Part shown: one piece after another, positions 1 through 13,829 of the stretch
Layout of the letters: each line of letters starts with the position of its first letter
Position numbering within the stretch: position 1 is the stretch's first letter
NCBI GenBank assembly: GCA_025997455.1
Contig: BNUP01000053.1
Location: 1-13,829 of the forward strand
Length of the DNA stretch: 13,829 nucleotides
Source: Fibrobacterales bacterium
Lineage (GTDB): Bacteria > Fibrobacterota > Fibrobacteria > Fibrobacterales > Fibrobacteraceae
Reading direction: 5' to 3'
Made by a program: the position numbers and the translations under genes
Notes under the pieces: model-generated
What the model was told of the DNA's origin: nothing
What the model saw: the letters and a program-made list of their open reading frames with translations, nothing else
Databases searched by the model: none

Positions 1-674
1 GCCGCAGATTTGGCTGCCGCCGCCCGAACTCCCGCCGCGCTTCTGTGATGTCCGTCGGCGATATATACGCACGGAAGAGCAGCGAATGAAATCCGTAAGC
101 GGTCTATCAAGGTTTCTTCGTCGATGAGCCAAACCGTGTGCCCAATTCCGTCTTCGGCGGTGAAGTCGTAAATGGGGGCTTTTTGAATTACCGGTCTGAG
201 GAGTGCGAATTGCCCTTTGTCGCGGTATGTGAGAAAGACGGGTCCGGTTTGTGCATTTGTTGCGGTGATGTGGCGGAGGCGGTCTTCTTCTTTATCTGCA
301 CGGGTGAGTTCGTGTTTTTTTATGATGTTTTTGTTGTAGTCTTCCGCTTTTACGCAGGCTACTAAGCCGTATTGTTCGCGCCCTTGCATTGTTTGGCGAT
401 ACACATAAAAGCAAGGTTTTTCGTCTTGAAAAACTACCCCTTCCTTTTCCATTCGCTTTAAGTTTTGGCGGGCTTGTTCATAGACCTTAGGGTCGTAGGG
501 GTCAGTTCCCGGCAGTTCAATTTCCGCACGGGTGACCCTCAGGTAGGAGTTCGGTTTTCCTTCTGCCATTTCTGCCGCTTCTGTGCGGTTCATAACATCG
601 TAAGGCAGGGATGACACTTCGGCTGCGAGTTCCGATTTGGGTCGCAGGGCACGAAAAGGATGGATTGAAAACAT
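1..674 (-). CDS. DUF1015 family protein; this is the N-terminal ~224 aa, and the gene continues past the window start
   Basis: Manual minus-strand translation from ATG (rc of 672-674) gives MFSIHPFRALRPKSELAAEV...VYIADGHHRSAAG. It has the DUF1015 hallmarks: N-terminal xIxPFxALRP and the ADGHHR motif. The frame stays open to position 1. It is absent from the ORF track only because it has no in-window stop. Confidence 0.75.
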   Translation of the reverse strand, partial: MFSIHPFRALRPKSELAAEVSSLPYDVMNRTEAAEMAEGKPNSYLRVTRAEIELPGTDPYDPKVYEQARQNLKRMEKEGVVFQDEKPCFYVYRQTMQGREQYGLVACVKAEDYNKNIIKKHELTRADKEEDRLRHITATNAQTGPVFLTYRDKGQFALLRPVIQKAPIYDFTAEDGIGHTVWLIDEETLIDRLRISFAALPCVYIADGHHRSAAGVRAAAAKSA

Positions 675-772
675 AATGTGGAATGTAGAAAACTTTGCAG
701 TGCAGGGGGGTATATAGGGTGTGGGGTGTAGGGTGTAGGGTGTGGAAAACTCGGCGGTGCATTTAGGGGAGA
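675..772 (-). promoter_or_regulatory. Shared promoter module for the DUF1015 gene: TGCACCGCCGAG box, C-heptamer array, CTGCACTGCAAAG box, then TTTTCTACATTCC with TACATT 7 nt before the ATG
   Basis: The rc of 675-772 reads ctaaatgcaccgccgagttttccacaccctacaccctacaccccacaccctatatacccccctgcactgcaaagttttctacattccacatt-ATG. This cassette recurs at six other gene starts in this window. Confidence 0.45.
712..752. repeat. GGGTRTG-type heptamer array (G-rich on + strand; upstream of minus-strand DUF1015 gene)
   Basis: ggggggtatatagggtgtggggtgtagggtgtagggtgtgg. There are at least 5 G3+ tracts with 3-6-nt loops, which is a G-quadruplex motif. Confidence 0.9.
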
Positions 773-840
773 AGGGAGAAGGTTGGTGTAGGGGCGTGGG
801 AATAGAGTGTAAAGTTGAAAGTTAAAAGTGTAAAGTTATT

Positions 841-884
841 ATTCTCTACTCTCTACTCTTTACTCTTTACTCTTTACTCTTTTC
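841..884. repeat. (CTCTTTA)n / (TACTCTT)n heptamer array, adjacent to an AGTGTAAAG/GTTGAAAG-type array at 816-840
   Basis: attctctactctctactctttactctttactctttactctttt. Related short arrays occur at 3478-3510 (gagtagagtgtaaagagaagagagtaaagttgaaagtg) and 10060-10090 (cttttcacttttcactttcaacttc). Confidence 0.8.
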
Positions 885-983
885 ACTTTTTTGTGGTGTT
901 CTATCCACACCGCGTTCCCCATACCCCATACCCTACACCCCACAATTTTCTACCTTCCCCCAGTAACTAACTTTGGAGGATTT
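884..983 (+). promoter_or_regulatory. Promoter module for the hemerythrin gene: 22-mer GTTCTATCCACACCGCGTTCCC, C-heptamer array, then TTTTCTACCTTCCCCC (TACCTT 951-956) followed by a 27-nt leader containing GGAGGA
   Basis: The same box order as the other modules, but the ATG is 27 nt downstream of the hexamer and the intervening leader carries a canonical SD. This is consistent with the hexamer being a -10 element rather than part of a ribosome binding site. Confidence 0.4.
917..944. repeat. CCCYACA-type heptamer array (C-rich on + strand; upstream of + strand hemerythrin gene)
   Basis: ccccataccccataccctacaccccaca. Confidence 0.9.
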
Positions 984-1391
984 ATGGCTTTTGGTTGGAC
1001 AGACGAGTTGCTCACGGGTAATTCAATGATAGATGAGCAGCACAAGGTGCTTATAAAGGCGATTGTCGATTTACTGGAAGCGAGTAAATCGGGAAACGGC
1101 TTGAACGAGGTTAAAAAGACCGTTGATTTTTTGGCGGATTACACCAATAAGCATTTTAGGGAAGAAGAGGCGTTGCAACAAAAATACGCTTACCCCGATA
1201 TTGAAAATCACAAAAAACTTCACGCCGCGTTTGTGAAAGTTGTTGAGAAAATCAAGGAGAGAATTAACGCAAACGAGTCTCTGCTCACCATTAGCATCGA
1301 TGTACAGCGGGCGGTTGCGGATTGGTTTGTGAATCACATTCTGCGCGAAGACAAAAAAGTCGCAAAGCATATTCAGGACAAAGCGGCATAA
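984..1391 (+). CDS. bacteriohemerythrin (hemerythrin-like O2/iron-binding protein)
   Basis: The ORF track frame runs 891..1391. I place the start at ATG 984, preceded by GGAGGA at 975-980. MAFGWTDELLTGNSMIDEQHKVLI...HFREEE...HKKLH... matches the bacteriohemerythrin N-terminus (W-x-DEL-x-G-x-IDxQHK) and the His/Glu iron ligand spacing. Confidence 0.85.
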   Translation: MAFGWTDELLTGNSMIDEQHKVLIKAIVDLLEASKSGNGLNEVKKTVDFLADYTNKHFREEEALQQKYAYPDIENHKKLHAAFVKVVEKIKERINANESLLTISIDVQRAVADWFVNHILREDKKVAKHIQDKAA

Positions 1392-1423
1392 GGGAACTTC
1401 TAAAAATTGTTGGAATACCTTCA

Positions 1424-1465
1424 GGTAACCTCTACCAACCTCATAAGAGGTTGGTAGAGGTTACC
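1424..1465. repeat. Perfect 19-bp inverted repeat with a 4-nt loop (GGTAACCTCTACCAACCTC-ATAA-GAGGTTGGTAGAGGTTACC), 33 nt after the hemerythrin stop
   Basis: Read directly. There is no adjacent U-tract on the + strand, so it is either an atypical terminator or RNase/protein target, or a REP-like element. Confidence 0.7.
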
Positions 1466-1539
1466 AAGCGGCATGGGCGAACTGCGTTTTTATGGTGAAA
1501 AAGTGCAGTGAACAAAAACGGTAATGCGGAGAACAAAAT

Positions 1540-1830
1540 ATGGCAAGAGATTATATAAAAAGCACGCGGAAAAGTTTGGATATGGAGTCATTGCAAGACC
1601 TCCGTTTTCCTATGGTTATGGAACTCGGCAAGGCGAAGGTGACCGTTCGCGATATGCTGAATTGGCAAAACGGTTCGGTTATTGAATTGGATAGAGTCGC
1701 AGGCGAAAATGTGGATTTGGAGATTAACAAAAAGGTTATGGCTAAGGGCGAAGTTGTGGTTATGAATAATCATTTGGGCTTTCGCTTGGTGACTCTGCTC
1801 TCTCCGGAAGAACGACTGAAGAGTTTGTAA
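1540..1830 (+). CDS. FliN/SpoA-domain protein (flagellar motor switch / T3SS surface-presentation family), 96 aa
   Basis: ELGKAKVTVRDMLNWQNGSVIELDRVAGENVDLEINKKVMAKGEVVVMNNHLGFRLV is a good match to the FliN C-terminal SpoA domain consensus. A GGAGA lies 9 nt upstream. The stop codon directly abuts the next ATG. Confidence 0.75.
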   Translation: MARDYIKSTRKSLDMESLQDLRFPMVMELGKAKVTVRDMLNWQNGSVIELDRVAGENVDLEINKKVMAKGEVVVMNNHLGFRLVTLLSPEERLKSL

Positions 1831-2907
1831 ATGCCTCAACGCAAATTACACGACCGCTTTCACGAAAGATTTCCCAACATTCCAATTTGGCACGCCCCGC
1901 CCTTTTTAATTCACGCTTCACTTTGGATTTTCATTTATCTTGTGCCGGTGATGCTGATACCGTCAGGTCGTGAAAATGCGTGGCAGTTCCGCTATTGGAC
2001 TACTGTTCCGTTTTTGGCGATTATGCTTTCGTTTTATGTCAATTATTTGTTTTTAATTCCCAAATTTCTTTTCAAAAAAAAATTAGTTATTTATGCACTC
2101 ATAAATATTGCGATGTTTTTTTTGCTGTCGTATCTCGGAGGGCTGTGGCACGAACATGTAGTTTCGCTCGGTTATTTGAAACAGCATCCCGATGATTTAC
2201 TTTCTCCCGGTTTCAAGGTGGTAAAAACTATTCTCGGTTTAATATTTGTTCTCGGAATTGCAATTTCAATTCGCACCACAAGCAAATGGTTTATGATGGA
2301 GAACAGCAGTCAAAAATTGCAATTGGAACACCTGCACAGCGAACTTACAATATTAAAAACACAAATTTCTCCTCATTTTCTTTTTAACACTTTGAATAAT
2401 ATTTTAACGCTCATAGATATAAATTCTGAACTCGCAAAACAGACCGTTCAACGACTTTCAAATCTTTTGCGTTCTATACTTTACGATGCGGAGGCGGATA
2501 GTGTGCCTATAAAACAAGAGGTTGAATTTTTGATAAATTACTCAAATTTAATGCGTTTGAGATACGATGAGAAAAAACTTCACTTCAATTTGGAAACCGA
2601 CCTTGAAGAACCAGATGCGCAAATTGCACCGCTGCTTTTAATTCCGCTTTTGGAAAATGTTTTTAAGCACGGAGTCGGCTCCGACGGTTCTGCGAGTATA
2701 GACATAAAAATTACATCAAAAAAGGGAAAGATAATTTACGAGAGTTCAAATACATATTCCCCTAAAACGCACACCGATAAAAGCGGCAACGGAATAGGTT
2801 TGGCAAATGTGCTCAAGCGACTCGAACTGCTTTACGAGAATCGTTTTTTATATGACAGCAAAATTGCAGGCGGAAATTATATAATCAGGCTGCAGGTGGA
2901 GGTTTAA
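1831..2907 (+). CDS. sensor histidine kinase, LytS/YehU family (His_kinase PF06580 + HATPase_c), with a polytopic N-terminal membrane domain
   Basis: N-terminal hydrophobic helices, then LKTQISPHFLFNTLNNI (the phospho-acceptor His box of LytS-type kinases) and a C-terminal GxGxG ATPase region (SGNGIGLANV). The ATG immediately follows the upstream stop. Confidence 0.85.
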   Translation: MPQRKLHDRFHERFPNIPIWHAPPFLIHASLWIFIYLVPVMLIPSGRENAWQFRYWTTVPFLAIMLSFYVNYLFLIPKFLFKKKLVIYALINIAMFFLLSYLGGLWHEHVVSLGYLKQHPDDLLSPGFKVVKTILGLIFVLGIAISIRTTSKWFMMENSSQKLQLEHLHSELTILKTQISPHFLFNTLNNILTLIDINSELAKQTVQRLSNLLRSILYDAEADSVPIKQEVEFLINYSNLMRLRYDEKKLHFNLETDLEEPDAQIAPLLLIPLLENVFKHGVGSDGSASIDIKITSKKGKIIYESSNTYSPKTHTDKSGNGIGLANVLKRLELLYENRFLYDSKIAGGNYIIRLQVEV

Positions 2908-2941
2908 CGGTTTTTAACGGTTTTTATTACCGCAAATCGCA

Positions 2942-3457
2942 TTACCGCGAGTTCAGGTAGTCTAAAACCTTTTGAGTTATGTCGTTTTCGTTTTTCCAAA
3001 AGAGCACCGCACCTGTTGCTCGGTCTAAAACATAGTCATAGCCTTCACTGAGGGCAATTTCATTTACCGCTTTTTTTATCAAGGCGATTATAGGGGCACT
3101 CACCTTTTCATTTTCACTCAAAAGTTCGCCGTTTCTTCCGTAGATTTTTTCGATAAAATTTTTAAGTTCTGCATCGCGCCGTGCATATTCCGCATCTAAT
3201 TCGCGCTTTTGCTCATCGGAAATCATAAGGGACTGCTTTTCTAAGCGTTCCTTTACAAATGCAAGTTCTTTCTGCAAAAGGTTTGCCTGCTGTTCCCATT
3301 TGGCAACTTGCCTGTCGTATTCCTCTTGTGCTTTTTTTGTGCCTTTGTATCCCTCAAATACGAGTTTTGAATCTATATGCGCAACCCGCATTCCGTCTGC
3401 CGCAAATGAAAAATTAAATGCCAAAGCGATAAAAGCAAAGAAGAAAATCGAACGCAT
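2942..3457 (-). CDS. OmpH/Skp-family periplasmic chaperone
   Basis: 171 aa with a signal peptide (MRSIFFFAFIALAFNFSFA) and a charged coiled-coil body (KKAQEEYDRQVAKWEQQANLLQKEL...) typical of OmpH/Skp. TACCTT-type box 6 nt upstream of the ATG. Confidence 0.8.
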   Translation of the reverse strand: MRSIFFFAFIALAFNFSFAADGMRVAHIDSKLVFEGYKGTKKAQEEYDRQVAKWEQQANLLQKELAFVKERLEKQSLMISDEQKRELDAEYARRDAELKNFIEKIYGRNGELLSENEKVSAPIIALIKKAVNEIALSEGYDYVLDRATGAVLFWKNENDITQKVLDYLNSR

Positions 3458-3545
3458 AAGGGTAAGGTAGTTAATTTAGAGTAGAGTGTAAAGAGAAGAG
3501 AGTAAAGTTGAAAGTGGGGGTATAGGGTGTGGGGTGTGGGGGGAA
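3458..3545 (-). promoter_or_regulatory. Promoter module for the OmpH gene: G-heptamer array, CTCTTTA array, then TTAACTACCTTACCC with TACCTT 6 nt before the ATG
   Basis: The rc reads ...ccccccacaccccacaccctatacccccactttcaactttactctcttctctttacactctactctaaattaactaccttaccctt-ATG. Confidence 0.4.
3516..3544. repeat. GGGTRTG-type heptamer array (upstream of minus-strand OmpH gene)
   Basis: gggggtatagggtgtggggtgtgggggg. Confidence 0.85.
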
Positions 3546-3571
3546 ATGGGAAATTGTAGGGGCAGGTTTTA

Positions 3572-3695
3572 ATAAGCATAGCCGCCCAATTAAAAAAAAA
3601 CGAGATAATCTGTATAAACAATGGCGGCAATAAGTATATCTGCCCTATTAAAAAGAAACCTGAGATAATCTGTATATACAATGGCAGAAAACCTG
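3572..3695. repeat. Two tandem ~61-bp AT-rich units inside copy A, each bounded by 6-bp inverted termini (GCCGCC...GGCGGC ; TCTGCC...GGCAGA)
   Basis: Unit 1 is ...gccgcccAATTAAAAAAAAACGAGATAATCTGTATAAACAATGGcggc. Unit 2 is ...tctgcccTATTAAAAAGAAACCTGAGATAATCTGTATATACAATGGcaga, ~80% identical. Copy B (9944-9994) has a single unit. Confidence 0.8.
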
Positions 3696-3749
3696 CCCTT
3701 AGCAGTGCAGAGTAAATTTAACAAGGGAACGCGGTGTGGATAGAACAAC

Positions 3750-3771
3750 AAAAGCCAAGAGTTTGGCTTTT
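3750..3771. terminator. Perfect 9-bp stem hairpin AAAAGCCAA-GAGT-TTGGCTTTT flanked by an A-run and a T-run (bidirectional terminator-like); a second copy lies at 9853-9874
   Basis: The stem and loop are read directly. A-tracts on the 5' side and T-tracts on the 3' side make it look like an intrinsic terminator on either strand. It lies inside the ~400-bp repeat and is followed by three more hairpins (3779-3794, 3817-3835, 3843-3864). Confidence 0.35.
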
Positions 3772-3865
3772 GTAGAGAGAGTGCTTTAGCACTCGTAAGT
3801 TCAGGTTTTTATATACATTGCAAACTCCTTGCAATTCTAAAAGGGCGGGTTAAAAACCACGCCCC

Positions 3866-3939
3866 TACAATTCCTTTCTCCACACCCCACACCCCACACC
3901 CCAACTTGCACCGCCGAGTGATTTTCTACATTCCCTCCT
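3866..3939 (+). promoter_or_regulatory. Promoter module for the lipoprotein/GT-C operon: C-heptamer array, TTGCACCGCCGAGTG (3906-3920), ATTTTCTACATTCCC (TACATT 3927-3932), 7 nt, then ATG 3940
   Basis: Read directly from the sequence. The -35-like TTGCAC and -10-like TACATT are separated by 16 nt. Confidence 0.45.
3881..3905. repeat. CCCCACA heptamer array (upstream of + strand lipoprotein gene)
   Basis: cacaccccacaccccacaccccaac. Confidence 0.9.
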
Positions 3940-4731
3940 ATGAAAAAACTCCTCTCACTTTTTGCAGTATCTGCGCTTGCCCTTGTGGCTTGCAAAAGCA
4001 CCGGCTCGGTATCGGGCACAGTCATTGACCCATTCACGGGAAAAGCGGTTGAACTCCCAACCGTATATGTAAAGGGAACAACATTCTCTTCGCAAAAAAT
4101 ACCGGGCGGTTTGCCGGACGGAACTTTTAAGTTTGAAGGTATTGAGGAAGGAACTTACACGGTGGAGGCGGGCAAAGGTAAATACTCCAAAGGGCATACG
4201 GAATTTACAATTTCAAAAGATGCCGCTAATGCTAAGGCAGATATTTACATTTACAGTCAGAGCACAGACCCCGGACTTTACCGACCTGTAGAAGGTGCGA
4301 ACGCCGAAAAAATCAGTGCGAGAGCAATTTTCCAGCCGATTTGCAAAGAAACGGGAATTGCATTTAGAACAAAATTCACCGTTGAAAATCCGCAAACAAA
4401 AAAGAAAGATGAAAATGTTTTGCCTGCACCGGTAGATGTTCCGCCAGATGTGACTCTGCTCATTAAAATTGCAACTTCCGTGTCCTCACCGATTGAGGCG
4501 ACCTCCTACCCCATACTCACCGAATCTGCAAAAAAACACGCCGATTGCGATGGTGTAGATCCAAAGGAAACTCTGATCGTCCCGAACCTAAGCAAAGGAA
4601 CGGTGATTCCCTCTGCCTACAAGAGTGAAAATTTATACGAAATTAAAGGTTCATTGCAGAGCGGAAAACAAATTCTTGCGATTAAGCAAGATGGTAAATT
4701 GGTAAATGCCTACTATATAAACGCGAAGTGA
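3940..4731 (+). CDS. lipoprotein with an N-terminal carboxypeptidase-regulatory-like (CarbopepD_reg) beta-sandwich domain
   Basis: Lipobox MKKLLSLFAVSALALVAC. SGTVIDPFTGKAVELPTVYVKGT...DGTFKFEGIEEGTYTV fits CarbopepD_reg_2. Its stop overlaps the next gene's start (GTGA at 4728-4731). Confidence 0.8.
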   Translation: MKKLLSLFAVSALALVACKSTGSVSGTVIDPFTGKAVELPTVYVKGTTFSSQKIPGGLPDGTFKFEGIEEGTYTVEAGKGKYSKGHTEFTISKDAANAKADIYIYSQSTDPGLYRPVEGANAEKISARAIFQPICKETGIAFRTKFTVENPQTKKKDENVLPAPVDVPPDVTLLIKIATSVSSPIEATSYPILTESAKKHADCDGVDPKETLIVPNLSKGTVIPSAYKSENLYEIKGSLQSGKQILAIKQDGKLVNAYYINAK

Positions 4732-7196
4732 TTACGAGTCGTTTTCTTTTTCCATTGATTTACACTGCACCTGTGCTCGCAGGTGCGTTGTTGTTATTCC
4801 AAAAAATTCCGCAAAATTCCGCAAAATACTTAGATATTGAATTTGGTTATTATGCAATTCTCTCCGTCTTTTTGTGGTTTTGCATCGCTTTAATTTGGAA
4901 TGCAAAAGAGATTTTTAATAGGGTAAAAGAGACTCTGCCGTCACGGAAGGCTGCTTGCGGACTCGGCGTTTTGCTTGTTGCATTTGCGGCGTTTGCTCTC
5001 ACTCAAATTGACCTTCGGCACAGAGTTTTGAGCGATGAGACGAGTTGGGAATCGATGGCTTTGGAGATGCGTTTTAATAAAAGCGGCGGAGTGTGTAATC
5101 AGGGGGTGTGGAAAGACGGCGTTTTGGAATGCCGAGATGTTGTGAATAATTTTAAGGGTAAGGCGTTTGCACTTGCGCAATCCTTAGCATTTTTATTTTT
5201 AGAACCGAACAGGGACACTTCCCTACTGCTGAATTTACCTCTTGCTCTCGGCTCAATTGCTCTTTTATTTTTTGCATTATTTCGATTTACCCGCGATGAA
5301 TATCTCGCTCTCACGGCGGCGATTTTTTTGGCGAGTATGCCGATTTTTCTGTTTCAGTCCCGTTCCGCATCTACCGAAGTTTTATATGTGTTTTTATTCG
5401 CTTTACTTTTGTGCATATACTCGCTTGTGCCTCCAAAAGAAATTAGTGTTCGGCATTTTGCACTCATAATTCCGTTGCTCGGACTCTTTGCACAGACGAG
5501 GCAGGAGACCGTTTTTTGTTTTATTCCCTTTGCGTTGTATTATCACGCCTATTTTAGAGAAAAAACTTGGCGATTGCCGATTTTTGTTTTTTTGGTTATT
5601 TTTGCGAGTTGGGTTTCTATAAATACAATGATAGCCTACCGCGGTTACGATTTTCAAGGCGGTGAGCATTCTGCACATTCCATTGCAAATTTTATTTACA
5701 ACTTTAAGTCAGATGTTAAAATTATGTGGAATGCGGGACTTGGCAACAACGGTCTTTTGAAAAATCCATTCTACACAACTTATACTTTGCTTTTGTTTGC
5801 AAGTTCAATTTGGTTGCTTTACAGAATAATTTTTCGGCGAAAATATTTGTGGTCGGGATTGTTGTTCGCCTTGTTTTGTTTGCAAATTGCGGTGATACTT
5901 TTTAATGTGTCGGGCACTTTTGAAATTGACATAAATCAGAGGTATGTTTTGGTTGCGTTGCCGTTGTTTGCGATTATTATGGCGGTTGGTTTTTGTGATA
6001 TATTTAAATGTCGCTTATTAGGTTCTGACGACTTATTAACGGGTTCTTCAGAGCCTGCTAAAAATTCAAAATTCGTCTGTATTTTGGCGGCTGTGCTCGC
6101 GGTTTATCTTTCGTTTCATCACAAAGAGAGTTTTAATGCTAACATTTTATATAGCCGAAATATGCTTCTCTCAGAGGAAGATTTTTTGAATACGGAGTTA
6201 AAAAAACTCCCGTCAAATTCAGTTTTTATTTATGCCAGACCTTGGCAAATGCTCGCAAGCGGTTTAACCGGATTTTCAGAACGGCAATTTTTGGGTTGGT
6301 CGCCAAAAGAATTGGATGATATGAGAAATTTTTCCGATGATAACATTTACATTGTGCGCGGGCAAGACGGCTATGGCGAGGTGAATAGAAATTCGCGGGT
6401 GGTCGGTTTTAAAACGACTTCAACAATAGATGCAATTTTGCAGGATTATGCAAATAATAAAATTTTTTCTGTGAATAAGCCCTTCGGTTATCCGCTTGAG
6501 GCATATAAAATCGGAAGGAAAAGAGGAGAATCGAAATATGAAAATTATTACAAACTTTATTTTGATGTGGGCGATTCGGCATTGAAAGTTTCGGTATCAA
6601 CTCCAGAGAATACTTCTAATTCAGAGACGAAAAACATTTTAGCAACGGAAAATTACGAACTTCTTTTGGATAACAAGTTTTATGAAAAAGGAAATGAAAA
6701 ATCGGCAGGTATGCATTACGCAACTTTAACTGCATTTGTCGAAGGCGATACCATAAAAAAGGAAACGCAATTTTTTGTTAGAAGTGAAAATAATCGACTT
6801 TTGCAGGATACAAAACCGAACAGTTGGGAGCAGAGTTGGAGCGAGCCTAAATACGGAAAATCGGTGGAAGGAAATACCATAAAAATTGACGGCAGAATTT
6901 TTGAATATGGGATAGGCTCTCATTCGCCTTCAAAATTAGTATGGGATATAAACGGCAAATACAAAAAATTTCACGGTTTTATTGGCTTAGATGATGAATC
7001 TGCGTGCGGGAACGGAGTTATTTATATTGTAAAAGGAGATGGTAAATCGCTTTACAAATCACGAGTTCTCGCCTCGCACGAATTGGATTCTCTTGAAGTA
7101 AATTTGGACGGAATTAAAACACTTGAACTTGAAACACTCGACAACGGCGATAAAGACTGCGACCACGCAAATTGGGCAGGTGCGTGGCTTGAATAG
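4728..7196 (+). CDS. polytopic membrane protein: ArnT/PMT-like GT-C glycosyltransferase N-terminal domain fused to a C-terminal NPCBM carbohydrate-binding domain
   Basis: 822 aa, GTG start overlapping the upstream stop. There are about 12 hydrophobic helices in the first ~430 aa, with an SDETSWESMALEM loop motif resembling the DExxYxExxxEM signature of GT39/GT83 enzymes. The C-terminal ~140 aa (GIGSHSPSKLVWDINGKYKKFHGFIGLDDESACGNGVIYIVKGDGKSLYKS...CDHANWAGAWL) matches the NPCBM/NEW2 consensus. Confidence 0.8.
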   Translation: MITSRFLFPLIYTAPVLAGALLLFQKIPQNSAKYLDIEFGYYAILSVFLWFCIALIWNAKEIFNRVKETLPSRKAACGLGVLLVAFAAFALTQIDLRHRVLSDETSWESMALEMRFNKSGGVCNQGVWKDGVLECRDVVNNFKGKAFALAQSLAFLFLEPNRDTSLLLNLPLALGSIALLFFALFRFTRDEYLALTAAIFLASMPIFLFQSRSASTEVLYVFLFALLLCIYSLVPPKEISVRHFALIIPLLGLFAQTRQETVFCFIPFALYYHAYFREKTWRLPIFVFLVIFASWVSINTMIAYRGYDFQGGEHSAHSIANFIYNFKSDVKIMWNAGLGNNGLLKNPFYTTYTLLLFASSIWLLYRIIFRRKYLWSGLLFALFCLQIAVILFNVSGTFEIDINQRYVLVALPLFAIIMAVGFCDIFKCRLLGSDDLLTGSSEPAKNSKFVCILAAVLAVYLSFHHKESFNANILYSRNMLLSEEDFLNTELKKLPSNSVFIYARPWQMLASGLTGFSERQFLGWSPKELDDMRNFSDDNIYIVRGQDGYGEVNRNSRVVGFKTTSTIDAILQDYANNKIFSVNKPFGYPLEAYKIGRKRGESKYENYYKLYFDVGDSALKVSVSTPENTSNSETKNILATENYELLLDNKFYEKGNEKSAGMHYATLTAFVEGDTIKKETQFFVRSENNRLLQDTKPNSWEQSWSEPKYGKSVEGNTIKIDGRIFEYGIGSHSPSKLVWDINGKYKKFHGFIGLDDESACGNGVIYIVKGDGKSLYKSRVLASHELDSLEVNLDGIKTLELETLDNGDKDCDHANWAGAWLE
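6018..6056. repeat. ~36-bp imperfect palindromic element (GGTTCTGACGAC-TTATTAACGG-GTTCTTCAGAGCC) lying in-frame inside the GT-C/NPCBM gene (encodes LGSDDLLTGSSEP)
   Basis: About 85% identical (28/33) to the intergenic element at 7401-7439. It sits at the junction between the TM domain and the extracytoplasmic region. Confidence 0.6.
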
Positions 7197-7204
7197 GGGG
7201 AAAT

Positions 7205-7399
7205 ATGAAATACGGAAAATTATCTGATGAAAAATTGACTGTTAAAAAGAAAAAGGTAAAGAGTGCAAAAATTGAAAAGAACGCAGTGGGAGCGGAAATT
7301 GAAAATAACGCGGAAACCTCGAATGTTGCGGAAGGAAAAAACTCCCTGCTAAAAATTCGGGAAAAAATTTTAAACGCAATTGCAGTGATTAAAAAGTAG
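7205..7399 (+). CDS. hypothetical Lys-rich small protein (64 aa)
   Basis: The ORF lies 8 nt after the upstream stop and is preceded by GGGGGAAAT. It is low complexity (KKKKVKSAKIEK) with no recognisable domain, and could be a spurious or small disordered protein. Confidence 0.35.
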   Translation: MKYGKLSDEKLTVKKKKVKSAKIEKNAVGAEIENNAETSNVAEGKNSLLKIREKILNAIAVIKK

Positions 7400-7400
7400 A

Positions 7401-7439
7401 GTAGGCTCTGATGACCTCTTAACGAGTTCTTCAGAGATT
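7401..7439. repeat. Intergenic copy of the same ~36-bp palindromic element (GGCTCTGATGAC-CTCTTAACGA-GTTCTTCAGAG) between convergent genes. It could act as a bidirectional terminator hairpin.
   Basis: Arms CTCTGATGAC / GTTCTTCAGAG form a ~10-bp imperfect stem. It lies between the stop of the 7205-7399 ORF and the stop of the MbfA-like gene. Confidence 0.6.
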
Positions 7440-7442
7440 ACT

Positions 7443-8318
7443 TTACAACTCTATTCCCAGAAAGTGCTTGACCAACTGTGCAATGGCAAACGACACAACG
7501 GAAACCAAAGCACACAAGCCGAACATTTCAAAAAAACGAGTTTTGAATTTCAAATCCTTAGCAACCGAAATATAATAGTTGAACGCCGCTATTATAAACA
7601 CAACAACGGCGAACATAGTAAGCAATGCGTGCAAATACATTTCCTTGGGAAACAGGAGATAAGGTGCAGTCATTAACGCAACGGTTACAAGATACATCGC
7701 TCCTGTGTAAAAACTCGATTTAACTGCTTGCGGATCGCCGTCTGCTTTTGCACTCAGGTAAGCGGAGGCAGTCATTGAAAGAGTCGCAGAAATTCCCGTT
7801 ATGAGACCCGCGAGTGCAACCATTCGAGTATTCTGCAATGCAAATGAAAAACCTGCGAGCGCACCAGTCAGTTCCACAAGTGCATCGTTCATACCGAGCA
7901 CCATAGACCCGACGAATTTCAATCGTTCTTCGTCTAACATATTTATTAAAACTTTTTCGTGCCGTTCTTCATCTGCACGAACTTGTGCGACTTCGGGAAA
8001 TTGGTCTATGAATTTGGAATAATTGACAACCGCAGAAGTTTCACCTTTTTCGAGAAATTTTATCATAAAAGTAAAACCGAAAAGTTTAGCAAAAAATAAA
8101 CTCATATTGACATGAAACCAATTCGCTTTAAGTTTTTTTCCCGTATATTTAGCCCATATTTTTTCGTGGTGGCTTTCGTCTATTGCCAAGTTTTCCAAAA
8201 TCTCACCGTTTTTTTCGCCGATTTTTTTCGCTATGCGTGAATATATCGTCGCACTGTCTGCCTCGCATTGTTGCATAAAGCAGAAGAATTTTGATGTTTT
8301 CGCCGAGAGAGTTGCCAT
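7443..8318 (-). CDS. erythrin-VIT1 family membrane ferritin / iron exporter (MbfA-like: N-terminal ferritin-like diiron domain + C-terminal VIT1/CCC1 transporter domain)
   Basis: Two E-x-x-H diiron motifs (DESHHEKIW, DEERHEKVL) form a rubrerythrin/erythrin-like N-terminal domain. They are followed by the VIT1 signature (GMNDALVELTGALAGFS) and 4-5 TM helices. TACCTT box 7 nt upstream of the ATG. Confidence 0.85.
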   Translation of the reverse strand: MATLSAKTSKFFCFMQQCEADSATIYSRIAKKIGEKNGEILENLAIDESHHEKIWAKYTGKKLKANWFHVNMSLFFAKLFGFTFMIKFLEKGETSAVVNYSKFIDQFPEVAQVRADEERHEKVLINMLDEERLKFVGSMVLGMNDALVELTGALAGFSFALQNTRMVALAGLITGISATLSMTASAYLSAKADGDPQAVKSSFYTGAMYLVTVALMTAPYLLFPKEMYLHALLTMFAVVVFIIAAFNYYISVAKDLKFKTRFFEMFGLCALVSVVSFAIAQLVKHFLGIEL

Positions 8319-8410
8319 TGTGGGGAAGGTAGAAAGTTTGCACGCGGCGGTGCAGATTAGGGTGTAGGGTATGGGGTGTAGGGTGTGGGGAACTCGGCGT
8401 TGCAGAGGAA
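8319..8410 (-). promoter_or_regulatory. Promoter module for the MbfA-like gene: CTGCAACGCCGAGTT, C-heptamer array, TAATCTGCACCGCCGCGTGCAAAC, then TTTCTACCTTCCCC with TACCTT 7 nt before the ATG
   Basis: The rc of this interval is about 95% identical over ~90 nt to 10081-10170 upstream of the epimerase gene. Confidence 0.45.
8359..8390. repeat. GGGTRTG-type heptamer array (upstream of minus-strand MbfA-like gene)
   Basis: tagggtgtagggtatggggtgtagggtgtgggg. Confidence 0.9.
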
Positions 8411-8418
8411 ACCATAAA

Positions 8419-8745
8419 CTACGGTATTGGGTAAAACACCCCGTATCTGTCGTGCAGGTATTCTTTTTCGTTGTAAATGGGTTTTATCAATTCTAATTTT
8501 GCAGGAGTTCCAGCGTTGTTCAAACTGTCTGCAATTTCAGCCGCCCGTGCTGCACCCAATAGTTGCCCGATTACGAAAATTGTGTCGCCAAACGCACTTC
8601 CGTTTTCATATCTTTTTAATTCGACTTCTTTTTTTGCAAAGTTCAGAGTGCTCTCTTCGCGCATAACTATGTATAACACCAAAGCGGCATATATTATTAG
8701 GATAACACAAGCACTTCTTAAAATTGTAAAAAAAATTCTTTTCAT
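8419..8745 (-). CDS. hypothetical small membrane-anchored protein (108 aa)
   Basis: A single N-terminal TM helix (ILRSACVILIIYAALVLYIVM) followed by a soluble domain. It lies downstream of the SPFH gene on the same strand, separated by two hairpins. No family assigned. Confidence 0.5.
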   Translation of the reverse strand: MKRIFFTILRSACVILIIYAALVLYIVMREESTLNFAKKEVELKRYENGSAFGDTIFVIGQLLGAARAAEIADSLNNAGTPAKLELIKPIYNEKEYLHDRYGVFYPIP

Positions 8746-8875
8746 CTCTTTTCATCTCGTTAGAAGGGGTGTTCTTTTTGCAATGACAAACTGCCGAAGG
8801 GGTAGCGGAAAACACGCGTAGGGGCGGAGTTTGCCCGCCCATTATGCGCGGTTGGAGCGAGGGGAAGGCTTTCCC

Positions 8876-9685
8876 CTACCTGACATCTAAAAAGGGAATC
8901 GGTGCATTGCCGCCCATATAAGTCGGGAGTTGTCCGTTCCATTTTTCAATGGATTTTAAGTTCACATAATCTTTGCCGCCCTGTGCACGAATTGCATCTG
9001 CCTGAATGCGTATGGATTCCGCCTCGCCGCGTGCCTGTGCAATTTTTTGGTCTGCCTCAACCTTAATCCGTTCCAAGTTATTTTTCGCCGTGAGTGCCTT
9101 TTGCTCCGCGACTTGCTTGTCCTCAATCGCCTCGTTAAATCCCTTGCTGAAATCGAAGTTGGTAATTTGCACGCCGCCCGCATCGACAATTATATTGTAG
9201 TCCAAAAGTTGCCTCGTTAAACTCTCGGAAATTTCGTTTTTCACCTGCTCACGCATAGTGAGTAATTCCTCCGCCGCGTATCTCGCCACAACCGCTTTAA
9301 CCGTTTCCTGTATGCGCGCCGCGATAATTTTGTTCTCAACATCCAAGCCTACTGTCGAGTAGAGTTCTCTTAATTTGACTTGATCCAAGTGGTAGTTTAG
9401 GGTGAGAACGGTTGAGACAATCTGCATATTTTTAGATGCCGCCTGTGCCGGTGCCTCTGCTTTTTGCGTGCGAATATCGACCTTTGAAATTGTTTGCATT
9501 ATCGGGATTTTGAAGTGCAAGCCCTCATCGCTCACCGATGTGATTTCGCCCCAAGTGAAGACCAACGCCTTTTCTCCCGAACGCACGGTGTAAAACGCAC
9601 CCGATACCACTATTGAGCCTATTACTATTGCGATTATTGCAACAGTGAGAAATTTTGTGCCTATGCTGCCATTTTGATTTACCAT
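8876..9685 (-). CDS. SPFH/band-7 (prohibitin/HflC-like) membrane protein
   Basis: N-terminal TM anchor (FLTVAIIAIVIGSIVVSGAF), then the typical SPFH core (YTVRSGEKALVFTWGEI...) and an Ala/Glu-rich coiled-coil tail (KQVAEQKALTAKNNLERIKVEADQKIAQARGEAE). TACATT box 6 nt upstream of the ATG. Confidence 0.9.
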   Translation of the reverse strand: MVNQNGSIGTKFLTVAIIAIVIGSIVVSGAFYTVRSGEKALVFTWGEITSVSDEGLHFKIPIMQTISKVDIRTQKAEAPAQAASKNMQIVSTVLTLNYHLDQVKLRELYSTVGLDVENKIIAARIQETVKAVVARYAAEELLTMREQVKNEISESLTRQLLDYNIIVDAGGVQITNFDFSKGFNEAIEDKQVAEQKALTAKNNLERIKVEADQKIAQARGEAESIRIQADAIRAQGGKDYVNLKSIEKWNGQLPTYMGGNAPIPFLDVR

Positions 9686-9760
9686 TATGGGAATGTAGAA
9701 AATTAACTCGGCAGTGCAAGTTGGGGTGTGGGGTGTGGGGTGTGGGGTGTGGAGAAAGGA
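9686..9760 (-). promoter_or_regulatory. Promoter module for the SPFH gene: C-heptamer array (on the gene's coding strand), TTGCACTGCCGAGTT, AATTTTCTACATTCCC, 6 nt, then ATG
   Basis: The rc reads ctccacaccccacaccccacaccccaacttgcactgccgagttaattttctacattcccata-ATG. It is homologous to 3881-3939. Confidence 0.45.
9723..9752. repeat. GGGGTGT heptamer array (upstream of minus-strand SPFH gene)
   Basis: ggggtgtggggtgtggggtgtggggtgtgg. Confidence 0.9.
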
Positions 9761-9767
9761 ATTGTAG

Positions 9768-9794
9768 GGGCGTGGTTTTTAACCCGCCCTTTTA
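9768..9794 (+). terminator. Hairpin GGGGCGTGG-TTTTTAA-CCCGCCC followed by TTTT (terminator-like on the + strand); the copy-A equivalent at 3843-3864 points along the minus strand
   Basis: GC-rich stem of 8-9 bp with one bulge, immediately followed by a T4 run. In both copies it would stop transcripts leaving the inverted-repeat-bounded segment before they enter the neighbouring genes (epimerase or OmpH). Confidence 0.35.
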
Positions 9795-10030
9795 GAATTG
9801 CAAGGAGTTTGCAATGTATATAAAAACCTGAACTTACGAGTGCTAAAGCACTCTCTCTACAAAAGCCAAACTCTTGACTTTTGTTGTTCTATCCACACCG
9901 CGTTCCCTTGTTAAATTTACTCTGCACTGCTAAGGGCATGTTTTCTGCCATTGTATATACAGATTATCTCAGGTTTCTTTTTAATAGGGCAGATATACTT
10001 ATTAAAACCTGCCCCTACAATTTCCCATTT

Positions 10031-10060
10031 CCCCCCCACACCCCACACCCTACACCCCAC
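10031..10060. repeat. CCCYACA heptamer array, the inner of two arrays upstream of the epimerase gene
   Basis: cccccccacaccccacaccctacaccccac. Confidence 0.85.
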
Positions 10061-10080
10061 TTTTCACTTTTCACTTTCAA

Positions 10081-10170
10081 CTTCTGCAACGCCAAGTTCC
10101 CCACACCCTACACCCCATACCCTACACCCTAATCTGCACCGCCGCGTGCAAACTTTCTACCTTCCCTCCA
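10081..10170 (+). promoter_or_regulatory. Promoter module for the epimerase/LtaS-like operon: CTGCAACGCCAAGTT, C-heptamer array, TAATCTGCACCGCCGCGTGCAAAC, TTTCTACCTTCCC (TACCTT 10158-10163), 7 nt, then ATG 10171
   Basis: Read directly from the sequence. It duplicates the MbfA-like gene's 5' module. Confidence 0.45.
10099..10130. repeat. CCCYACA heptamer array, proximal and upstream of the epimerase gene
   Basis: ccccacaccctacaccccataccctacaccct. This and its flanks are near-identical to rc(8319-8410) upstream of the MbfA-like gene. Confidence 0.9.
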
Positions 10171-11244
10171 ATGAACATTTTAGTCACCGGTGCGGCAGGG
10201 TTTATAGGGAATGCGGTTTCTTTATCGCTTCTTGCACGAGGACATTCCGTGCTCGGACTCGATAACTTAAACGATTATTATTCTGTGGAACTCAAAAAAG
10301 CAAGGCTTGGCAGATGCAAAGAATTTGCAGAACAAGGTTTATTTTCATTTAAGCAATTAGACATAACAAACACGGAAGACATCAATAAATTTTTCGGCGA
10401 AAATAAATTTGACAGCGAAAATAAAGTAATCTCAGAAGAACTCCTCAAAACTTTACCTCATAAAACAACAAGTTCTTCAGTTCCAACTAAATTTGACGGA
10501 ATAATTCATTTGGCGGCGCAGGCTGGAGTCCGCTACAGTTTGGAAAATCCATACACATATATAGATACAAACATAAAAGGCACTCTAAATTTACTTGAAG
10601 CGTGCCGCAGAAATTCCATAGATAATTTTGTCTATGCGAGCAGCAGTTCCGTTTATGGAGACAATGCAAAAATTCCGTTCAGCACCGAAGACATCGCAGA
10701 TTTTCCCGTCAGTTTATACGCCGCAACCAAACGGAGCACCGAACTAATCGCCCACACATATTCGCACTTATTCGGTATTAAAGCGGTGGGACTCAGGTTT
10801 TTTACGGTTTATGGCGAATGGGGAAGACCAGATATGGCTCCTATGCTTTTTGCGAAAAACATTTTGGCAGATCGCCCAATAAAAATTTTCAACAACGGGA
10901 ATATGCGCAGGGATTTCACATATATAGATGATATTGTGAATGGGACAATTGGAATTTTTGAATGGAATGCCGCACGCAAAATTATTGAAAATGATAAAAA
11001 TGCCGCGAGAACTTTTAACATAGGTCGCGGTGAGCCTGTGGATCTTTTGAATTTTGTGGAAGTTTTGGAAAACGAATTGGGAAAAAAAGCCGAAAAAGAA
11101 TTTTTACCTATGCAGGCGGGCGATGTTCCAGTAACTTGGGCAGACACTTCCGCACTCGAAAAAGTAATCGGTTACAAACCATCGGTTTCCTTAGCACAAG
11201 GCGTTAAAAATTTTGCAAAATGGTATAAATCATATTATGCTTAA
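10171..11244 (+). CDS. NAD-dependent sugar-nucleotide epimerase of the SDR family, UDP-glucuronate 4-epimerase-like, carrying a 28-aa in-frame insertion
   Basis: MNILVTGAAGFIGNAVSLSLLARGHSVLGLDNLNDYYSVELKKARL...IHLAAQAGVRYS...YASSSSVYG...YAATK... matches the GalE/UDP-GlcA-4-epimerase (Cap1J/WbpP-like) pattern with the YxxxK catalytic motif. Confidence 0.9.
   Translation: MNILVTGAAGFIGNAVSLSLLARGHSVLGLDNLNDYYSVELKKARLGRCKEFAEQGLFSFKQLDITNTEDINKFFGENKFDSENKVISEELLKTLPHKTTSSSVPTKFDGIIHLAAQAGVRYSLENPYTYIDTNIKGTLNLLEACRRNSIDNFVYASSSSVYGDNAKIPFSTEDIADFPVSLYAATKRSTELIAHTYSHLFGIKAVGLRFFTVYGEWGRPDMAPMLFAKNILADRPIKIFNNGNMRRDFTYIDDIVNGTIGIFEWNAARKIIENDKNAARTFNIGRGEPVDLLNFVEVLENELGKKAEKEFLPMQAGDVPVTWADTSALEKVIGYKPSVSLAQGVKNFAKWYKSYYA
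10414..10497. mobile_element. 84-bp in-frame insertion in the epimerase gene flanked by a 9-10-bp direct repeat (T)AAATTTGAC (10404-10413 and 10488-10497), with an internal inverted repeat CAGAAGAACT...AGTTCTTCAG
   Basis: The DRs are read directly. The insert encodes SENKVISEELLKTLPHKTTSSSVPTKFD between a duplicated KFD immediately before the conserved IHLAAQAGVRYS. UDP-GlcA epimerases normally have a single KFD-like tripeptide directly before xVIHLAAQ. Confidence 0.55.
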
Positions 11245-13159
11245 AAATCGCATCGCTTTATGGAGAACCGCACTCCGCCCGCTAATTTCAATATCGCTCG
11301 CCTTTTGGTTGTGCCATATTCTTTTGCGGATGGTTTTGATTTTTAGGAGCGACCCTTACGGACTTCCGTTTGTGAGCAAGCCCGATTGGTTTATTTTTCA
11401 CGCCGTTTGCATAGACTTTTTATGGATAATAAATTTTTTTGCGGCGTTTGCAATAATTTCTCTTTTCCTCTCGCCCCGCATTTCACAATACTTTACCAAA
11501 TTTTATGTAATTATTCAATCTGCACTTTTGTTAATCACGCTTTTAGATAACGAAGTTCAGCGATTTTTGGGAACGCATCTTTCGTTTGGGCTTGCAAACA
11601 CATATAAAGATACATCGTCTTTACGAATGTTTTGGGAGTATTGCGCATCTGATGTTTCTGTTCCATTTTTGCAATTTTTTCTGTTGGTTTTTCTGTTGCC
11701 GCTCGCATATTTATTTTACATTTTGGTTAAAAATTTCAAAGTTAAATCGGCACTAATATCCATAGTTATATTTTACGCAATTTCATTTTTATTTATAAAT
11801 GTAATTTGGACAGGCAATGCGCGAATGGCAAAACTTGCTCCGGTTGTTTCTTTAATCTATAACGAAATTTTTTCAAAGGATAAAAACGAACGGTTGAACG
11901 AAACCGAATTGCTCGCTTACGGAAAATCATATCAAATTTTATGGCTCAAAACGGAGGGAGATTCTCTGTGGGAATTTCCGCAAAAAGAAAAACCGCTTTA
12001 CCGAGTGCCAAGCGAAGAACTGCAAAATTCACAACAACTAAAAAATCGTCGTGCACAAAAACCGAATTTCATAATGATACTTTTGGAATCGCACAGAGCC
12101 TTAAATGTAGATTTTCTAAACTCGACTAAAAATAACTCAACTCCGTTTTTAGATTCTTTGGCGGGTAATTCTCACATCTGGGAACGATTTCACGCAAGCG
12201 GAATCCCCACAACAGGCGGCGTTCTTTCCACTCACATTGGCATTCCGCACCACAGTAAAATTGCCATGGCAACCGAACTCGCACATTTGCCCATACCGAG
12301 TTTTGTATCTGCCTTACGGGATTCAGGTTATGCCACACACTATTTTTCCGCCGCAGACCCCGCTTGGGACAACTTAAATGTTTGGATGGCAAAATGGTAT
12401 AACGATCAACATTACGCACGCACACGCGAAGATGATTCGACTTTTTTCAAACACGCCGCAGAATATATAAACGACACTCTTGCAAGCAATAATATTGGGT
12501 CGCCCTTTTTTATCACACTTATGACTCGCAGCAACCACTACCCTTTTAACCTCGCCCCCGGAATGCCCGAAAGCGAAAAAGCAAAACCAATAACAGAGCG
12601 AATAAACTACACAATGCGTTGGACAGATAAGCAACTTTCAAAGTTTTTTCATTCGATAGAAAATGAGGAATGGTTTGCAAACACATATATAATTATACTT
12701 GCAGACCACGGATTTCCGCTCGGTGAAAACGGAGTTTCCACGATGAACGGCGGTGCATTTTCAAATGTCACTTGGATTCCCTTTTTGATTTACGGAAACG
12801 GTATTGAGGCAAAAAAAGATACCTCAGCGGCAAGTCAAATAGACATTGCTCCGACAATACTTGAACTCGCGGGAATTTCTGTGCCGAATTGTTTTATGGG
12901 GCATAACTTGTTGCGCGGCAACGGCGAAGGTTTATCTTTGGGTGCGTATTTCGGTTTTAGTGCAATAGGATTAGAGGGTTTCAGGCTGATTTCAAAATTT
13001 CCTTACGGCTTACAAAACGAGGAGAGTTATCTGTTTGCAGACGGTGACACTCGGCAGCGTGAGAACTTGGCAAGTGAAAACTTAACAACCGTTCGGCAAC
13101 TCAACGGACTTTTAGATACCTTAATTCGGCTAAGCGACAACGGTTTGGAAAATCCTTAA
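11237..13159 (+). CDS. LtaS/phosphoglycerol- or phosphoethanolamine-transferase-like membrane sulfatase-family protein
   Basis: About 5 N-terminal TM helices, then an alkaline-phosphatase/sulfatase domain (IMILLESHRALNVDF...PFLDSLAGNS...ADHGFPLGENG). The start is chosen at the in-frame ATG 11237, which overlaps the epimerase stop by 8 nt. The track start at 11213 would overlap it by 32 nt. Confidence 0.8.
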   Translation: MLKNRIALWRTALRPLISISLAFWLCHILLRMVLIFRSDPYGLPFVSKPDWFIFHAVCIDFLWIINFFAAFAIISLFLSPRISQYFTKFYVIIQSALLLITLLDNEVQRFLGTHLSFGLANTYKDTSSLRMFWEYCASDVSVPFLQFFLLVFLLPLAYLFYILVKNFKVKSALISIVIFYAISFLFINVIWTGNARMAKLAPVVSLIYNEIFSKDKNERLNETELLAYGKSYQILWLKTEGDSLWEFPQKEKPLYRVPSEELQNSQQLKNRRAQKPNFIMILLESHRALNVDFLNSTKNNSTPFLDSLAGNSHIWERFHASGIPTTGGVLSTHIGIPHHSKIAMATELAHLPIPSFVSALRDSGYATHYFSAADPAWDNLNVWMAKWYNDQHYARTREDDSTFFKHAAEYINDTLASNNIGSPFFITLMTRSNHYPFNLAPGMPESEKAKPITERINYTMRWTDKQLSKFFHSIENEEWFANTYIIILADHGFPLGENGVSTMNGGAFSNVTWIPFLIYGNGIEAKKDTSAASQIDIAPTILELAGISVPNCFMGHNLLRGNGEGLSLGAYFGFSAIGLEGFRLISKFPYGLQNEESYLFADGDTRQRENLASENLTTVRQLNGLLDTLIRLSDNGLENP

Positions 13160-13829
13160 CTGCACACTTTGTTCCTTCCGCGTTCCTTCGCCTCATATAA
13201 TTTTGCATCTGCCATTTTATATAAAACCTCGTTTGATGTCTCGGCAGAGGGAACAATACTCGCCACACCCGCACTAACCGTAATTTGCACTCTTTCGCCG
13301 CTTGCGTTAAAAACTTCGGCAATTTCTATTTTTTTCCTAACTTCTTCCGCTACAACCAGAGCGCCTTCGAGTGCAGTTCCTGGTAACAGCAAACCGAACT
13401 CCTCACCGCCCAAGCGCGATGCAGTATCACTTACCCTATGCACCGAATTCAACAAAACATTTCCGATGGTTTTCAAAACCTCATCACCGACCTGATGACC
13501 GTGTAAATCGTTTATATTCTTAAATTTATCTGCATCAAAAATAATAAACGAAAGGGAATTTTTCTCCCTCATCATCCGCGAAAATTCTCGGGTCATACTA
13601 TCGCCGAATGCTCGCCTGTTGTAGAGGTTCGTGAGGGAATCCGTGAAAGACAACTTCTCGACAATCGCCCTCTGCAATGCCTCATTTCTTATAGTCTTAA
13701 TCAAAATAATGCTAATCACCAAACTTGCAAACACAATAACAAGCGTGGGCGAAACAAAATTTTTGGTAATTATTAAATTTGACATATTCTCAATACTGCT
13801 TTTAGGTATTAACAACACCAATTTCCAAT
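13156..13829 (-). CDS. GGDEF-domain diguanylate cyclase; 5' end uncertain (frame open to window edge; internal ATG candidate at 13785)
   Basis: SLTNLYNRRAFGD...IIFDADKFKNINDLHGHQVGDEVL...RLGGEEFGLLL...YEAKERGRNKV is a canonical GGDEF (GGEEF) domain preceded by one TM helix. The track start is TTG, and the frame has no stop through 13829. Its stop codon shares TTAA with the convergent upstream gene's stop. Confidence 0.8.
   Translation of the reverse strand, partial: WKLVLLIPKSSIENMSNLIITKNFVSPTLVIVFASLVISIILIKTIRNEALQRAIVEKLSFTDSLTNLYNRRAFGDSMTREFSRMMREKNSLSFIIFDADKFKNINDLHGHQVGDEVLKTIGNVLLNSVHRVSDTASRLGGEEFGLLLPGTALEGALVVAEEVRKKIEIAEVFNASGERVQITVSAGVASIVPSAETSNEVLYKMADAKLYEAKERGRNKVCS

Follow-up and report, generated by a model that had tools for sequence, protein, structure and literature searches.

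Why do seven different genes on one short bacterial contig begin behind what looks like the same piece of DNA? The window analysed here is the whole 13.8-kb contig of a Fibrobacterales metagenome-assembled genome (MAG), and statements about the source genome refer to that 13.8 kb. The contig is of the termite-gut Fibrobacterota type. Pfam agrees with all seven gene identities proposed in an earlier, sequence-only reading: DUF1015, hemerythrin, OmpH, lipoprotein, MbfA/VIT, SPFH and epimerase. The ATG of each box-bearing gene in the window is the first possible start past an in-frame stop. Evidence independent of the motif supports several of these starts: signal peptides begin at those of OmpH and the lipoprotein, the epimerase protein opens at MNILVTGAAGFIG, and the Pfam match of DUF1015 runs from residue 4. 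Each of the seven transcription units with a start in the window has a box upstream, regardless of function. We think it likely that this box is the extended -10 element of the lineage's general promoter, giving leaderless mRNAs, and that the rest of the cassette is a dispersed repeat family. The candidate promoter modules and their parts are as follows.

675-761, minus strand: DUF1015 promoter module
675-681, minus: 7-nt spacer
682-687, minus: putative -10 hexamer TACATT, inside TTTCTACATT at 682-691
693-704, minus: degenerate box TGCACTGCAAAG
705-747, read on minus: C-rich heptamer array
750-761, minus: perfect box TGCACCGCCGAG
917-983, plus strand: hemerythrin promoter module, without a TGCACC box; ATG at 984
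917-944, plus: array (CCCYAYA)n
947-956, plus: TTTCTACCTT, hexamer at 951-956
957-983, plus: 27-nt leader, Shine-Dalgarno sequence (SD) GGAGGA at 975-980
3458-3543, minus strand: OmpH promoter module, without a TGCACC box
3458-3463, minus: 6-nt spacer
3464-3469, minus: hexamer TACCTT, inside CTACCTT, without a T-tract
3478-3507, minus: other heptamer repeats
3516-3543, read on minus: C-rich array
3880-3939, plus strand: lipoprotein promoter module with 7-nt spacer; the ATG at 3940 opens the lipoprotein signal peptide
3880-3905, plus: array (CCACACC)3.4
3907-3918, plus: box TGCACCGCCGAG
3923-3932, plus: TTTCTACATT, hexamer at 3927-3932
8319-8406, minus strand: MbfA/VIT promoter module, a solo 91-nt cassette with 7-nt spacer
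8326-8331, minus: hexamer TACCTT
8343-8354, minus: box TGCACCGCCGCG
8356-8390, minus: array
8393-8404, minus: distal box TGCAACGCCGAG
9686-9752, minus strand: SPFH promoter module with 6-nt spacer
9692-9697, minus: hexamer TACATT
9707-9718, minus: box TGCACTGCCGAG
9720-9752, minus: array of 4.4 units
10083-10170, plus strand: epimerase promoter module with 7-nt spacer; ATG at 10171
10085-10096, plus: distal box TGCAACGCCAAG
10099-10133, plus: array
10135-10146, plus: box TGCACCGCCGCG
10154-10163, plus: TTTCTACCTT, hexamer at 10158-10163

The end of TAC(A/C)TT lies 7 nt from the ATG of DUF1015 (674, minus), lipoprotein (3940, plus), MbfA/VIT (8318, minus) and epimerase (10171, plus), and 6 nt from that of OmpH (3457, minus) and SPFH (9685, minus). 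In contig order the distances are 7, 6, 7, 7, 6 and 7 nt, within the 6-7 nt that the sequence-only reading had given for six of the seven genes. Its one exception, hemerythrin (ATG 984), was also found: the hexamer ends 27 nt before the ATG, and among the seven window leaders or spacers this one alone carries GGAGGA (975-980). The window has exactly six TTTCTACMTT sites, each of them 5' of a gene start. The two-box pattern was found four times and the array-plus-box pattern seven times, with none expected from 200 shuffles.

The box is also present in related Fibrobacterota, with the consensus a(a/t)TTT(t/a)C-TAY(a/c)TT. It was counted over 85 called genes, comprising the window and four Fibromonadaceae/Fibromonadales loci, and a blind scan for it covered ten non-redundant related loci, about 124 kb together. 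Among the 85 genes, whose starts in the relatives are automatic calls with at least one error (L028 sufB) and whose counts are not fully independent because L023 and L025 are orthologous regions, 31 have the hexamer 5-9 nt before the ATG, with peaks at 6 nt (10 cases) and 7 nt (15 cases). All 31 start with ATG, 26 are first genes (divergent from their neighbour or more than 40 nt away), and none has an SD-like sequence, compared with 28 of the 54 others (Fisher p = 1e-7). A close box precedes 26 of 48 first genes and 5 of 34 internal genes, and internal genes use GGAG-type SDs; the five boxes before apparently operon-internal genes would require internal promoters. In the blind scan, from which the L023/L025 redundancy was removed, 30 of 128 CTAYVTT sites are followed at 5-9 nt by an ATG that opens an ORF, versus 1 of 135 in the reversed control (p about 1e-9), and so are 13 of 28 sites of the longer TTTWCTAYVTT. 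Over the 124 kb the position of the box with respect to start codons is strongly non-random, and this check, which the sequence-only reading had named as one that could refute it, does not refute it.

Where divergent ATGs are only 33-36 nt apart, the spacer holds a pair of boxes back to back, each at 6-8 nt from the ATG on its side, which leaves no room for leaders (L023, L024 and L025 at 9967/10001; L023 at 13743/13779). In four relatives the epimerase orthologues retain TATATT at 6-7 nt from the ATG, and everything further upstream differs. Box-preceded housekeeping genes in the relatives include leuA, mlaD, murC, sufB, hsp33 and the epimerase orthologues, and a Fibrobacteraceae scaffold has the same layout. 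Some genes have the box at 17-34 nt, with a normal SD after it. Against the leaderless reading, others have it 10-16 nt from the ATG (sufB 13 nt, L030 16 nt), which suggests very short leaders, not leaderless mRNAs. Together with hemerythrin, the counts in the relatives support, by comparison, the earlier proposal that an SD appears only where there is a leader.

Information in the anchored alignment is confined to about -20 to -8, with none at -35 in 30 anchored promoters. TTGCAC, which had been proposed as a -35 element at 15-18 nt, is not supported in this role: the distance from (T/C)TGCAC to the hexamer varies (12, 15, 16, 18 and 18 nt), TTGCAC proper occurs only twice, and the element is missing from two promoters and from the relatives. 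A scan of the OmpH-lipoprotein and SPFH-epimerase spacers, two of the window's three long divergent ones, gave no classical TTGACA-N17-TATAAT site.

Under the explanation we favour, a(a/t)TTT(t/a)C-TA(C/T)(A/C)TT is the extended -10, without a conserved -35, of the lineage's general promoter, probably one for a housekeeping sigma factor of the sigma-70 family, and transcription would start about 7 nt 3' of the hexamer. For six of the seven genes the predicted start coincides with the A of the ATG, so these mRNAs would be leaderless and translated without an SD. On comparative evidence, the placement of the box agrees with the earlier suggestion of a -10 element with this A as +1, and mRNAs of genes with the box at 6-7 nt are most likely leaderless. 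Where the ATG is further off, as in hemerythrin, a short leader would supply the SD. A lineage-wide promoter type had been offered as an alternative to a dedicated regulon and is the better reading. It had been placed outside both the sigma70 and the Bacteroidota -33/-7 models; the misfit to the second holds, but the box fits the TAnnnT -10 consensus of the sigma-70 family and so does not fall outside that class.

The Bacteroidota sigma-A promoter has the consensus -33 TTTG / -7 TAnnTTTG. The superphylum and the core TAnnTT are shared, but conservation does not extend to the 3' TG of the -7 element, the bases after the hexamer being variable here, and there is no information at -33. Bacteroidota mRNAs also differ in being leadered, with a non-SD signal. 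The pattern matches the one published for leaderless bacterial genes: the 'TA-led' genes of Zheng et al. 2011 (PMC3160421), which carry TANNNT close to their translation start, and those of the GeneMarkS-2 'group C' genomes, typified by Actinobacteria and Deinococcus-Thermus, in which a Pribnow box lies 6-8 nt from the start of first genes and SDs are used elsewhere (PMC6028130). Here too TAnnnT ends 6-8 nt before the first-gene ATG, with no SD there, and internal and leadered genes have SDs. The differences are the conserved 5' extension aaTTTwC without a -35, the AT-rich genome (37-44% GC) and the host, Fibrobacterota, which belongs to the FCB group, about 90% group B per GeneMarkS-2 (PMC6028130). 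Fibrobacterota was not found named in the texts of PMC3160421 or PMC6028130, and our literature search found neither a report of the 'Pribnow box 6-8 nt from start' pattern nor 5'-end mapping for Fibrobacterota.

The rest of the cassette is repetitive, and its largest copies fill whole intergenic stretches.

3504-3903, no strand assigned: large intergenic repeat copy 1, OmpH-lipoprotein spacer
9729-10071, no strand assigned: large intergenic repeat copy 2, inverted, SPFH-epimerase spacer
898-919, plus strand: third exact copy of the 22-nt box GTTCTATCCACACCGCGTTCCC, adjoining the hemerythrin array upstream

Within copy 1 lie four hairpins, a tandem duplication of 60 nt (3571-3685) and the 22-nt box at 3725-3746; copy 2 has an extra C-rich array (10024-10061) and the 22-nt box GTTCTATCCACACCGCGTTCCC at 9886-9907. 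They share a core inverted repeat of 275 nt at 99% identity (3629-3903 and 9729-10003), and once the flanking segments are counted, about 435 nt of the OmpH-lipoprotein spacer is matched by 9686-10071. The near-identity of the lipoprotein and SPFH modules, noticed earlier, is part of this much larger inverted repeat. The MbfA and epimerase modules, for which ~95% over ~90 nt had been given, are 97% identical over 91 nt, including the ATG (8316-8406 and 10083-10173). The family ranges from 91 to 435 nt at 97-99% identity. Its array units in the window include CCCCACA, CCCCATA and CCCCAAA. All 16 arrays found face a downstream box and gene, array ends lie mostly 22-28 nt before the hexamer, near -35, and every one of the window's seven canonical G-quadruplex (G4) motifs falls within an array, on the strand that is the template for the downstream gene. 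Within the 99% identical repeat the SPFH array is one heptamer unit longer than the lipoprotein array (4 vs 3 units). An orthologous sufB promoter (89% protein identity) lacks arrays, and the C-rich arrays are evolutionarily labile.

Under the favoured explanation, arrays, TGCACCGCCGAG boxes and near-identical segments would be dispensable for promoter function. They would form a species-specific dispersed repeat family, its orientation locked to the promoter, that changes by whole heptamer units and is copied among promoter regions by recombination, gene conversion or transposition. We speculate that the arrays may modulate promoter strength, possibly through a template-strand G-quadruplex or i-motif or through repeat number. 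The cyanobacterial STRR1 unit, CCCCA(A/G)T, is close to the 7-bp units found here. STRRs comprise several 7-bp tandem repeat families of unknown function, restricted to intergenic or promoter regions and with possible inverted-pair hairpins (PMC2670836); the phylum differs, and the arrays here, which are linked to an extended -10, have an orientation strictly fixed relative to the downstream promoter. In Deinococcales, a lineage rich in leaderless genes, template-strand G-quadruplex motifs cluster at transcription start sites (PMC6200779). G3+ runs, short loops, often more than four tracks and a template-strand position just upstream of the start are common to both, but the motifs here, predicted from sequence, consist strictly of 7-nt units in tandem, the genome is low in GC, and the motifs are part of dispersed repeats and are not retained by orthologous promoters. 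Simple-sequence tracts upstream of a promoter or inside it can tune expression, as do the 7-bp repeats of H. influenzae hmw. Other cases are the TAAA tract of N. meningitidis nadA (PMC2791445) and the GAA tract about 40 nt upstream of M. gallisepticum vlhA (PMC6258824). The placement of the arrays immediately 5' of the core promoter and the single whole-unit difference recall these tracts, but no array length polymorphism was seen between samples (L015 = L018; L016 = L021), and the genes are housekeeping, not contingency surface genes.

The near-identical modules might be copies of a mobile or recombination-spread, promoter-bearing repeat of the MITE or Correia type, providing an outward promoter for the adjacent gene. 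This possibility, which we hold as a tentative one, is compatible with the general promoter; it accounts for the copies, not for the box. Neisseria Correia elements are promoter-carrying miniature repeats and, as here, dispersed, near-identical, short and intergenic, with inverted ends and a promoter beside unrelated genes. The 91-nt and 275-nt matches end at or include the ATG, the build is modular with one solo cassette (MbfA), and inverted array/box ends bound all three divergent spacers. The sequences are species-specific, with a TGCACC box here versus AAATCAGCG in the relatives, which suggests within-genome homogenisation, and a search of 185,579 species-representative genomes for the cassette with its boxes gave no match outside the source genome. 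On the other hand, no target-site duplication, transposase or defined termini were seen, plasmids, phages and viral contigs gave no match, and many promoters of the relatives lack arrays. Unlike Correia elements, the repeats contain tandem heptamers and their ends coincide with start codons; each copy stops exactly 6-7 nt before the ATG, which requires selection or precise replacement.

That the box is a transcribed 5' UTR signal, a non-SD ribosome-binding site or translation enhancer like the Bacteroidota motifs of GeneMarkS-2 group B, with the true promoters upstream, seems unlikely. Fibrobacterota belong to the FCB group, in which non-SD motifs prevail (PMC6028130), a modest 37% of genes in Fibrobacteria use an SD (PMC10783764), and the box lies near the start codon, including before the five apparently internal genes. 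However, group B motifs precede all genes, internal ones too, whereas the box is concentrated at first genes. A box at 17-34 nt with a normal SD after it would be redundant as a ribosome site and is expected of a promoter, the box sequence matches TAnnnT, and if it were not a promoter the 33-nt divergent spacers would force both promoters into the neighbour's coding region.

A dedicated regulon, controlled by an activator of the TGCACCGCCGAG box or the arrays or by a sigma factor of alternative or ECF type, was the stronger of two earlier proposals and is in our view very improbable. Of the uniform module of array, TGCACCGCCGAG box and hexamer described for seven promoters, the core hexamer holds, but two of the seven, hemerythrin and OmpH, lack the TGCACCGCCGAG-type box. 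OmpH has AACTACCTT only, without TTTCTAC, and its array is 51 nt upstream; at DUF1015 the proximal box is degenerate (TGCACTGCAAAG) and the perfect TGCACCGCCGAG copy lies beyond the far side of the array. The 12-mer does occur in eight copies across five promoters, arrayed relatives have a different consensus in common upstream, CCCMAGCG...AAATCAGCG, spanning about -38 to -15, and the array ends fall near -35. Yet the 12-mer is 12-18 nt from the hexamer, sometimes beyond the array, and is missing from all relatives. The genes are unrelated in function and are every transcription unit starting in the window, the -10 box is common to array-less housekeeping promoters of the relatives, and the window holds no regulator or sigma gene. 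Finally, near-identical internal repeats in a MAG contig could be an assembly artefact, which is scarcely credible here: the copies are bordered by different intact genes, they differ by a heptamer unit and the 60-nt duplication, and assemblies made independently (JGI, ENA and NCBI) show this architecture too.

The window spans an entire MAG contig from NCBI (13,829 nt, labelled 'Fibrobacterales bacterium'), and a protein search with its epimerase places the closest relatives, only ~63% identical, in Fibromonadaceae/Fibromonadales MAGs. Pfam backs the gene calls for the DUF1015 protein, hemerythrin, FliN, LytS-type kinase, OmpH, CarboxypepD_reg lipoprotein, NPCBM protein, VIT/MbfA-like protein, SPFH protein, epimerase, sulfatase and GGDEF protein. 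In the upstream regions, read in coding orientation, the hexamer TAC(A/C)TT ends 6-7 nt before the ATG in six of the seven genes, as the sequence-only reading had claimed, and the further claim that a Shine-Dalgarno (SD) sequence occurs only where there is a leader also holds among these seven.

Distance from the end of CTAC(A/C)TT to the ATG
DUF1015: 7 nt
OmpH: 6 nt
Lipoprotein: 7 nt
MbfA: 7 nt
SPFH: 6 nt
Epimerase: 7 nt
Hemerythrin: 27 nt, the sole leader with GGAGGA among the seven

The longer motif TTTCTACMTT has exactly six sites in the window, each just before a gene start. For the two linked patterns the counts are four and seven, where shuffled sequences give an expectation of 0. Five of the box-linked ATGs are the earliest possible start downstream of an in-frame stop, the OmpH and lipoprotein ORFs begin with signal peptides, and the Rossmann motif of the epimerase lies at residue 7; several of the starts are therefore secure independently of the motif. 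In the 148 nt before fliN a CTAYVTT box is absent and a GGAG SD is present. A hairpin (1424-1465) whose 17-bp stem is perfect and whose loop is 8 nt long lies 33 nt past the hemerythrin stop, and no T-run follows it.

The 85 genes called in the window and in the loci of four relatives show the same preference, with maxima of the hexamer-to-ATG distance at 6 nt (n=10) and 7 nt (n=15). None of the 31 genes with a hexamer 5-9 nt from the ATG has an SD-like sequence, as against 28 of the 54 others (p = 1e-7). ATG is the start codon of every one of the 31, while the others include 7 non-ATG starts (p = 0.04), and 26 of the 31 are not operon-internal. A scan blind to the gene calls, which covered 124 kb of non-redundant loci and asked only for an ATG opening an ORF of 80 aa or more, placed TTTWCTAYVTT 5-9 nt before such an ATG at 13 of its 28 sites; for CTAYVTT the figure was 30 of 128, compared with 1 of 135 for the reversed control. 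A TANNNT signal adjoining the translation start has been described as the signature of bacterial leaderless genes (PMC3160421), and in group C of GeneMarkS-2 the first genes have their Pribnow box 6-8 nt from the start, while the remaining genes use SDs (PMC6028130). The close-box genes here likewise have a TAnnnT-type hexamer ~6-8 nt from the first-gene start, lack an SD and begin with AUG, and SDs are found at internal or leadered genes. As box and spacing match the published signature, the box is best read as a putative extended -10 element of the general promoter of this lineage, and the mRNAs of the 6-7-nt class as probably leaderless.

Related loci extend the pattern beyond the window. 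The array and box pattern, searched for in an ATG-neutral way, is found in seven JGI metagenome loci, where TTCTACATT again lies upstream of ORFs.

Distance from TTCTACATT to the ATG in the JGI loci
7 nt: two different genes
13 nt: sufB
18 nt, with AAGGAG: murC, array absent
34 nt, with AAGGAAGG

The heptamer units of these loci are CCCYATA or CCCCAAA, not CCCYACA. SufB homologues put one array-bearing locus (L017) in Fibrobacterota, and also led to a 409-kb Fibrobacteraceae scaffold with the arrangements TTCTATATT-6-ATG, TACATT-8-ATG and TATTTT-7-ATG. In Fibromonadaceae/Fibromonadales loci that hold homologues of the epimerase, many first genes have TTTwCTAyATT at a distance of 6-9 nt from their ATG, and the internal genes have GGAG-type SDs. 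Such SDs are also borne by the leaders of hemerythrin, of murC in locus L018, and in loci L019 and L022. The most telling cases are divergent pairs in which the gap from ATG to ATG is only 33-36 nt: two boxes stand back to back in this gap, and each is 6-8 nt from the ATG of its own gene. In L022, one box (3529-3550) lies within the coding sequence of a neighbour, in a 22-nt divergent spacer, and the epimerase box (9990-10004) falls within the last part of the glycosyltransferase gene upstream, the 3' end of which overlaps the epimerase gene by 4 nt; this suggests embedded internal promoters. In L028 the automatic start of sufB is 36 nt too far upstream and runs through a TTTACTATATT box (6001-6040); the orthologous start in L017 is 13 nt past the box. 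As this example illustrates, wrong start-codon calls are likely in these MAGs wherever a promoter adjoins a gene.

The possibility that the box is a ribosome signal of leadered, non-SD genes, of the kind found in Bacteroidota, is unlikely. A signal of that kind would also sit close to the start codon, but internal genes are depleted of the box, normal SDs accompany it where it lies further upstream, and it is present in 33-nt divergent spacers. A dedicated sigma/activator regulon, which the sequence-only reading had proposed as one of two options, is unlikely as well, since the box is found at every transcription unit starting in the window and, in the relatives, at housekeeping genes.

Reading the box as the extended -10 of a general promoter is consistent with an alignment of 30 unique promoters anchored on the hexamer, in which a(a/t)TTT(t/a)C is conserved directly upstream. 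The positions that define a sigma-70 -10 element (T-12, A-11, T-7) are all present, TA..TT being invariant; this invariance is partly due to the way the set was selected, while the conservation of the flanking TTTwC is independent of selection. The anchored promoters carry no signature of the Bacteroidota -33/-7 type: no TTTG is conserved 19-21 nt upstream, and the bases 3' of TAnnTT (CC, TT, AA, AC and others) do not match the -7 element TAnnTTTG. There is no information content at the -35 position in the 30 promoters, and a consensus scan for TTGACA-N17-TATAAT, run on the OmpH-lipoprotein and SPFH-epimerase spacers out of the three long divergent ones, found no site. TTGCAC, which had been put forward as the -35 element, was rejected for its variable spacing, 12-18 nt for (T/C)TGCAC, and its poor conservation.

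The ordered three-part cassette that had been described is only partly borne out. The TGCACCGCCGAG box is not uniform: the hemerythrin and OmpH promoters lack it, and the DUF1015 copy is degenerate. Copies can occur on either flank of the array, and the distances from box to hexamer are 12, 15, 16, 18 and 18 nt. The accompanying boxes are species-specific, with TGCACCGCCGAG in the window and CCCMAGCG...AAATCAGCG in the relatives. Among 185,579 species-representative genomes the two-box pattern is absent from Fibrobacterota and has 14 scattered chance matches, two of them in overlapping contig ends of one high-GC Gemmatimonadota MAG; the cassette as built here thus occurs in no representative genome. 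Taken together, the observations of the sequence-only reading largely stand and its leaderless inference is well supported by comparison between loci, while the regulon and the -35 element find no support.

In all 16 arrays from the window and the related loci, about 12 of whose orientations were not forced by the search pattern, the C-rich strand is the coding strand of the downstream box and gene, and the final C-run mostly stops 22-28 nt before the hexamer. The window contains seven canonical G4 motifs (at least four tracks of three or more G, loops of 1-7 nt), each of them in an array, on the strand that is the template for the gene downstream; only three G-tracks are present in the lipoprotein array. 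At the level of motifs, this parallels the template-strand G4 bias around start sites in Deinococcales (PMC6200779). The arrays are labile, as indicated by a one-unit difference between the lipoprotein and SPFH arrays inside a repeat that is 99% identical, and by the sufB promoters of L017 and L028 (89% protein identity), which keep the box and its 13-nt spacing and have arrays in L017 only. As a check for phase-variable repeat number, two loci that were each recovered from two metagenomes were compared, and their arrays are identical between samples. Array-free promoters are common among the relatives. Given the orientation lock, the lability, the array-free promoters and the species-specific boxes, the arrays look like an accessory, orientation-locked family of dispersed repeats that would have been copied between promoter regions. 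We consider it rather unlikely that they form a functional upstream module, locked to the promoter in orientation and specific to termite-gut Fibrobacterota, in which a template-strand G4 or coding-strand i-motif would abut the -35 position of a -35-less extended -10 promoter, the number of units would set output, and the whole unit would be portable and, by being copied before start codons, generate leaderless genes.

Tandem Repeats Finder (TRF) identified period-7 arrays of CCCYACA, TTACTCT, AAAGTTA, GGGAGAA and CACTTTT in the window, all intergenic. The non-C-rich families, (GGGAGAA)2, (AAAGTTA)4, (TTACTCT)6 and (CACTTTT)3, lie next to the C-rich arrays (767-889, 3478-3507, 10058-10077), with an array of 14-nt period at 3478-3507. 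Spacers of this genome seem in general to be prone to tandem repeats of 7-nt period. The arrays can be compared with the STRR heptamers of cyanobacteria, which are also tandem 7-bp units of several families restricted to intergenic regions (PMC2670836).

The near-identity that had been noted between cassettes is greater than was claimed, reaching 97% over 91 nt, ATG included, for MbfA and epimerase, and 99% over 275 nt for lipoprotein and SPFH. Together with flanking matches, ~435 nt of the OmpH-lipoprotein spacer is an inverted copy of 9686-10071.

Repeat features of the two long spacers and the hemerythrin region
3629-3903: 275-nt core, OmpH-lipoprotein spacer
9729-10003: the same core, inverted, SPFH-epimerase spacer
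3748-3773: terminator-like hairpin, one of four local hairpins of the core
Within the core: internal TTTTTATATACATT box directed at the lipoprotein or SPFH gene
898-919 (+), 9886-9907 (+), 3725-3746 (-): the 22-mer GTTCTATCCACACCGCGTTCCC, identical in all three places, one per long divergent spacer
3571-3685: 60-nt unit of the large repeat, in tandem (1.9 copies, 85% identity) in the OmpH-lipoprotein spacer and single in the SPFH-epimerase spacer

In a check for promoter-bearing elements of the MITE or Correia type, which covered a single 13.8-kb contig of the genome, identity between copies is 97-99%, and the three divergent spacers are bordered by array and box ends in inverted orientation; no target-site duplication was seen at the cassette ends. 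The orthologous epimerase and sufB promoters of relatives are array-free, and at 60-89% protein identity they are too distant to be taken as empty sites. Searches of plasmids and phages gave no match to the OmpH-lipoprotein spacer, and viral contigs lack the cassette pattern. Even with permissive thresholds, Rfam yielded no more than two eukaryotic matches of chance level in the repeat region, and no tRNA was found. The 275-nt core folds better than shuffled sequences on both strands (z = -2.65 and -4.0), and may represent REP-like palindromes, a region bound by protein, or a small RNA; for the small-RNA reading, two copies that are 99% identical offer no covariation to score. The 22-mer, which adjoins the array directly at hemerythrin, may be a regulator site or the end of an element.

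A literature search on TSS mapping, primer extension and leaderless mRNAs found no direct study in Fibrobacter or in any Fibrobacterota; the published statements found for the phylum describe weak to intermediate SD use. Leaderless organisation with an adjacent -10 element is of a known kind, for which we found no report in Fibrobacterota, and the TTTwC extension without a -35, the promoter-locked G4-capable arrays and the copying of a module up to the ATG are variants on known themes. If confirmed by TSS mapping, Fibrobacterota would join Actinobacteria and Deinococcus-Thermus in having many leaderless first genes; Bacteroidota, of the same superphylum, differ in their leadered non-SD mode, so that the pattern bears on the evolution of translation initiation modes. 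For constructs expressing the fibre-degrading enzymes of Fibrobacter, the layout aaTTTwCTAyATT-N7-ATG would be advisable. The arrays would offer a compact natural system in which to ask if bacterial transcription is tuned by promoter-proximal G4 or i-motif repeats, and illustrate the spread of promoter sequences inside one genome.

A second repeat of ~30-35 nt (...TTAACGAGTTCTTCAGAGATTACTTTA...), unrelated to the cassette, occurs in the epimerase ORF (10417-10500), the NPCBM ORF (6019-6053) and an intergenic region (7402-7445). It resembles repeats of the RPE type, which enter genes in frame. The epimerase copy, which runs on the reverse strand, is part of an in-frame insertion of 28 aa that is absent from the 63%-identical homologue.

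Follow-up and report, generated by a model that had tools for sequence, protein, structure and literature searches.

The window, 13,829 nt from a contig of a Fibrobacterales bacterium, carries eight short arrays of a telomere-like, G-rich heptamer. The question raised by this locus is whether these arrays represent a dedicated promoter element, as a first-pass annotation had suggested, or simple sequence repeats (SSRs) that accompany promoters of another definition. The reading favoured below, to which a probability of roughly 0.6 is assigned, is that they are G-rich heptanucleotide SSRs within reused leaderless-promoter cassettes, of which they form an at most modulatory upstream flank.

Results

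Heptamer arrays in the intergenic spacers

TRF and repeat searches identified eight (GGGTRTR)3-5 arrays on the contig, in line with the number originally given, and the pattern GGGTRTRGGGTRTR was matched 20 times against 0.01 expected matches, while none of 200 shuffles produced as many. The arrays measure 24-33 nt (3.4-4.7 units by TRF), and not 25-41 nt as previously stated, and all eight are intergenic according to ORF calls and Pfam.

Array A1, (GGGTGTR)x4 at 715..744, is G-rich on the plus strand (annotated on the minus strand) and faces g1, a DUF1015 gene with its start at 674; it occupies -43 to -70 from the g1 ATG and contains four G-tracts with a canonical G4 motif at 717-740 (TRF, pattern). 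A2, (CCCCATA/CCCTACA)x3.7 at 917..943, is C-rich on the plus strand and faces the hemerythrin gene g2 (ATG 984), whose -10 box begins 6-9 nt beyond the end of the array (TRF, pattern). A3 (3517..3543; G-rich on plus, annotated minus; TRF, pattern) faces the Skp/OmpH gene g5 (start 3457) and lies 46 nt upstream of a variant -10 box, the gap being occupied by CT-rich heptamers, while A4, (CCACACC)x3.4 at 3880..3903 (plus, C-rich; TRF), faces the lipoprotein gene g6 (ATG 3940). A5, with 4.7 units at 8358..8390 (G-rich on plus, annotated minus; TRF and repeat I2), faces the VIT1 gene g9 (start 8318) and is the sole array in a tandem gene context, the g10 stop at 8419 being 29 nt away; the other seven of the eight arrays are flanked by divergent genes. 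A6, a perfect (TGGGGTG)x4.4 array at 9722..9752 (G-rich on plus, annotated minus; TRF), faces the SPFH gene g11 (start 9685). Finally, the epimerase gene g12 (ATG 10171) has two arrays, both C-rich on the plus strand: the distal A7 (10031..10060, at -140 to -111; TRF, repeats I3 and I6), which is paralogous to A3 and terminates the distal side of a 440-nt repeated element, and the proximal A8 (10099..10131; TRF, repeat I2), a paralog of A5.

All eight arrays, which serve seven genes, are C-rich on the coding strand of the faced gene, and the orientation described in the first-pass annotation was thus confirmed for every module. However, since some modules are near-identical (g9/g12, 97%; g6/g11, 99%), the eight arrays are not independent, and the in-window evidence for this orientation corresponds to approximately five independent modules.

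The same spacers were also found by TRF to contain heptamers of other composition: (AAAGTTA)x4 at 811-838 and (TTACTCT)x6.3 at 839-889 in the g1/g2 spacer, and further non-G arrays at 767-782 (GGGAGAA), 3478-3507 (period 14) and 10058-10077 (CACTTTT). Like the GGGTRTR arrays, all of these have their pyrimidine-rich strand as the coding strand of the faced gene. The polarity flips at about position 835, left of which the purine fraction is 0.68-0.75 and right of which it is 0.17-0.28. This G-poor, pyrimidine-rich asymmetry reaches 120-160 nt from each start codon, a distance over which the coding-strand side contains 0-15% G and 28-57% C. TTACTCT, AAAGTTA, CACTTTT and GGGAGAA arrays of the same polarity occur in the same spacers; the features common to the spacer arrays are a 7-nt periodicity and pyrimidine asymmetry, and not G4 potential. 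Two good sigma-70-like sites stand back to back at the centre of the g1/g2 spacer (TTGAAA-16-TATTAT at 815-842 on the plus strand and TTTACA-17-TACACT at 834-806 on the minus strand).

A probable -10 box at leaderless distance

A TTCTACMTT box is located downstream of each array, at a distance of 6-46 nt. Its general form, TWCTAYMTT, was matched six times against 0.74 expected (0/200 shuffles), and all six matches directly precede start codons in the correct orientation, each with an array upstream. The box reads TTCTACATT in g1 (682..690, minus; TACATT ending 7 nt from the ATG), g6 (3924..3932, plus; 7 nt) and g11 (9692..9700, minus; 6 nt), TTCTACCTT in g9 (8326..8334, minus; 7 nt) and g12 (10155..10163, plus; 7 nt), and, in a variant form, AACTACCTT in g5 (3464..3472, minus; 6 nt). 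The gap between TACMTT and ATG is 6-7 nt in these six of the seven modules, whose genes have no Shine-Dalgarno sequence; in the seventh, g2, TTCTACCTT at 948..956 (plus) is 27 nt from the ATG and is followed by a leader with the Shine-Dalgarno sequence GGAGG. For g1 and g12, domain boundaries (Pfam) pin the position of the start codon.

Leaderless transcription is generally recognised by a Pribnow box at 6-8 nt from the start codon (PMC6028130), and related genomes exhibit the same arrangement. Among 50 called genes in the Fibromonadales loci L175-L177, TAnnnT starting at -16 to -12 was found before 22 genes, compared to a background of 13.5% (p=1e-7), while TWCTAYMTT was present at 18, ending 6-10 nt from the ATG in 14 of these; the orthologous epimerase possesses the same box within a 33-nt divergent spacer. 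Judging by this geometry, and by the occurrence of the box at equal distance in relatives even in 33-nt intergenic regions, the most likely role of TTCTACMTT is that of a -10 element for leaderless mRNAs. Relatives with this box had no arrays in 39.5 kb, and the notion of a 'stereotyped promoter component' is consequently true of this contig only. Since the same -10 box works in the relatives without arrays, the arrays are, as judged by sequence comparison, dispensable for this promoter type.

If the box is indeed a leaderless -10 element, most arrays would lie at about -38 to -72, and this is approximately their position relative to the presumptive transcription start in five of the seven modules. 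A further box, TGCACCGCCGAG (TGCAC), is found between array and -10 element at 3907..3918 (plus), with five further copies on the minus strand (693-704, 750-761, 8343-8354, 8393-8404 and 9707-9718) and two on the plus strand (10085-10096 and 10135-10146), such that A1, A5 and A8 are flanked by copies on either side. This box is the best candidate for the -35 element proposed in the first-pass annotation, but its distance to the -10 element varies from 12 to 18 nt and it is therefore no fixed -35. The suggested location of the arrays at an UP-element or activator site is correct in so far as they are promoter-proximal and oriented, with five modules in the UP-element/class-I activator zone, yet neither the 6-46 nt between array and -10 element nor the 12-18 nt of the TGCAC box is compatible with a phased site for an activator or UP element.

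Reused cassettes and array length

An upstream element of ~440 nt precedes g6 (3504..3939, plus), ending 3-6 nt from the ATG, and is composed of a distal array, a hairpin-rich core, a proximal array, the TGCAC box and the -10 element, in that order. An inverted copy with 99% identity is located upstream of g11 (9686-10071); repeat I1 of this pair comprises 275 nt at 99%, and in the alignment the copies are distinguished by two indels, of 58 and 7 nt, and a few substitutions. Furthermore, a 91-nt promoter cassette (box-array-box-TTCTACCTT-ATG; repeat I2) before g9 (8316..8406, minus) recurs, 97% identical, upstream of g12 (10083-10173, plus). The genes behind each cassette are unrelated, i.e., VIT1 and epimerase for the 91-nt cassette (Pfam) and lipoprotein and SPFH for the ~440-nt element, and the conserved part of both pairs ends 3-6 nt short of the ATG.

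Putative mobile promoters have been defined by Matus-Garcia et al. (2012, PMC3488235) as stretches of >=50 nt that share >=80% identity and precede the start codons of non-homologous genes by <=150 nt, a definition that encompasses both cassette pairs. As in that category, conservation begins a few nucleotides before the start codon; the category is, however, purely operational and silent on heptamer arrays and leaderless geometry. Within the 99%-identical g6/g11 cassettes, A4 is shorter than its paralog A6 by one heptamer (exactly 7 nt), which points to slippage, so that the slippage suspected from array lengths is visible between these two copies.

G4 potential

The G3+N1-7 x4 motif is present in seven of the eight arrays. 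The exception to the earlier statement that every array contains a canonical G4 is A4 (3880-3903), which has only three tracts of three or more, each of four Gs, plus a GG, and for which no G4 formation is predicted. G4Hunter scores exceeded 1.5 in all eight arrays, including the non-canonical A4 (peaks 1.84-2.68), and the highest prediction was obtained for A6. Given the array-less relatives with the same -10 box and the non-G heptamers of the same polarity in these spacers, a G4-based promoter function of the arrays is hypothetical.

Related heptamer repeats in other genomes

The first-pass annotation could attribute the arrays to no described class; the GGGTRTR arrays nevertheless fall within a class of heptamer repeats that has already been described in bacteria. 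The Xanthomonas GGGAATC and Nostoc GGGGA(C/T)T repeats are G4-capable, consist of about four units on the template (non-coding) strand <=50 bp upstream of ORFs, and are rarer than expected between divergent ORFs; related repeats form G4 in vitro, and the majority of the Xanthomonas repeats are transcribed (Rehm et al. 2015, PMC4692102). The arrays of the window share with them a tandem heptamer structure in which every unit has one G3-4 tract, the differing unit number among related loci and the housekeeping genes as neighbours. They differ in motif (GGGTRTR) and phylum (Fibrobacterota), in that seven of eight lie between divergent genes, the context under-represented there, and in that they have an assignable promoter position, before a presumptive leaderless -10 element, and are carried in near-identical reused cassettes. 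Deletion of a heptamer array left the basal activity of the Nostoc recO promoter the same.

A wider scan for arrays of three or more units, with orientation statistics derived from a crude ORF caller, returned at least 120 loci, the majority cyanobacterial, together with three Fibrobacterota MAGs; similar arrays occur in independent Fibrobacterota MAGs (L068, L074, L113 and L175) and in complete cyanobacterial genomes. The strand bias proposed as a check was present at the loci of other phyla, where, with this crude caller, 66 of 85 arrays have the C-rich strand reading towards the nearer gene (p=3e-7; Fisher p=2e-4 for tandem contexts only). Both this orientation and the tract number, which peaks at 4-5 across the at least 120 loci and falls five-fold at 6, agree with Rehm et al. 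2015 (PMC4692102).

Promoter-tuning heptads are likewise known. The TTTTGAT heptads of Vibrio cholerae ctxAB are contiguous and directly upstream of the core promoter, and their copy number varies among strains and correlates with promoter activity, making them the closest functional analogue of the tuning idea; unlike the arrays studied here, they are AT-rich, constitute defined ToxT and H-NS binding sites, are confined to a single locus and have no G4 potential.

Short tandemly repeated repetitive (STRR) heptanucleotides were reportedly described by Mazel et al. in 1990 in heterocystous cyanobacteria, and are said to comprise multiple heptamer families in tandem in the non-coding DNA of one genome, a situation paralleled here by (GGGTRTR), (TTACTCT), (AAAGTTA), (CACTTTT) and (GGGAGAA) side by side. 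Their consensus sequences are different and the name is tied to cyanobacteria; STRR are not known to be linked to promoter geometry.

TAACTGA repeats of Beggiatoaceae, cyanobacteria and Bacteroidetes are similar in that 2-6 direct, oriented heptamer copies occur near start codons of genes with no common function, with a patchy distribution across phyla, but they lie a few nucleotides from the start codon in the presumed leader, are not G-rich and have been proposed to act post-transcriptionally (MacGregor 2015, PMC4679880). The SSRs of Haemophilus influenzae hmw1A/hmw2A, as far as outlined in PMC8262952 and PMC12721329, also have a 7-nt unit, placed between promoter and start codon, whose copy number alters expression; these are long, highly polymorphic, transcribed tracts of an adhesin contingency locus (phase variation), whereas the arrays here are short and upstream of housekeeping genes.

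Discussion

The proposal of the first-pass annotation, i.e., a dedicated promoter element in which a template-strand G4 at the UP/activator position is needed for, or strongly sets, activity and is tuned as a VNTR, is consistent with much of the window: an array at every TTCTACMTT promoter, at -38 to -72 in five modules, canonical motifs in seven of eight arrays with G4Hunter >1.5 in all, recent paralogs one unit apart, and a tract number of 4-5, the G4 minimum, here as in the at least 120 other loci, in addition to the G4 formation of related repeats in vitro (PMC4692102). It is nonetheless considered unlikely, as the three-tract A4 is part of a cassette that shares 99% identity with the one carrying the G4-competent A6, array and -10 element are 6-46 nt apart, no arrays are seen in 39.5 kb of relatives that possess this -10 box in leaderless geometry, non-G heptamers share the spacers and the polarity, the Nostoc recO promoter retains its basal activity after array deletion, and the genes served are housekeeping rather than contingency genes (Pfam). 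Somewhat less probable still is that the arrays are transcribed from mid-spacer promoters within G-free, C/U-rich 5' leaders, acting after transcription as unstructured translation enhancers, sites for S1 or cold-shock-type single-strand-binding proteins, or Rho-loading (rut-like) attenuators. The best sigma-70-like matches of the g1/g2 spacer are central and divergent, and if used would place A1 and A2 inside 5' leaders; the coding side is rut-like in composition, and an asymmetry over 120-160 nt characterises transcribed leaders more than upstream flanks; most Xanthomonas GGGAATC repeats are transcribed (PMC4692102), and the Beggiatoaceae TAACTGA heptamers adjoining start codons are proposed S1, Csp or CsrA sites (PMC4679880). 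The central sigma-70-like sites and the asymmetry also count against the preferred reading, as does the divergent context of seven of eight arrays, rare in the published class (PMC4692102). However, sigma-70-like matches are not enriched (27 versus 25.9 expected), with none in the remaining two divergent spacers, the lineage -10 box stands at leaderless distance before six of seven genes, all six lacking a Shine-Dalgarno sequence, the one leadered gene, g2, does carry GGAGG, and the 33-nt spacers of relatives with the same box are too small for an upstream promoter.

An improbable alternative is that the arrays are imperfect terminal inverted repeats of 230-440 bp MITE-like elements with an outward promoter, inserted in divergent spacers. 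In each divergent spacer a G-array stands at the left side and a C-array at the right (inverted pairs I13, 720-754/910-944; I17, 3509-3539/3880-3910; I10/I12, 9713-9752/10034-10075), the 440-nt element occurs twice in opposite orientation at 99% identity, and a long hairpin is predicted for the g1/g2 spacer (z = -3.6). Conversely, inspection by eye revealed no target-site duplication at the element ends, similarity extends 37 nt past the proximal array to the ATG but only ~13 nt past the distal one, the 91-nt g9/g12 cassette has a single array without inverted partner, a metagenome scan gave no match beyond this contig, a transposase is absent, and an Rfam search returned nothing above threshold. 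Artefact or contamination, by eukaryotic telomere-like TG1-3 sequence or mis-assembly of the MAG at repeats, might be invoked because GGGTGTG resembles fungal telomeric repeats and the contig stems from a metagenome bin, but is already refuted by genomic context: the 24-33 nt arrays are internal, set among intact bacterial genes that have their nearest homologues in Fibromonadaceae, and the same kind of array is present in the independent Fibrobacterota MAGs and complete cyanobacterial genomes listed above.

According to the preferred reading of SSRs in leaderless-promoter cassettes, the long intergenic spacers of this Fibrobacterota MAG would be a patchwork of several heptamer families, with arrays akin to cyanobacterial STRR and to the GGGNATC and GGGGAYT repeats of Xanthomonas and Nostoc. 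A lineage-typical extended -10 box would follow the arrays and leave them outside the transcribed leader, their G-rich strand being the template strand across about -38 to -72 in five of seven modules. Together with the TGCAC box and the -10 box, the array would form a reusable promoter cassette, recently copied or converted between unrelated genes, which would explain why the orientation looks stereotyped, and array length would drift by single-heptamer slippage. As a structure-prone upstream flank the arrays would be at most modulatory, and their origin may be purely neutral; a template-strand G4 or an opposite-strand i-motif, favoured by negative supercoiling between divergent promoters, could change promoter strength or block polymerases entering the promoter. 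If this is true, slippage by one unit around the four-tract threshold would alter the G4/i-motif property.

Heptamer arrays in the intergenic spacers

Tandem Repeats Finder (TRF) and a pattern search located eight G-rich arrays in the window, designated A1 to A8 from left to right, at positions 715-744, 917-943, 3517-3543, 3880-3903, 8358-8390, 9722-9752, 10031-10060 and 10099-10131. They consist of head-to-tail heptamers of the types GGGTGTG, GGGTGTA and GGGTATG (TRF period 7, 80-100% matches), each unit containing one G-tract of at least three residues, and the pattern GGGTRTRGGGTRTR was found 20 times in the window against 0.01 matches expected. All eight are intergenic, although approximately 85% of the window is coding, and seven of them reside in three divergent spacers. 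Each array has its C-rich strand on the coding strand of the gene that it faces, i.e., the genes for DUF1015, hemerythrin, Skp, a lipoprotein, VIT1, SPFH and an epimerase, the last of which is preceded by two arrays. Seven arrays lie 38-59 nt from the ATG, while A7, the distal array of the epimerase gene, is located at 111 nt.

The first-pass annotation had described eight arrays with this orientation, all of which were confirmed, while their length, reported there as 25-41 nt, was measured as 24-33 nt. It had also assigned a canonical G-quadruplex (G4) motif to every array, which holds for seven of the eight: the G-tract counts of A1 to A8 are 4, 4, 4, 3, 5, 4, 4 and 5, respectively, but the three tracts of A4, the lipoprotein gene array, fall short of the motif, and G4-aware folding returned no G4 for it. 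G4Hunter, as a predictor of G4 formation, scored all eight arrays above 1.5 (range 1.84-2.68).

Several other identities were considered and rejected. Telomeric repeats are long arrays with which linear replicons terminate, while the present arrays are short (24-33 nt), internal and flanked by bacterial genes. Contamination and artefact were rejected based on genomic context; the next-best homologues of the epimerase, at ~60-63% identity, belong to Fibromonadaceae/Fibromonadales from termite guts. H-DNA and Z-DNA were rejected since the units are not homopurine and long alternating runs are absent. An N-terminal extension through the array is in frame for the hemerythrin gene only (ORF 891-1391), for which a Shine-Dalgarno (SD) sequence, GGAGG, and the Pfam boundary favour the ATG at 984.

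Putative promoter motif and probable leaderless geometry

On the coding strand, the modules follow a common order of array, TGCACYGCC(G)AG box, TTTCTAC(A/C)TTCCC, 3-4 nt and ATG. The motif TWCTAYMTT is present in six copies in the window (682-690, 948-956, 3924-3932, 8326-8334, 9692-9700 and 10155-10163) against 0.74 expected (0 of 200 shuffles), and all six are located directly 5' of start codons in the correct orientation, while the seventh gene, that for Skp, carries a one-mismatch variant, AACTACCTT. The hexamer TACMTT fits the -10 pattern TAnnnT and ends at a fixed distance of 6-7 nt before the ATG in six of the seven modules; in the hemerythrin module it is found 27 nt from the ATG, and this is the sole module with an SD sequence (GGAGG) after the box.

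Similar spacing was observed in three loci from Fibromonadales relatives, which were picked through epimerase homologues. Among their 50 called genes, 22 possess a TAnnnT starting at -16 to -12 (background 13.5%, p=1e-7) and 18 possess TWCTAYMTT, as TTCTACATT, TTCTACCTT or TACTATATT, with 14 of these 18 ending 6-10 nt before the ATG. The orthologous epimerase gene displays TATATT 6-7 nt before the ATG within a divergent spacer of just 33 nt, too short to accommodate a leader. Leaderless transcription has an accepted signature in a Pribnow box located 6-8 nt from the start codon (PMC6028130), and the promoters described here resemble GeneMarkS-2 group C, i.e., a -10 box approximately 6-8 nt before the start and no SD sequence. 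TTCTACMTT is therefore probably the extended -10 box of this lineage and, if it is read as such, six of the seven genes would be leaderless, with the arrays positioned upstream of the core promoter and not transcribed. On this leaderless reading, the arrays would cover approximately -38 to -72 in five modules; in the hemerythrin module the array stops 6-9 nt short of the -10 box, while the Skp array is 46 nt upstream of its own.

Judging by the window and the three relatives' loci, Fibromonadales-type Fibrobacterota appear to employ TWCTAYMTT (as TTCTACATT or TACTATATT) as an extended -10 box, its end 6-10 nt before the ATG, in ~40% of their genes. Leaderless mRNAs would accordingly be common in this member of the FCB group, most species of which were instead placed in the non-SD ribosome-binding-site class by the GeneMarkS-2 survey (PMC6028130). 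A literature search returned no paper describing an extended -10 box or leaderless mRNAs in Fibrobacterota. A canonical sigma-70 scan of the window revealed no enrichment (27 sites versus 25.9 expected) and did not recognise the TTCTACMTT promoters.

Reuse of upstream regions and single-unit slippage

The eight arrays are not independent of one another. The regions upstream of the VIT1 and epimerase genes are 97% identical over 91 nt, while those upstream of the lipoprotein and SPFH genes, which are inverted relative to each other in the genome, are 99% identical over ~440 nt. Both similarities end 3-6 nt short of the ATG, and the genes downstream of the paired cassettes are unrelated according to Pfam. 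Given this near-identity upstream of unrelated genes, the cassettes represent reused promoter regions, and both pairs fall within the definition of putative mobile promoters as sequences of at least 50 nt and at least 80% identity located ~150 nt or less upstream of non-homologous CDS starts (PMC3488235, Matus-Garcia 2012).

What separates the two ~440-nt copies is a 58-nt indel, corresponding to one copy of a 60-nt tandem duplication, a few substitutions and exactly one heptamer, the latter being direct evidence of single-unit slippage. The earlier description of the arrays as slippage-prone variable-number repeats is borne out to the extent that these 99%-identical paralogous cassettes of one genome are one unit apart (three tracts in A4, four in A6, the SPFH gene array). 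The cassette also persists although A4 drops below the four-tract G4 threshold. Phase-variable promoter repeats are polymorphic in copy number within populations and belong to surface or virulence genes, where they occupy the leader or the promoter spacer; here, the one-unit difference is seen between paralogs, and the genes served on this one contig are housekeeping genes.

The core of the ~440-nt element (3544-3879 and 9753-10030) is hairpin-rich. It harbours a bidirectional terminator-like stem, AAAAGCCAA-N4-TTGGCTTTT, at 3748-3773, a further stem, GAGTGC-TTTA-GCACTC, and a stem GGGCGGGTT-AAAAA-CCACGCCC that has a T-run after it on the opposite strand, while the 60-nt tandem duplication is located at 3571-3685 in one copy. 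The core, for which an Rfam search returned no match, could represent a small RNA gene or a mobile element.

Relationship to known heptamer repeats

A scan of one genome per species, in which at least three units were required, returned at least 120 loci. The matches listed are mostly from cyanobacteria (Microcystis, Nostoc, Lyngbya, Oscillatoria and Moorena), and also include Bacteroidota, Planctomycetota, Gemmatimonadota and three Fibrobacterota MAGs. BLAST similarity between the window and these listed loci is confined to the arrays themselves. According to a simple in-house ORF caller, on which the cross-phylum statistics rest, the C-rich strand runs into the nearer gene for 66 of the 85 intergenic arrays among the matches listed (p=3e-7), or 53 of 71 with a single array taken per locus. 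For arrays flanked by same-strand genes, again among the matches listed, the C-rich strand is the coding strand near starts (23:6) and the G-rich strand is coding near stops (14:4; Fisher p=2e-4). Arrays of 4-5 tracts are the most frequent among these matches, all selected for at least three units, and those of 6 tracts are five-fold fewer. Arrays just past stop codons have the opposite polarity, G-rich on the coding strand, examples being those 3-30 nt after the stop in L012, L025, L038, L051, L053, L066 and L084; the same repeat may thus have a second class, at gene 3' ends, that is absent from the window. A separate metagenome scan with TGCACYGC-N4-14-TTTCTACMTTCC returned 54 single matches, which were rejected as chance occurrences, having neither an array nor BLAST similarity to the window.

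The same pattern has been reported for the GGGAATC and GGGGA(C/T)T repeats of Xanthomonas and Nostoc (Rehm et al. 2015, PMC4692102), whose G-rich strand is the non-coding one where they closely precede an ORF and the coding one where they follow it. The window arrays share with this class a heptamer containing a G-tract, a bias towards non-coding DNA, about four units and an orientation near the ORF start. They differ in that the published repeats are under-represented between divergent ORFs, where seven of the eight window arrays reside. The published class is further characterised by biophysically demonstrated G4 formation (CD, K+ dependence), which for the window arrays is a prediction. Heptamer repeats also occur close to promoters or start codons in Beggiatoaceae (PMC4679880) and at Nostoc DNA-repair genes, where deletion of the repeats left basal recO promoter activity unchanged, while the activity of the ctxAB promoter is tuned by heptad number. 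As heptamer repeats near promoters and starts have already been described, the earlier statement that such arrays match no described bacterial class is incorrect. The arrays reveal no new kind of element; novelty resides in their motif, their phylum, their location in divergent spacers and their placement relative to the transcription start, which is obtained via the leaderless geometry.

Possible roles of the arrays

The arrays are unlikely to be an essential or phased promoter component, since their distance to the -10 box ranges from 6 to 46 nt, the loci of two relatives (L176 and L177, 39.5 kb) have the same -10 box with no array found, and the three-tract A4 is situated in an otherwise identical cassette. 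The relatives in particular suggest that the arrays are dispensable. UP elements are A/T-rich sequences at approximately -40 to -60 that are touched by the RNA polymerase alpha C-terminal domain; the position of the arrays fits such an element in five modules, as the first-pass annotation had proposed, but their composition does not, being 50-57% G- or C-rich rather than A/T-rich. The TGCAC box was rejected as a fixed -35 element, its spacing to the -10 box being 12-18 nt.

The spacers are a mosaic that includes other heptamers, i.e., (TTACTCT)6, (AAAGTTA)4, (CACTTTT)3 and (GGGAGAA)2, which display the same polarity as the G-rich arrays. The purine fraction of the + strand is 0.68-0.75 facing a minus-strand gene and 0.17-0.28 facing a plus-strand gene, with the polarity flipping close to position 835 of the first spacer. 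Since heptamers of other composition obey the same polarity, the shared traits are the 7-nt periodicity and the pyrimidine-rich coding strands, not G4 potential. The octamer GCCCCTAC, which includes one CCCTACA unit, occurs six times (788-795, 3556-3563, 3861-3868, 8818-8825, 9764-9771 and 10011-10018). Five copies lie in array spacers on the gene-distal side of the array, usually as (A)TTGTAGGGGC(G/A), while that at 8818-8825 is in the array-less spacer between gene g10 and the SPFH gene. These copies resemble degenerate array units, or else constitute a motif of their own.

We favour, as a speculative reading, that the arrays constitute a structure-prone upstream flank between divergent promoters, in which negative supercoiling may drive either the G-rich strand, which is the template, or the complementary C-rich strand out of the duplex, with possible effects on promoter strength or on the entry of polymerases from outside, which could be blocked. 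In the main rival reading, the promoters are at the spacer centres and the arrays form G-free leaders that could load Rho or single-strand binding proteins; two good sigma-70-like sites back to back at 806-842 agree with this, but the absence of SD sequences and the promoter evidence from the relatives make it less likely. The array-bounded spacers might alternatively be MITE-like, given that inverted arrays bound each divergent spacer and that the spacer between the DUF1015 and hemerythrin genes folds into a hairpin (z = -3.6). MITEs, however, combine terminal inverted repeats with a target-site duplication in multiple dispersed copies, whereas no such duplication was seen on this one contig and the similarity does not begin and end where the arrays do.

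A more general proposal, which we consider a long shot at perhaps one chance in eight, is that oriented heptamer arrays serve across phyla as directional insulators of gene boundaries. In all eight window arrays and in 66 of 85 arrays from other phyla, the C-rich strand runs 5' to 3' into the nearest gene, whether its start or its stop is faced, and a polymerase entering from outside would therefore meet a G4-prone template and produce a G-free, C-rich, rut-like RNA, either of which could stop it. In this Fibrobacterota lineage, insulating arrays would shield leaderless promoters, read-in transcripts being useless to genes without SD sequences. As the arrays are at the four-tract threshold, slippage by one unit would switch such a barrier on or off, as between the three tracts of A4 and the four of A6.

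Short repeats of the STRR type were reportedly described in 1990, and the question of what bacterial heptamer repeats do dates from then. The study of the Xanthomonas and Nostoc repeats likewise closed with their functional role still to be elucidated (PMC4692102). One obstacle is that the position of a repeat relative to transcription starts is usually not known; at leaderless promoters, which this lineage probably uses, the start codon marks the transcription start. Sequence is then sufficient to locate the arrays, which would occupy approximately -38 to -72, 5' of the core promoter, the template strand being the G-rich one. Cassettes of 99% identity that are one heptamer apart (three versus four G-tracts) and array-less relatives with the same -10 box furthermore provide a natural experiment, and a promoter-level test of G4-capable heptamer repeats is now straightforward to design.

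Related modules and additional features

The association of arrays with promoters recurs in Fibrobacterota, only at a minority of promoters. Three loci of the array scan (L068, L074 and L113) and one relative (L175) possess (CCCYATA)n arrays 21-23 nt upstream of a TATATT box, from which they are separated by a conserved WAATCAnnnnWTTAC box (L068 4440-4640; L074 40-110 and 575-640; L113 150-260; L175 12395-12460). The module, consisting of GATTTAGCC, the array, AAGCGAsTAAATCAGCGTTTAC and TATATTA, is common to different MAGs, and its box is also found without an array at L175 1219. Either a promoter architecture has been conserved here, or the module is a dispersed element. Near-alike (CCCYATA)n arrays are present in MAGs of three phyla, i.e., Prevotellaceae (L018 and L109), Planctomycetaceae (L103) and Fibrobacterota (L068 and L074), whose isolate names (Pc512_bin92, Im510_bin130, Spi319_bin2 and Th196P3bin8) suggest a common MAG series, presumably of termite-gut bins. 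Such likeness might be due to horizontal spread, to slippage that produced the arrays convergently, or to mis-binning.

A repeat of ~35-45 nt, TAGGYTCTGAYGACNTNTTAACGRGTTCTTCAGAG, occurs at 10405-10475 in the epimerase gene, at 6005-6075 in gene g7 and at 7388-7458 in the spacer between gene g8 and the VIT1 gene. In the epimerase, where it adjoins an 18-nt tandem repeat (10384-10425), it coincides with a 28-residue in-frame insertion that is absent from a 63%-identical homologue (P0002), and it is reminiscent of the Rickettsia palindromic elements, which are inserted in frame in genes. No tRNA genes were found in the window, and Rfam returned two sub-threshold matches only (plant miRNA and snoRNA models, 24-26 bits against gathering scores of 100-168), attributable to the long hairpin of the spacer between the DUF1015 and hemerythrin genes. 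Finally, a perfect long hairpin, ggtaacctctaccaacctc-ataa-gaggttggtagaggttacc, is located at 1425-1466, 34 nt past the hemerythrin stop codon and without a T-tract, and is probably a terminator or an RNA-stability element.

Follow-up and report, generated by a model that had tools for sequence, protein, structure and literature searches.

Two copies, A and B, of a long intergenic sequence lie in inverted orientation on either side of a 5.8-kb segment in the window, i.e., the whole 13.8-kb contig of a termite-gut Fibrobacterota genome (Table 1). The initial annotation regarded them as the arms of a potentially invertible or recombinogenic cassette. The question raised by this locus is what the two copies are, and whether they form a device for inverting the genes between them.

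Extent and anatomy of the inverted repeat

The inverted repeat is real and not a product of chance. Positions 3525–3906 of copy A match the reverse complement of 9719–10052 in copy B at 322 of 324 aligned bases, with two substitutions (99.4% identity), which bears out the original claim of long, near-identical inverted repeats. A repeat search returned arms of 275 nt (3629–3903 and 9729–10003) that are 99% complementary, and the longest exact block common to the two copies is 148 nt (3756–3903 vs. 9729–9876). For the interval first reported in copy A, 3541–3912, a MAFFT alignment scored by script gave 311 matches and three substitutions (99.0%). Some details had to be corrected. Recognisable similarity reaches further than was noted, spanning about 3505–3936 of copy A and 9689 to about 10071 of copy B, both ends being much weaker. 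The extra unit of copy A has a length of 58 nt (3571–3628) rather than 61 bp, and it is not the only indel, as copy B carries one additional CCCCACA heptamer (9746–9752) and one additional G (10037), the three indels of the core being 58, 7, and 1 nt. On the promoter-proximal side (3907–3939) identity drops from 99.4% to 84% (27 of 32 positions) and to the left of 3525 it decays within the heptamers, and therefore both boundaries of the recent copy fall in the heptamer tracts; the 99% unit spans from heptamer tract to heptamer tract only. As the repeat is both long and nearly identical, the earlier proposal of a recent duplication or gene conversion is supported.

Table 1. Coordinates of the repeat copies, their parts and the neighbouring genes.
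Feature	Position	Strand	Remarks
Window, whole contig of a termite-gut Fibrobacterota genome			13.8 kb
Bracketed 5.8-kb segment	3940–9685		between copies A and B; ORFs, Pfam, synteny
Lipoprotein gene	3940–4731	+	inside 5.8-kb segment
GT-C/NPCBM gene	4728–7196	+	inside 5.8-kb segment
Mini-ORF	7205–7399	+	inside 5.8-kb segment
MbfA-like gene	7443–8318	−	inside 5.8-kb segment
108-aa membrane protein gene	8419–8745	−	inside 5.8-kb segment
SPFH gene	8876–9685	−	inside 5.8-kb segment
Copy A of repeat	3505–3939	+	heptamer region to just before lipoprotein ATG; highly identical part 3525–3906
Copy B of repeat	9686–10077	−	highly identical part 9719–10052; promoter end faces SPFH gene
G-rich heptamer tract, left end of A	3516–3543	+	canonical G-quadruplex motif, OmpH template strand; TRF period 7, G4 scan
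GTAG-headed GC hairpin (REP-like), inner left terminal inverted repeat of A	3556–3589	+	B counterpart 9985–10018 (−)
Two tandem AT-rich units of ~58–60 nt, each with GAGATAATCTGTATAWACAATGGC	3571–3685	+	unit 1 (3571–3628) absent from B
GTAG-headed GC hairpin GTAGGGGCGTGGTTTTTAACCCGCCC, inner right terminal inverted repeat of A	3838–3868	−	B counterpart 9764–9794 (+)
C-rich heptamer tract (CCACACC, 3.4 units), right end of A	3880–3903	+	36 nt upstream of lipoprotein ATG
Lipoprotein promoter region	3907–3939	+	box TGCACCGCCGAGT 3907–3919; TTCTACATTCC 3924–3934, 5 nt before ATG 3940
SPFH promoter region	9686–9718	−	box TGCACTGCCGAGT 9706–9718; TTCTACATTCC 9690–9700, 4 nt before ATG 9685
G-rich heptamer tract of B (4.4 units)	9722–9752	+	36 nt upstream of SPFH ATG; canonical G4 motif
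C-rich heptamer tract, far end of B	10031–10060	+	counterpart of 3516–3543
MbfA-like gene promoter cassette	8316–8406	−	box, heptamer tract, box, TTCTACCTTCC, ATG
Epimerase gene promoter cassette	10083–10173	+	directly beside copy B; partner of 8316–8406
Third intergenic region of same design	678–983		between divergent DUF1015 and hemerythrin genes

The element is a non-coding palindromic intergenic repeat of about 335–385 bp (385 bp in A, 335 bp in B). Each end consists of a G-rich heptamer tract followed by a GTAG-headed GC hairpin, and the two ends pair as imperfect terminal inverted repeats of about 60 nt with 79% identity, enclosing an AT-rich interior that holds sub-repeats and small hairpins and no gene. 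In copy A the tandem units of this interior were recovered by TRF with a period of 60, 1.9 copies and 85% matches. None of the ORFs in the element exceeds 104 aa or has a Pfam match above threshold, no known RNA family was found in either copy with Rfam, and no tRNA was found in the element. The whole element folds as one large palindrome in either strand (z = −8.0 and −8.8). The hairpin at 3838–3868 has a DNA fold of −8.6 kcal/mol (z = −4.0), while the left-end hairpin (3556–3589) folds weakly because of its long loop, z being −2.4 for copy B and a non-significant −1.1 for copy A. The head GTAGGGGC is found six times in the 13.8-kb window vs. 0.13 times expected, always in intergenic DNA, and two of these heads (788 and 8818) lie outside A and B. 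When the five distinct head sequences were compared with shuffled controls, three had significantly better folds, a fourth was better only weakly, and the one at 788, which is without a partner arm, was not better at all; in the folds of GTAGGGGCGTGGTTTTTAACCCGCCC and GTAGGGGCGGAGTTTGCCCGCCC the head stays unpaired (z = −4.0 and −3.2, respectively).

A modular repeat system at the promoters of the window

All seven promoter-type gene starts in the window have one layout in common: a tract of GGGGTGT or GGGTGTA heptamers, about four in number and with the G-rich strand as the gene's template strand, is usually followed by a TGCACYGCCGMGT box and ahead of the ATG, at a distance of about 5 nt, by TTCTACMTTCC. 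The latter motif occurs six times (0.64 expected), each time pointing into a gene start and in five cases 4–5 nt before the ATG, and it looks like the −10 element of a leaderless mRNA. The heptamer tracts comprise 3.4–4.7 units with a period of 7 (TRF) and are located 30–59 nt upstream of the ATG, and in eight of eight tracts the adjacent gene has the C-rich strand as its sense strand. Canonical G-quadruplex motifs (G3+N1–7 × 4), as predicted from the sequence, number seven in 13.8 kb compared with 0.06 expected from Markov simulations, and every one is on the strand that serves the adjacent gene as template. The right tract of copy A has only three C4 runs, one below a G4 motif, and its counterpart in copy B (9722–9752) has one unit more.

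The same modules are found away from A and B. A second inverted pair (8316–8406 and 10083–10173) is 91 nt long and 97% complementary, and its orientation likewise follows the adjacent genes. The region at 678–983 contains inverted heptamer tracts, a box and the GTAGGGGC head at 788, together with a 31-nt fragment of the A/B core (889–919, 93.5% identity), so that the core is represented in the window by two copies and one fragment. The modular design recurs at four intergenic regions, and the seven promoter-upstream 75-mers have pairwise identities of 56–97%. The second pair and the 678–983 region therefore identify a repeat family rather than a bracket around one segment, and the special tie of the repeats to the 5.8-kb segment is lost: they belong to a modular system that recurs wherever an intergenic region of the window carries a promoter. 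As the polarity of a tract is fixed relative to its gene, copies placed before two facing genes are necessarily inverted, and the inverted arrangement is a by-product of gene orientation.

Two further points of the initial annotation are affected. Its statement that each repeat provides the promoter of the first inward gene is weak. The 99% unit ends at the heptamer tract, the 33 promoter-proximal nt being the part with only 84% identity, and lipoprotein orthologues in 13 relatives, which do not have the element, keep the −10-like motif equally far from the ATG. It also described two convergent transcription units; the gene sets are indeed convergent, but the right-hand side is probably made up of two units, since a separate repeat and promoter cassette (8319–8406) precedes the MbfA-like gene.

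In relatives the bracketed segment does not occur as a unit, which contradicts its acquisition as one: only the lipoprotein and GT-C/NPCBM genes remain together in 13 relatives, and relatives of SPFH are found in an SPFH-(small gene)-HU-UDG context. In these relatives, which are 56–86% identical in protein, the orthologous sites are without the element. An equivalent of TTCTACMTTCC precedes real ORFs throughout, and divergent promoters are only about 30–50 nt apart, which argues that the extra intergenic DNA in the present genome is an insertion or expansion. The A/B core had no match in pattern scans of GTDB species genomes, JGI metagenomes, plasmids and phages, and no blastn match in 267 kb of the relatives' loci.

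Inversion, shared regulation or artefact

RecA-mediated inversion of the segment is physically possible, judging from the arms. RecA pathways need a minimal homology of a few tens of bp; the arms are inverted, 5.8 kb apart and far above this limit with their 322 identical bases, and the 148-nt perfect block suffices to make the repeat a substrate for homologous recombination, as had been suggested. It also holds that inversion would leave promoter connections intact, as both arms end in equivalent inward-facing promoters. That the arms act as crossover sites which invert 3940–9685, with both orientations coexisting, is nevertheless unlikely. Synteny of both gene sets differs from that in the relatives, with breaks at repeat-bearing intergenic regions, but synteny is poorly conserved across the family in general. 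The arms are not specific to the segment, and the inversion would be expression-neutral, leaving nothing for a switch to control. The copies keep distinct variants along their length (the 58-nt unit, the two substitutions and the heptamer number), and as these are closely spaced short reads should distinguish the copies and their orientation. Independent Logan contigs (run DRR253688) break at the element and contain no alternative junction. The initial annotation remarked that the window has no recombinase, and in agreement with this no recombinase, integrase or transposase domain was found with Pfam among the ORFs scanned in the 13.8-kb contig.

In known invertible switches (fimS-type, Bacteroides invertons, shufflons) short repeats of about 10–30 bp enclose a segment that usually measures a few hundred bp, the gene for a site-specific recombinase is close by, and inversion alters the connection between promoter and gene. 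The present locus is similar in that inverted repeats flank a promoter-containing DNA segment. It differs in that the repeats are about 380 bp long and 5.8 kb apart. A programmed invertible switch was rejected on the nearby recombinase, which is missing among the ORFs scanned in the 13.8-kb contig, and on the outcome of inversion, which recreates the same promoter-gene pairs. Nothing found points to a dedicated DNA-inversion switch.

It is equally improbable that A and B are a shared cis-regulatory region, in which binding sites or a small transcript in the core co-regulate the lipoprotein/GT-C and SPFH operons and selection or conversion keeps the copies identical. Candidates for such sites would be the GAGATAATCTGTATATACAATGGC units with their TGTATATACA palindrome and the two central hairpins. 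In favour of this reading, identity is 99% in the core and only 84% in the adjacent promoter, the 24-nt unit is repeated exactly (twice in A, once in B), the minus strand of A has a terminator-like hairpin ACAAAAGCCAAACTCTTGGCTTTTGT followed by TGTTCT, and both downstream operons encode envelope or membrane proteins. The 24-nt unit is, however, absent elsewhere in the window, a simple scan detected no sigma-70-type promoter in the core, which has no Rfam family either, and in copy B the terminator-like stem has lost a base pair to one of the two substitutions in the core. Moreover, the orthologous genes in relatives are without any such region, and recency is a simpler explanation of 99% identity in non-coding DNA.

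An inverted duplication made by chimeric amplification or a repeat misjoin in a single-cell or low-input assembly is very improbable: the contig does come from a small termite-gut assembly (locus tags AGMMS49938_), multiple-displacement amplification is known to create inverted chimeras and the element is not bridged in the independent Logan assembly of run DRR253688, but the copies differ by two substitutions and three indels in the core and by diverged ends, the two end in register with the starts of different real genes, Logan contigs link the lipoprotein gene with the A-specific promoter variant and OmpH with the OmpH-side flank, and the same modular design is present at four intergenic regions.

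Relation to known repeats and probable origin

The repeat pair resembles several known kinds of repeats. MITEs include promoter-proximal ones such as the Correia elements of Neisseria. With MITEs the element has in common a size below 600 bp, lack of coding capacity, an AT-rich interior, imperfect terminal inverted repeats of about 60 nt, an intergenic location beside promoters and near-identical copies. Unlike in MITEs, the terminal repeats are built from tandem heptamers, there is no known parent transposase, and no target-site duplication is found, as no direct repeat flanks copy A or B and the flanks are inverted heptamers.

REP sequences are defined as imperfect palindromes headed by a 5′ GT(A/G)G tetranucleotide (PMC3686654), and in REPINs REP doublets form hairpins that are mobilised by RAYT transposases (PMC3686654, PMC3337134). 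The GTAG heads of the element agree with this definition, being 5′ to a GC-rich imperfect palindrome, extragenic and over-represented, although the abundance compared here is that of six heads from 13.8 kb only. Two heads stand in inverted orientation on the two sides of a spacer, and the complete element folds as a hairpin, which recalls a REPIN. The spacer is, however, about 250–305 bp compared with 34–110 bp in Pseudomonas REPINs, the ends of the element also carry heptamer tracts, and no RAYT gene was found with Pfam among the ORFs scanned in the 13.8-kb contig.

Xanthomonas (GGGAATC) and Nostoc (GGGGA(C/T)T) have heptameric simple sequence repeats that form G-quadruplexes (Rehm et al., 2015; PMC4692102), and the heptamer tracts resemble these. 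In both cases a 7-nt unit with a G3–4 run is present with a strong preference for about four units, in intergenic DNA within about 50 nt upstream of an ORF and with the G-rich strand as the non-coding strand, and inverted tract pairs could form stem-loops or G4s. The tracts of the contig match this pattern in unit, position and strand and have at least four runs, except for the right tract of copy A with three. They differ in their units (GGGGTGT, GGGTGTA, GGGTATG) and phylum (Fibrobacterota), the G4s here being predictions. In the contig they are also built into a larger element, as the outer part of its terminal inverted repeats, and they are common between divergent genes, a position found to be under-represented by Rehm et al. 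(2015). Abundant intergenic TAACTGA heptamer direct repeats are known from Beggiatoaceae, Cyanobacteria, and Bacteroidetes (MacGregor, 2015; PMC4679880). These are likewise short arrays of a 7-nt unit (2–6 copies) just upstream of the start codons of functionally unrelated genes, but they are not G-rich, are located a few nt from the start codon and have been given a proposed translational role, whereas the present tracts lie upstream of the −10-like motif.

We therefore consider it reasonably probable that A and B are two recently formed paralogous copies of a palindromic intergenic repeat without coding content, serving as a passive RecA substrate and not as a programmed switch. The element occupies the space between minimal promoters that apparently serve leaderless mRNAs, and its heptamer tracts probably belong to a layout that extends over the whole genome. 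One copy may have been made from the other, or both homogenised, by a copying event ending in the heptamer tracts, either by intrachromosomal gene conversion or template switching with the tracts as portable homology, or by transposition of a REPIN/MITE-like element. Slippage between AATAAG direct repeats would later have removed one 58-nt unit from copy B. The pair would then be available for RecA-dependent inversion with the pairing of promoters and genes unchanged.

It is tempting, though quite a long shot, to speculate that in this uncultured lineage of Fibrobacterota apparently leaderless promoters are systematically coupled to template-strand G4 heptamer tracts, and that these tracts are portable homology by which tract-core-tract palindromes are copied between promoters. 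If so, the number of G-runs (three at the lipoprotein gene, four at SPFH) could tune or switch promoter output, and tract-mediated copying would homogenise promoter-upstream DNA and seed genome rearrangements.

Extent and structure of the inverted repeat

Copy A (3505-3939, plus strand) and copy B (9686-10077, minus strand) of the element lie as the two arms of a long inverted repeat on either side of the 5.8-kb segment 3940-9685. A repeat search returned arms at 3629-3903 and 9729-10003 (275 nt, 99% complementary), beyond which the similarity continues more weakly in both directions. When 3458-3939 was aligned with the reverse complement of 9686-10170 and matches were scored by script, the near-identity described in the initial annotation held, at 99.0% over the interval 3541-3912 used there. 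The longest uninterrupted match spans 148 nt, and similarity decays within the heptamer repeats left of 3525. The A-only unit, formerly given as 61 bp and as the only indel, measures 58 nt (3571-3628), and there are three indels in all, the others being one CCCCACA heptamer and one G extra in B. The proposal that each repeat provides the promoter module of its inward gene is weak, since the 99% unit is delimited by a heptamer tract at either end and the promoter lies outside it. The sharp fall in identity from 99.4% to 84% at the boundary between tract and box shows that the recent event copied tract, core and tract, not the promoters, and the promoters of A and B are alike as all promoters here are.

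Each copy of this ~335-385-bp unit folds as one large palindrome (z = -8.0 on one strand and -8.8 on the other, RNA parameters), the ends of which pair with each other over ~60 nt at 79% identity. Each end consists of a heptamer tract and a GTAG-headed GC hairpin, on the left GTAGGGGCAGG...CCGCCC and on the right the complement of GTAGGGGCGTGGTTTTTAACCCGCCC; folding is good for the short-loop hairpins and weak for the long-loop ones at the left end. Six sites carry the sequence GTAGGGGC, where 0.13 would be expected, and two of them lie outside copies A and B, one at 788, as a head without partner arm, and one at 8818, in the gap that separates SPFH from the small membrane-protein gene. The AT-rich interior holds ~58-60-nt units, each with GAGATAATCTGTATAWACAATGGC, of which A has two in tandem (85% alike) and B one, and the units are followed by two small hairpins, of which one resembles a terminator on the minus strand of A. 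As the single unit of B equals unit 2 of A, and AATAAG direct repeats bound the missing 58 nt, we infer that copy B arose by deletion from an A-like ancestor with two units. All ORFs within the element are of 104 aa or less, with no Pfam match passing threshold, and an Rfam search (E <= 1) gave nothing in copy A or B and two weak chance matches to eukaryotic families at 720-944. A scan for tRNA and tmRNA genes was negative.

Hairpins are also found elsewhere. The stretch from the SPFH stop codon to the gene for the 108-aa protein (8790-8875) holds a pair of GC hairpins, AGGGGAAAGCCTTCCCCT and GGGCGGGCAAACTCCGCCCCTAC, of which the latter is GTAG-headed, REP-like and within an apparent operon, and the gap between the hemerythrin and FliN genes holds a perfect hairpin with 14-nt arms (1420-1455; GGTAACCTCTACCAACC TCATAAGA GGTTGGTAGAGGTTACC). 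In loci fetched from relatives, GTAGGG-headed perfect palindromes (L007, 9138-9165; L015, 2195-2222; L012, 5418-5440), e.g., GTAGGGACGCGATTAATCGCGTCCCTAC (-15 kcal/mol), are located after the stop codon of the upstream gene and ahead of the lipoprotein promoter, which suggests that REP-like hairpins may be a trait of the family.

Heptamer tracts and gene starts

The repeats belong to a modular system that recurs at all promoters of the contig. The seven 75-mers upstream of promoters share 56-97% pairwise identity. The box TGCACYGCCGMGT or a close variant precedes the gene-start motif in five of seven promoters, the variant being TGCACTGCAAAGT before DUF1015, and upstream of the box lies a tract of 3.4-4.7 heptamers (CCCCACA, CCCTACA or CCCCATA on the sense strand). 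In all eight tracts the C-rich strand coincides with the sense strand of the neighbouring gene, and canonical G-quadruplex motifs are present on the template strand of seven, against 0.06 expected. The otherwise identical sequences of the copies show a simple-repeat length difference of one heptamer here: the lipoprotein tract (3880-3903) has three G-runs and no canonical G4 and the SPFH tract (9722-9752) has four and a canonical G4.

A second inverted pair, formed by the MbfA cassette (8316-8406) and the epimerase cassette (10083-10173; 91 nt, 97%), has the small membrane-protein gene, SPFH and copy B between its arms. In a third region of like design, 678-983, inverted tracts are accompanied by a box and a GTAGGGGC head, and 31 nt of the A/B core recur as a fragment. 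Within it the gap between DUF1015 and hemerythrin (700-945) is a nested palindrome made almost wholly of heptamers, a GGGTGTA and AAAGTTA series on the left being mirrored by a TTACTCT and CCCCATA series on the right. Inverted pairs of heptamer tracts with spacers of 50-300 nt were also seen in relatives (L009, 6675-6790; L013, 2421-2518; L006, 4505-4854, the last within an apparent coding region) and in two loci of unrelated phyla fetched by chance (L016, Verrucomicrobiaceae, 16534-16635; L017, Binatia, 11583-11746); the unit sequences differ and the design is alike.

The motif TTCTACMTTCC is present at six sites (0.64 expected), and at each of them it is directed into a gene start. Five of the six copies lie 4-5 nt before an ATG, and the embedded hexamer, TACATT or TACCTT, therefore ends 7 nt ahead of the start codon, a geometry by which the motif looks like the -10 element of leaderless mRNAs. 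The sixth copy, that of hemerythrin, is separated by ~25 nt from its ATG, which is equipped with a GGAGG, and this argues that the motif is a signal for transcription rather than translation. In the loci of 13 relatives, TTCTAYATTA followed by ~5 nt and ATG precedes real ORFs of at least 60 aa in nearly every case, and the signature precedes 13/13 of the orthologous lipoprotein genes examined, a count in which the L013 variant TTCTATATTG, outside the scan pattern, is included from direct sequence reading only. The start codons of divergent pairs in relatives are just ~30-50 nt apart, with back-to-back signatures. The signature was seen at gene starts in L002-L015 and L019-L022. Across termite-gut Fibrimonadaceae, TTCTAYATTA/TTCTACMTTCC looks like the -10 element of leaderless mRNAs, as judged from sequence. 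A scan of 3400-4000 with the sigma-70 consensus found no promoter, and the organism's own motif was used for promoters in its place. Literature searches on Fibrimonas and on leaderless expression in Fibrobacteres returned nothing specific.

The box was considered as a -35 element and rejected, its distance to the hexamer ranging from 12 to 18 nt and orphan boxes occurring on the far side of tracts too; because of this variable spacing and orphan occurrence it is treated as a repeat module.

The bracketed segment and the origin of the repeat

Coordinates of genes, motif sites and aligned stretches of copies A and B
Feature	Position	Strand	Basis or alignment result
DUF1015	1-674	-	Pfam
Hemerythrin	984-1391	+	Pfam
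FliN	1540-1830	+	Pfam
Histidine kinase	1831-2907	+	Pfam
OmpH	2942-3457	-	Pfam
Lipoprotein	3940-4731	+	Weak, sub-threshold CarboxypepD_reg match
822-aa GT-C/NPCBM protein, NPCBM at its end	4728-7196	+	Pfam
64-aa ORF (mini-ORF)	7205-7399	+	No family
Rubrerythrin + VIT1 (MbfA-like)	7443-8318	-	Pfam
108-aa protein (small membrane protein)	8419-8745	-	No family
SPFH	8876-9685	-	Pfam
Epimerase	10171-11244	+	Pfam
Sulfatase-family	11213-13159	+	Pfam
GGDEF	13156-13821	-	Pfam
TTCTACMTTCC sites	680-690, 948-958, 3924-3934, 8324-8334, 9690-9700, 10155-10165
A/B alignment, interval of the initial annotation	3541-3912 (copy A)		311 matches, 3 substitutions, 99.0%
A/B alignment, best-conserved stretch	3525-3906 (copy A)		322 matches, 2 substitutions, 99.4%
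A/B alignment, box and -10-like motif up to ATG	3907-3939 (copy A)		27 matches, 5 substitutions, 84%

The nearest genomes among GTDB species are termite-gut Fibrimonadaceae/Fibrimonadales MAGs, in which the GT-C/NPCBM protein is 64-71% identical. Only the lipoprotein and GT-C/NPCBM genes are adjacent in the 13 relatives; OmpH, MbfA, the small protein, SPFH and the epimerase are absent within at most 10 kb on either side in these loci, and in most relatives GT-C/NPCBM is followed by a convergent gene of ~250-262 aa, at the position of the mini-ORF and MbfA. The mini-ORF is lysine-rich and without counterpart in the relatives. SPFH relatives (82-86% identical) are found in the context SPFH-(105-aa gene or other)-HU-UDG, and their upstream regions, in which the element is absent, are compact divergent promoters of 41-45 nt at two loci and 220 nt long at one. 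As the composition of the 5.8-kb segment is unremarkable and no synteny is shared with relatives, the suggestion that it was acquired as a unit is rejected, and the segment is a mosaic of at least three blocks rather than a cassette acquired together. Synteny is poorly conserved across the family and the breaks are therefore not attributed to the repeats.

Searches for further copies of the element were negative. An exact-pattern scan with the most conserved core piece, GGAACGCGGTGTGGATAGAAC, gave no hit in GTDB species genomes or JGI metagenomes, the combination of box and -10 had no match in metagenomes, and blastn with the element found none in plasmids, phages or 267 kb of relatives' loci. 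The stop-free translation of the core, compared with a 5.8-billion-protein database in search of spurious ORF calls, matched nothing. Exact-protein look-ups yielded no more than two short Logan contigs (run DRR253688), both of which stop at the element, and no record for SPFH, MbfA or the epimerase.

For all tracts in the contig, polarity is tied to the downstream gene; copies upstream of two facing genes must then be inverted, and the arrangement of A and B follows from this. The second inverted pair lies upstream of genes pointing away from each other. Both end-points of the copied unit are within heptamer tracts, which fits equally a mobile element with tracts and REP-like hairpins as its terminal repeats, and gene conversion or template switching in which the tracts would have served as homology.

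RecA-dependent inversion between the arms is physically plausible given the 148-nt perfect block. It would, however, recreate the same promoter-gene pairs and leave nothing to switch, and the sample's only other assembly, whose contigs stop at the element, shows no alternative junction. The initial annotation was right that the window has no recombinase, as neither a recombinase nor a transposase domain was found in the Pfam-scanned ORFs. The repeat is real and recent; rather than forming an inversion cassette, it is probably what a system of dispersed, structured intergenic repeats ordinarily produces.

Relation to known repeats and significance

We class the element as a REP/MITE-like repeat with G4-type heptamer tracts. 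In Xanthomonas and Nostoc, heptamer repeats are preferentially of four units, at most ~50 nt upstream of ORFs and on the non-coding strand, and where tracts are inverted stem-loop and G4 may compete (Rehm et al., 2015; PMC4692102). The tracts described here match that class in unit length, preference for four units, position and strand, with G4 formation predicted, but differ in unit sequence, phylum and frequent siting between divergent genes. The GTAG-headed hairpins fit the sequence definition of REPs (PMC3686654), and the inverted doublet of A and B resembles a REPIN although its spacer is unusually long. Mobility of the REPIN type would require a RAYT gene. Overall the element is MITE-like, but unlike a classical MITE it has no target-site duplication. 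Compared with programmed invertible switches it lacks every defining feature that could be tested.

The inverted repeat as such matters little, since long inverted copies of dispersed intergenic repeats normally cause a rearrangement now and then, and nothing points to a programmed switch. More useful is the design of the gene starts, in which a heptamer tract whose template strand has G4 potential is followed by a conserved box and a -10-like motif ~5 nt from the ATG, a motif also found across the family. The very regular gene-start architecture of the clade looks leaderless and G4-associated. If this holds at the transcript level it would mean widespread leaderless expression in the clade and a third, phylogenetically distant example of the poorly understood G4-forming heptamer repeats. 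The tracts are here physically tied to REP-like hairpins, which, if the design is true, may help to explain how such tracts spread.

Follow-up and report, generated by a model that had tools for sequence, protein, structure and literature searches.

A short hairpin-forming repeat inserted in-frame within two genes and placed 3′ of a third in a Fibrobacterales contig

A 13.8-kb contig of a Fibrobacterales genome, analysed here over its whole length as the window, holds three copies (c1, c2 and c3) of a hairpin-forming repeat of about 46-75 bp each. Two of these, c1 and c3, lie in-frame within genes, whereas c2 lies immediately 3′ of a gene, and the span containing all three is 4.4 kb. The copies are related to each other, and c1 and c3 are lineage-specific insertions into otherwise conserved genes. 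We hold with moderate confidence that c1-c3 are copies of one miniature, non-autonomous, MITE-like palindromic repeat, similar in behaviour to the Rickettsia palindromic elements (RPE), which inserted at AT-rich sites of this Fibrobacterales genome.

Three related copies in the window

A sequence-only reading of this DNA had proposed that c1 and c2 share 28 of 33 core positions. The shared sequence is a real repeat and that figure was a slight undercount, as the 35-bp core of c1 (6019-6053, plus strand) and that of c2 (7402-7436, plus strand) are identical at 30 of 35 positions without gaps, a divergence of 14%. By comparison, when the window was shuffled 300 times with its dinucleotides preserved, no match to the 35-mer exceeded 24/35. 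A degenerate c1/c2 motif occurs twice in the window and in none of 200 shuffles, and to the left of the c2 core the similarity to c1 reaches approximately position 7387. The earlier reading had also grouped an epimerase insertion with these two copies, and this assignment is borne out. The insertion also carries a 9-bp target duplication, described below. The insertion, c3, is a 75-bp variant with a longer loop (10414-10488, minus strand) in the orientation opposite to c1 and c2. Its positions 10422-10443 (minus strand) match the right end of c2 on the opposite strand at 21 of 22 bases, against a shuffle maximum of 17/22, and the 20-mer TAAAGTAATCTCWGAAGAAC is identical in the two copies. When c2 and c3 are aligned over both arms the score is 42, which none of 500 shuffles reached (maximum 29.6). 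Within this set c2 is the hub copy, resembling both c1 and c3, while the likeness between c1 and c3 is barely present. The motif GTTCTTCWGAG occurs three times in the window, at the c1, c2 and c3 sites and nowhere else.

The inverted arms of the repeat, CTCTGAWGA(A)C and GTTCTTCWGAG, are subterminal, and the termini of the element are not sharply defined. With c1 and c2 at about 46 bp and c3 at 75 bp, all copies are of MITE size and lack the capacity to code for a transposase. The c3 loop is longer by 21 nt that are absent from c2. The claim that c1 and c2 each form a hairpin is upheld by folding. On the plus strand the c1 hairpin (6015-6061) reaches -16.6 kcal/mol (z -3.1), and the c2 hairpin (approximately 7396-7446) reaches -23.6 kcal/mol (z -5.4) on the plus strand and -18.8 kcal/mol (z -4.4) on the minus strand. 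The c3 hairpin is weak, with a minimum free energy no better than that of shuffles. In c1 and c2 each strand has a single stop-free frame, and c3 is open solely in the frame read by its gene. Both c1 and c3 are translated in the open frame, from the two opposite orientations, and in either orientation the encoded peptide is short and hydrophilic, with the pattern G/I-S-[DE]-[DE]-L-L/V-x-x-S-S-E/V-P. Look-alikes of K-turn, hammerhead and attC motifs (CUGAUGA and TTAAC/GTTC) were rejected, as the G-A pairs needed on the second strand are missing and neither the inverse-core nor the core sites are correctly placed.

Similarity of this kind might in principle be produced with no mobility at all, either through site-by-site functional selection for an RNA hairpin, a protein-binding palindrome or a linker peptide, or as an amplification or assembly artefact. 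Four of the five differences between c1 and c2 are synonymous in the c1 frame and preserve the hairpin, which could suggest constraint, and the genome is a fragmented draft. However, convergent selection does not yield DNA that is 86-95% identical at three unrelated sites and in both orientations, c2 is non-coding, and Rfam holds no family for c1, c2 or c3. An artefact is opposed by the presence of c1 in Logan, an assembly made separately from the same reads (DRR253688), and chimeras would not be found twice in frame, in permissive loops and with a flanking target duplication. We regard this explanation as hardly credible and as already largely refuted. The Logan contig breaks within c2, at window position 7411, as is usual for assemblers at repeats.

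Insertions within two conserved genes

The host gene of c1, AGMMS49938_11120 (4728-7196, plus strand), encodes a polytopic membrane protein of 822 aa with a C-terminal NPCBM/NEW2 domain and is referred to here as the GT-C/NPCBM gene. As had been proposed, c1 is read in frame within this ORF (...KCRLLGSDDLLTGSSEPAKN...), its core being translated as LGSDDLLTGSSEP. The sequence-only reading had suggested comparing orthologues for the presence of this segment; the c1-bearing codons are absent from all 56 aligned orthologues, which identifies a lineage-specific insertion and favours a mobile element. The insertion spans approximately 6006-6059 (plus strand, boundaries accurate to within a few bases) and comprises about 17-18 codons, KCRLLGSDDLLTGSSEP(A), with no detectable target duplication at c1. 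It occupies a short, hypervariable loop between the penultimate (residues 407-425) and last (residues 447-465) transmembrane helices. The sequence-only reading had placed it exactly at the domain boundary, but one more helix separates it from the soluble region.

The same loop carries other insertions, unrelated to c1, in the orthologues P0002, P0004/43 and P0006/7. The possibility that these are copies of the same element was rejected, given that their sequences are unrelated and that they have no repeats within their contigs. One of these unrelated loop insertions is itself a strong hairpin. Directly 3′ of the c1 core, an exact 14-mer, CCTGCTAAAAATTC (6054-6067), is found again at 7345-7358 on the plus strand, where it may be a relic of the end of the element or a chance match. 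The A-rich region near 7345 has a second exact 14-nt match, to an unrelated site of the window, and since an equally long chance match arises from the same region, we did not use the 14-mer as evidence.

The c3 copy lies in a gene (10171-11244, plus strand) for an NAD-dependent, UDP-glucuronate 4-epimerase-like epimerase of 357 aa, compared to about 310-340 aa in homologues. Its in-frame translation is SENKVISEELLKTLPHKTTSSSVPT. The insertion adds 28 residues that are absent from all 59 aligned homologues, and the Pfam match to the epimerase domain is split in two stretches. Two copies of the 9-bp sequence AAATTTGAC flank c3 on the plus strand, the left one at 10405-10413, where it encodes KFD, and the right one at 10489-10497. 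In the homologue alignment the KFD motif is single, which indicates that the duplicated AAATTTGAC is the target sequence. The c3 insert together with one target copy is 84 nt long, equal to 28 codons. The native 11-mer GCGAAAATAAA, located at 10397-10407, occurs again at 10415-10425 (plus strand), at the left junction of c3, and a simple target-duplication model does not account for this repeat. In the AlphaFold (AF2) model the Rossmann fold is confidently predicted, and the insert forms a disordered surface loop that connects helix 68-77 to strand 110-114, residues 81-106 having pLDDT <50. Both c1 and c3 are in loops tolerant of changes in length.

In the mobile-element interpretation, copying would be performed by a transposase that another part of the genome provides in trans, and a staggered cut by this enzyme would generate the 9-bp duplication. 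Insertions into genes would mostly be lethal or disruptive, and the survivors would be those that combine a length that is a multiple of three and an open frame with a permissive surface or inter-helix loop. Set against this interpretation are the extra 11-nt native repeat at the left junction of c3, which clean cut-and-paste does not predict, the restriction of target duplication to c3, the weak c3 hairpin and the lack of sharp termini.

The intergenic copy

The c2 copy fills a 43-nt gap between convergent stop codons. The earlier description of its position between two convergent stops thus stands, but one of these stops belongs to an unconserved ORF and the other to a rubrerythrin/VIT1-family gene. 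The former is a lysine-rich ORF of 64 codons (7205-7399, plus strand) that ends 2 nt before c2, has no Pfam or other family match, and is missing at the equivalent position in relatives. The latter (7443-8318, minus strand) has a stop codon that abuts c2. Truncation of this gene by c2 was considered and rejected, as the protein is full length and aligns end to end with its homologues. No target duplication is detectable at c2, and GTAG lies directly 5′ of it.

On the minus strand the hairpin of c2 begins at the VIT1-family stop codon and has UUUUU on its 3′ side, while the plus strand has no U-tract. The proposal of a bidirectional terminator is not supported, as the U-run is confined to the minus strand and a consensus terminator scan did not call the c2 site; the scan passed over it because the stem is interrupted and A/U-rich. 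Judging from the sequence, c2 may terminate transcription, and then solely on the minus strand. As a mobile element, c2 would be neutral in its place behind the VIT1-family gene, or would have been co-opted as the intrinsic terminator of that gene.

The terminator-like arrangement of c2 also permits a different account of the three copies. In this account c2 is native to the VIT1-family gene and serves as its terminator hairpin; two neighbouring genes received pieces of c2, either when replication switched templates or when repair synthesis was primed at A/T-rich microhomologies, and there is no genome-wide family and no transposase. The confinement of all copies to 4.4 kb of one contig agrees with such local copying, and the mobile-element interpretation has to contend with the same fact, that only three copies are known and that all lie in this short span. 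The position of c2 as the hub, to which c1 and c3 are each more alike than to one another, would follow from its role as template. At the left junction of c3 the native 11-mer and 9-mer are reiterated, as is typical of multi-step template switching, and c1 and c2 are without target duplications. In addition, the 14-mer found 3′ of the c1 core is seen again 44 nt before the c2 core, such that the c1 junction can be regenerated by circularly permuting 7345-7436, although the 14-mer is possibly due to chance, given the other 14-nt exact match of the A-rich region. The lack of copies elsewhere can be added to this side, but is uninformative, as the source genome is outside the collections searched. 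More directly opposed to local copying is the exact 9-bp duplication at c3, which is a classical signature of transposition, whereas microhomology-mediated joins are normally made without target duplication. Moreover, c1 has diverged from c2 by 14%, and the extra 21 nt of the c3 loop are missing from c2, so that the present-day c2 was not the template of c3. Taken together, we consider templated copying unlikely, though deserving of serious attention.

Comparison with known elements and possible spread of the repeat

Searches beyond the window covered several collections. For GACNNNTTAACGNGTTCTTCAGAG there were no exact matches in public genome contigs or in metagenome contigs; since this search also failed to return the copies of the window itself, neither collection includes the source genome, and these null results are silent on copy number. 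The conserved-end pattern GTTCTTCWGAGATTACTTTA gave 12 matches in metagenome contigs, in unrelated contexts and all without the opposite arm, and five in genome contigs of unrelated taxa, a number expected by chance, these five being judged by taxon and count. The two-arm pattern had no matches in viral contigs, BLAST against plasmids and phages gave nothing meaningful, and an nhmmer profile of c1 and c2 found nothing above noise in three contigs of related Fibromonadaceae, 50 kb in all. A second contig of the source genome (L022, 3.3 kb, entirely coding), reached via its FliH orthologue, has no copies. Overall, no copies in other organisms were found in the collections searched. Likewise, the genome, metagenome, viral, plasmid and phage collections, from which the source genome is missing, yielded no parent insertion sequence, transposase or matching terminal repeats. 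The lack of a parent insertion sequence or transposase, and of copies in the 50 kb of Fibromonadaceae and the 3.3-kb contig, likewise counts against the mobile-element interpretation.

The repeat looks like a familiar kind of element, one that, as far as the literature we found is concerned, has not been reported for this lineage. RPE are hairpin palindromes located between genes and in-frame inside unrelated metabolic genes, to which they add a conserved peptide while leaving the host protein intact (PMC10969869). The Fibrobacterales repeat shares with them the combination of an in-frame, peptide-adding palindrome and an intergenic copy, but the resemblance is functional only. RPE are about 100-150 bp long, form defined Rickettsia families and are present in tens or hundreds of copies, whereas the Fibrobacterales element is 46-75 bp long, has no sequence similarity outside the window, and is known from three copies in 13.8 kb plus 3.3 kb of genome. 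One of these copies (c3), unlike RPE, has a target duplication.

Other bacteria have been described with in-frame MITE or RPE insertions, with direct repeats of 7-9 bp and with elements that prefer ORF 3′ ends (PMC10969869, PMC5896051). In Coxiella burnetii, for example, QMITE2 frequently lies where ORFs end at the 3′ side, its full-length copies carry direct repeats of 7-9 bp, and its truncated forms are REP-like (PMC5896051, PMC10969869). Like the prokaryotic MITEs QMITE2, ERIC, Correia, Chunjie and RUP, the Fibrobacterales element is a small non-coding repeat with inverted arms and, in c1 and c2, stable hairpins, and intragenic copies, as in c1 and c3, are possible for ERIC and QMITE1. However, those MITEs measure 100-400 bp and have recognisable terminal inverted repeats, in contrast to the subterminal arms, single direct repeat and lack of a found parent insertion sequence in our case, and QMITE insertions are at gene 3′ ends while the Fibrobacterales coding copies are in internal loops. 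A dispersed repeat whose hairpin and T-run resemble an intrinsic terminator is also known (PMC10969869). On the minus strand c2 resembles this repeat, but no other copy is positioned to end a transcript, c1 and c3 being inside ORFs, and there is no sequence relationship.

The repeat can further be compared to the REP/BIME/REPIN elements, with which it shares a size of about 35 bp, an imperfect palindrome and, for c2, a position beside the stop codons of convergent genes. This invites the explanation that it is an extragenic REP/REPIN-type palindrome spread on single-stranded hairpins by a RAYT, an IS200/IS605-like Y1 transposase. An imperfect palindrome of 35-46 bp is of REP size, the absence of target duplications at c1 and c2 is what Y1 transposition predicts, and c2 is extragenic, adjoins a stop codon and has GTAG on its 5′ side. 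Nevertheless, the 9-bp target duplication of c3 is not made by Y1 transposases, and no tetranucleotide is common to the 5′ sides of the three copies. REPs are extragenic by definition, number in the hundreds, are often arranged as inverted doublets, lack target duplications and are associated with RAYT. In contrast, two of the three copies described here are in intact, translated ORFs, they form no paired REPIN-like doublets, and no RAYT gene was found when the window's 10 largest ORFs were scanned with Pfam. We therefore view a REP/REPIN origin as quite improbable.

If the family is dispersed in this genome, it would supply a second clean case, beyond those in Rickettsia and Coxiella, in which selfish palindromic DNA persists in coding genes by way of loop peptides. 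A dispersed family would also help to account for the poor assembly of this genome and would serve as a marker of recent genome dynamics in termite-gut Fibrobacterota. Annotators should in that case expect lineage-specific loop insertions of 15-30 residues in otherwise conserved enzymes. If only a local event took place, the three copies are a small curiosity of hairpin copying.

It is tempting to speculate, though we find it doubtful, that the repeat is a high-copy family with hundreds of members in a symbiont-like, highly repetitive genome, and that it is pre-adapted to life inside genes. It would then be the smallest "proteome-colonising" palindromic element known and a second independent RPE-like case, in a different phylum. 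Under such a scenario the palindromic symmetry would provide each strand with one stop-free frame, and because both strands give nearly the same linker, insertion into a protein loop could be harmless whichever the orientation. The open frames of the two strands give near-identical short acidic, serine-rich linkers, GSDDLLTGSSEP and ISEELVKRSSEP.

Three copies of a hairpin-forming repeat

The window is the entire contig of a fragmented draft genome. Pfam assigns it genes for a LytS-type histidine kinase, OmpH, a CarboxypepD_reg-like protein, a polytopic membrane protein with a C-terminal NPCBM domain (the GT-C/NPCBM gene, 4728-7196, + strand), a rubrerythrin/VIT1 protein (7443-8318, - strand), a Band 7 protein, an NAD-dependent epimerase (10171-11244, + strand), a sulfatase-family protein and a GGDEF protein; an unconserved 64-codon ORF lies at 7205-7399 (+ strand). 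The 822-aa product of 4728-7196 has the same sequence as 'hypothetical protein AGMMS49938_11120 [Fibrobacterales bacterium]', and its closest relatives (64-70% protein identity) carry the annotation Candidatus Fibromonas / Fibromonadaceae, a lineage known from termite guts.

The sequence-only reading had described a repeat shared by 6018-6056 and 7401-7439, each site an imperfect hairpin, which is confirmed by sequence identity, shuffle controls and folding. Copy 1 (6019-6053, in the GT-C/NPCBM gene) and copy 2 (7402-7436, intergenic) share 30 of 35 bases in an ungapped alignment; in 300 shuffles that preserved the dinucleotides of the window, the 35-mer was matched at 24/35 at best. The degenerate motif first proposed occurs exactly twice in the window and in 0/200 shuffles. 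On the plus strand both copies form interrupted hairpins (copy 1, -16.6 kcal/mol, z -3.1; copy 2, -23.6 kcal/mol, z -5.4), and the minus strand of copy 2 also folds well (-18.8, z -4.4). Allowing one 3-nt gap, the likeness extends about 15 nt further leftward, to 6001 and 7387.

A third copy lies inverted in the epimerase gene. When the window was searched with copy 2 by short-word BLAST, 10422-10443 on the other strand matched at 21/22 (shuffle maximum 17/22), including the exact 20-mer TAAAGTAATCTCWGAAGAAC. Aligned globally to reverse-complemented 10414-10488, copy 2 aligns along both arms, and the copy 3 loop is 21 nt longer (score 42; maximum 29.6 in 500 shuffles). The suspected insertion in the epimerase thus belongs to the same element family. 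Copies 1 and 3 are only weakly alike and are thus connected through copy 2; the three occurrences of GTTCTTCWGAG in the window all fall at the three element sites. Convergence or artefact as the source of these resemblances is very unlikely.

In-frame insertion into two protein-coding genes

The GT-C/NPCBM protein was aligned with 56 orthologues, comprising 46 from Fibromonadaceae (64-70% identity) and 10 of Fibrobacter type that are more distant. The segment that carries copy 1, KCRLLGSDDLLTGSSEP, is present in none of them, and most carry at this site a five-residue loop of the form D-[AVI]-S-xGx-SK. In a hydropathy scan the insertion occupies residues 427-443, between the penultimate (407-425) and last (447-465) transmembrane helices; it therefore lies near the boundary of the GT-C and soluble regions, as first placed, but one helix before the soluble part rather than exactly at the boundary. 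The orthologues P0004/P0043, P0006/P0007 and P0002 each have a different additional segment at the same loop, which is an insertion hot spot. The DNA of these segments is unrelated to the element and unrepeated within their own contigs. In one Fibromonadaceae relative (contig L003, JGI 3300042594), a different insertion of about 21 codons is seen in the orthologous loop at 11264-11311. It too is a strong hairpin (-18.8 kcal/mol, z -4.6), suggesting that palindromic insertions into this loop arose more than once in the clade.

The epimerase has 357 aa, compared with about 310-340 aa in homologues, and none of 59 aligned homologues shares its 28 additional residues, SENKVISEELLKTLPHKTTSSSVPTKFD, which lie immediately before the conserved strand (V/I)(V/I)HLAAQAGVRYS. 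An AlphaFold2 model with the homologue alignment as input gives a confident Rossmann fold (pTM 0.83), in which residues 81-106 (pLDDT <50) loop out between helix 68-77 and strand 110-114. The codons of the target, KFD (AAATTTGAC), occur once in homologues and here flank the insert at 10405-10413 and 10489-10497, spaced 84 nt apart. The target surroundings (AAATTTTTCGGCGAAAATAAATTTGACA, 10387-10414) are 75% similar to 13757-13784 in the GGDEF gene, which also contains AAATTTGAC; this is probably a chance likeness of A/T-rich sequence.

On either strand of copies 1 and 2 a single frame is free of stops, and the sole open frame of copy 3 is that read by the epimerase gene. The open-frame peptides, GSDDLLT(G/S)SSE(P/I) in plus orientation and (G/I)SEE(P/L)V(N/K)(K/R)SSEP in minus orientation, are similar because the element is palindromic. 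Copy 1 is translated in the plus frame and the inverted copy 3 in the minus frame (KVISEELLKT...SSSVPT), and hence viable in-frame insertions exist in both orientations. This is the outcome that survivorship would give, as an intact gene would be left only by open-frame insertions of a multiple of three in a permissive loop. Four of the five differences between copies 1 and 2 are synonymous in the copy 1 frame (GGT/GGC, GAC/GAT, TTA/CTC) and keep or improve base pairing, a number too small for any conclusion.

Mode of spread and relation to known elements

At copy 3 a conserved coding target is duplicated exactly over 9 bp, the classical mark left when a non-autonomous element is moved by staggered-cut (DDE-type) transposition. 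This duplication, the inverted arms and small size of the element and its three related copies make a MITE-like element the best and a fairly probable reading. The duplication and the intragenic copies also make a REP/RAYT mechanism distinctly improbable. Some observations sit less easily with the MITE-like reading. The lack of a target duplication at copies 1 and 2, the clustering of all three copies within 4.4 kb, and a native 11-mer, GCGAAAATAAA, present twice at the left junction of copy 3 (10397-10407 and 10415-10425) keep alive an unlikely alternative, in which a native hairpin reached nearby genes through local template switching or repair synthesis. It also draws on the exact 14-mer CCTGCTAAAAATTC, which comes right after the copy 1 core (6054-6067) and again 44 nt 5' of the copy 2 core (7345-7358); 7345-7436, circularly permuted, reproduces the copy 1 junction. 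This 14-mer could be an element-end relic or a chance match, since the A-rich stretch at 7345-7358 has another 14-nt exact match elsewhere.

Rickettsia palindromic elements, whose in-frame insertions in metabolic genes contribute a conserved peptide (PMC10969869), are the closest parallel in behaviour. In structure the element most resembles small MITEs such as Coxiella QMITE2, which has 7-9-bp direct repeats, a position at ORF 3' ends and truncated REP-like copies (PMC5896051). At 46-75 bp the element is shorter than both and falls outside their sequence families. Nothing relevant on elements of this sort in Fibrobacteres or Fibromonas came up in a full-text literature search.

The core pattern had no match in genome_contigs or metagenome_contigs, collections that lack the source genome and in which the window copies are likewise unmatched. 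The conserved end pattern gave chance-level matches only (five in unrelated taxa of the genome collection; 12 in metagenomes, all without the other arm and in unrelated sequence). A two-arm pattern in viral contigs (0 matches), BLAST against plasmids and phages, and a profile of copies 1 and 2 against 50 kb from three relatives found no match. The FliH orthologue P0474 (AGMMS49938_11980) led to a second contig, L022, of the same read set (3.3 kb, all coding), from which the element is absent. An independent Logan assembly of DRR253688 reproduces copy 1 and stops within copy 2 (position 7411 of the window), and its opposite end falls at the edge of a 275-nt repeat. Assemblers break at repeats, and the break inside copy 2 is an indirect hint of a genome-wide repeat, with low coverage or heterogeneity as the alternative cause.

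The copy 2 spacer and other repeats on the contig

The small ORF (stop codon TAG) and the VIT1-family gene (stop codon TAA) end 43 nt apart, and copy 2 fills this gap. Truncation of the VIT1-family gene by copy 2 is ruled out, as its protein aligns end to end with equal-length homologues. The proposal of a bidirectional terminator is not borne out, with UUUUU following the hairpin on the minus strand, where it starts at the VIT1-family stop codon, no U-run on the plus strand, and no call at this site by a consensus terminator scan of both strands. A terminator of the minus-strand VIT1-family gene only is plausible from these sequence features.

In three relatives (contigs L002-L004) the GT-C/NPCBM gene overlaps a convergent FliH-family gene, placing a synteny break at window 7197-7442. 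The source genome carries FliH on a different contig (L022), 3' of a GT2-TPR gene and convergent with purD. In the window, what comes after the GT-C gene is instead the small ORF, then copy 2, then the VIT1-family gene, a join across copy 2 that the Logan assembly does not confirm.

The 275-nt inverted repeat (3629-3903 and 9729-10003; 99% identical) lies just upstream of a gene start at each arm (3940, +; 9685, -), contains several small hairpins and has no Rfam match; it looks like a duplicated promoter/5'-leader module or small RNA gene. A 91-nt inverted repeat (8316-8406 and 10083-10173; 97% identical) takes in the start codon and the DNA upstream of it for the VIT1-family gene (-) as well as the epimerase (+), giving these unrelated genes a common 5' cassette. 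G-rich heptamer arrays (GGGGTGT / GGGTGTA or complement) stand beside nearly every intergenic region (701-747, 907-944, 3509-3541, 3854-3905, 8351-8400, 9715-9756, 10024-10061 and 10089-10140), a second repeat class more abundant than the palindromic element and with putative G-quadruplex potential. Finally, a perfect 19-bp stem with a 4-nt loop (GGTAACCTCTACCAACCTC / GAGGTTGGTAGAGGTTACC), unrelated to the element, lies between two small ORFs at 1424-1465.

Follow-up and report, generated by a model that had tools for sequence, protein, structure and literature searches.

In-frame insertions of palindromic repeats are already known from other bacteria. Those of the Rickettsia palindromic elements (RPEs) owe their tolerance to a position on the surface of the protein. 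REPs and REPINs, which RAYT (TnpA-REP) transposases mobilise, are imperfect palindromes of 20-40 nt, often found just after stop codons and with a conserved GTAG-like tetranucleotide beside the stem. RPEs are palindromic repeats carried in-frame by unrelated, otherwise conserved genes, to which they add a peptide segment, with one conserved peptide per family (PMC10969869). Bacterial MITEs (Correia/NEMIS, ERIC, Chunjie) are short, A+T-rich, hairpin-forming and multi-copy, usually intergenic and sometimes part of in-frame fusions, and their young copies are flanked by direct repeats (PMC10969869).

The locus described here comes from the single-cell genome of an uncultured termite-gut Fibrobacterales bacterium and lies on a contig of 13.8 kb, all of which was analysed (the window, 13,829 nt). 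It carries a real, lineage-specific in-frame insertion of 84 bp inside an epimerase gene, and part of the inserted DNA resembles two hairpins, A and B, elsewhere on the same contig (Table 1).

Table 1. Coordinates of the insertion, its host gene and the related hairpins within the window.
Feature	Position	Strand	Description	Basis
Host gene, epimerase	10171-11244	+	357 aa, NAD-dependent; resembles UDP-glucuronate 4-epimerases; intact	
Extra nucleotides	10414-10497	+	84 nt = 28 codons, residues 82-109, SENKVISEELLKTLPHKTTSSSVPTKFD; one of several equivalent delimitations	homologue alignment, AF2 pLDDT, reading frames
First TAAATTTGAC copy	10404-10413	+	13 nt (AAATAAATTTGAC) with one mismatch allowed	repeat search
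Second TAAATTTGAC copy	10488-10497	+	encodes (T)KFD before GIIHLAAQ	repeat search, alignment
Tandem repeat	10384-10425	+	period 18 nt, 2.3 copies, 87% matches (NKFFGE / NKFDSE / NK...)	TRF score 63
Element C	10426-10487	-	62-nt hairpin unit, opposite orientation to A and B	arm and flank comparison
22-nt segment	10422-10443	-	21/22 identical to 7424-7445 (reverse complement), which comprises hairpin B's right arm and 9 nt of its flank	blastn E 2e-5
Inverted repeat	10435-10478		GAAGAACT (10435-10442) / AGTTCTTC (10471-10478), 8 bp perfect, 28-nt loop	DNA fold, RNA fold
Element B	7396-7446	+	51-nt imperfect palindrome, core 7402-7436	folds, repeat search
Element A	6019-6053	+	35-nt hairpin, in-frame (LLGSDDLLTGSSEP)	30/35 identical to B

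The epimerase and its extra residues

The host protein (GHV14651.1; locus-tag prefix AGMMS49938; BioProject PRJDB10679) matches Pfam Epimerase (E 8e-55), its homologues are annotated as UDP-glucuronate 4-epimerase, and its PDB matches by phmmer include 5u4q (E 1e-106) and 6zl6, BcUGAepi (E 6e-52). A Foldseek search with its AF2 model gave target-normalised TM-scores of 0.85-0.88 against UDP-GlcA 4-epimerase structures. All family-invariant residues are kept; G7, G10, G13, S157-S160, Y183 and K187 are invariant alignment columns with the host epimerase included. With its GxxGxxG NAD motif, catalytic Ser, YxxxK and fold, the protein can be classed by sequence and predicted fold as a UDP-glucuronate 4-epimerase-like extended SDR of predicted substrate specificity.

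The open reading frame translates as ...FFGENKFD, SENKVISEELLKTLPHKTTSSSVPTKFD, GIIHLAAQ, and the middle segment is the sole query-specific insertion in the epimerase relative to its 119 best homologues: the alignment columns are empty in all 119, as they are in the two PDB relatives whose alignments were inspected. The initial annotation, made from the sequence, had held that these 28 residues are missing from the usual enzymes and that the first KFD duplicates the one that directly precedes xVIHLAAQAGVRYS in homologous epimerases. Both points are confirmed, the former by the homologue alignment and the latter by the phmmer alignment to 5u4q, in which the two KFD copies fall on identical chain residues (78-80). 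The closest homologue has an uninterrupted site in its DNA (AGC AAT AAA ATA GAT GCT GTT), and the empty-site form of the present locus would read ...GGCGAAAATAAATTTGACGGAATA.... Of the six reading frames of the insertion, the epimerase uses the only open one. The GC content of the 62-84-nt unit is 32%, vs 39% for the gene.

In the AF2 model the extra loop sits between helix 68-77 and strand 110-113, with pLDDT below 50 for residues 80-106; the insertion is thus predicted to form a disordered surface loop of the Rossmann domain, between alpha3 and beta4, and the model bears out the surface-loop location initially proposed. It would adjoin the N-terminal end of a beta strand and lie on the Rossmann face away from the cofactor, where a disordered loop could be tolerated.

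Repeat anatomy of the insertion and its relatives on the contig

The decamer TAAATTTGAC had been described as an exact pair 84 nt (28 codons) apart, and the repeat search found it so. A third copy lies at 13774 (three matches in the window vs 0.10 expected), and 10-nt direct repeats within 150 nt of each other are common in the window (30 vs 2.3 in shuffles); the pair is meaningful because it coincides exactly with the insertion boundaries set by protein homology. The first 12 nt of the insertion (A + GCGAAAATAAA, 10414-10425) duplicate the sequence immediately upstream: the 11-nt GCGAAAATAAA recurs at 10397-10407 and 10415-10425, 18 nt apart, within the period-18 tandem repeat. This pair and the TAAATTTGAC pair are both parts of one 17-mer (10397-10413). 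The direct repeats fit two parses, one with 10 bp of TAAATTTGAC around 74 nt and the other with 4 bp of TAAA (10422-10425 and 10488-10491) around 62 nt plus an 18-bp tandem duplication. From the sequence, the latter appears to be the better parse: a composite of an 18-bp local tandem duplication and a 62-bp hairpin unit, element C, flanked by TAAA.

Separately, an exact 18-mer (5828-5845 and 10388-10405) is common to two conserved coding regions. It was rejected as a further insertion, as were direct repeats spaced 82-85 nt apart elsewhere in the window; all lie in ungapped conserved coding sequence.

Outside the promoter-cassette repeats, no dispersed match in the window reaches 20/22 except the pairing of 10422-10443 with 7424-7445, and both arms of element C resemble the right arm of B, one at 21/22 in reverse orientation and the other at 13/14 in direct orientation. 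Local alignment of 10422-10443 with B scored 39 (shuffle mean 15.7, sd 2.3; ~10 sd) and that of A with B 45 (shuffle mean 15.7, sd 2.1; ~14 sd), significance values that the over-represented short words of the window make somewhat optimistic. Judged by these alignments, C is solidly homologous to B over 22 nt, in its left part, and suggestively so over 14 nt more; no match was found for its 26-nt loop. The arms that had been drawn as an inverted pair, CAGAAGAACT and AGTTCTTCAG, do exist, but they are complementary at 9/10 rather than 10/10 positions, and the perfect part is 8 nt. Theirs is the sole inverted repeat in the insertion and it is sub-terminal, set 7-9 nt in from either end of the 62-nt unit; there is no complementarity between the terminal bases, and the insertion has no terminal inverted repeats. 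The DNA fold of the repeat (-4.0 kcal/mol, z -1.35) is no better than that of shuffles, and its RNA fold is -7.1 kcal/mol (z -1.94). Of the small palindromic element initially proposed, the relation to hairpins A and B stands.

Element B takes up the whole 43-nt spacer that separates the stop codons of two convergent open reading frames, 7205-7399 (+) and 7443-8318 (-). Its RNA fold has an energy of -22.1 kcal/mol for the + strand (z -4.9) and of -17.6 kcal/mol for the - strand (z -3.8). It is probably a terminator or transcript-end structure, terminator-like by position and stability alone: a simple terminator scan gave no site at B, and no T-run directly follows its stem. Element A (RNA fold -16.6 kcal/mol, z -3.3), which shares with B the loop plus both arms, is located in a length-variable loop between transmembrane helices of an 822-aa NPCBM-domain protein. 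An extra 50 nt here (6009-6058) hold A and are flanked by two TAAA (6005-6008 and 6059-6062), 54 nt apart; B has no such TAAA...TAAA bracketing. Since the loop at the A site is long in some relatives too, we infer rather than observe that A is an insertion. Long loops at this site in some relatives carry unrelated sequence, and those of P0124 and P0126 (L011 and L012) show neither a palindrome nor any likeness to A, B or C.

The arm core that the initial annotation had noted in common with elements at 6018 and 7401 (here 35 bp, starting at 6019 and 7402) is indeed present in all: GTTCTTCAG is common to the insertion, 6043-6051 and 7426-7434 (three matches vs 0.08 expected), and the match to the B arm plus flank makes the link stronger than was claimed. 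An arm of the type GTTCTTCWGAG occurs three times in the window vs 0.17 expected, and the motif is absent from the relatives' loci L008 and L009. The arm unit of the hairpin repeat is GAGTTCTTCWGAGATTAC, and its distance to the flanking TAAA/TTTA does not differ among the four such units present in A, B and C; a PWM built from these four found no further arms in the window except B's own left arm. The translated units are also related (C, KVISEELLKT..SSSVPT; B on the - strand, KVISEELVKRSSEPTL; A, GSDDLLTGSSEP). Element C thus looks like a divergent member of a family of short, dispersed hairpin repeats, of which the contig has at least two more copies.

The known copies of this repeat are three, all on the one contig. 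The initial annotation had looked to other genomic copies as a check; two more were found inside the contig, but in the public collections, scanned with one strict, degenerate 23-mer pattern covering A, B and C (TTRASGRGTTCTTCWGAGMYTRC), there were 2 hits in genomes (chance alone would give ~2) and 4 in metagenomes, each lacking the left arm, in unrelated taxa and attributable to chance. No Rfam family matches any hairpin of the window, and a domain search of the window found no transposase, RAYT-like gene or Y1-transposase domain.

Origin of the insertion

With a little more belief than doubt, we explain the segment as a lineage-specific in-frame insertion composed of an 18-bp duplication and a dispersed hairpin unit. 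One part is an 18-bp tandem duplication of the local GGCGAAAATAAATTTGAC, equal to six codons; it may be due to slippage, either before the insertion or, alternatively, by hairpin bypass afterwards. A 62-bp imperfect-palindrome unit, a diverged copy of the dispersed hairpin repeat represented by A and B, would have entered the second duplicate copy at TAAA, which could be either the target or the duplication of the unit. It may have arrived through mobility or a copy-and-insert mechanism resembling that of REPs or MITEs, driven by a putative enzyme. Persistence could then be due to a length that is a multiple of three, to the sole open frame of six being in register with the gene, and to the tolerance of the loop.

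The initial annotation, taken literally, had instead proposed a single non-autonomous 74-bp palindromic element (10414-10487) that transposed in and duplicated a 10-bp target, TAAATTTGAC. In its favor are the perfect direct repeat of 10 nt that marks the boundaries of the insertion exactly, an interior related to A and B and a total length that is a multiple of three. However, nucleotides 2-12 of such an element are GCGAAAATAAA, an exact repeat of host sequence upstream of the target, which is very unlikely for an unrelated incomer; the homology to B begins only at 10422; and the inverted repeat begins 19-21 nt inside the left end and 7-9 nt inside the right one, so that the element has no terminal inverted repeats. 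A clean element with a 9-10-bp target-site duplication is therefore quite unlikely, and the composite parse fits better. The 18-nt tandem repeat at the left edge would suit a purely local origin (slippage, tandem duplication and drift in A+T-rich DNA), with the likeness to A and B put down to word bias or chance. Local direct repeats of 10-12 nt are common in the window, short words are over-represented, the exact 18-mer mentioned above stands in chance-like coding contexts, the hairpin of C is not significantly stable, and the 23-mer pattern found no copies elsewhere in public genomes and metagenomes. Yet local duplication explains no more than 18 nt of the 84, no dispersed match outside the cassette repeats but the one to B (21/22) reaches 20/22, this match extends 9 nt past the arm, and both arms of C match B's right arm; we regard an exclusively local origin as unlikely.

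Since the contig derives from a single cell amplified by MDA-in-microcapsule, a method reported to give 6-8% chimeric reads, the segment could also be a chimera of multiple displacement amplification or of single-cell library assembly, absent from the cell itself. An intact epimerase protein is indeed missing from the Logan assembly, made independently from the same run (the epimerase, sulfatase-like and VIT proteins are not on record in the Logan contig index), but that assembly is fragmentary throughout the window, with neither of the two contigs compared (3899-7411 and 8375-9743) spanning the insertion, and the missing protein therefore says little. The segment is in-frame, stop-free in the only open frame and flanked by direct repeats, and its identity to the nearest possible donor is only 95% over 22 nt, whereas a chimera would be an exact copy; such an artefact is very unlikely. 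The arms might, finally, be an over-represented functional word (a DNA-uptake-type or protein-binding palindrome) that accumulated by point substitution, often as inverted pairs, and the 9-11-nt core does occur 3-4 times in 13.8 kb, in inverted pairs and once at a gene end. Substitution, however, cannot make a 28-codon insertion, A and B share the loop as well as both arms (30/35), and the likeness of B and C runs 9 nt past the arm, making this explanation extremely unlikely.

Returning to the composite reading and its hairpin unit, one Logan contig from the same read set ends inside B, at 7411. Of the four known ends of independent Logan contigs, the other three lie in known repeats, and the fourth weakly suggests that B, too, is multi-copy. 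If the unit is truly multi-copy, then selfish or structural repeat DNA would have been absorbed into coding sequence in a Fibrobacterota gut symbiont, and the epimerase would show by a natural example which loop of an extended short-chain dehydrogenase/epimerase can accommodate 28 extra, disordered residues. Short-read assemblies break at repeats of this kind, as the Logan contigs illustrate, and proteins from single-cell and metagenome-assembled genomes look more divergent than they are because of them. Should there be no further copies, the segment is a lineage-specific loop expansion of little general interest. We have met no reports of such elements in Fibrobacterota, in literature not specifically searched for them. 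Tentatively, and with clearly more doubt than belief, we suggest that termite-gut Fibromonadaceae-like bacteria may harbour an undescribed family of palindromic mobile repeats of ~40-60 bp, an independently arisen miniature RPE analogue in Fibrobacterota. Its symmetry would keep one open frame per strand (with a similar hydrophilic peptide, G/I-S-[DE]-[DE]-L-L ... S-S-E-P, in either orientation), so that one and the same unit could act between genes as a transcript-end hairpin and spread into the surface loops of conserved enzymes.

Comparison with known systems

The hairpin units share traits with each of the systems described at the outset. Like many REPs, B is found directly after stop codons. 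A motif of the tetranucleotide type precedes the left arm (GTAGG in B, TTAGG in A and GTTGG in C on the reverse strand), although little can be made of 4 nt seen in three copies. In layout C recalls a REPIN, with what look like two inverted arm units either side of a spacer. REPs, however, are extragenic by definition, whereas here B is extragenic and both A and C are inside open reading frames; moreover, the arm units are not themselves palindromes, and the window has no RAYT gene. With MITEs the unit has in common a size below 500 bp, a high A+T content and no coding capacity for a transposase, but MITEs are defined by terminal inverted repeats and by a related insertion sequence that supplies the transposase, while the repeat here is sub-terminal and 8 bp long.

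The analogy with RPEs drawn by the initial annotation holds for behavior (in-frame, in a surface loop) but does not extend to membership of the family, the units being 35-62 nt long and their host a member of the Fibrobacterales. RPEs are ~100-150 bp in length and belong to Rickettsia (Alphaproteobacteria), and the present elements in Fibrobacterota are set apart from them by both length and host, with no sequence relationship expected; the insertion here also includes an 18-bp duplication of host sequence. The likeness is one of behavior only: as with RPEs, two copies out of three sit in-frame within coding loops, their translations being related peptides, and the insertion adds a peptide at a tolerated position, C in a surface loop and A in a variable loop between transmembrane helices.

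A composite segment in the epimerase gene

The decamer TAAATTTGAC occurs at 10404-10413 and 10488-10497 of the epimerase gene, spaced 84 nt apart as the initial annotation had reported, and the 28 residues 82-109 (SENKVISEELLKTLPHKTTSSSVPTKFD) form the sole insertion particular to this protein, missing in 119/119 of the best homologues (56-70% identity, mostly Fibromonadaceae and other proteins annotated as UDP-glucuronate 4-epimerase). In the closest homologue the DNA runs uninterrupted at this position (AGC AAT AAA ATA GAT GCT GTT GTG CAT), and the match to PDB 5u4q splits so that both KFD copies fall on chain residues 78-80. The suggested loop placement also held in the AlphaFold2 model (28 sequences, mean pLDDT 81.7, pTM 0.85): pLDDT is below 50 at residues 80-106, between helix 68-77 and strand 110-113, and the remainder fits the UDP-glucuronate 4-epimerases 5u4q and 6zl6/6zla/6zll with target-normalised TM-scores of 0.85-0.88. 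The family-invariant residues are complete (GxxGxxG, the Ser cluster, Y183 and K187 among them). Since the N-terminal end of beta4 points away from the NAD cleft in the standard Rossmann topology, a disordered loop there is plausibly harmless.

The extra DNA is composite, comprising more than one unit. TRF reports a period-18-nt repeat at 10384-10425 (2.3 copies, 87% matches), and GCGAAAATAAA lies at 10397-10407 and again at 10415-10425. Both GCGAAAATAAA and TAAATTTGAC are overlapping parts of one 17-mer, GCGAAAATAAATTTGAC (10397-10413); a full copy of the 17-mer is therefore followed by a single nucleotide A, a partial copy (its first 11 nt), 62 nt (element C) and a second partial copy (its last 10 nt), and TAAA flanks the 62-nt part on either side. 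The inverted repeat described initially is present, but only 9/10 positions of the arms quoted can pair, and perfect complementarity extends over 8 nt.

Other short repeats touch this region. The near-palindromic 13-mer TTTTCGGCGAAAA lies at 5831-5843 and 10391-10403, the latter copy stopping 1 nt short of the first TAAATTTGAC; the core of the 13-mer, TCGGCGAAA, has four occurrences in all (0.27 expected), the others being at 8213-8221 and 8298-8306 (- strand). Direct repeats of 10-12 nt spaced 82-85 nt apart number four (5791/5874, 8212/8297, 9129/9211 and 10404/10488), and the pair at 5791/5874, which homologues place within ungapped conserved coding sequence of the 822-aa protein, is probably chance or word bias.

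Related hairpins A and B

Repeats and coding features in the window
Feature	Position	Description
Epimerase	10171-11244	NAD-dependent, 357 aa; Pfam Epimerase, E 8e-55
Element B	7396-7446	51-nt imperfect palindrome occupying the 43 nt that separate the stop codons of two convergent ORFs
Element A	6019-6053	30/35 identical to B; score 45 vs 15.7 +/- 2.1 for shuffles
Heptamer arrays	701-747, 903-943, 3509-3541, 3878-3904, 8351-8390, 9715-9752, 10034-10132	
Inverted upstream cassette pair	3629-3903 vs 9729-10003	275 nt, 99%
Inverted upstream cassette pair	8316-8406 vs 10083-10173	91 nt, 97%

The arm core GTTCTTCAG is indeed common to the insertion and to sites 6043 and 7426, within elements A and B. 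Positions 10422-10443 match the reverse complement of 7424-7445 at 21/22 nt (blastn-short E 2e-5; local alignment score 39 vs 15.7 +/- 2.3 for shuffles). Comparing the whole window against itself gave no second dispersed match of 20/22 or better once the promoter-cassette repeats were set aside. The second arm of C aligns with this same B arm in direct orientation at 13/14. All four arm units have identical spacing between GTTCTTCWG and the flanking TAAA/TTTA. Element B RNA folds strongly on both strands (-22.1 kcal/mol, z -4.9; -17.6 kcal/mol, z -3.8), and C, with a 28-nt loop, is the weakest hairpin of the three (DNA z -1.35, RNA z -1.94). Because the units are palindromically symmetric, each has one open frame per strand and the encoded peptides are similar: KVISEELLKT...SSSVPT in C, KVISEELVKRSSEPTL in B(-) and GSDDLLT.SSE in A(+)/B(+). 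The single open frame of the six in C is the one in register with the epimerase gene.

Element A is part of the reading frame of the 822-aa protein, giving LLGSDDLLTGSSEP in a loop that joins transmembrane helices and is 22 residues long here vs about 5 in many orthologues; the 50 additional nt are bracketed by two TAAA with a spacing of 54 nt. A few relatives have a long loop here too, of unrelated and non-palindromic sequence (the A-site loops of loci L011 and L012 have no similarity to A, B or C), so we only infer that A is an insertion. The exact 14-mer CCTGCTAAAAATTC adjoins the right end of hairpin A (6054-6067), and a second copy stands 44 nt upstream of B (7345-7358), which hints that the two loci may share more than the 35-nt hairpin, differently arranged. 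Compared with Fibromonadaceae orthologues, the same protein has about 11 further residues (...NTSNSETKNILA...) in a second lineage-specific segment (6600-6690, residues about 625-650), with no hairpin or repeat noticed there.

A degenerate 23-mer covering A, B and C gave only chance-level matches in public collections of other genomes and of metagenomes, all without the left arm; the arm motif was not found in the relatives' loci L008 and L009, and Rfam had no match for hairpins in the window. Another hairpin, unrelated in sequence to A, B and C, lies 33 nt past the hemerythrin-like ORF (1424-1465; GGTAACCTCTACCAACCTC ATAA GAGGTTGGTAGAGGTTACC); its 19-bp stem is perfect and its loop measures 4 nt.

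Repeat content and source of the contig

Gene content is ordinary (hemerythrin-like, FliN, histidine kinase, OmpH, CarboxypepD_reg, 822-aa NPCBM-domain membrane, VIT-family, SPFH, epimerase, sulfatase-family and GGDEF proteins), and domain annotation of the 13,829 bp revealed no transposase gene. Arrays of the heptamer GGGGTGT/CCCCACA (with GGGTGTA variants) occupy nearly every intergenic region, always upstream of genes, and yielded only sub-threshold noise in Rfam. The upstream cassettes are near-identical and common to different genes; the 91-nt pair extends into the first start-codon bases of the ORFs at 8318 (VIT, - strand; NCBI places the start later, at Met15) and 10171 (epimerase). The leader AAnTTTCTACnTTCCC stands just upstream of starts 3940 and 10171 (3920-3935, 10151-10166) and also at 944-959. 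Cassettes and leader may represent promoter or 5' UTR modules present in several copies; alternatively, recombination or assembly may have produced them.

The window spans an entire contig of a Fibrobacterales bacterium (locus tags AGMMS49938_*). It derives from read set DRR253688 of BioProject PRJDB10679, single-cell genomes of Reticulitermes speratus gut bacteria obtained by MDA in agarose microcapsules; a single Fibrobacteria genome is included, with a completeness of 72.8%. When tried on E. coli and a mock community, the method yielded 6-8% chimeric reads (PMC9579161). The independent Logan assembly of these reads is fragmentary throughout the window and is without several of its proteins, the epimerase among them. 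Two of its contigs cover 3899-7411 and 8375-9743, the insertion lying outside both; three of the four ends fall in heptamer or cassette repeats (3899, 8375, 9743) and one (7411) inside B, and for this last reason B may be repeated elsewhere in the genome.

Origin of the insertion and comparison with known elements

The observation made initially is confirmed and its interpretation supported in part. Taken literally, a single 74-bp element with a 10-bp target duplication would require nt 2-12 of the incoming DNA to equal the host flank by chance, and is an unlikely rival. Most economical are two events: a tandem duplication of 18 bp (6 codons) and the insertion, at TAAA in the second copy, of 62 bp (66 bp, or 22 codons, if a TAAA duplication is included). 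The 18-bp duplication may have come first, or it may have followed the insertion, through replication that skipped the hairpin and slipped backwards.

Purely local slippage is a less likely rival, to be weighed with both the 18-nt period and the dispersed match between C and B, and an MDA or assembly artefact an unlikely one, to be weighed with the chimera rate of the method and the single open frame in register with the gene. An over-represented functional word is a further, unlikely rival. Word usage in the window is biased: for instance, the exact 18-mer AATTTTTCGGCGAAAATA at 5828-5845 and 10388-10405 is conserved coding sequence in two genes, in different reading frames. Best supported is a short dispersed hairpin repeat that inserted, alongside a minor duplication of local sequence, into a loop able to accommodate it, the enzyme being conserved elsewhere. 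Caution is needed mainly because the copies number only three, all on one contig from an amplified single cell; the biased word usage of the window is a further reason.

Among known systems, REP-type elements come nearest as regards size and where copy B lies, but they are extragenic and the epimerase insertion is not; MITEs have terminal inverted repeats, which are missing here. The analogy drawn with Rickettsia palindromic elements stands for behaviour, in which they and intragenic MITE or ERIC copies, which make in-frame fusions (PMC10969869), come closest, but size and host both differ. As it lacks a defining feature of each family, the element is a small palindromic repeat placed in none of the three, and the hairpin family, if real, would be a further case of an already known kind of phenomenon.
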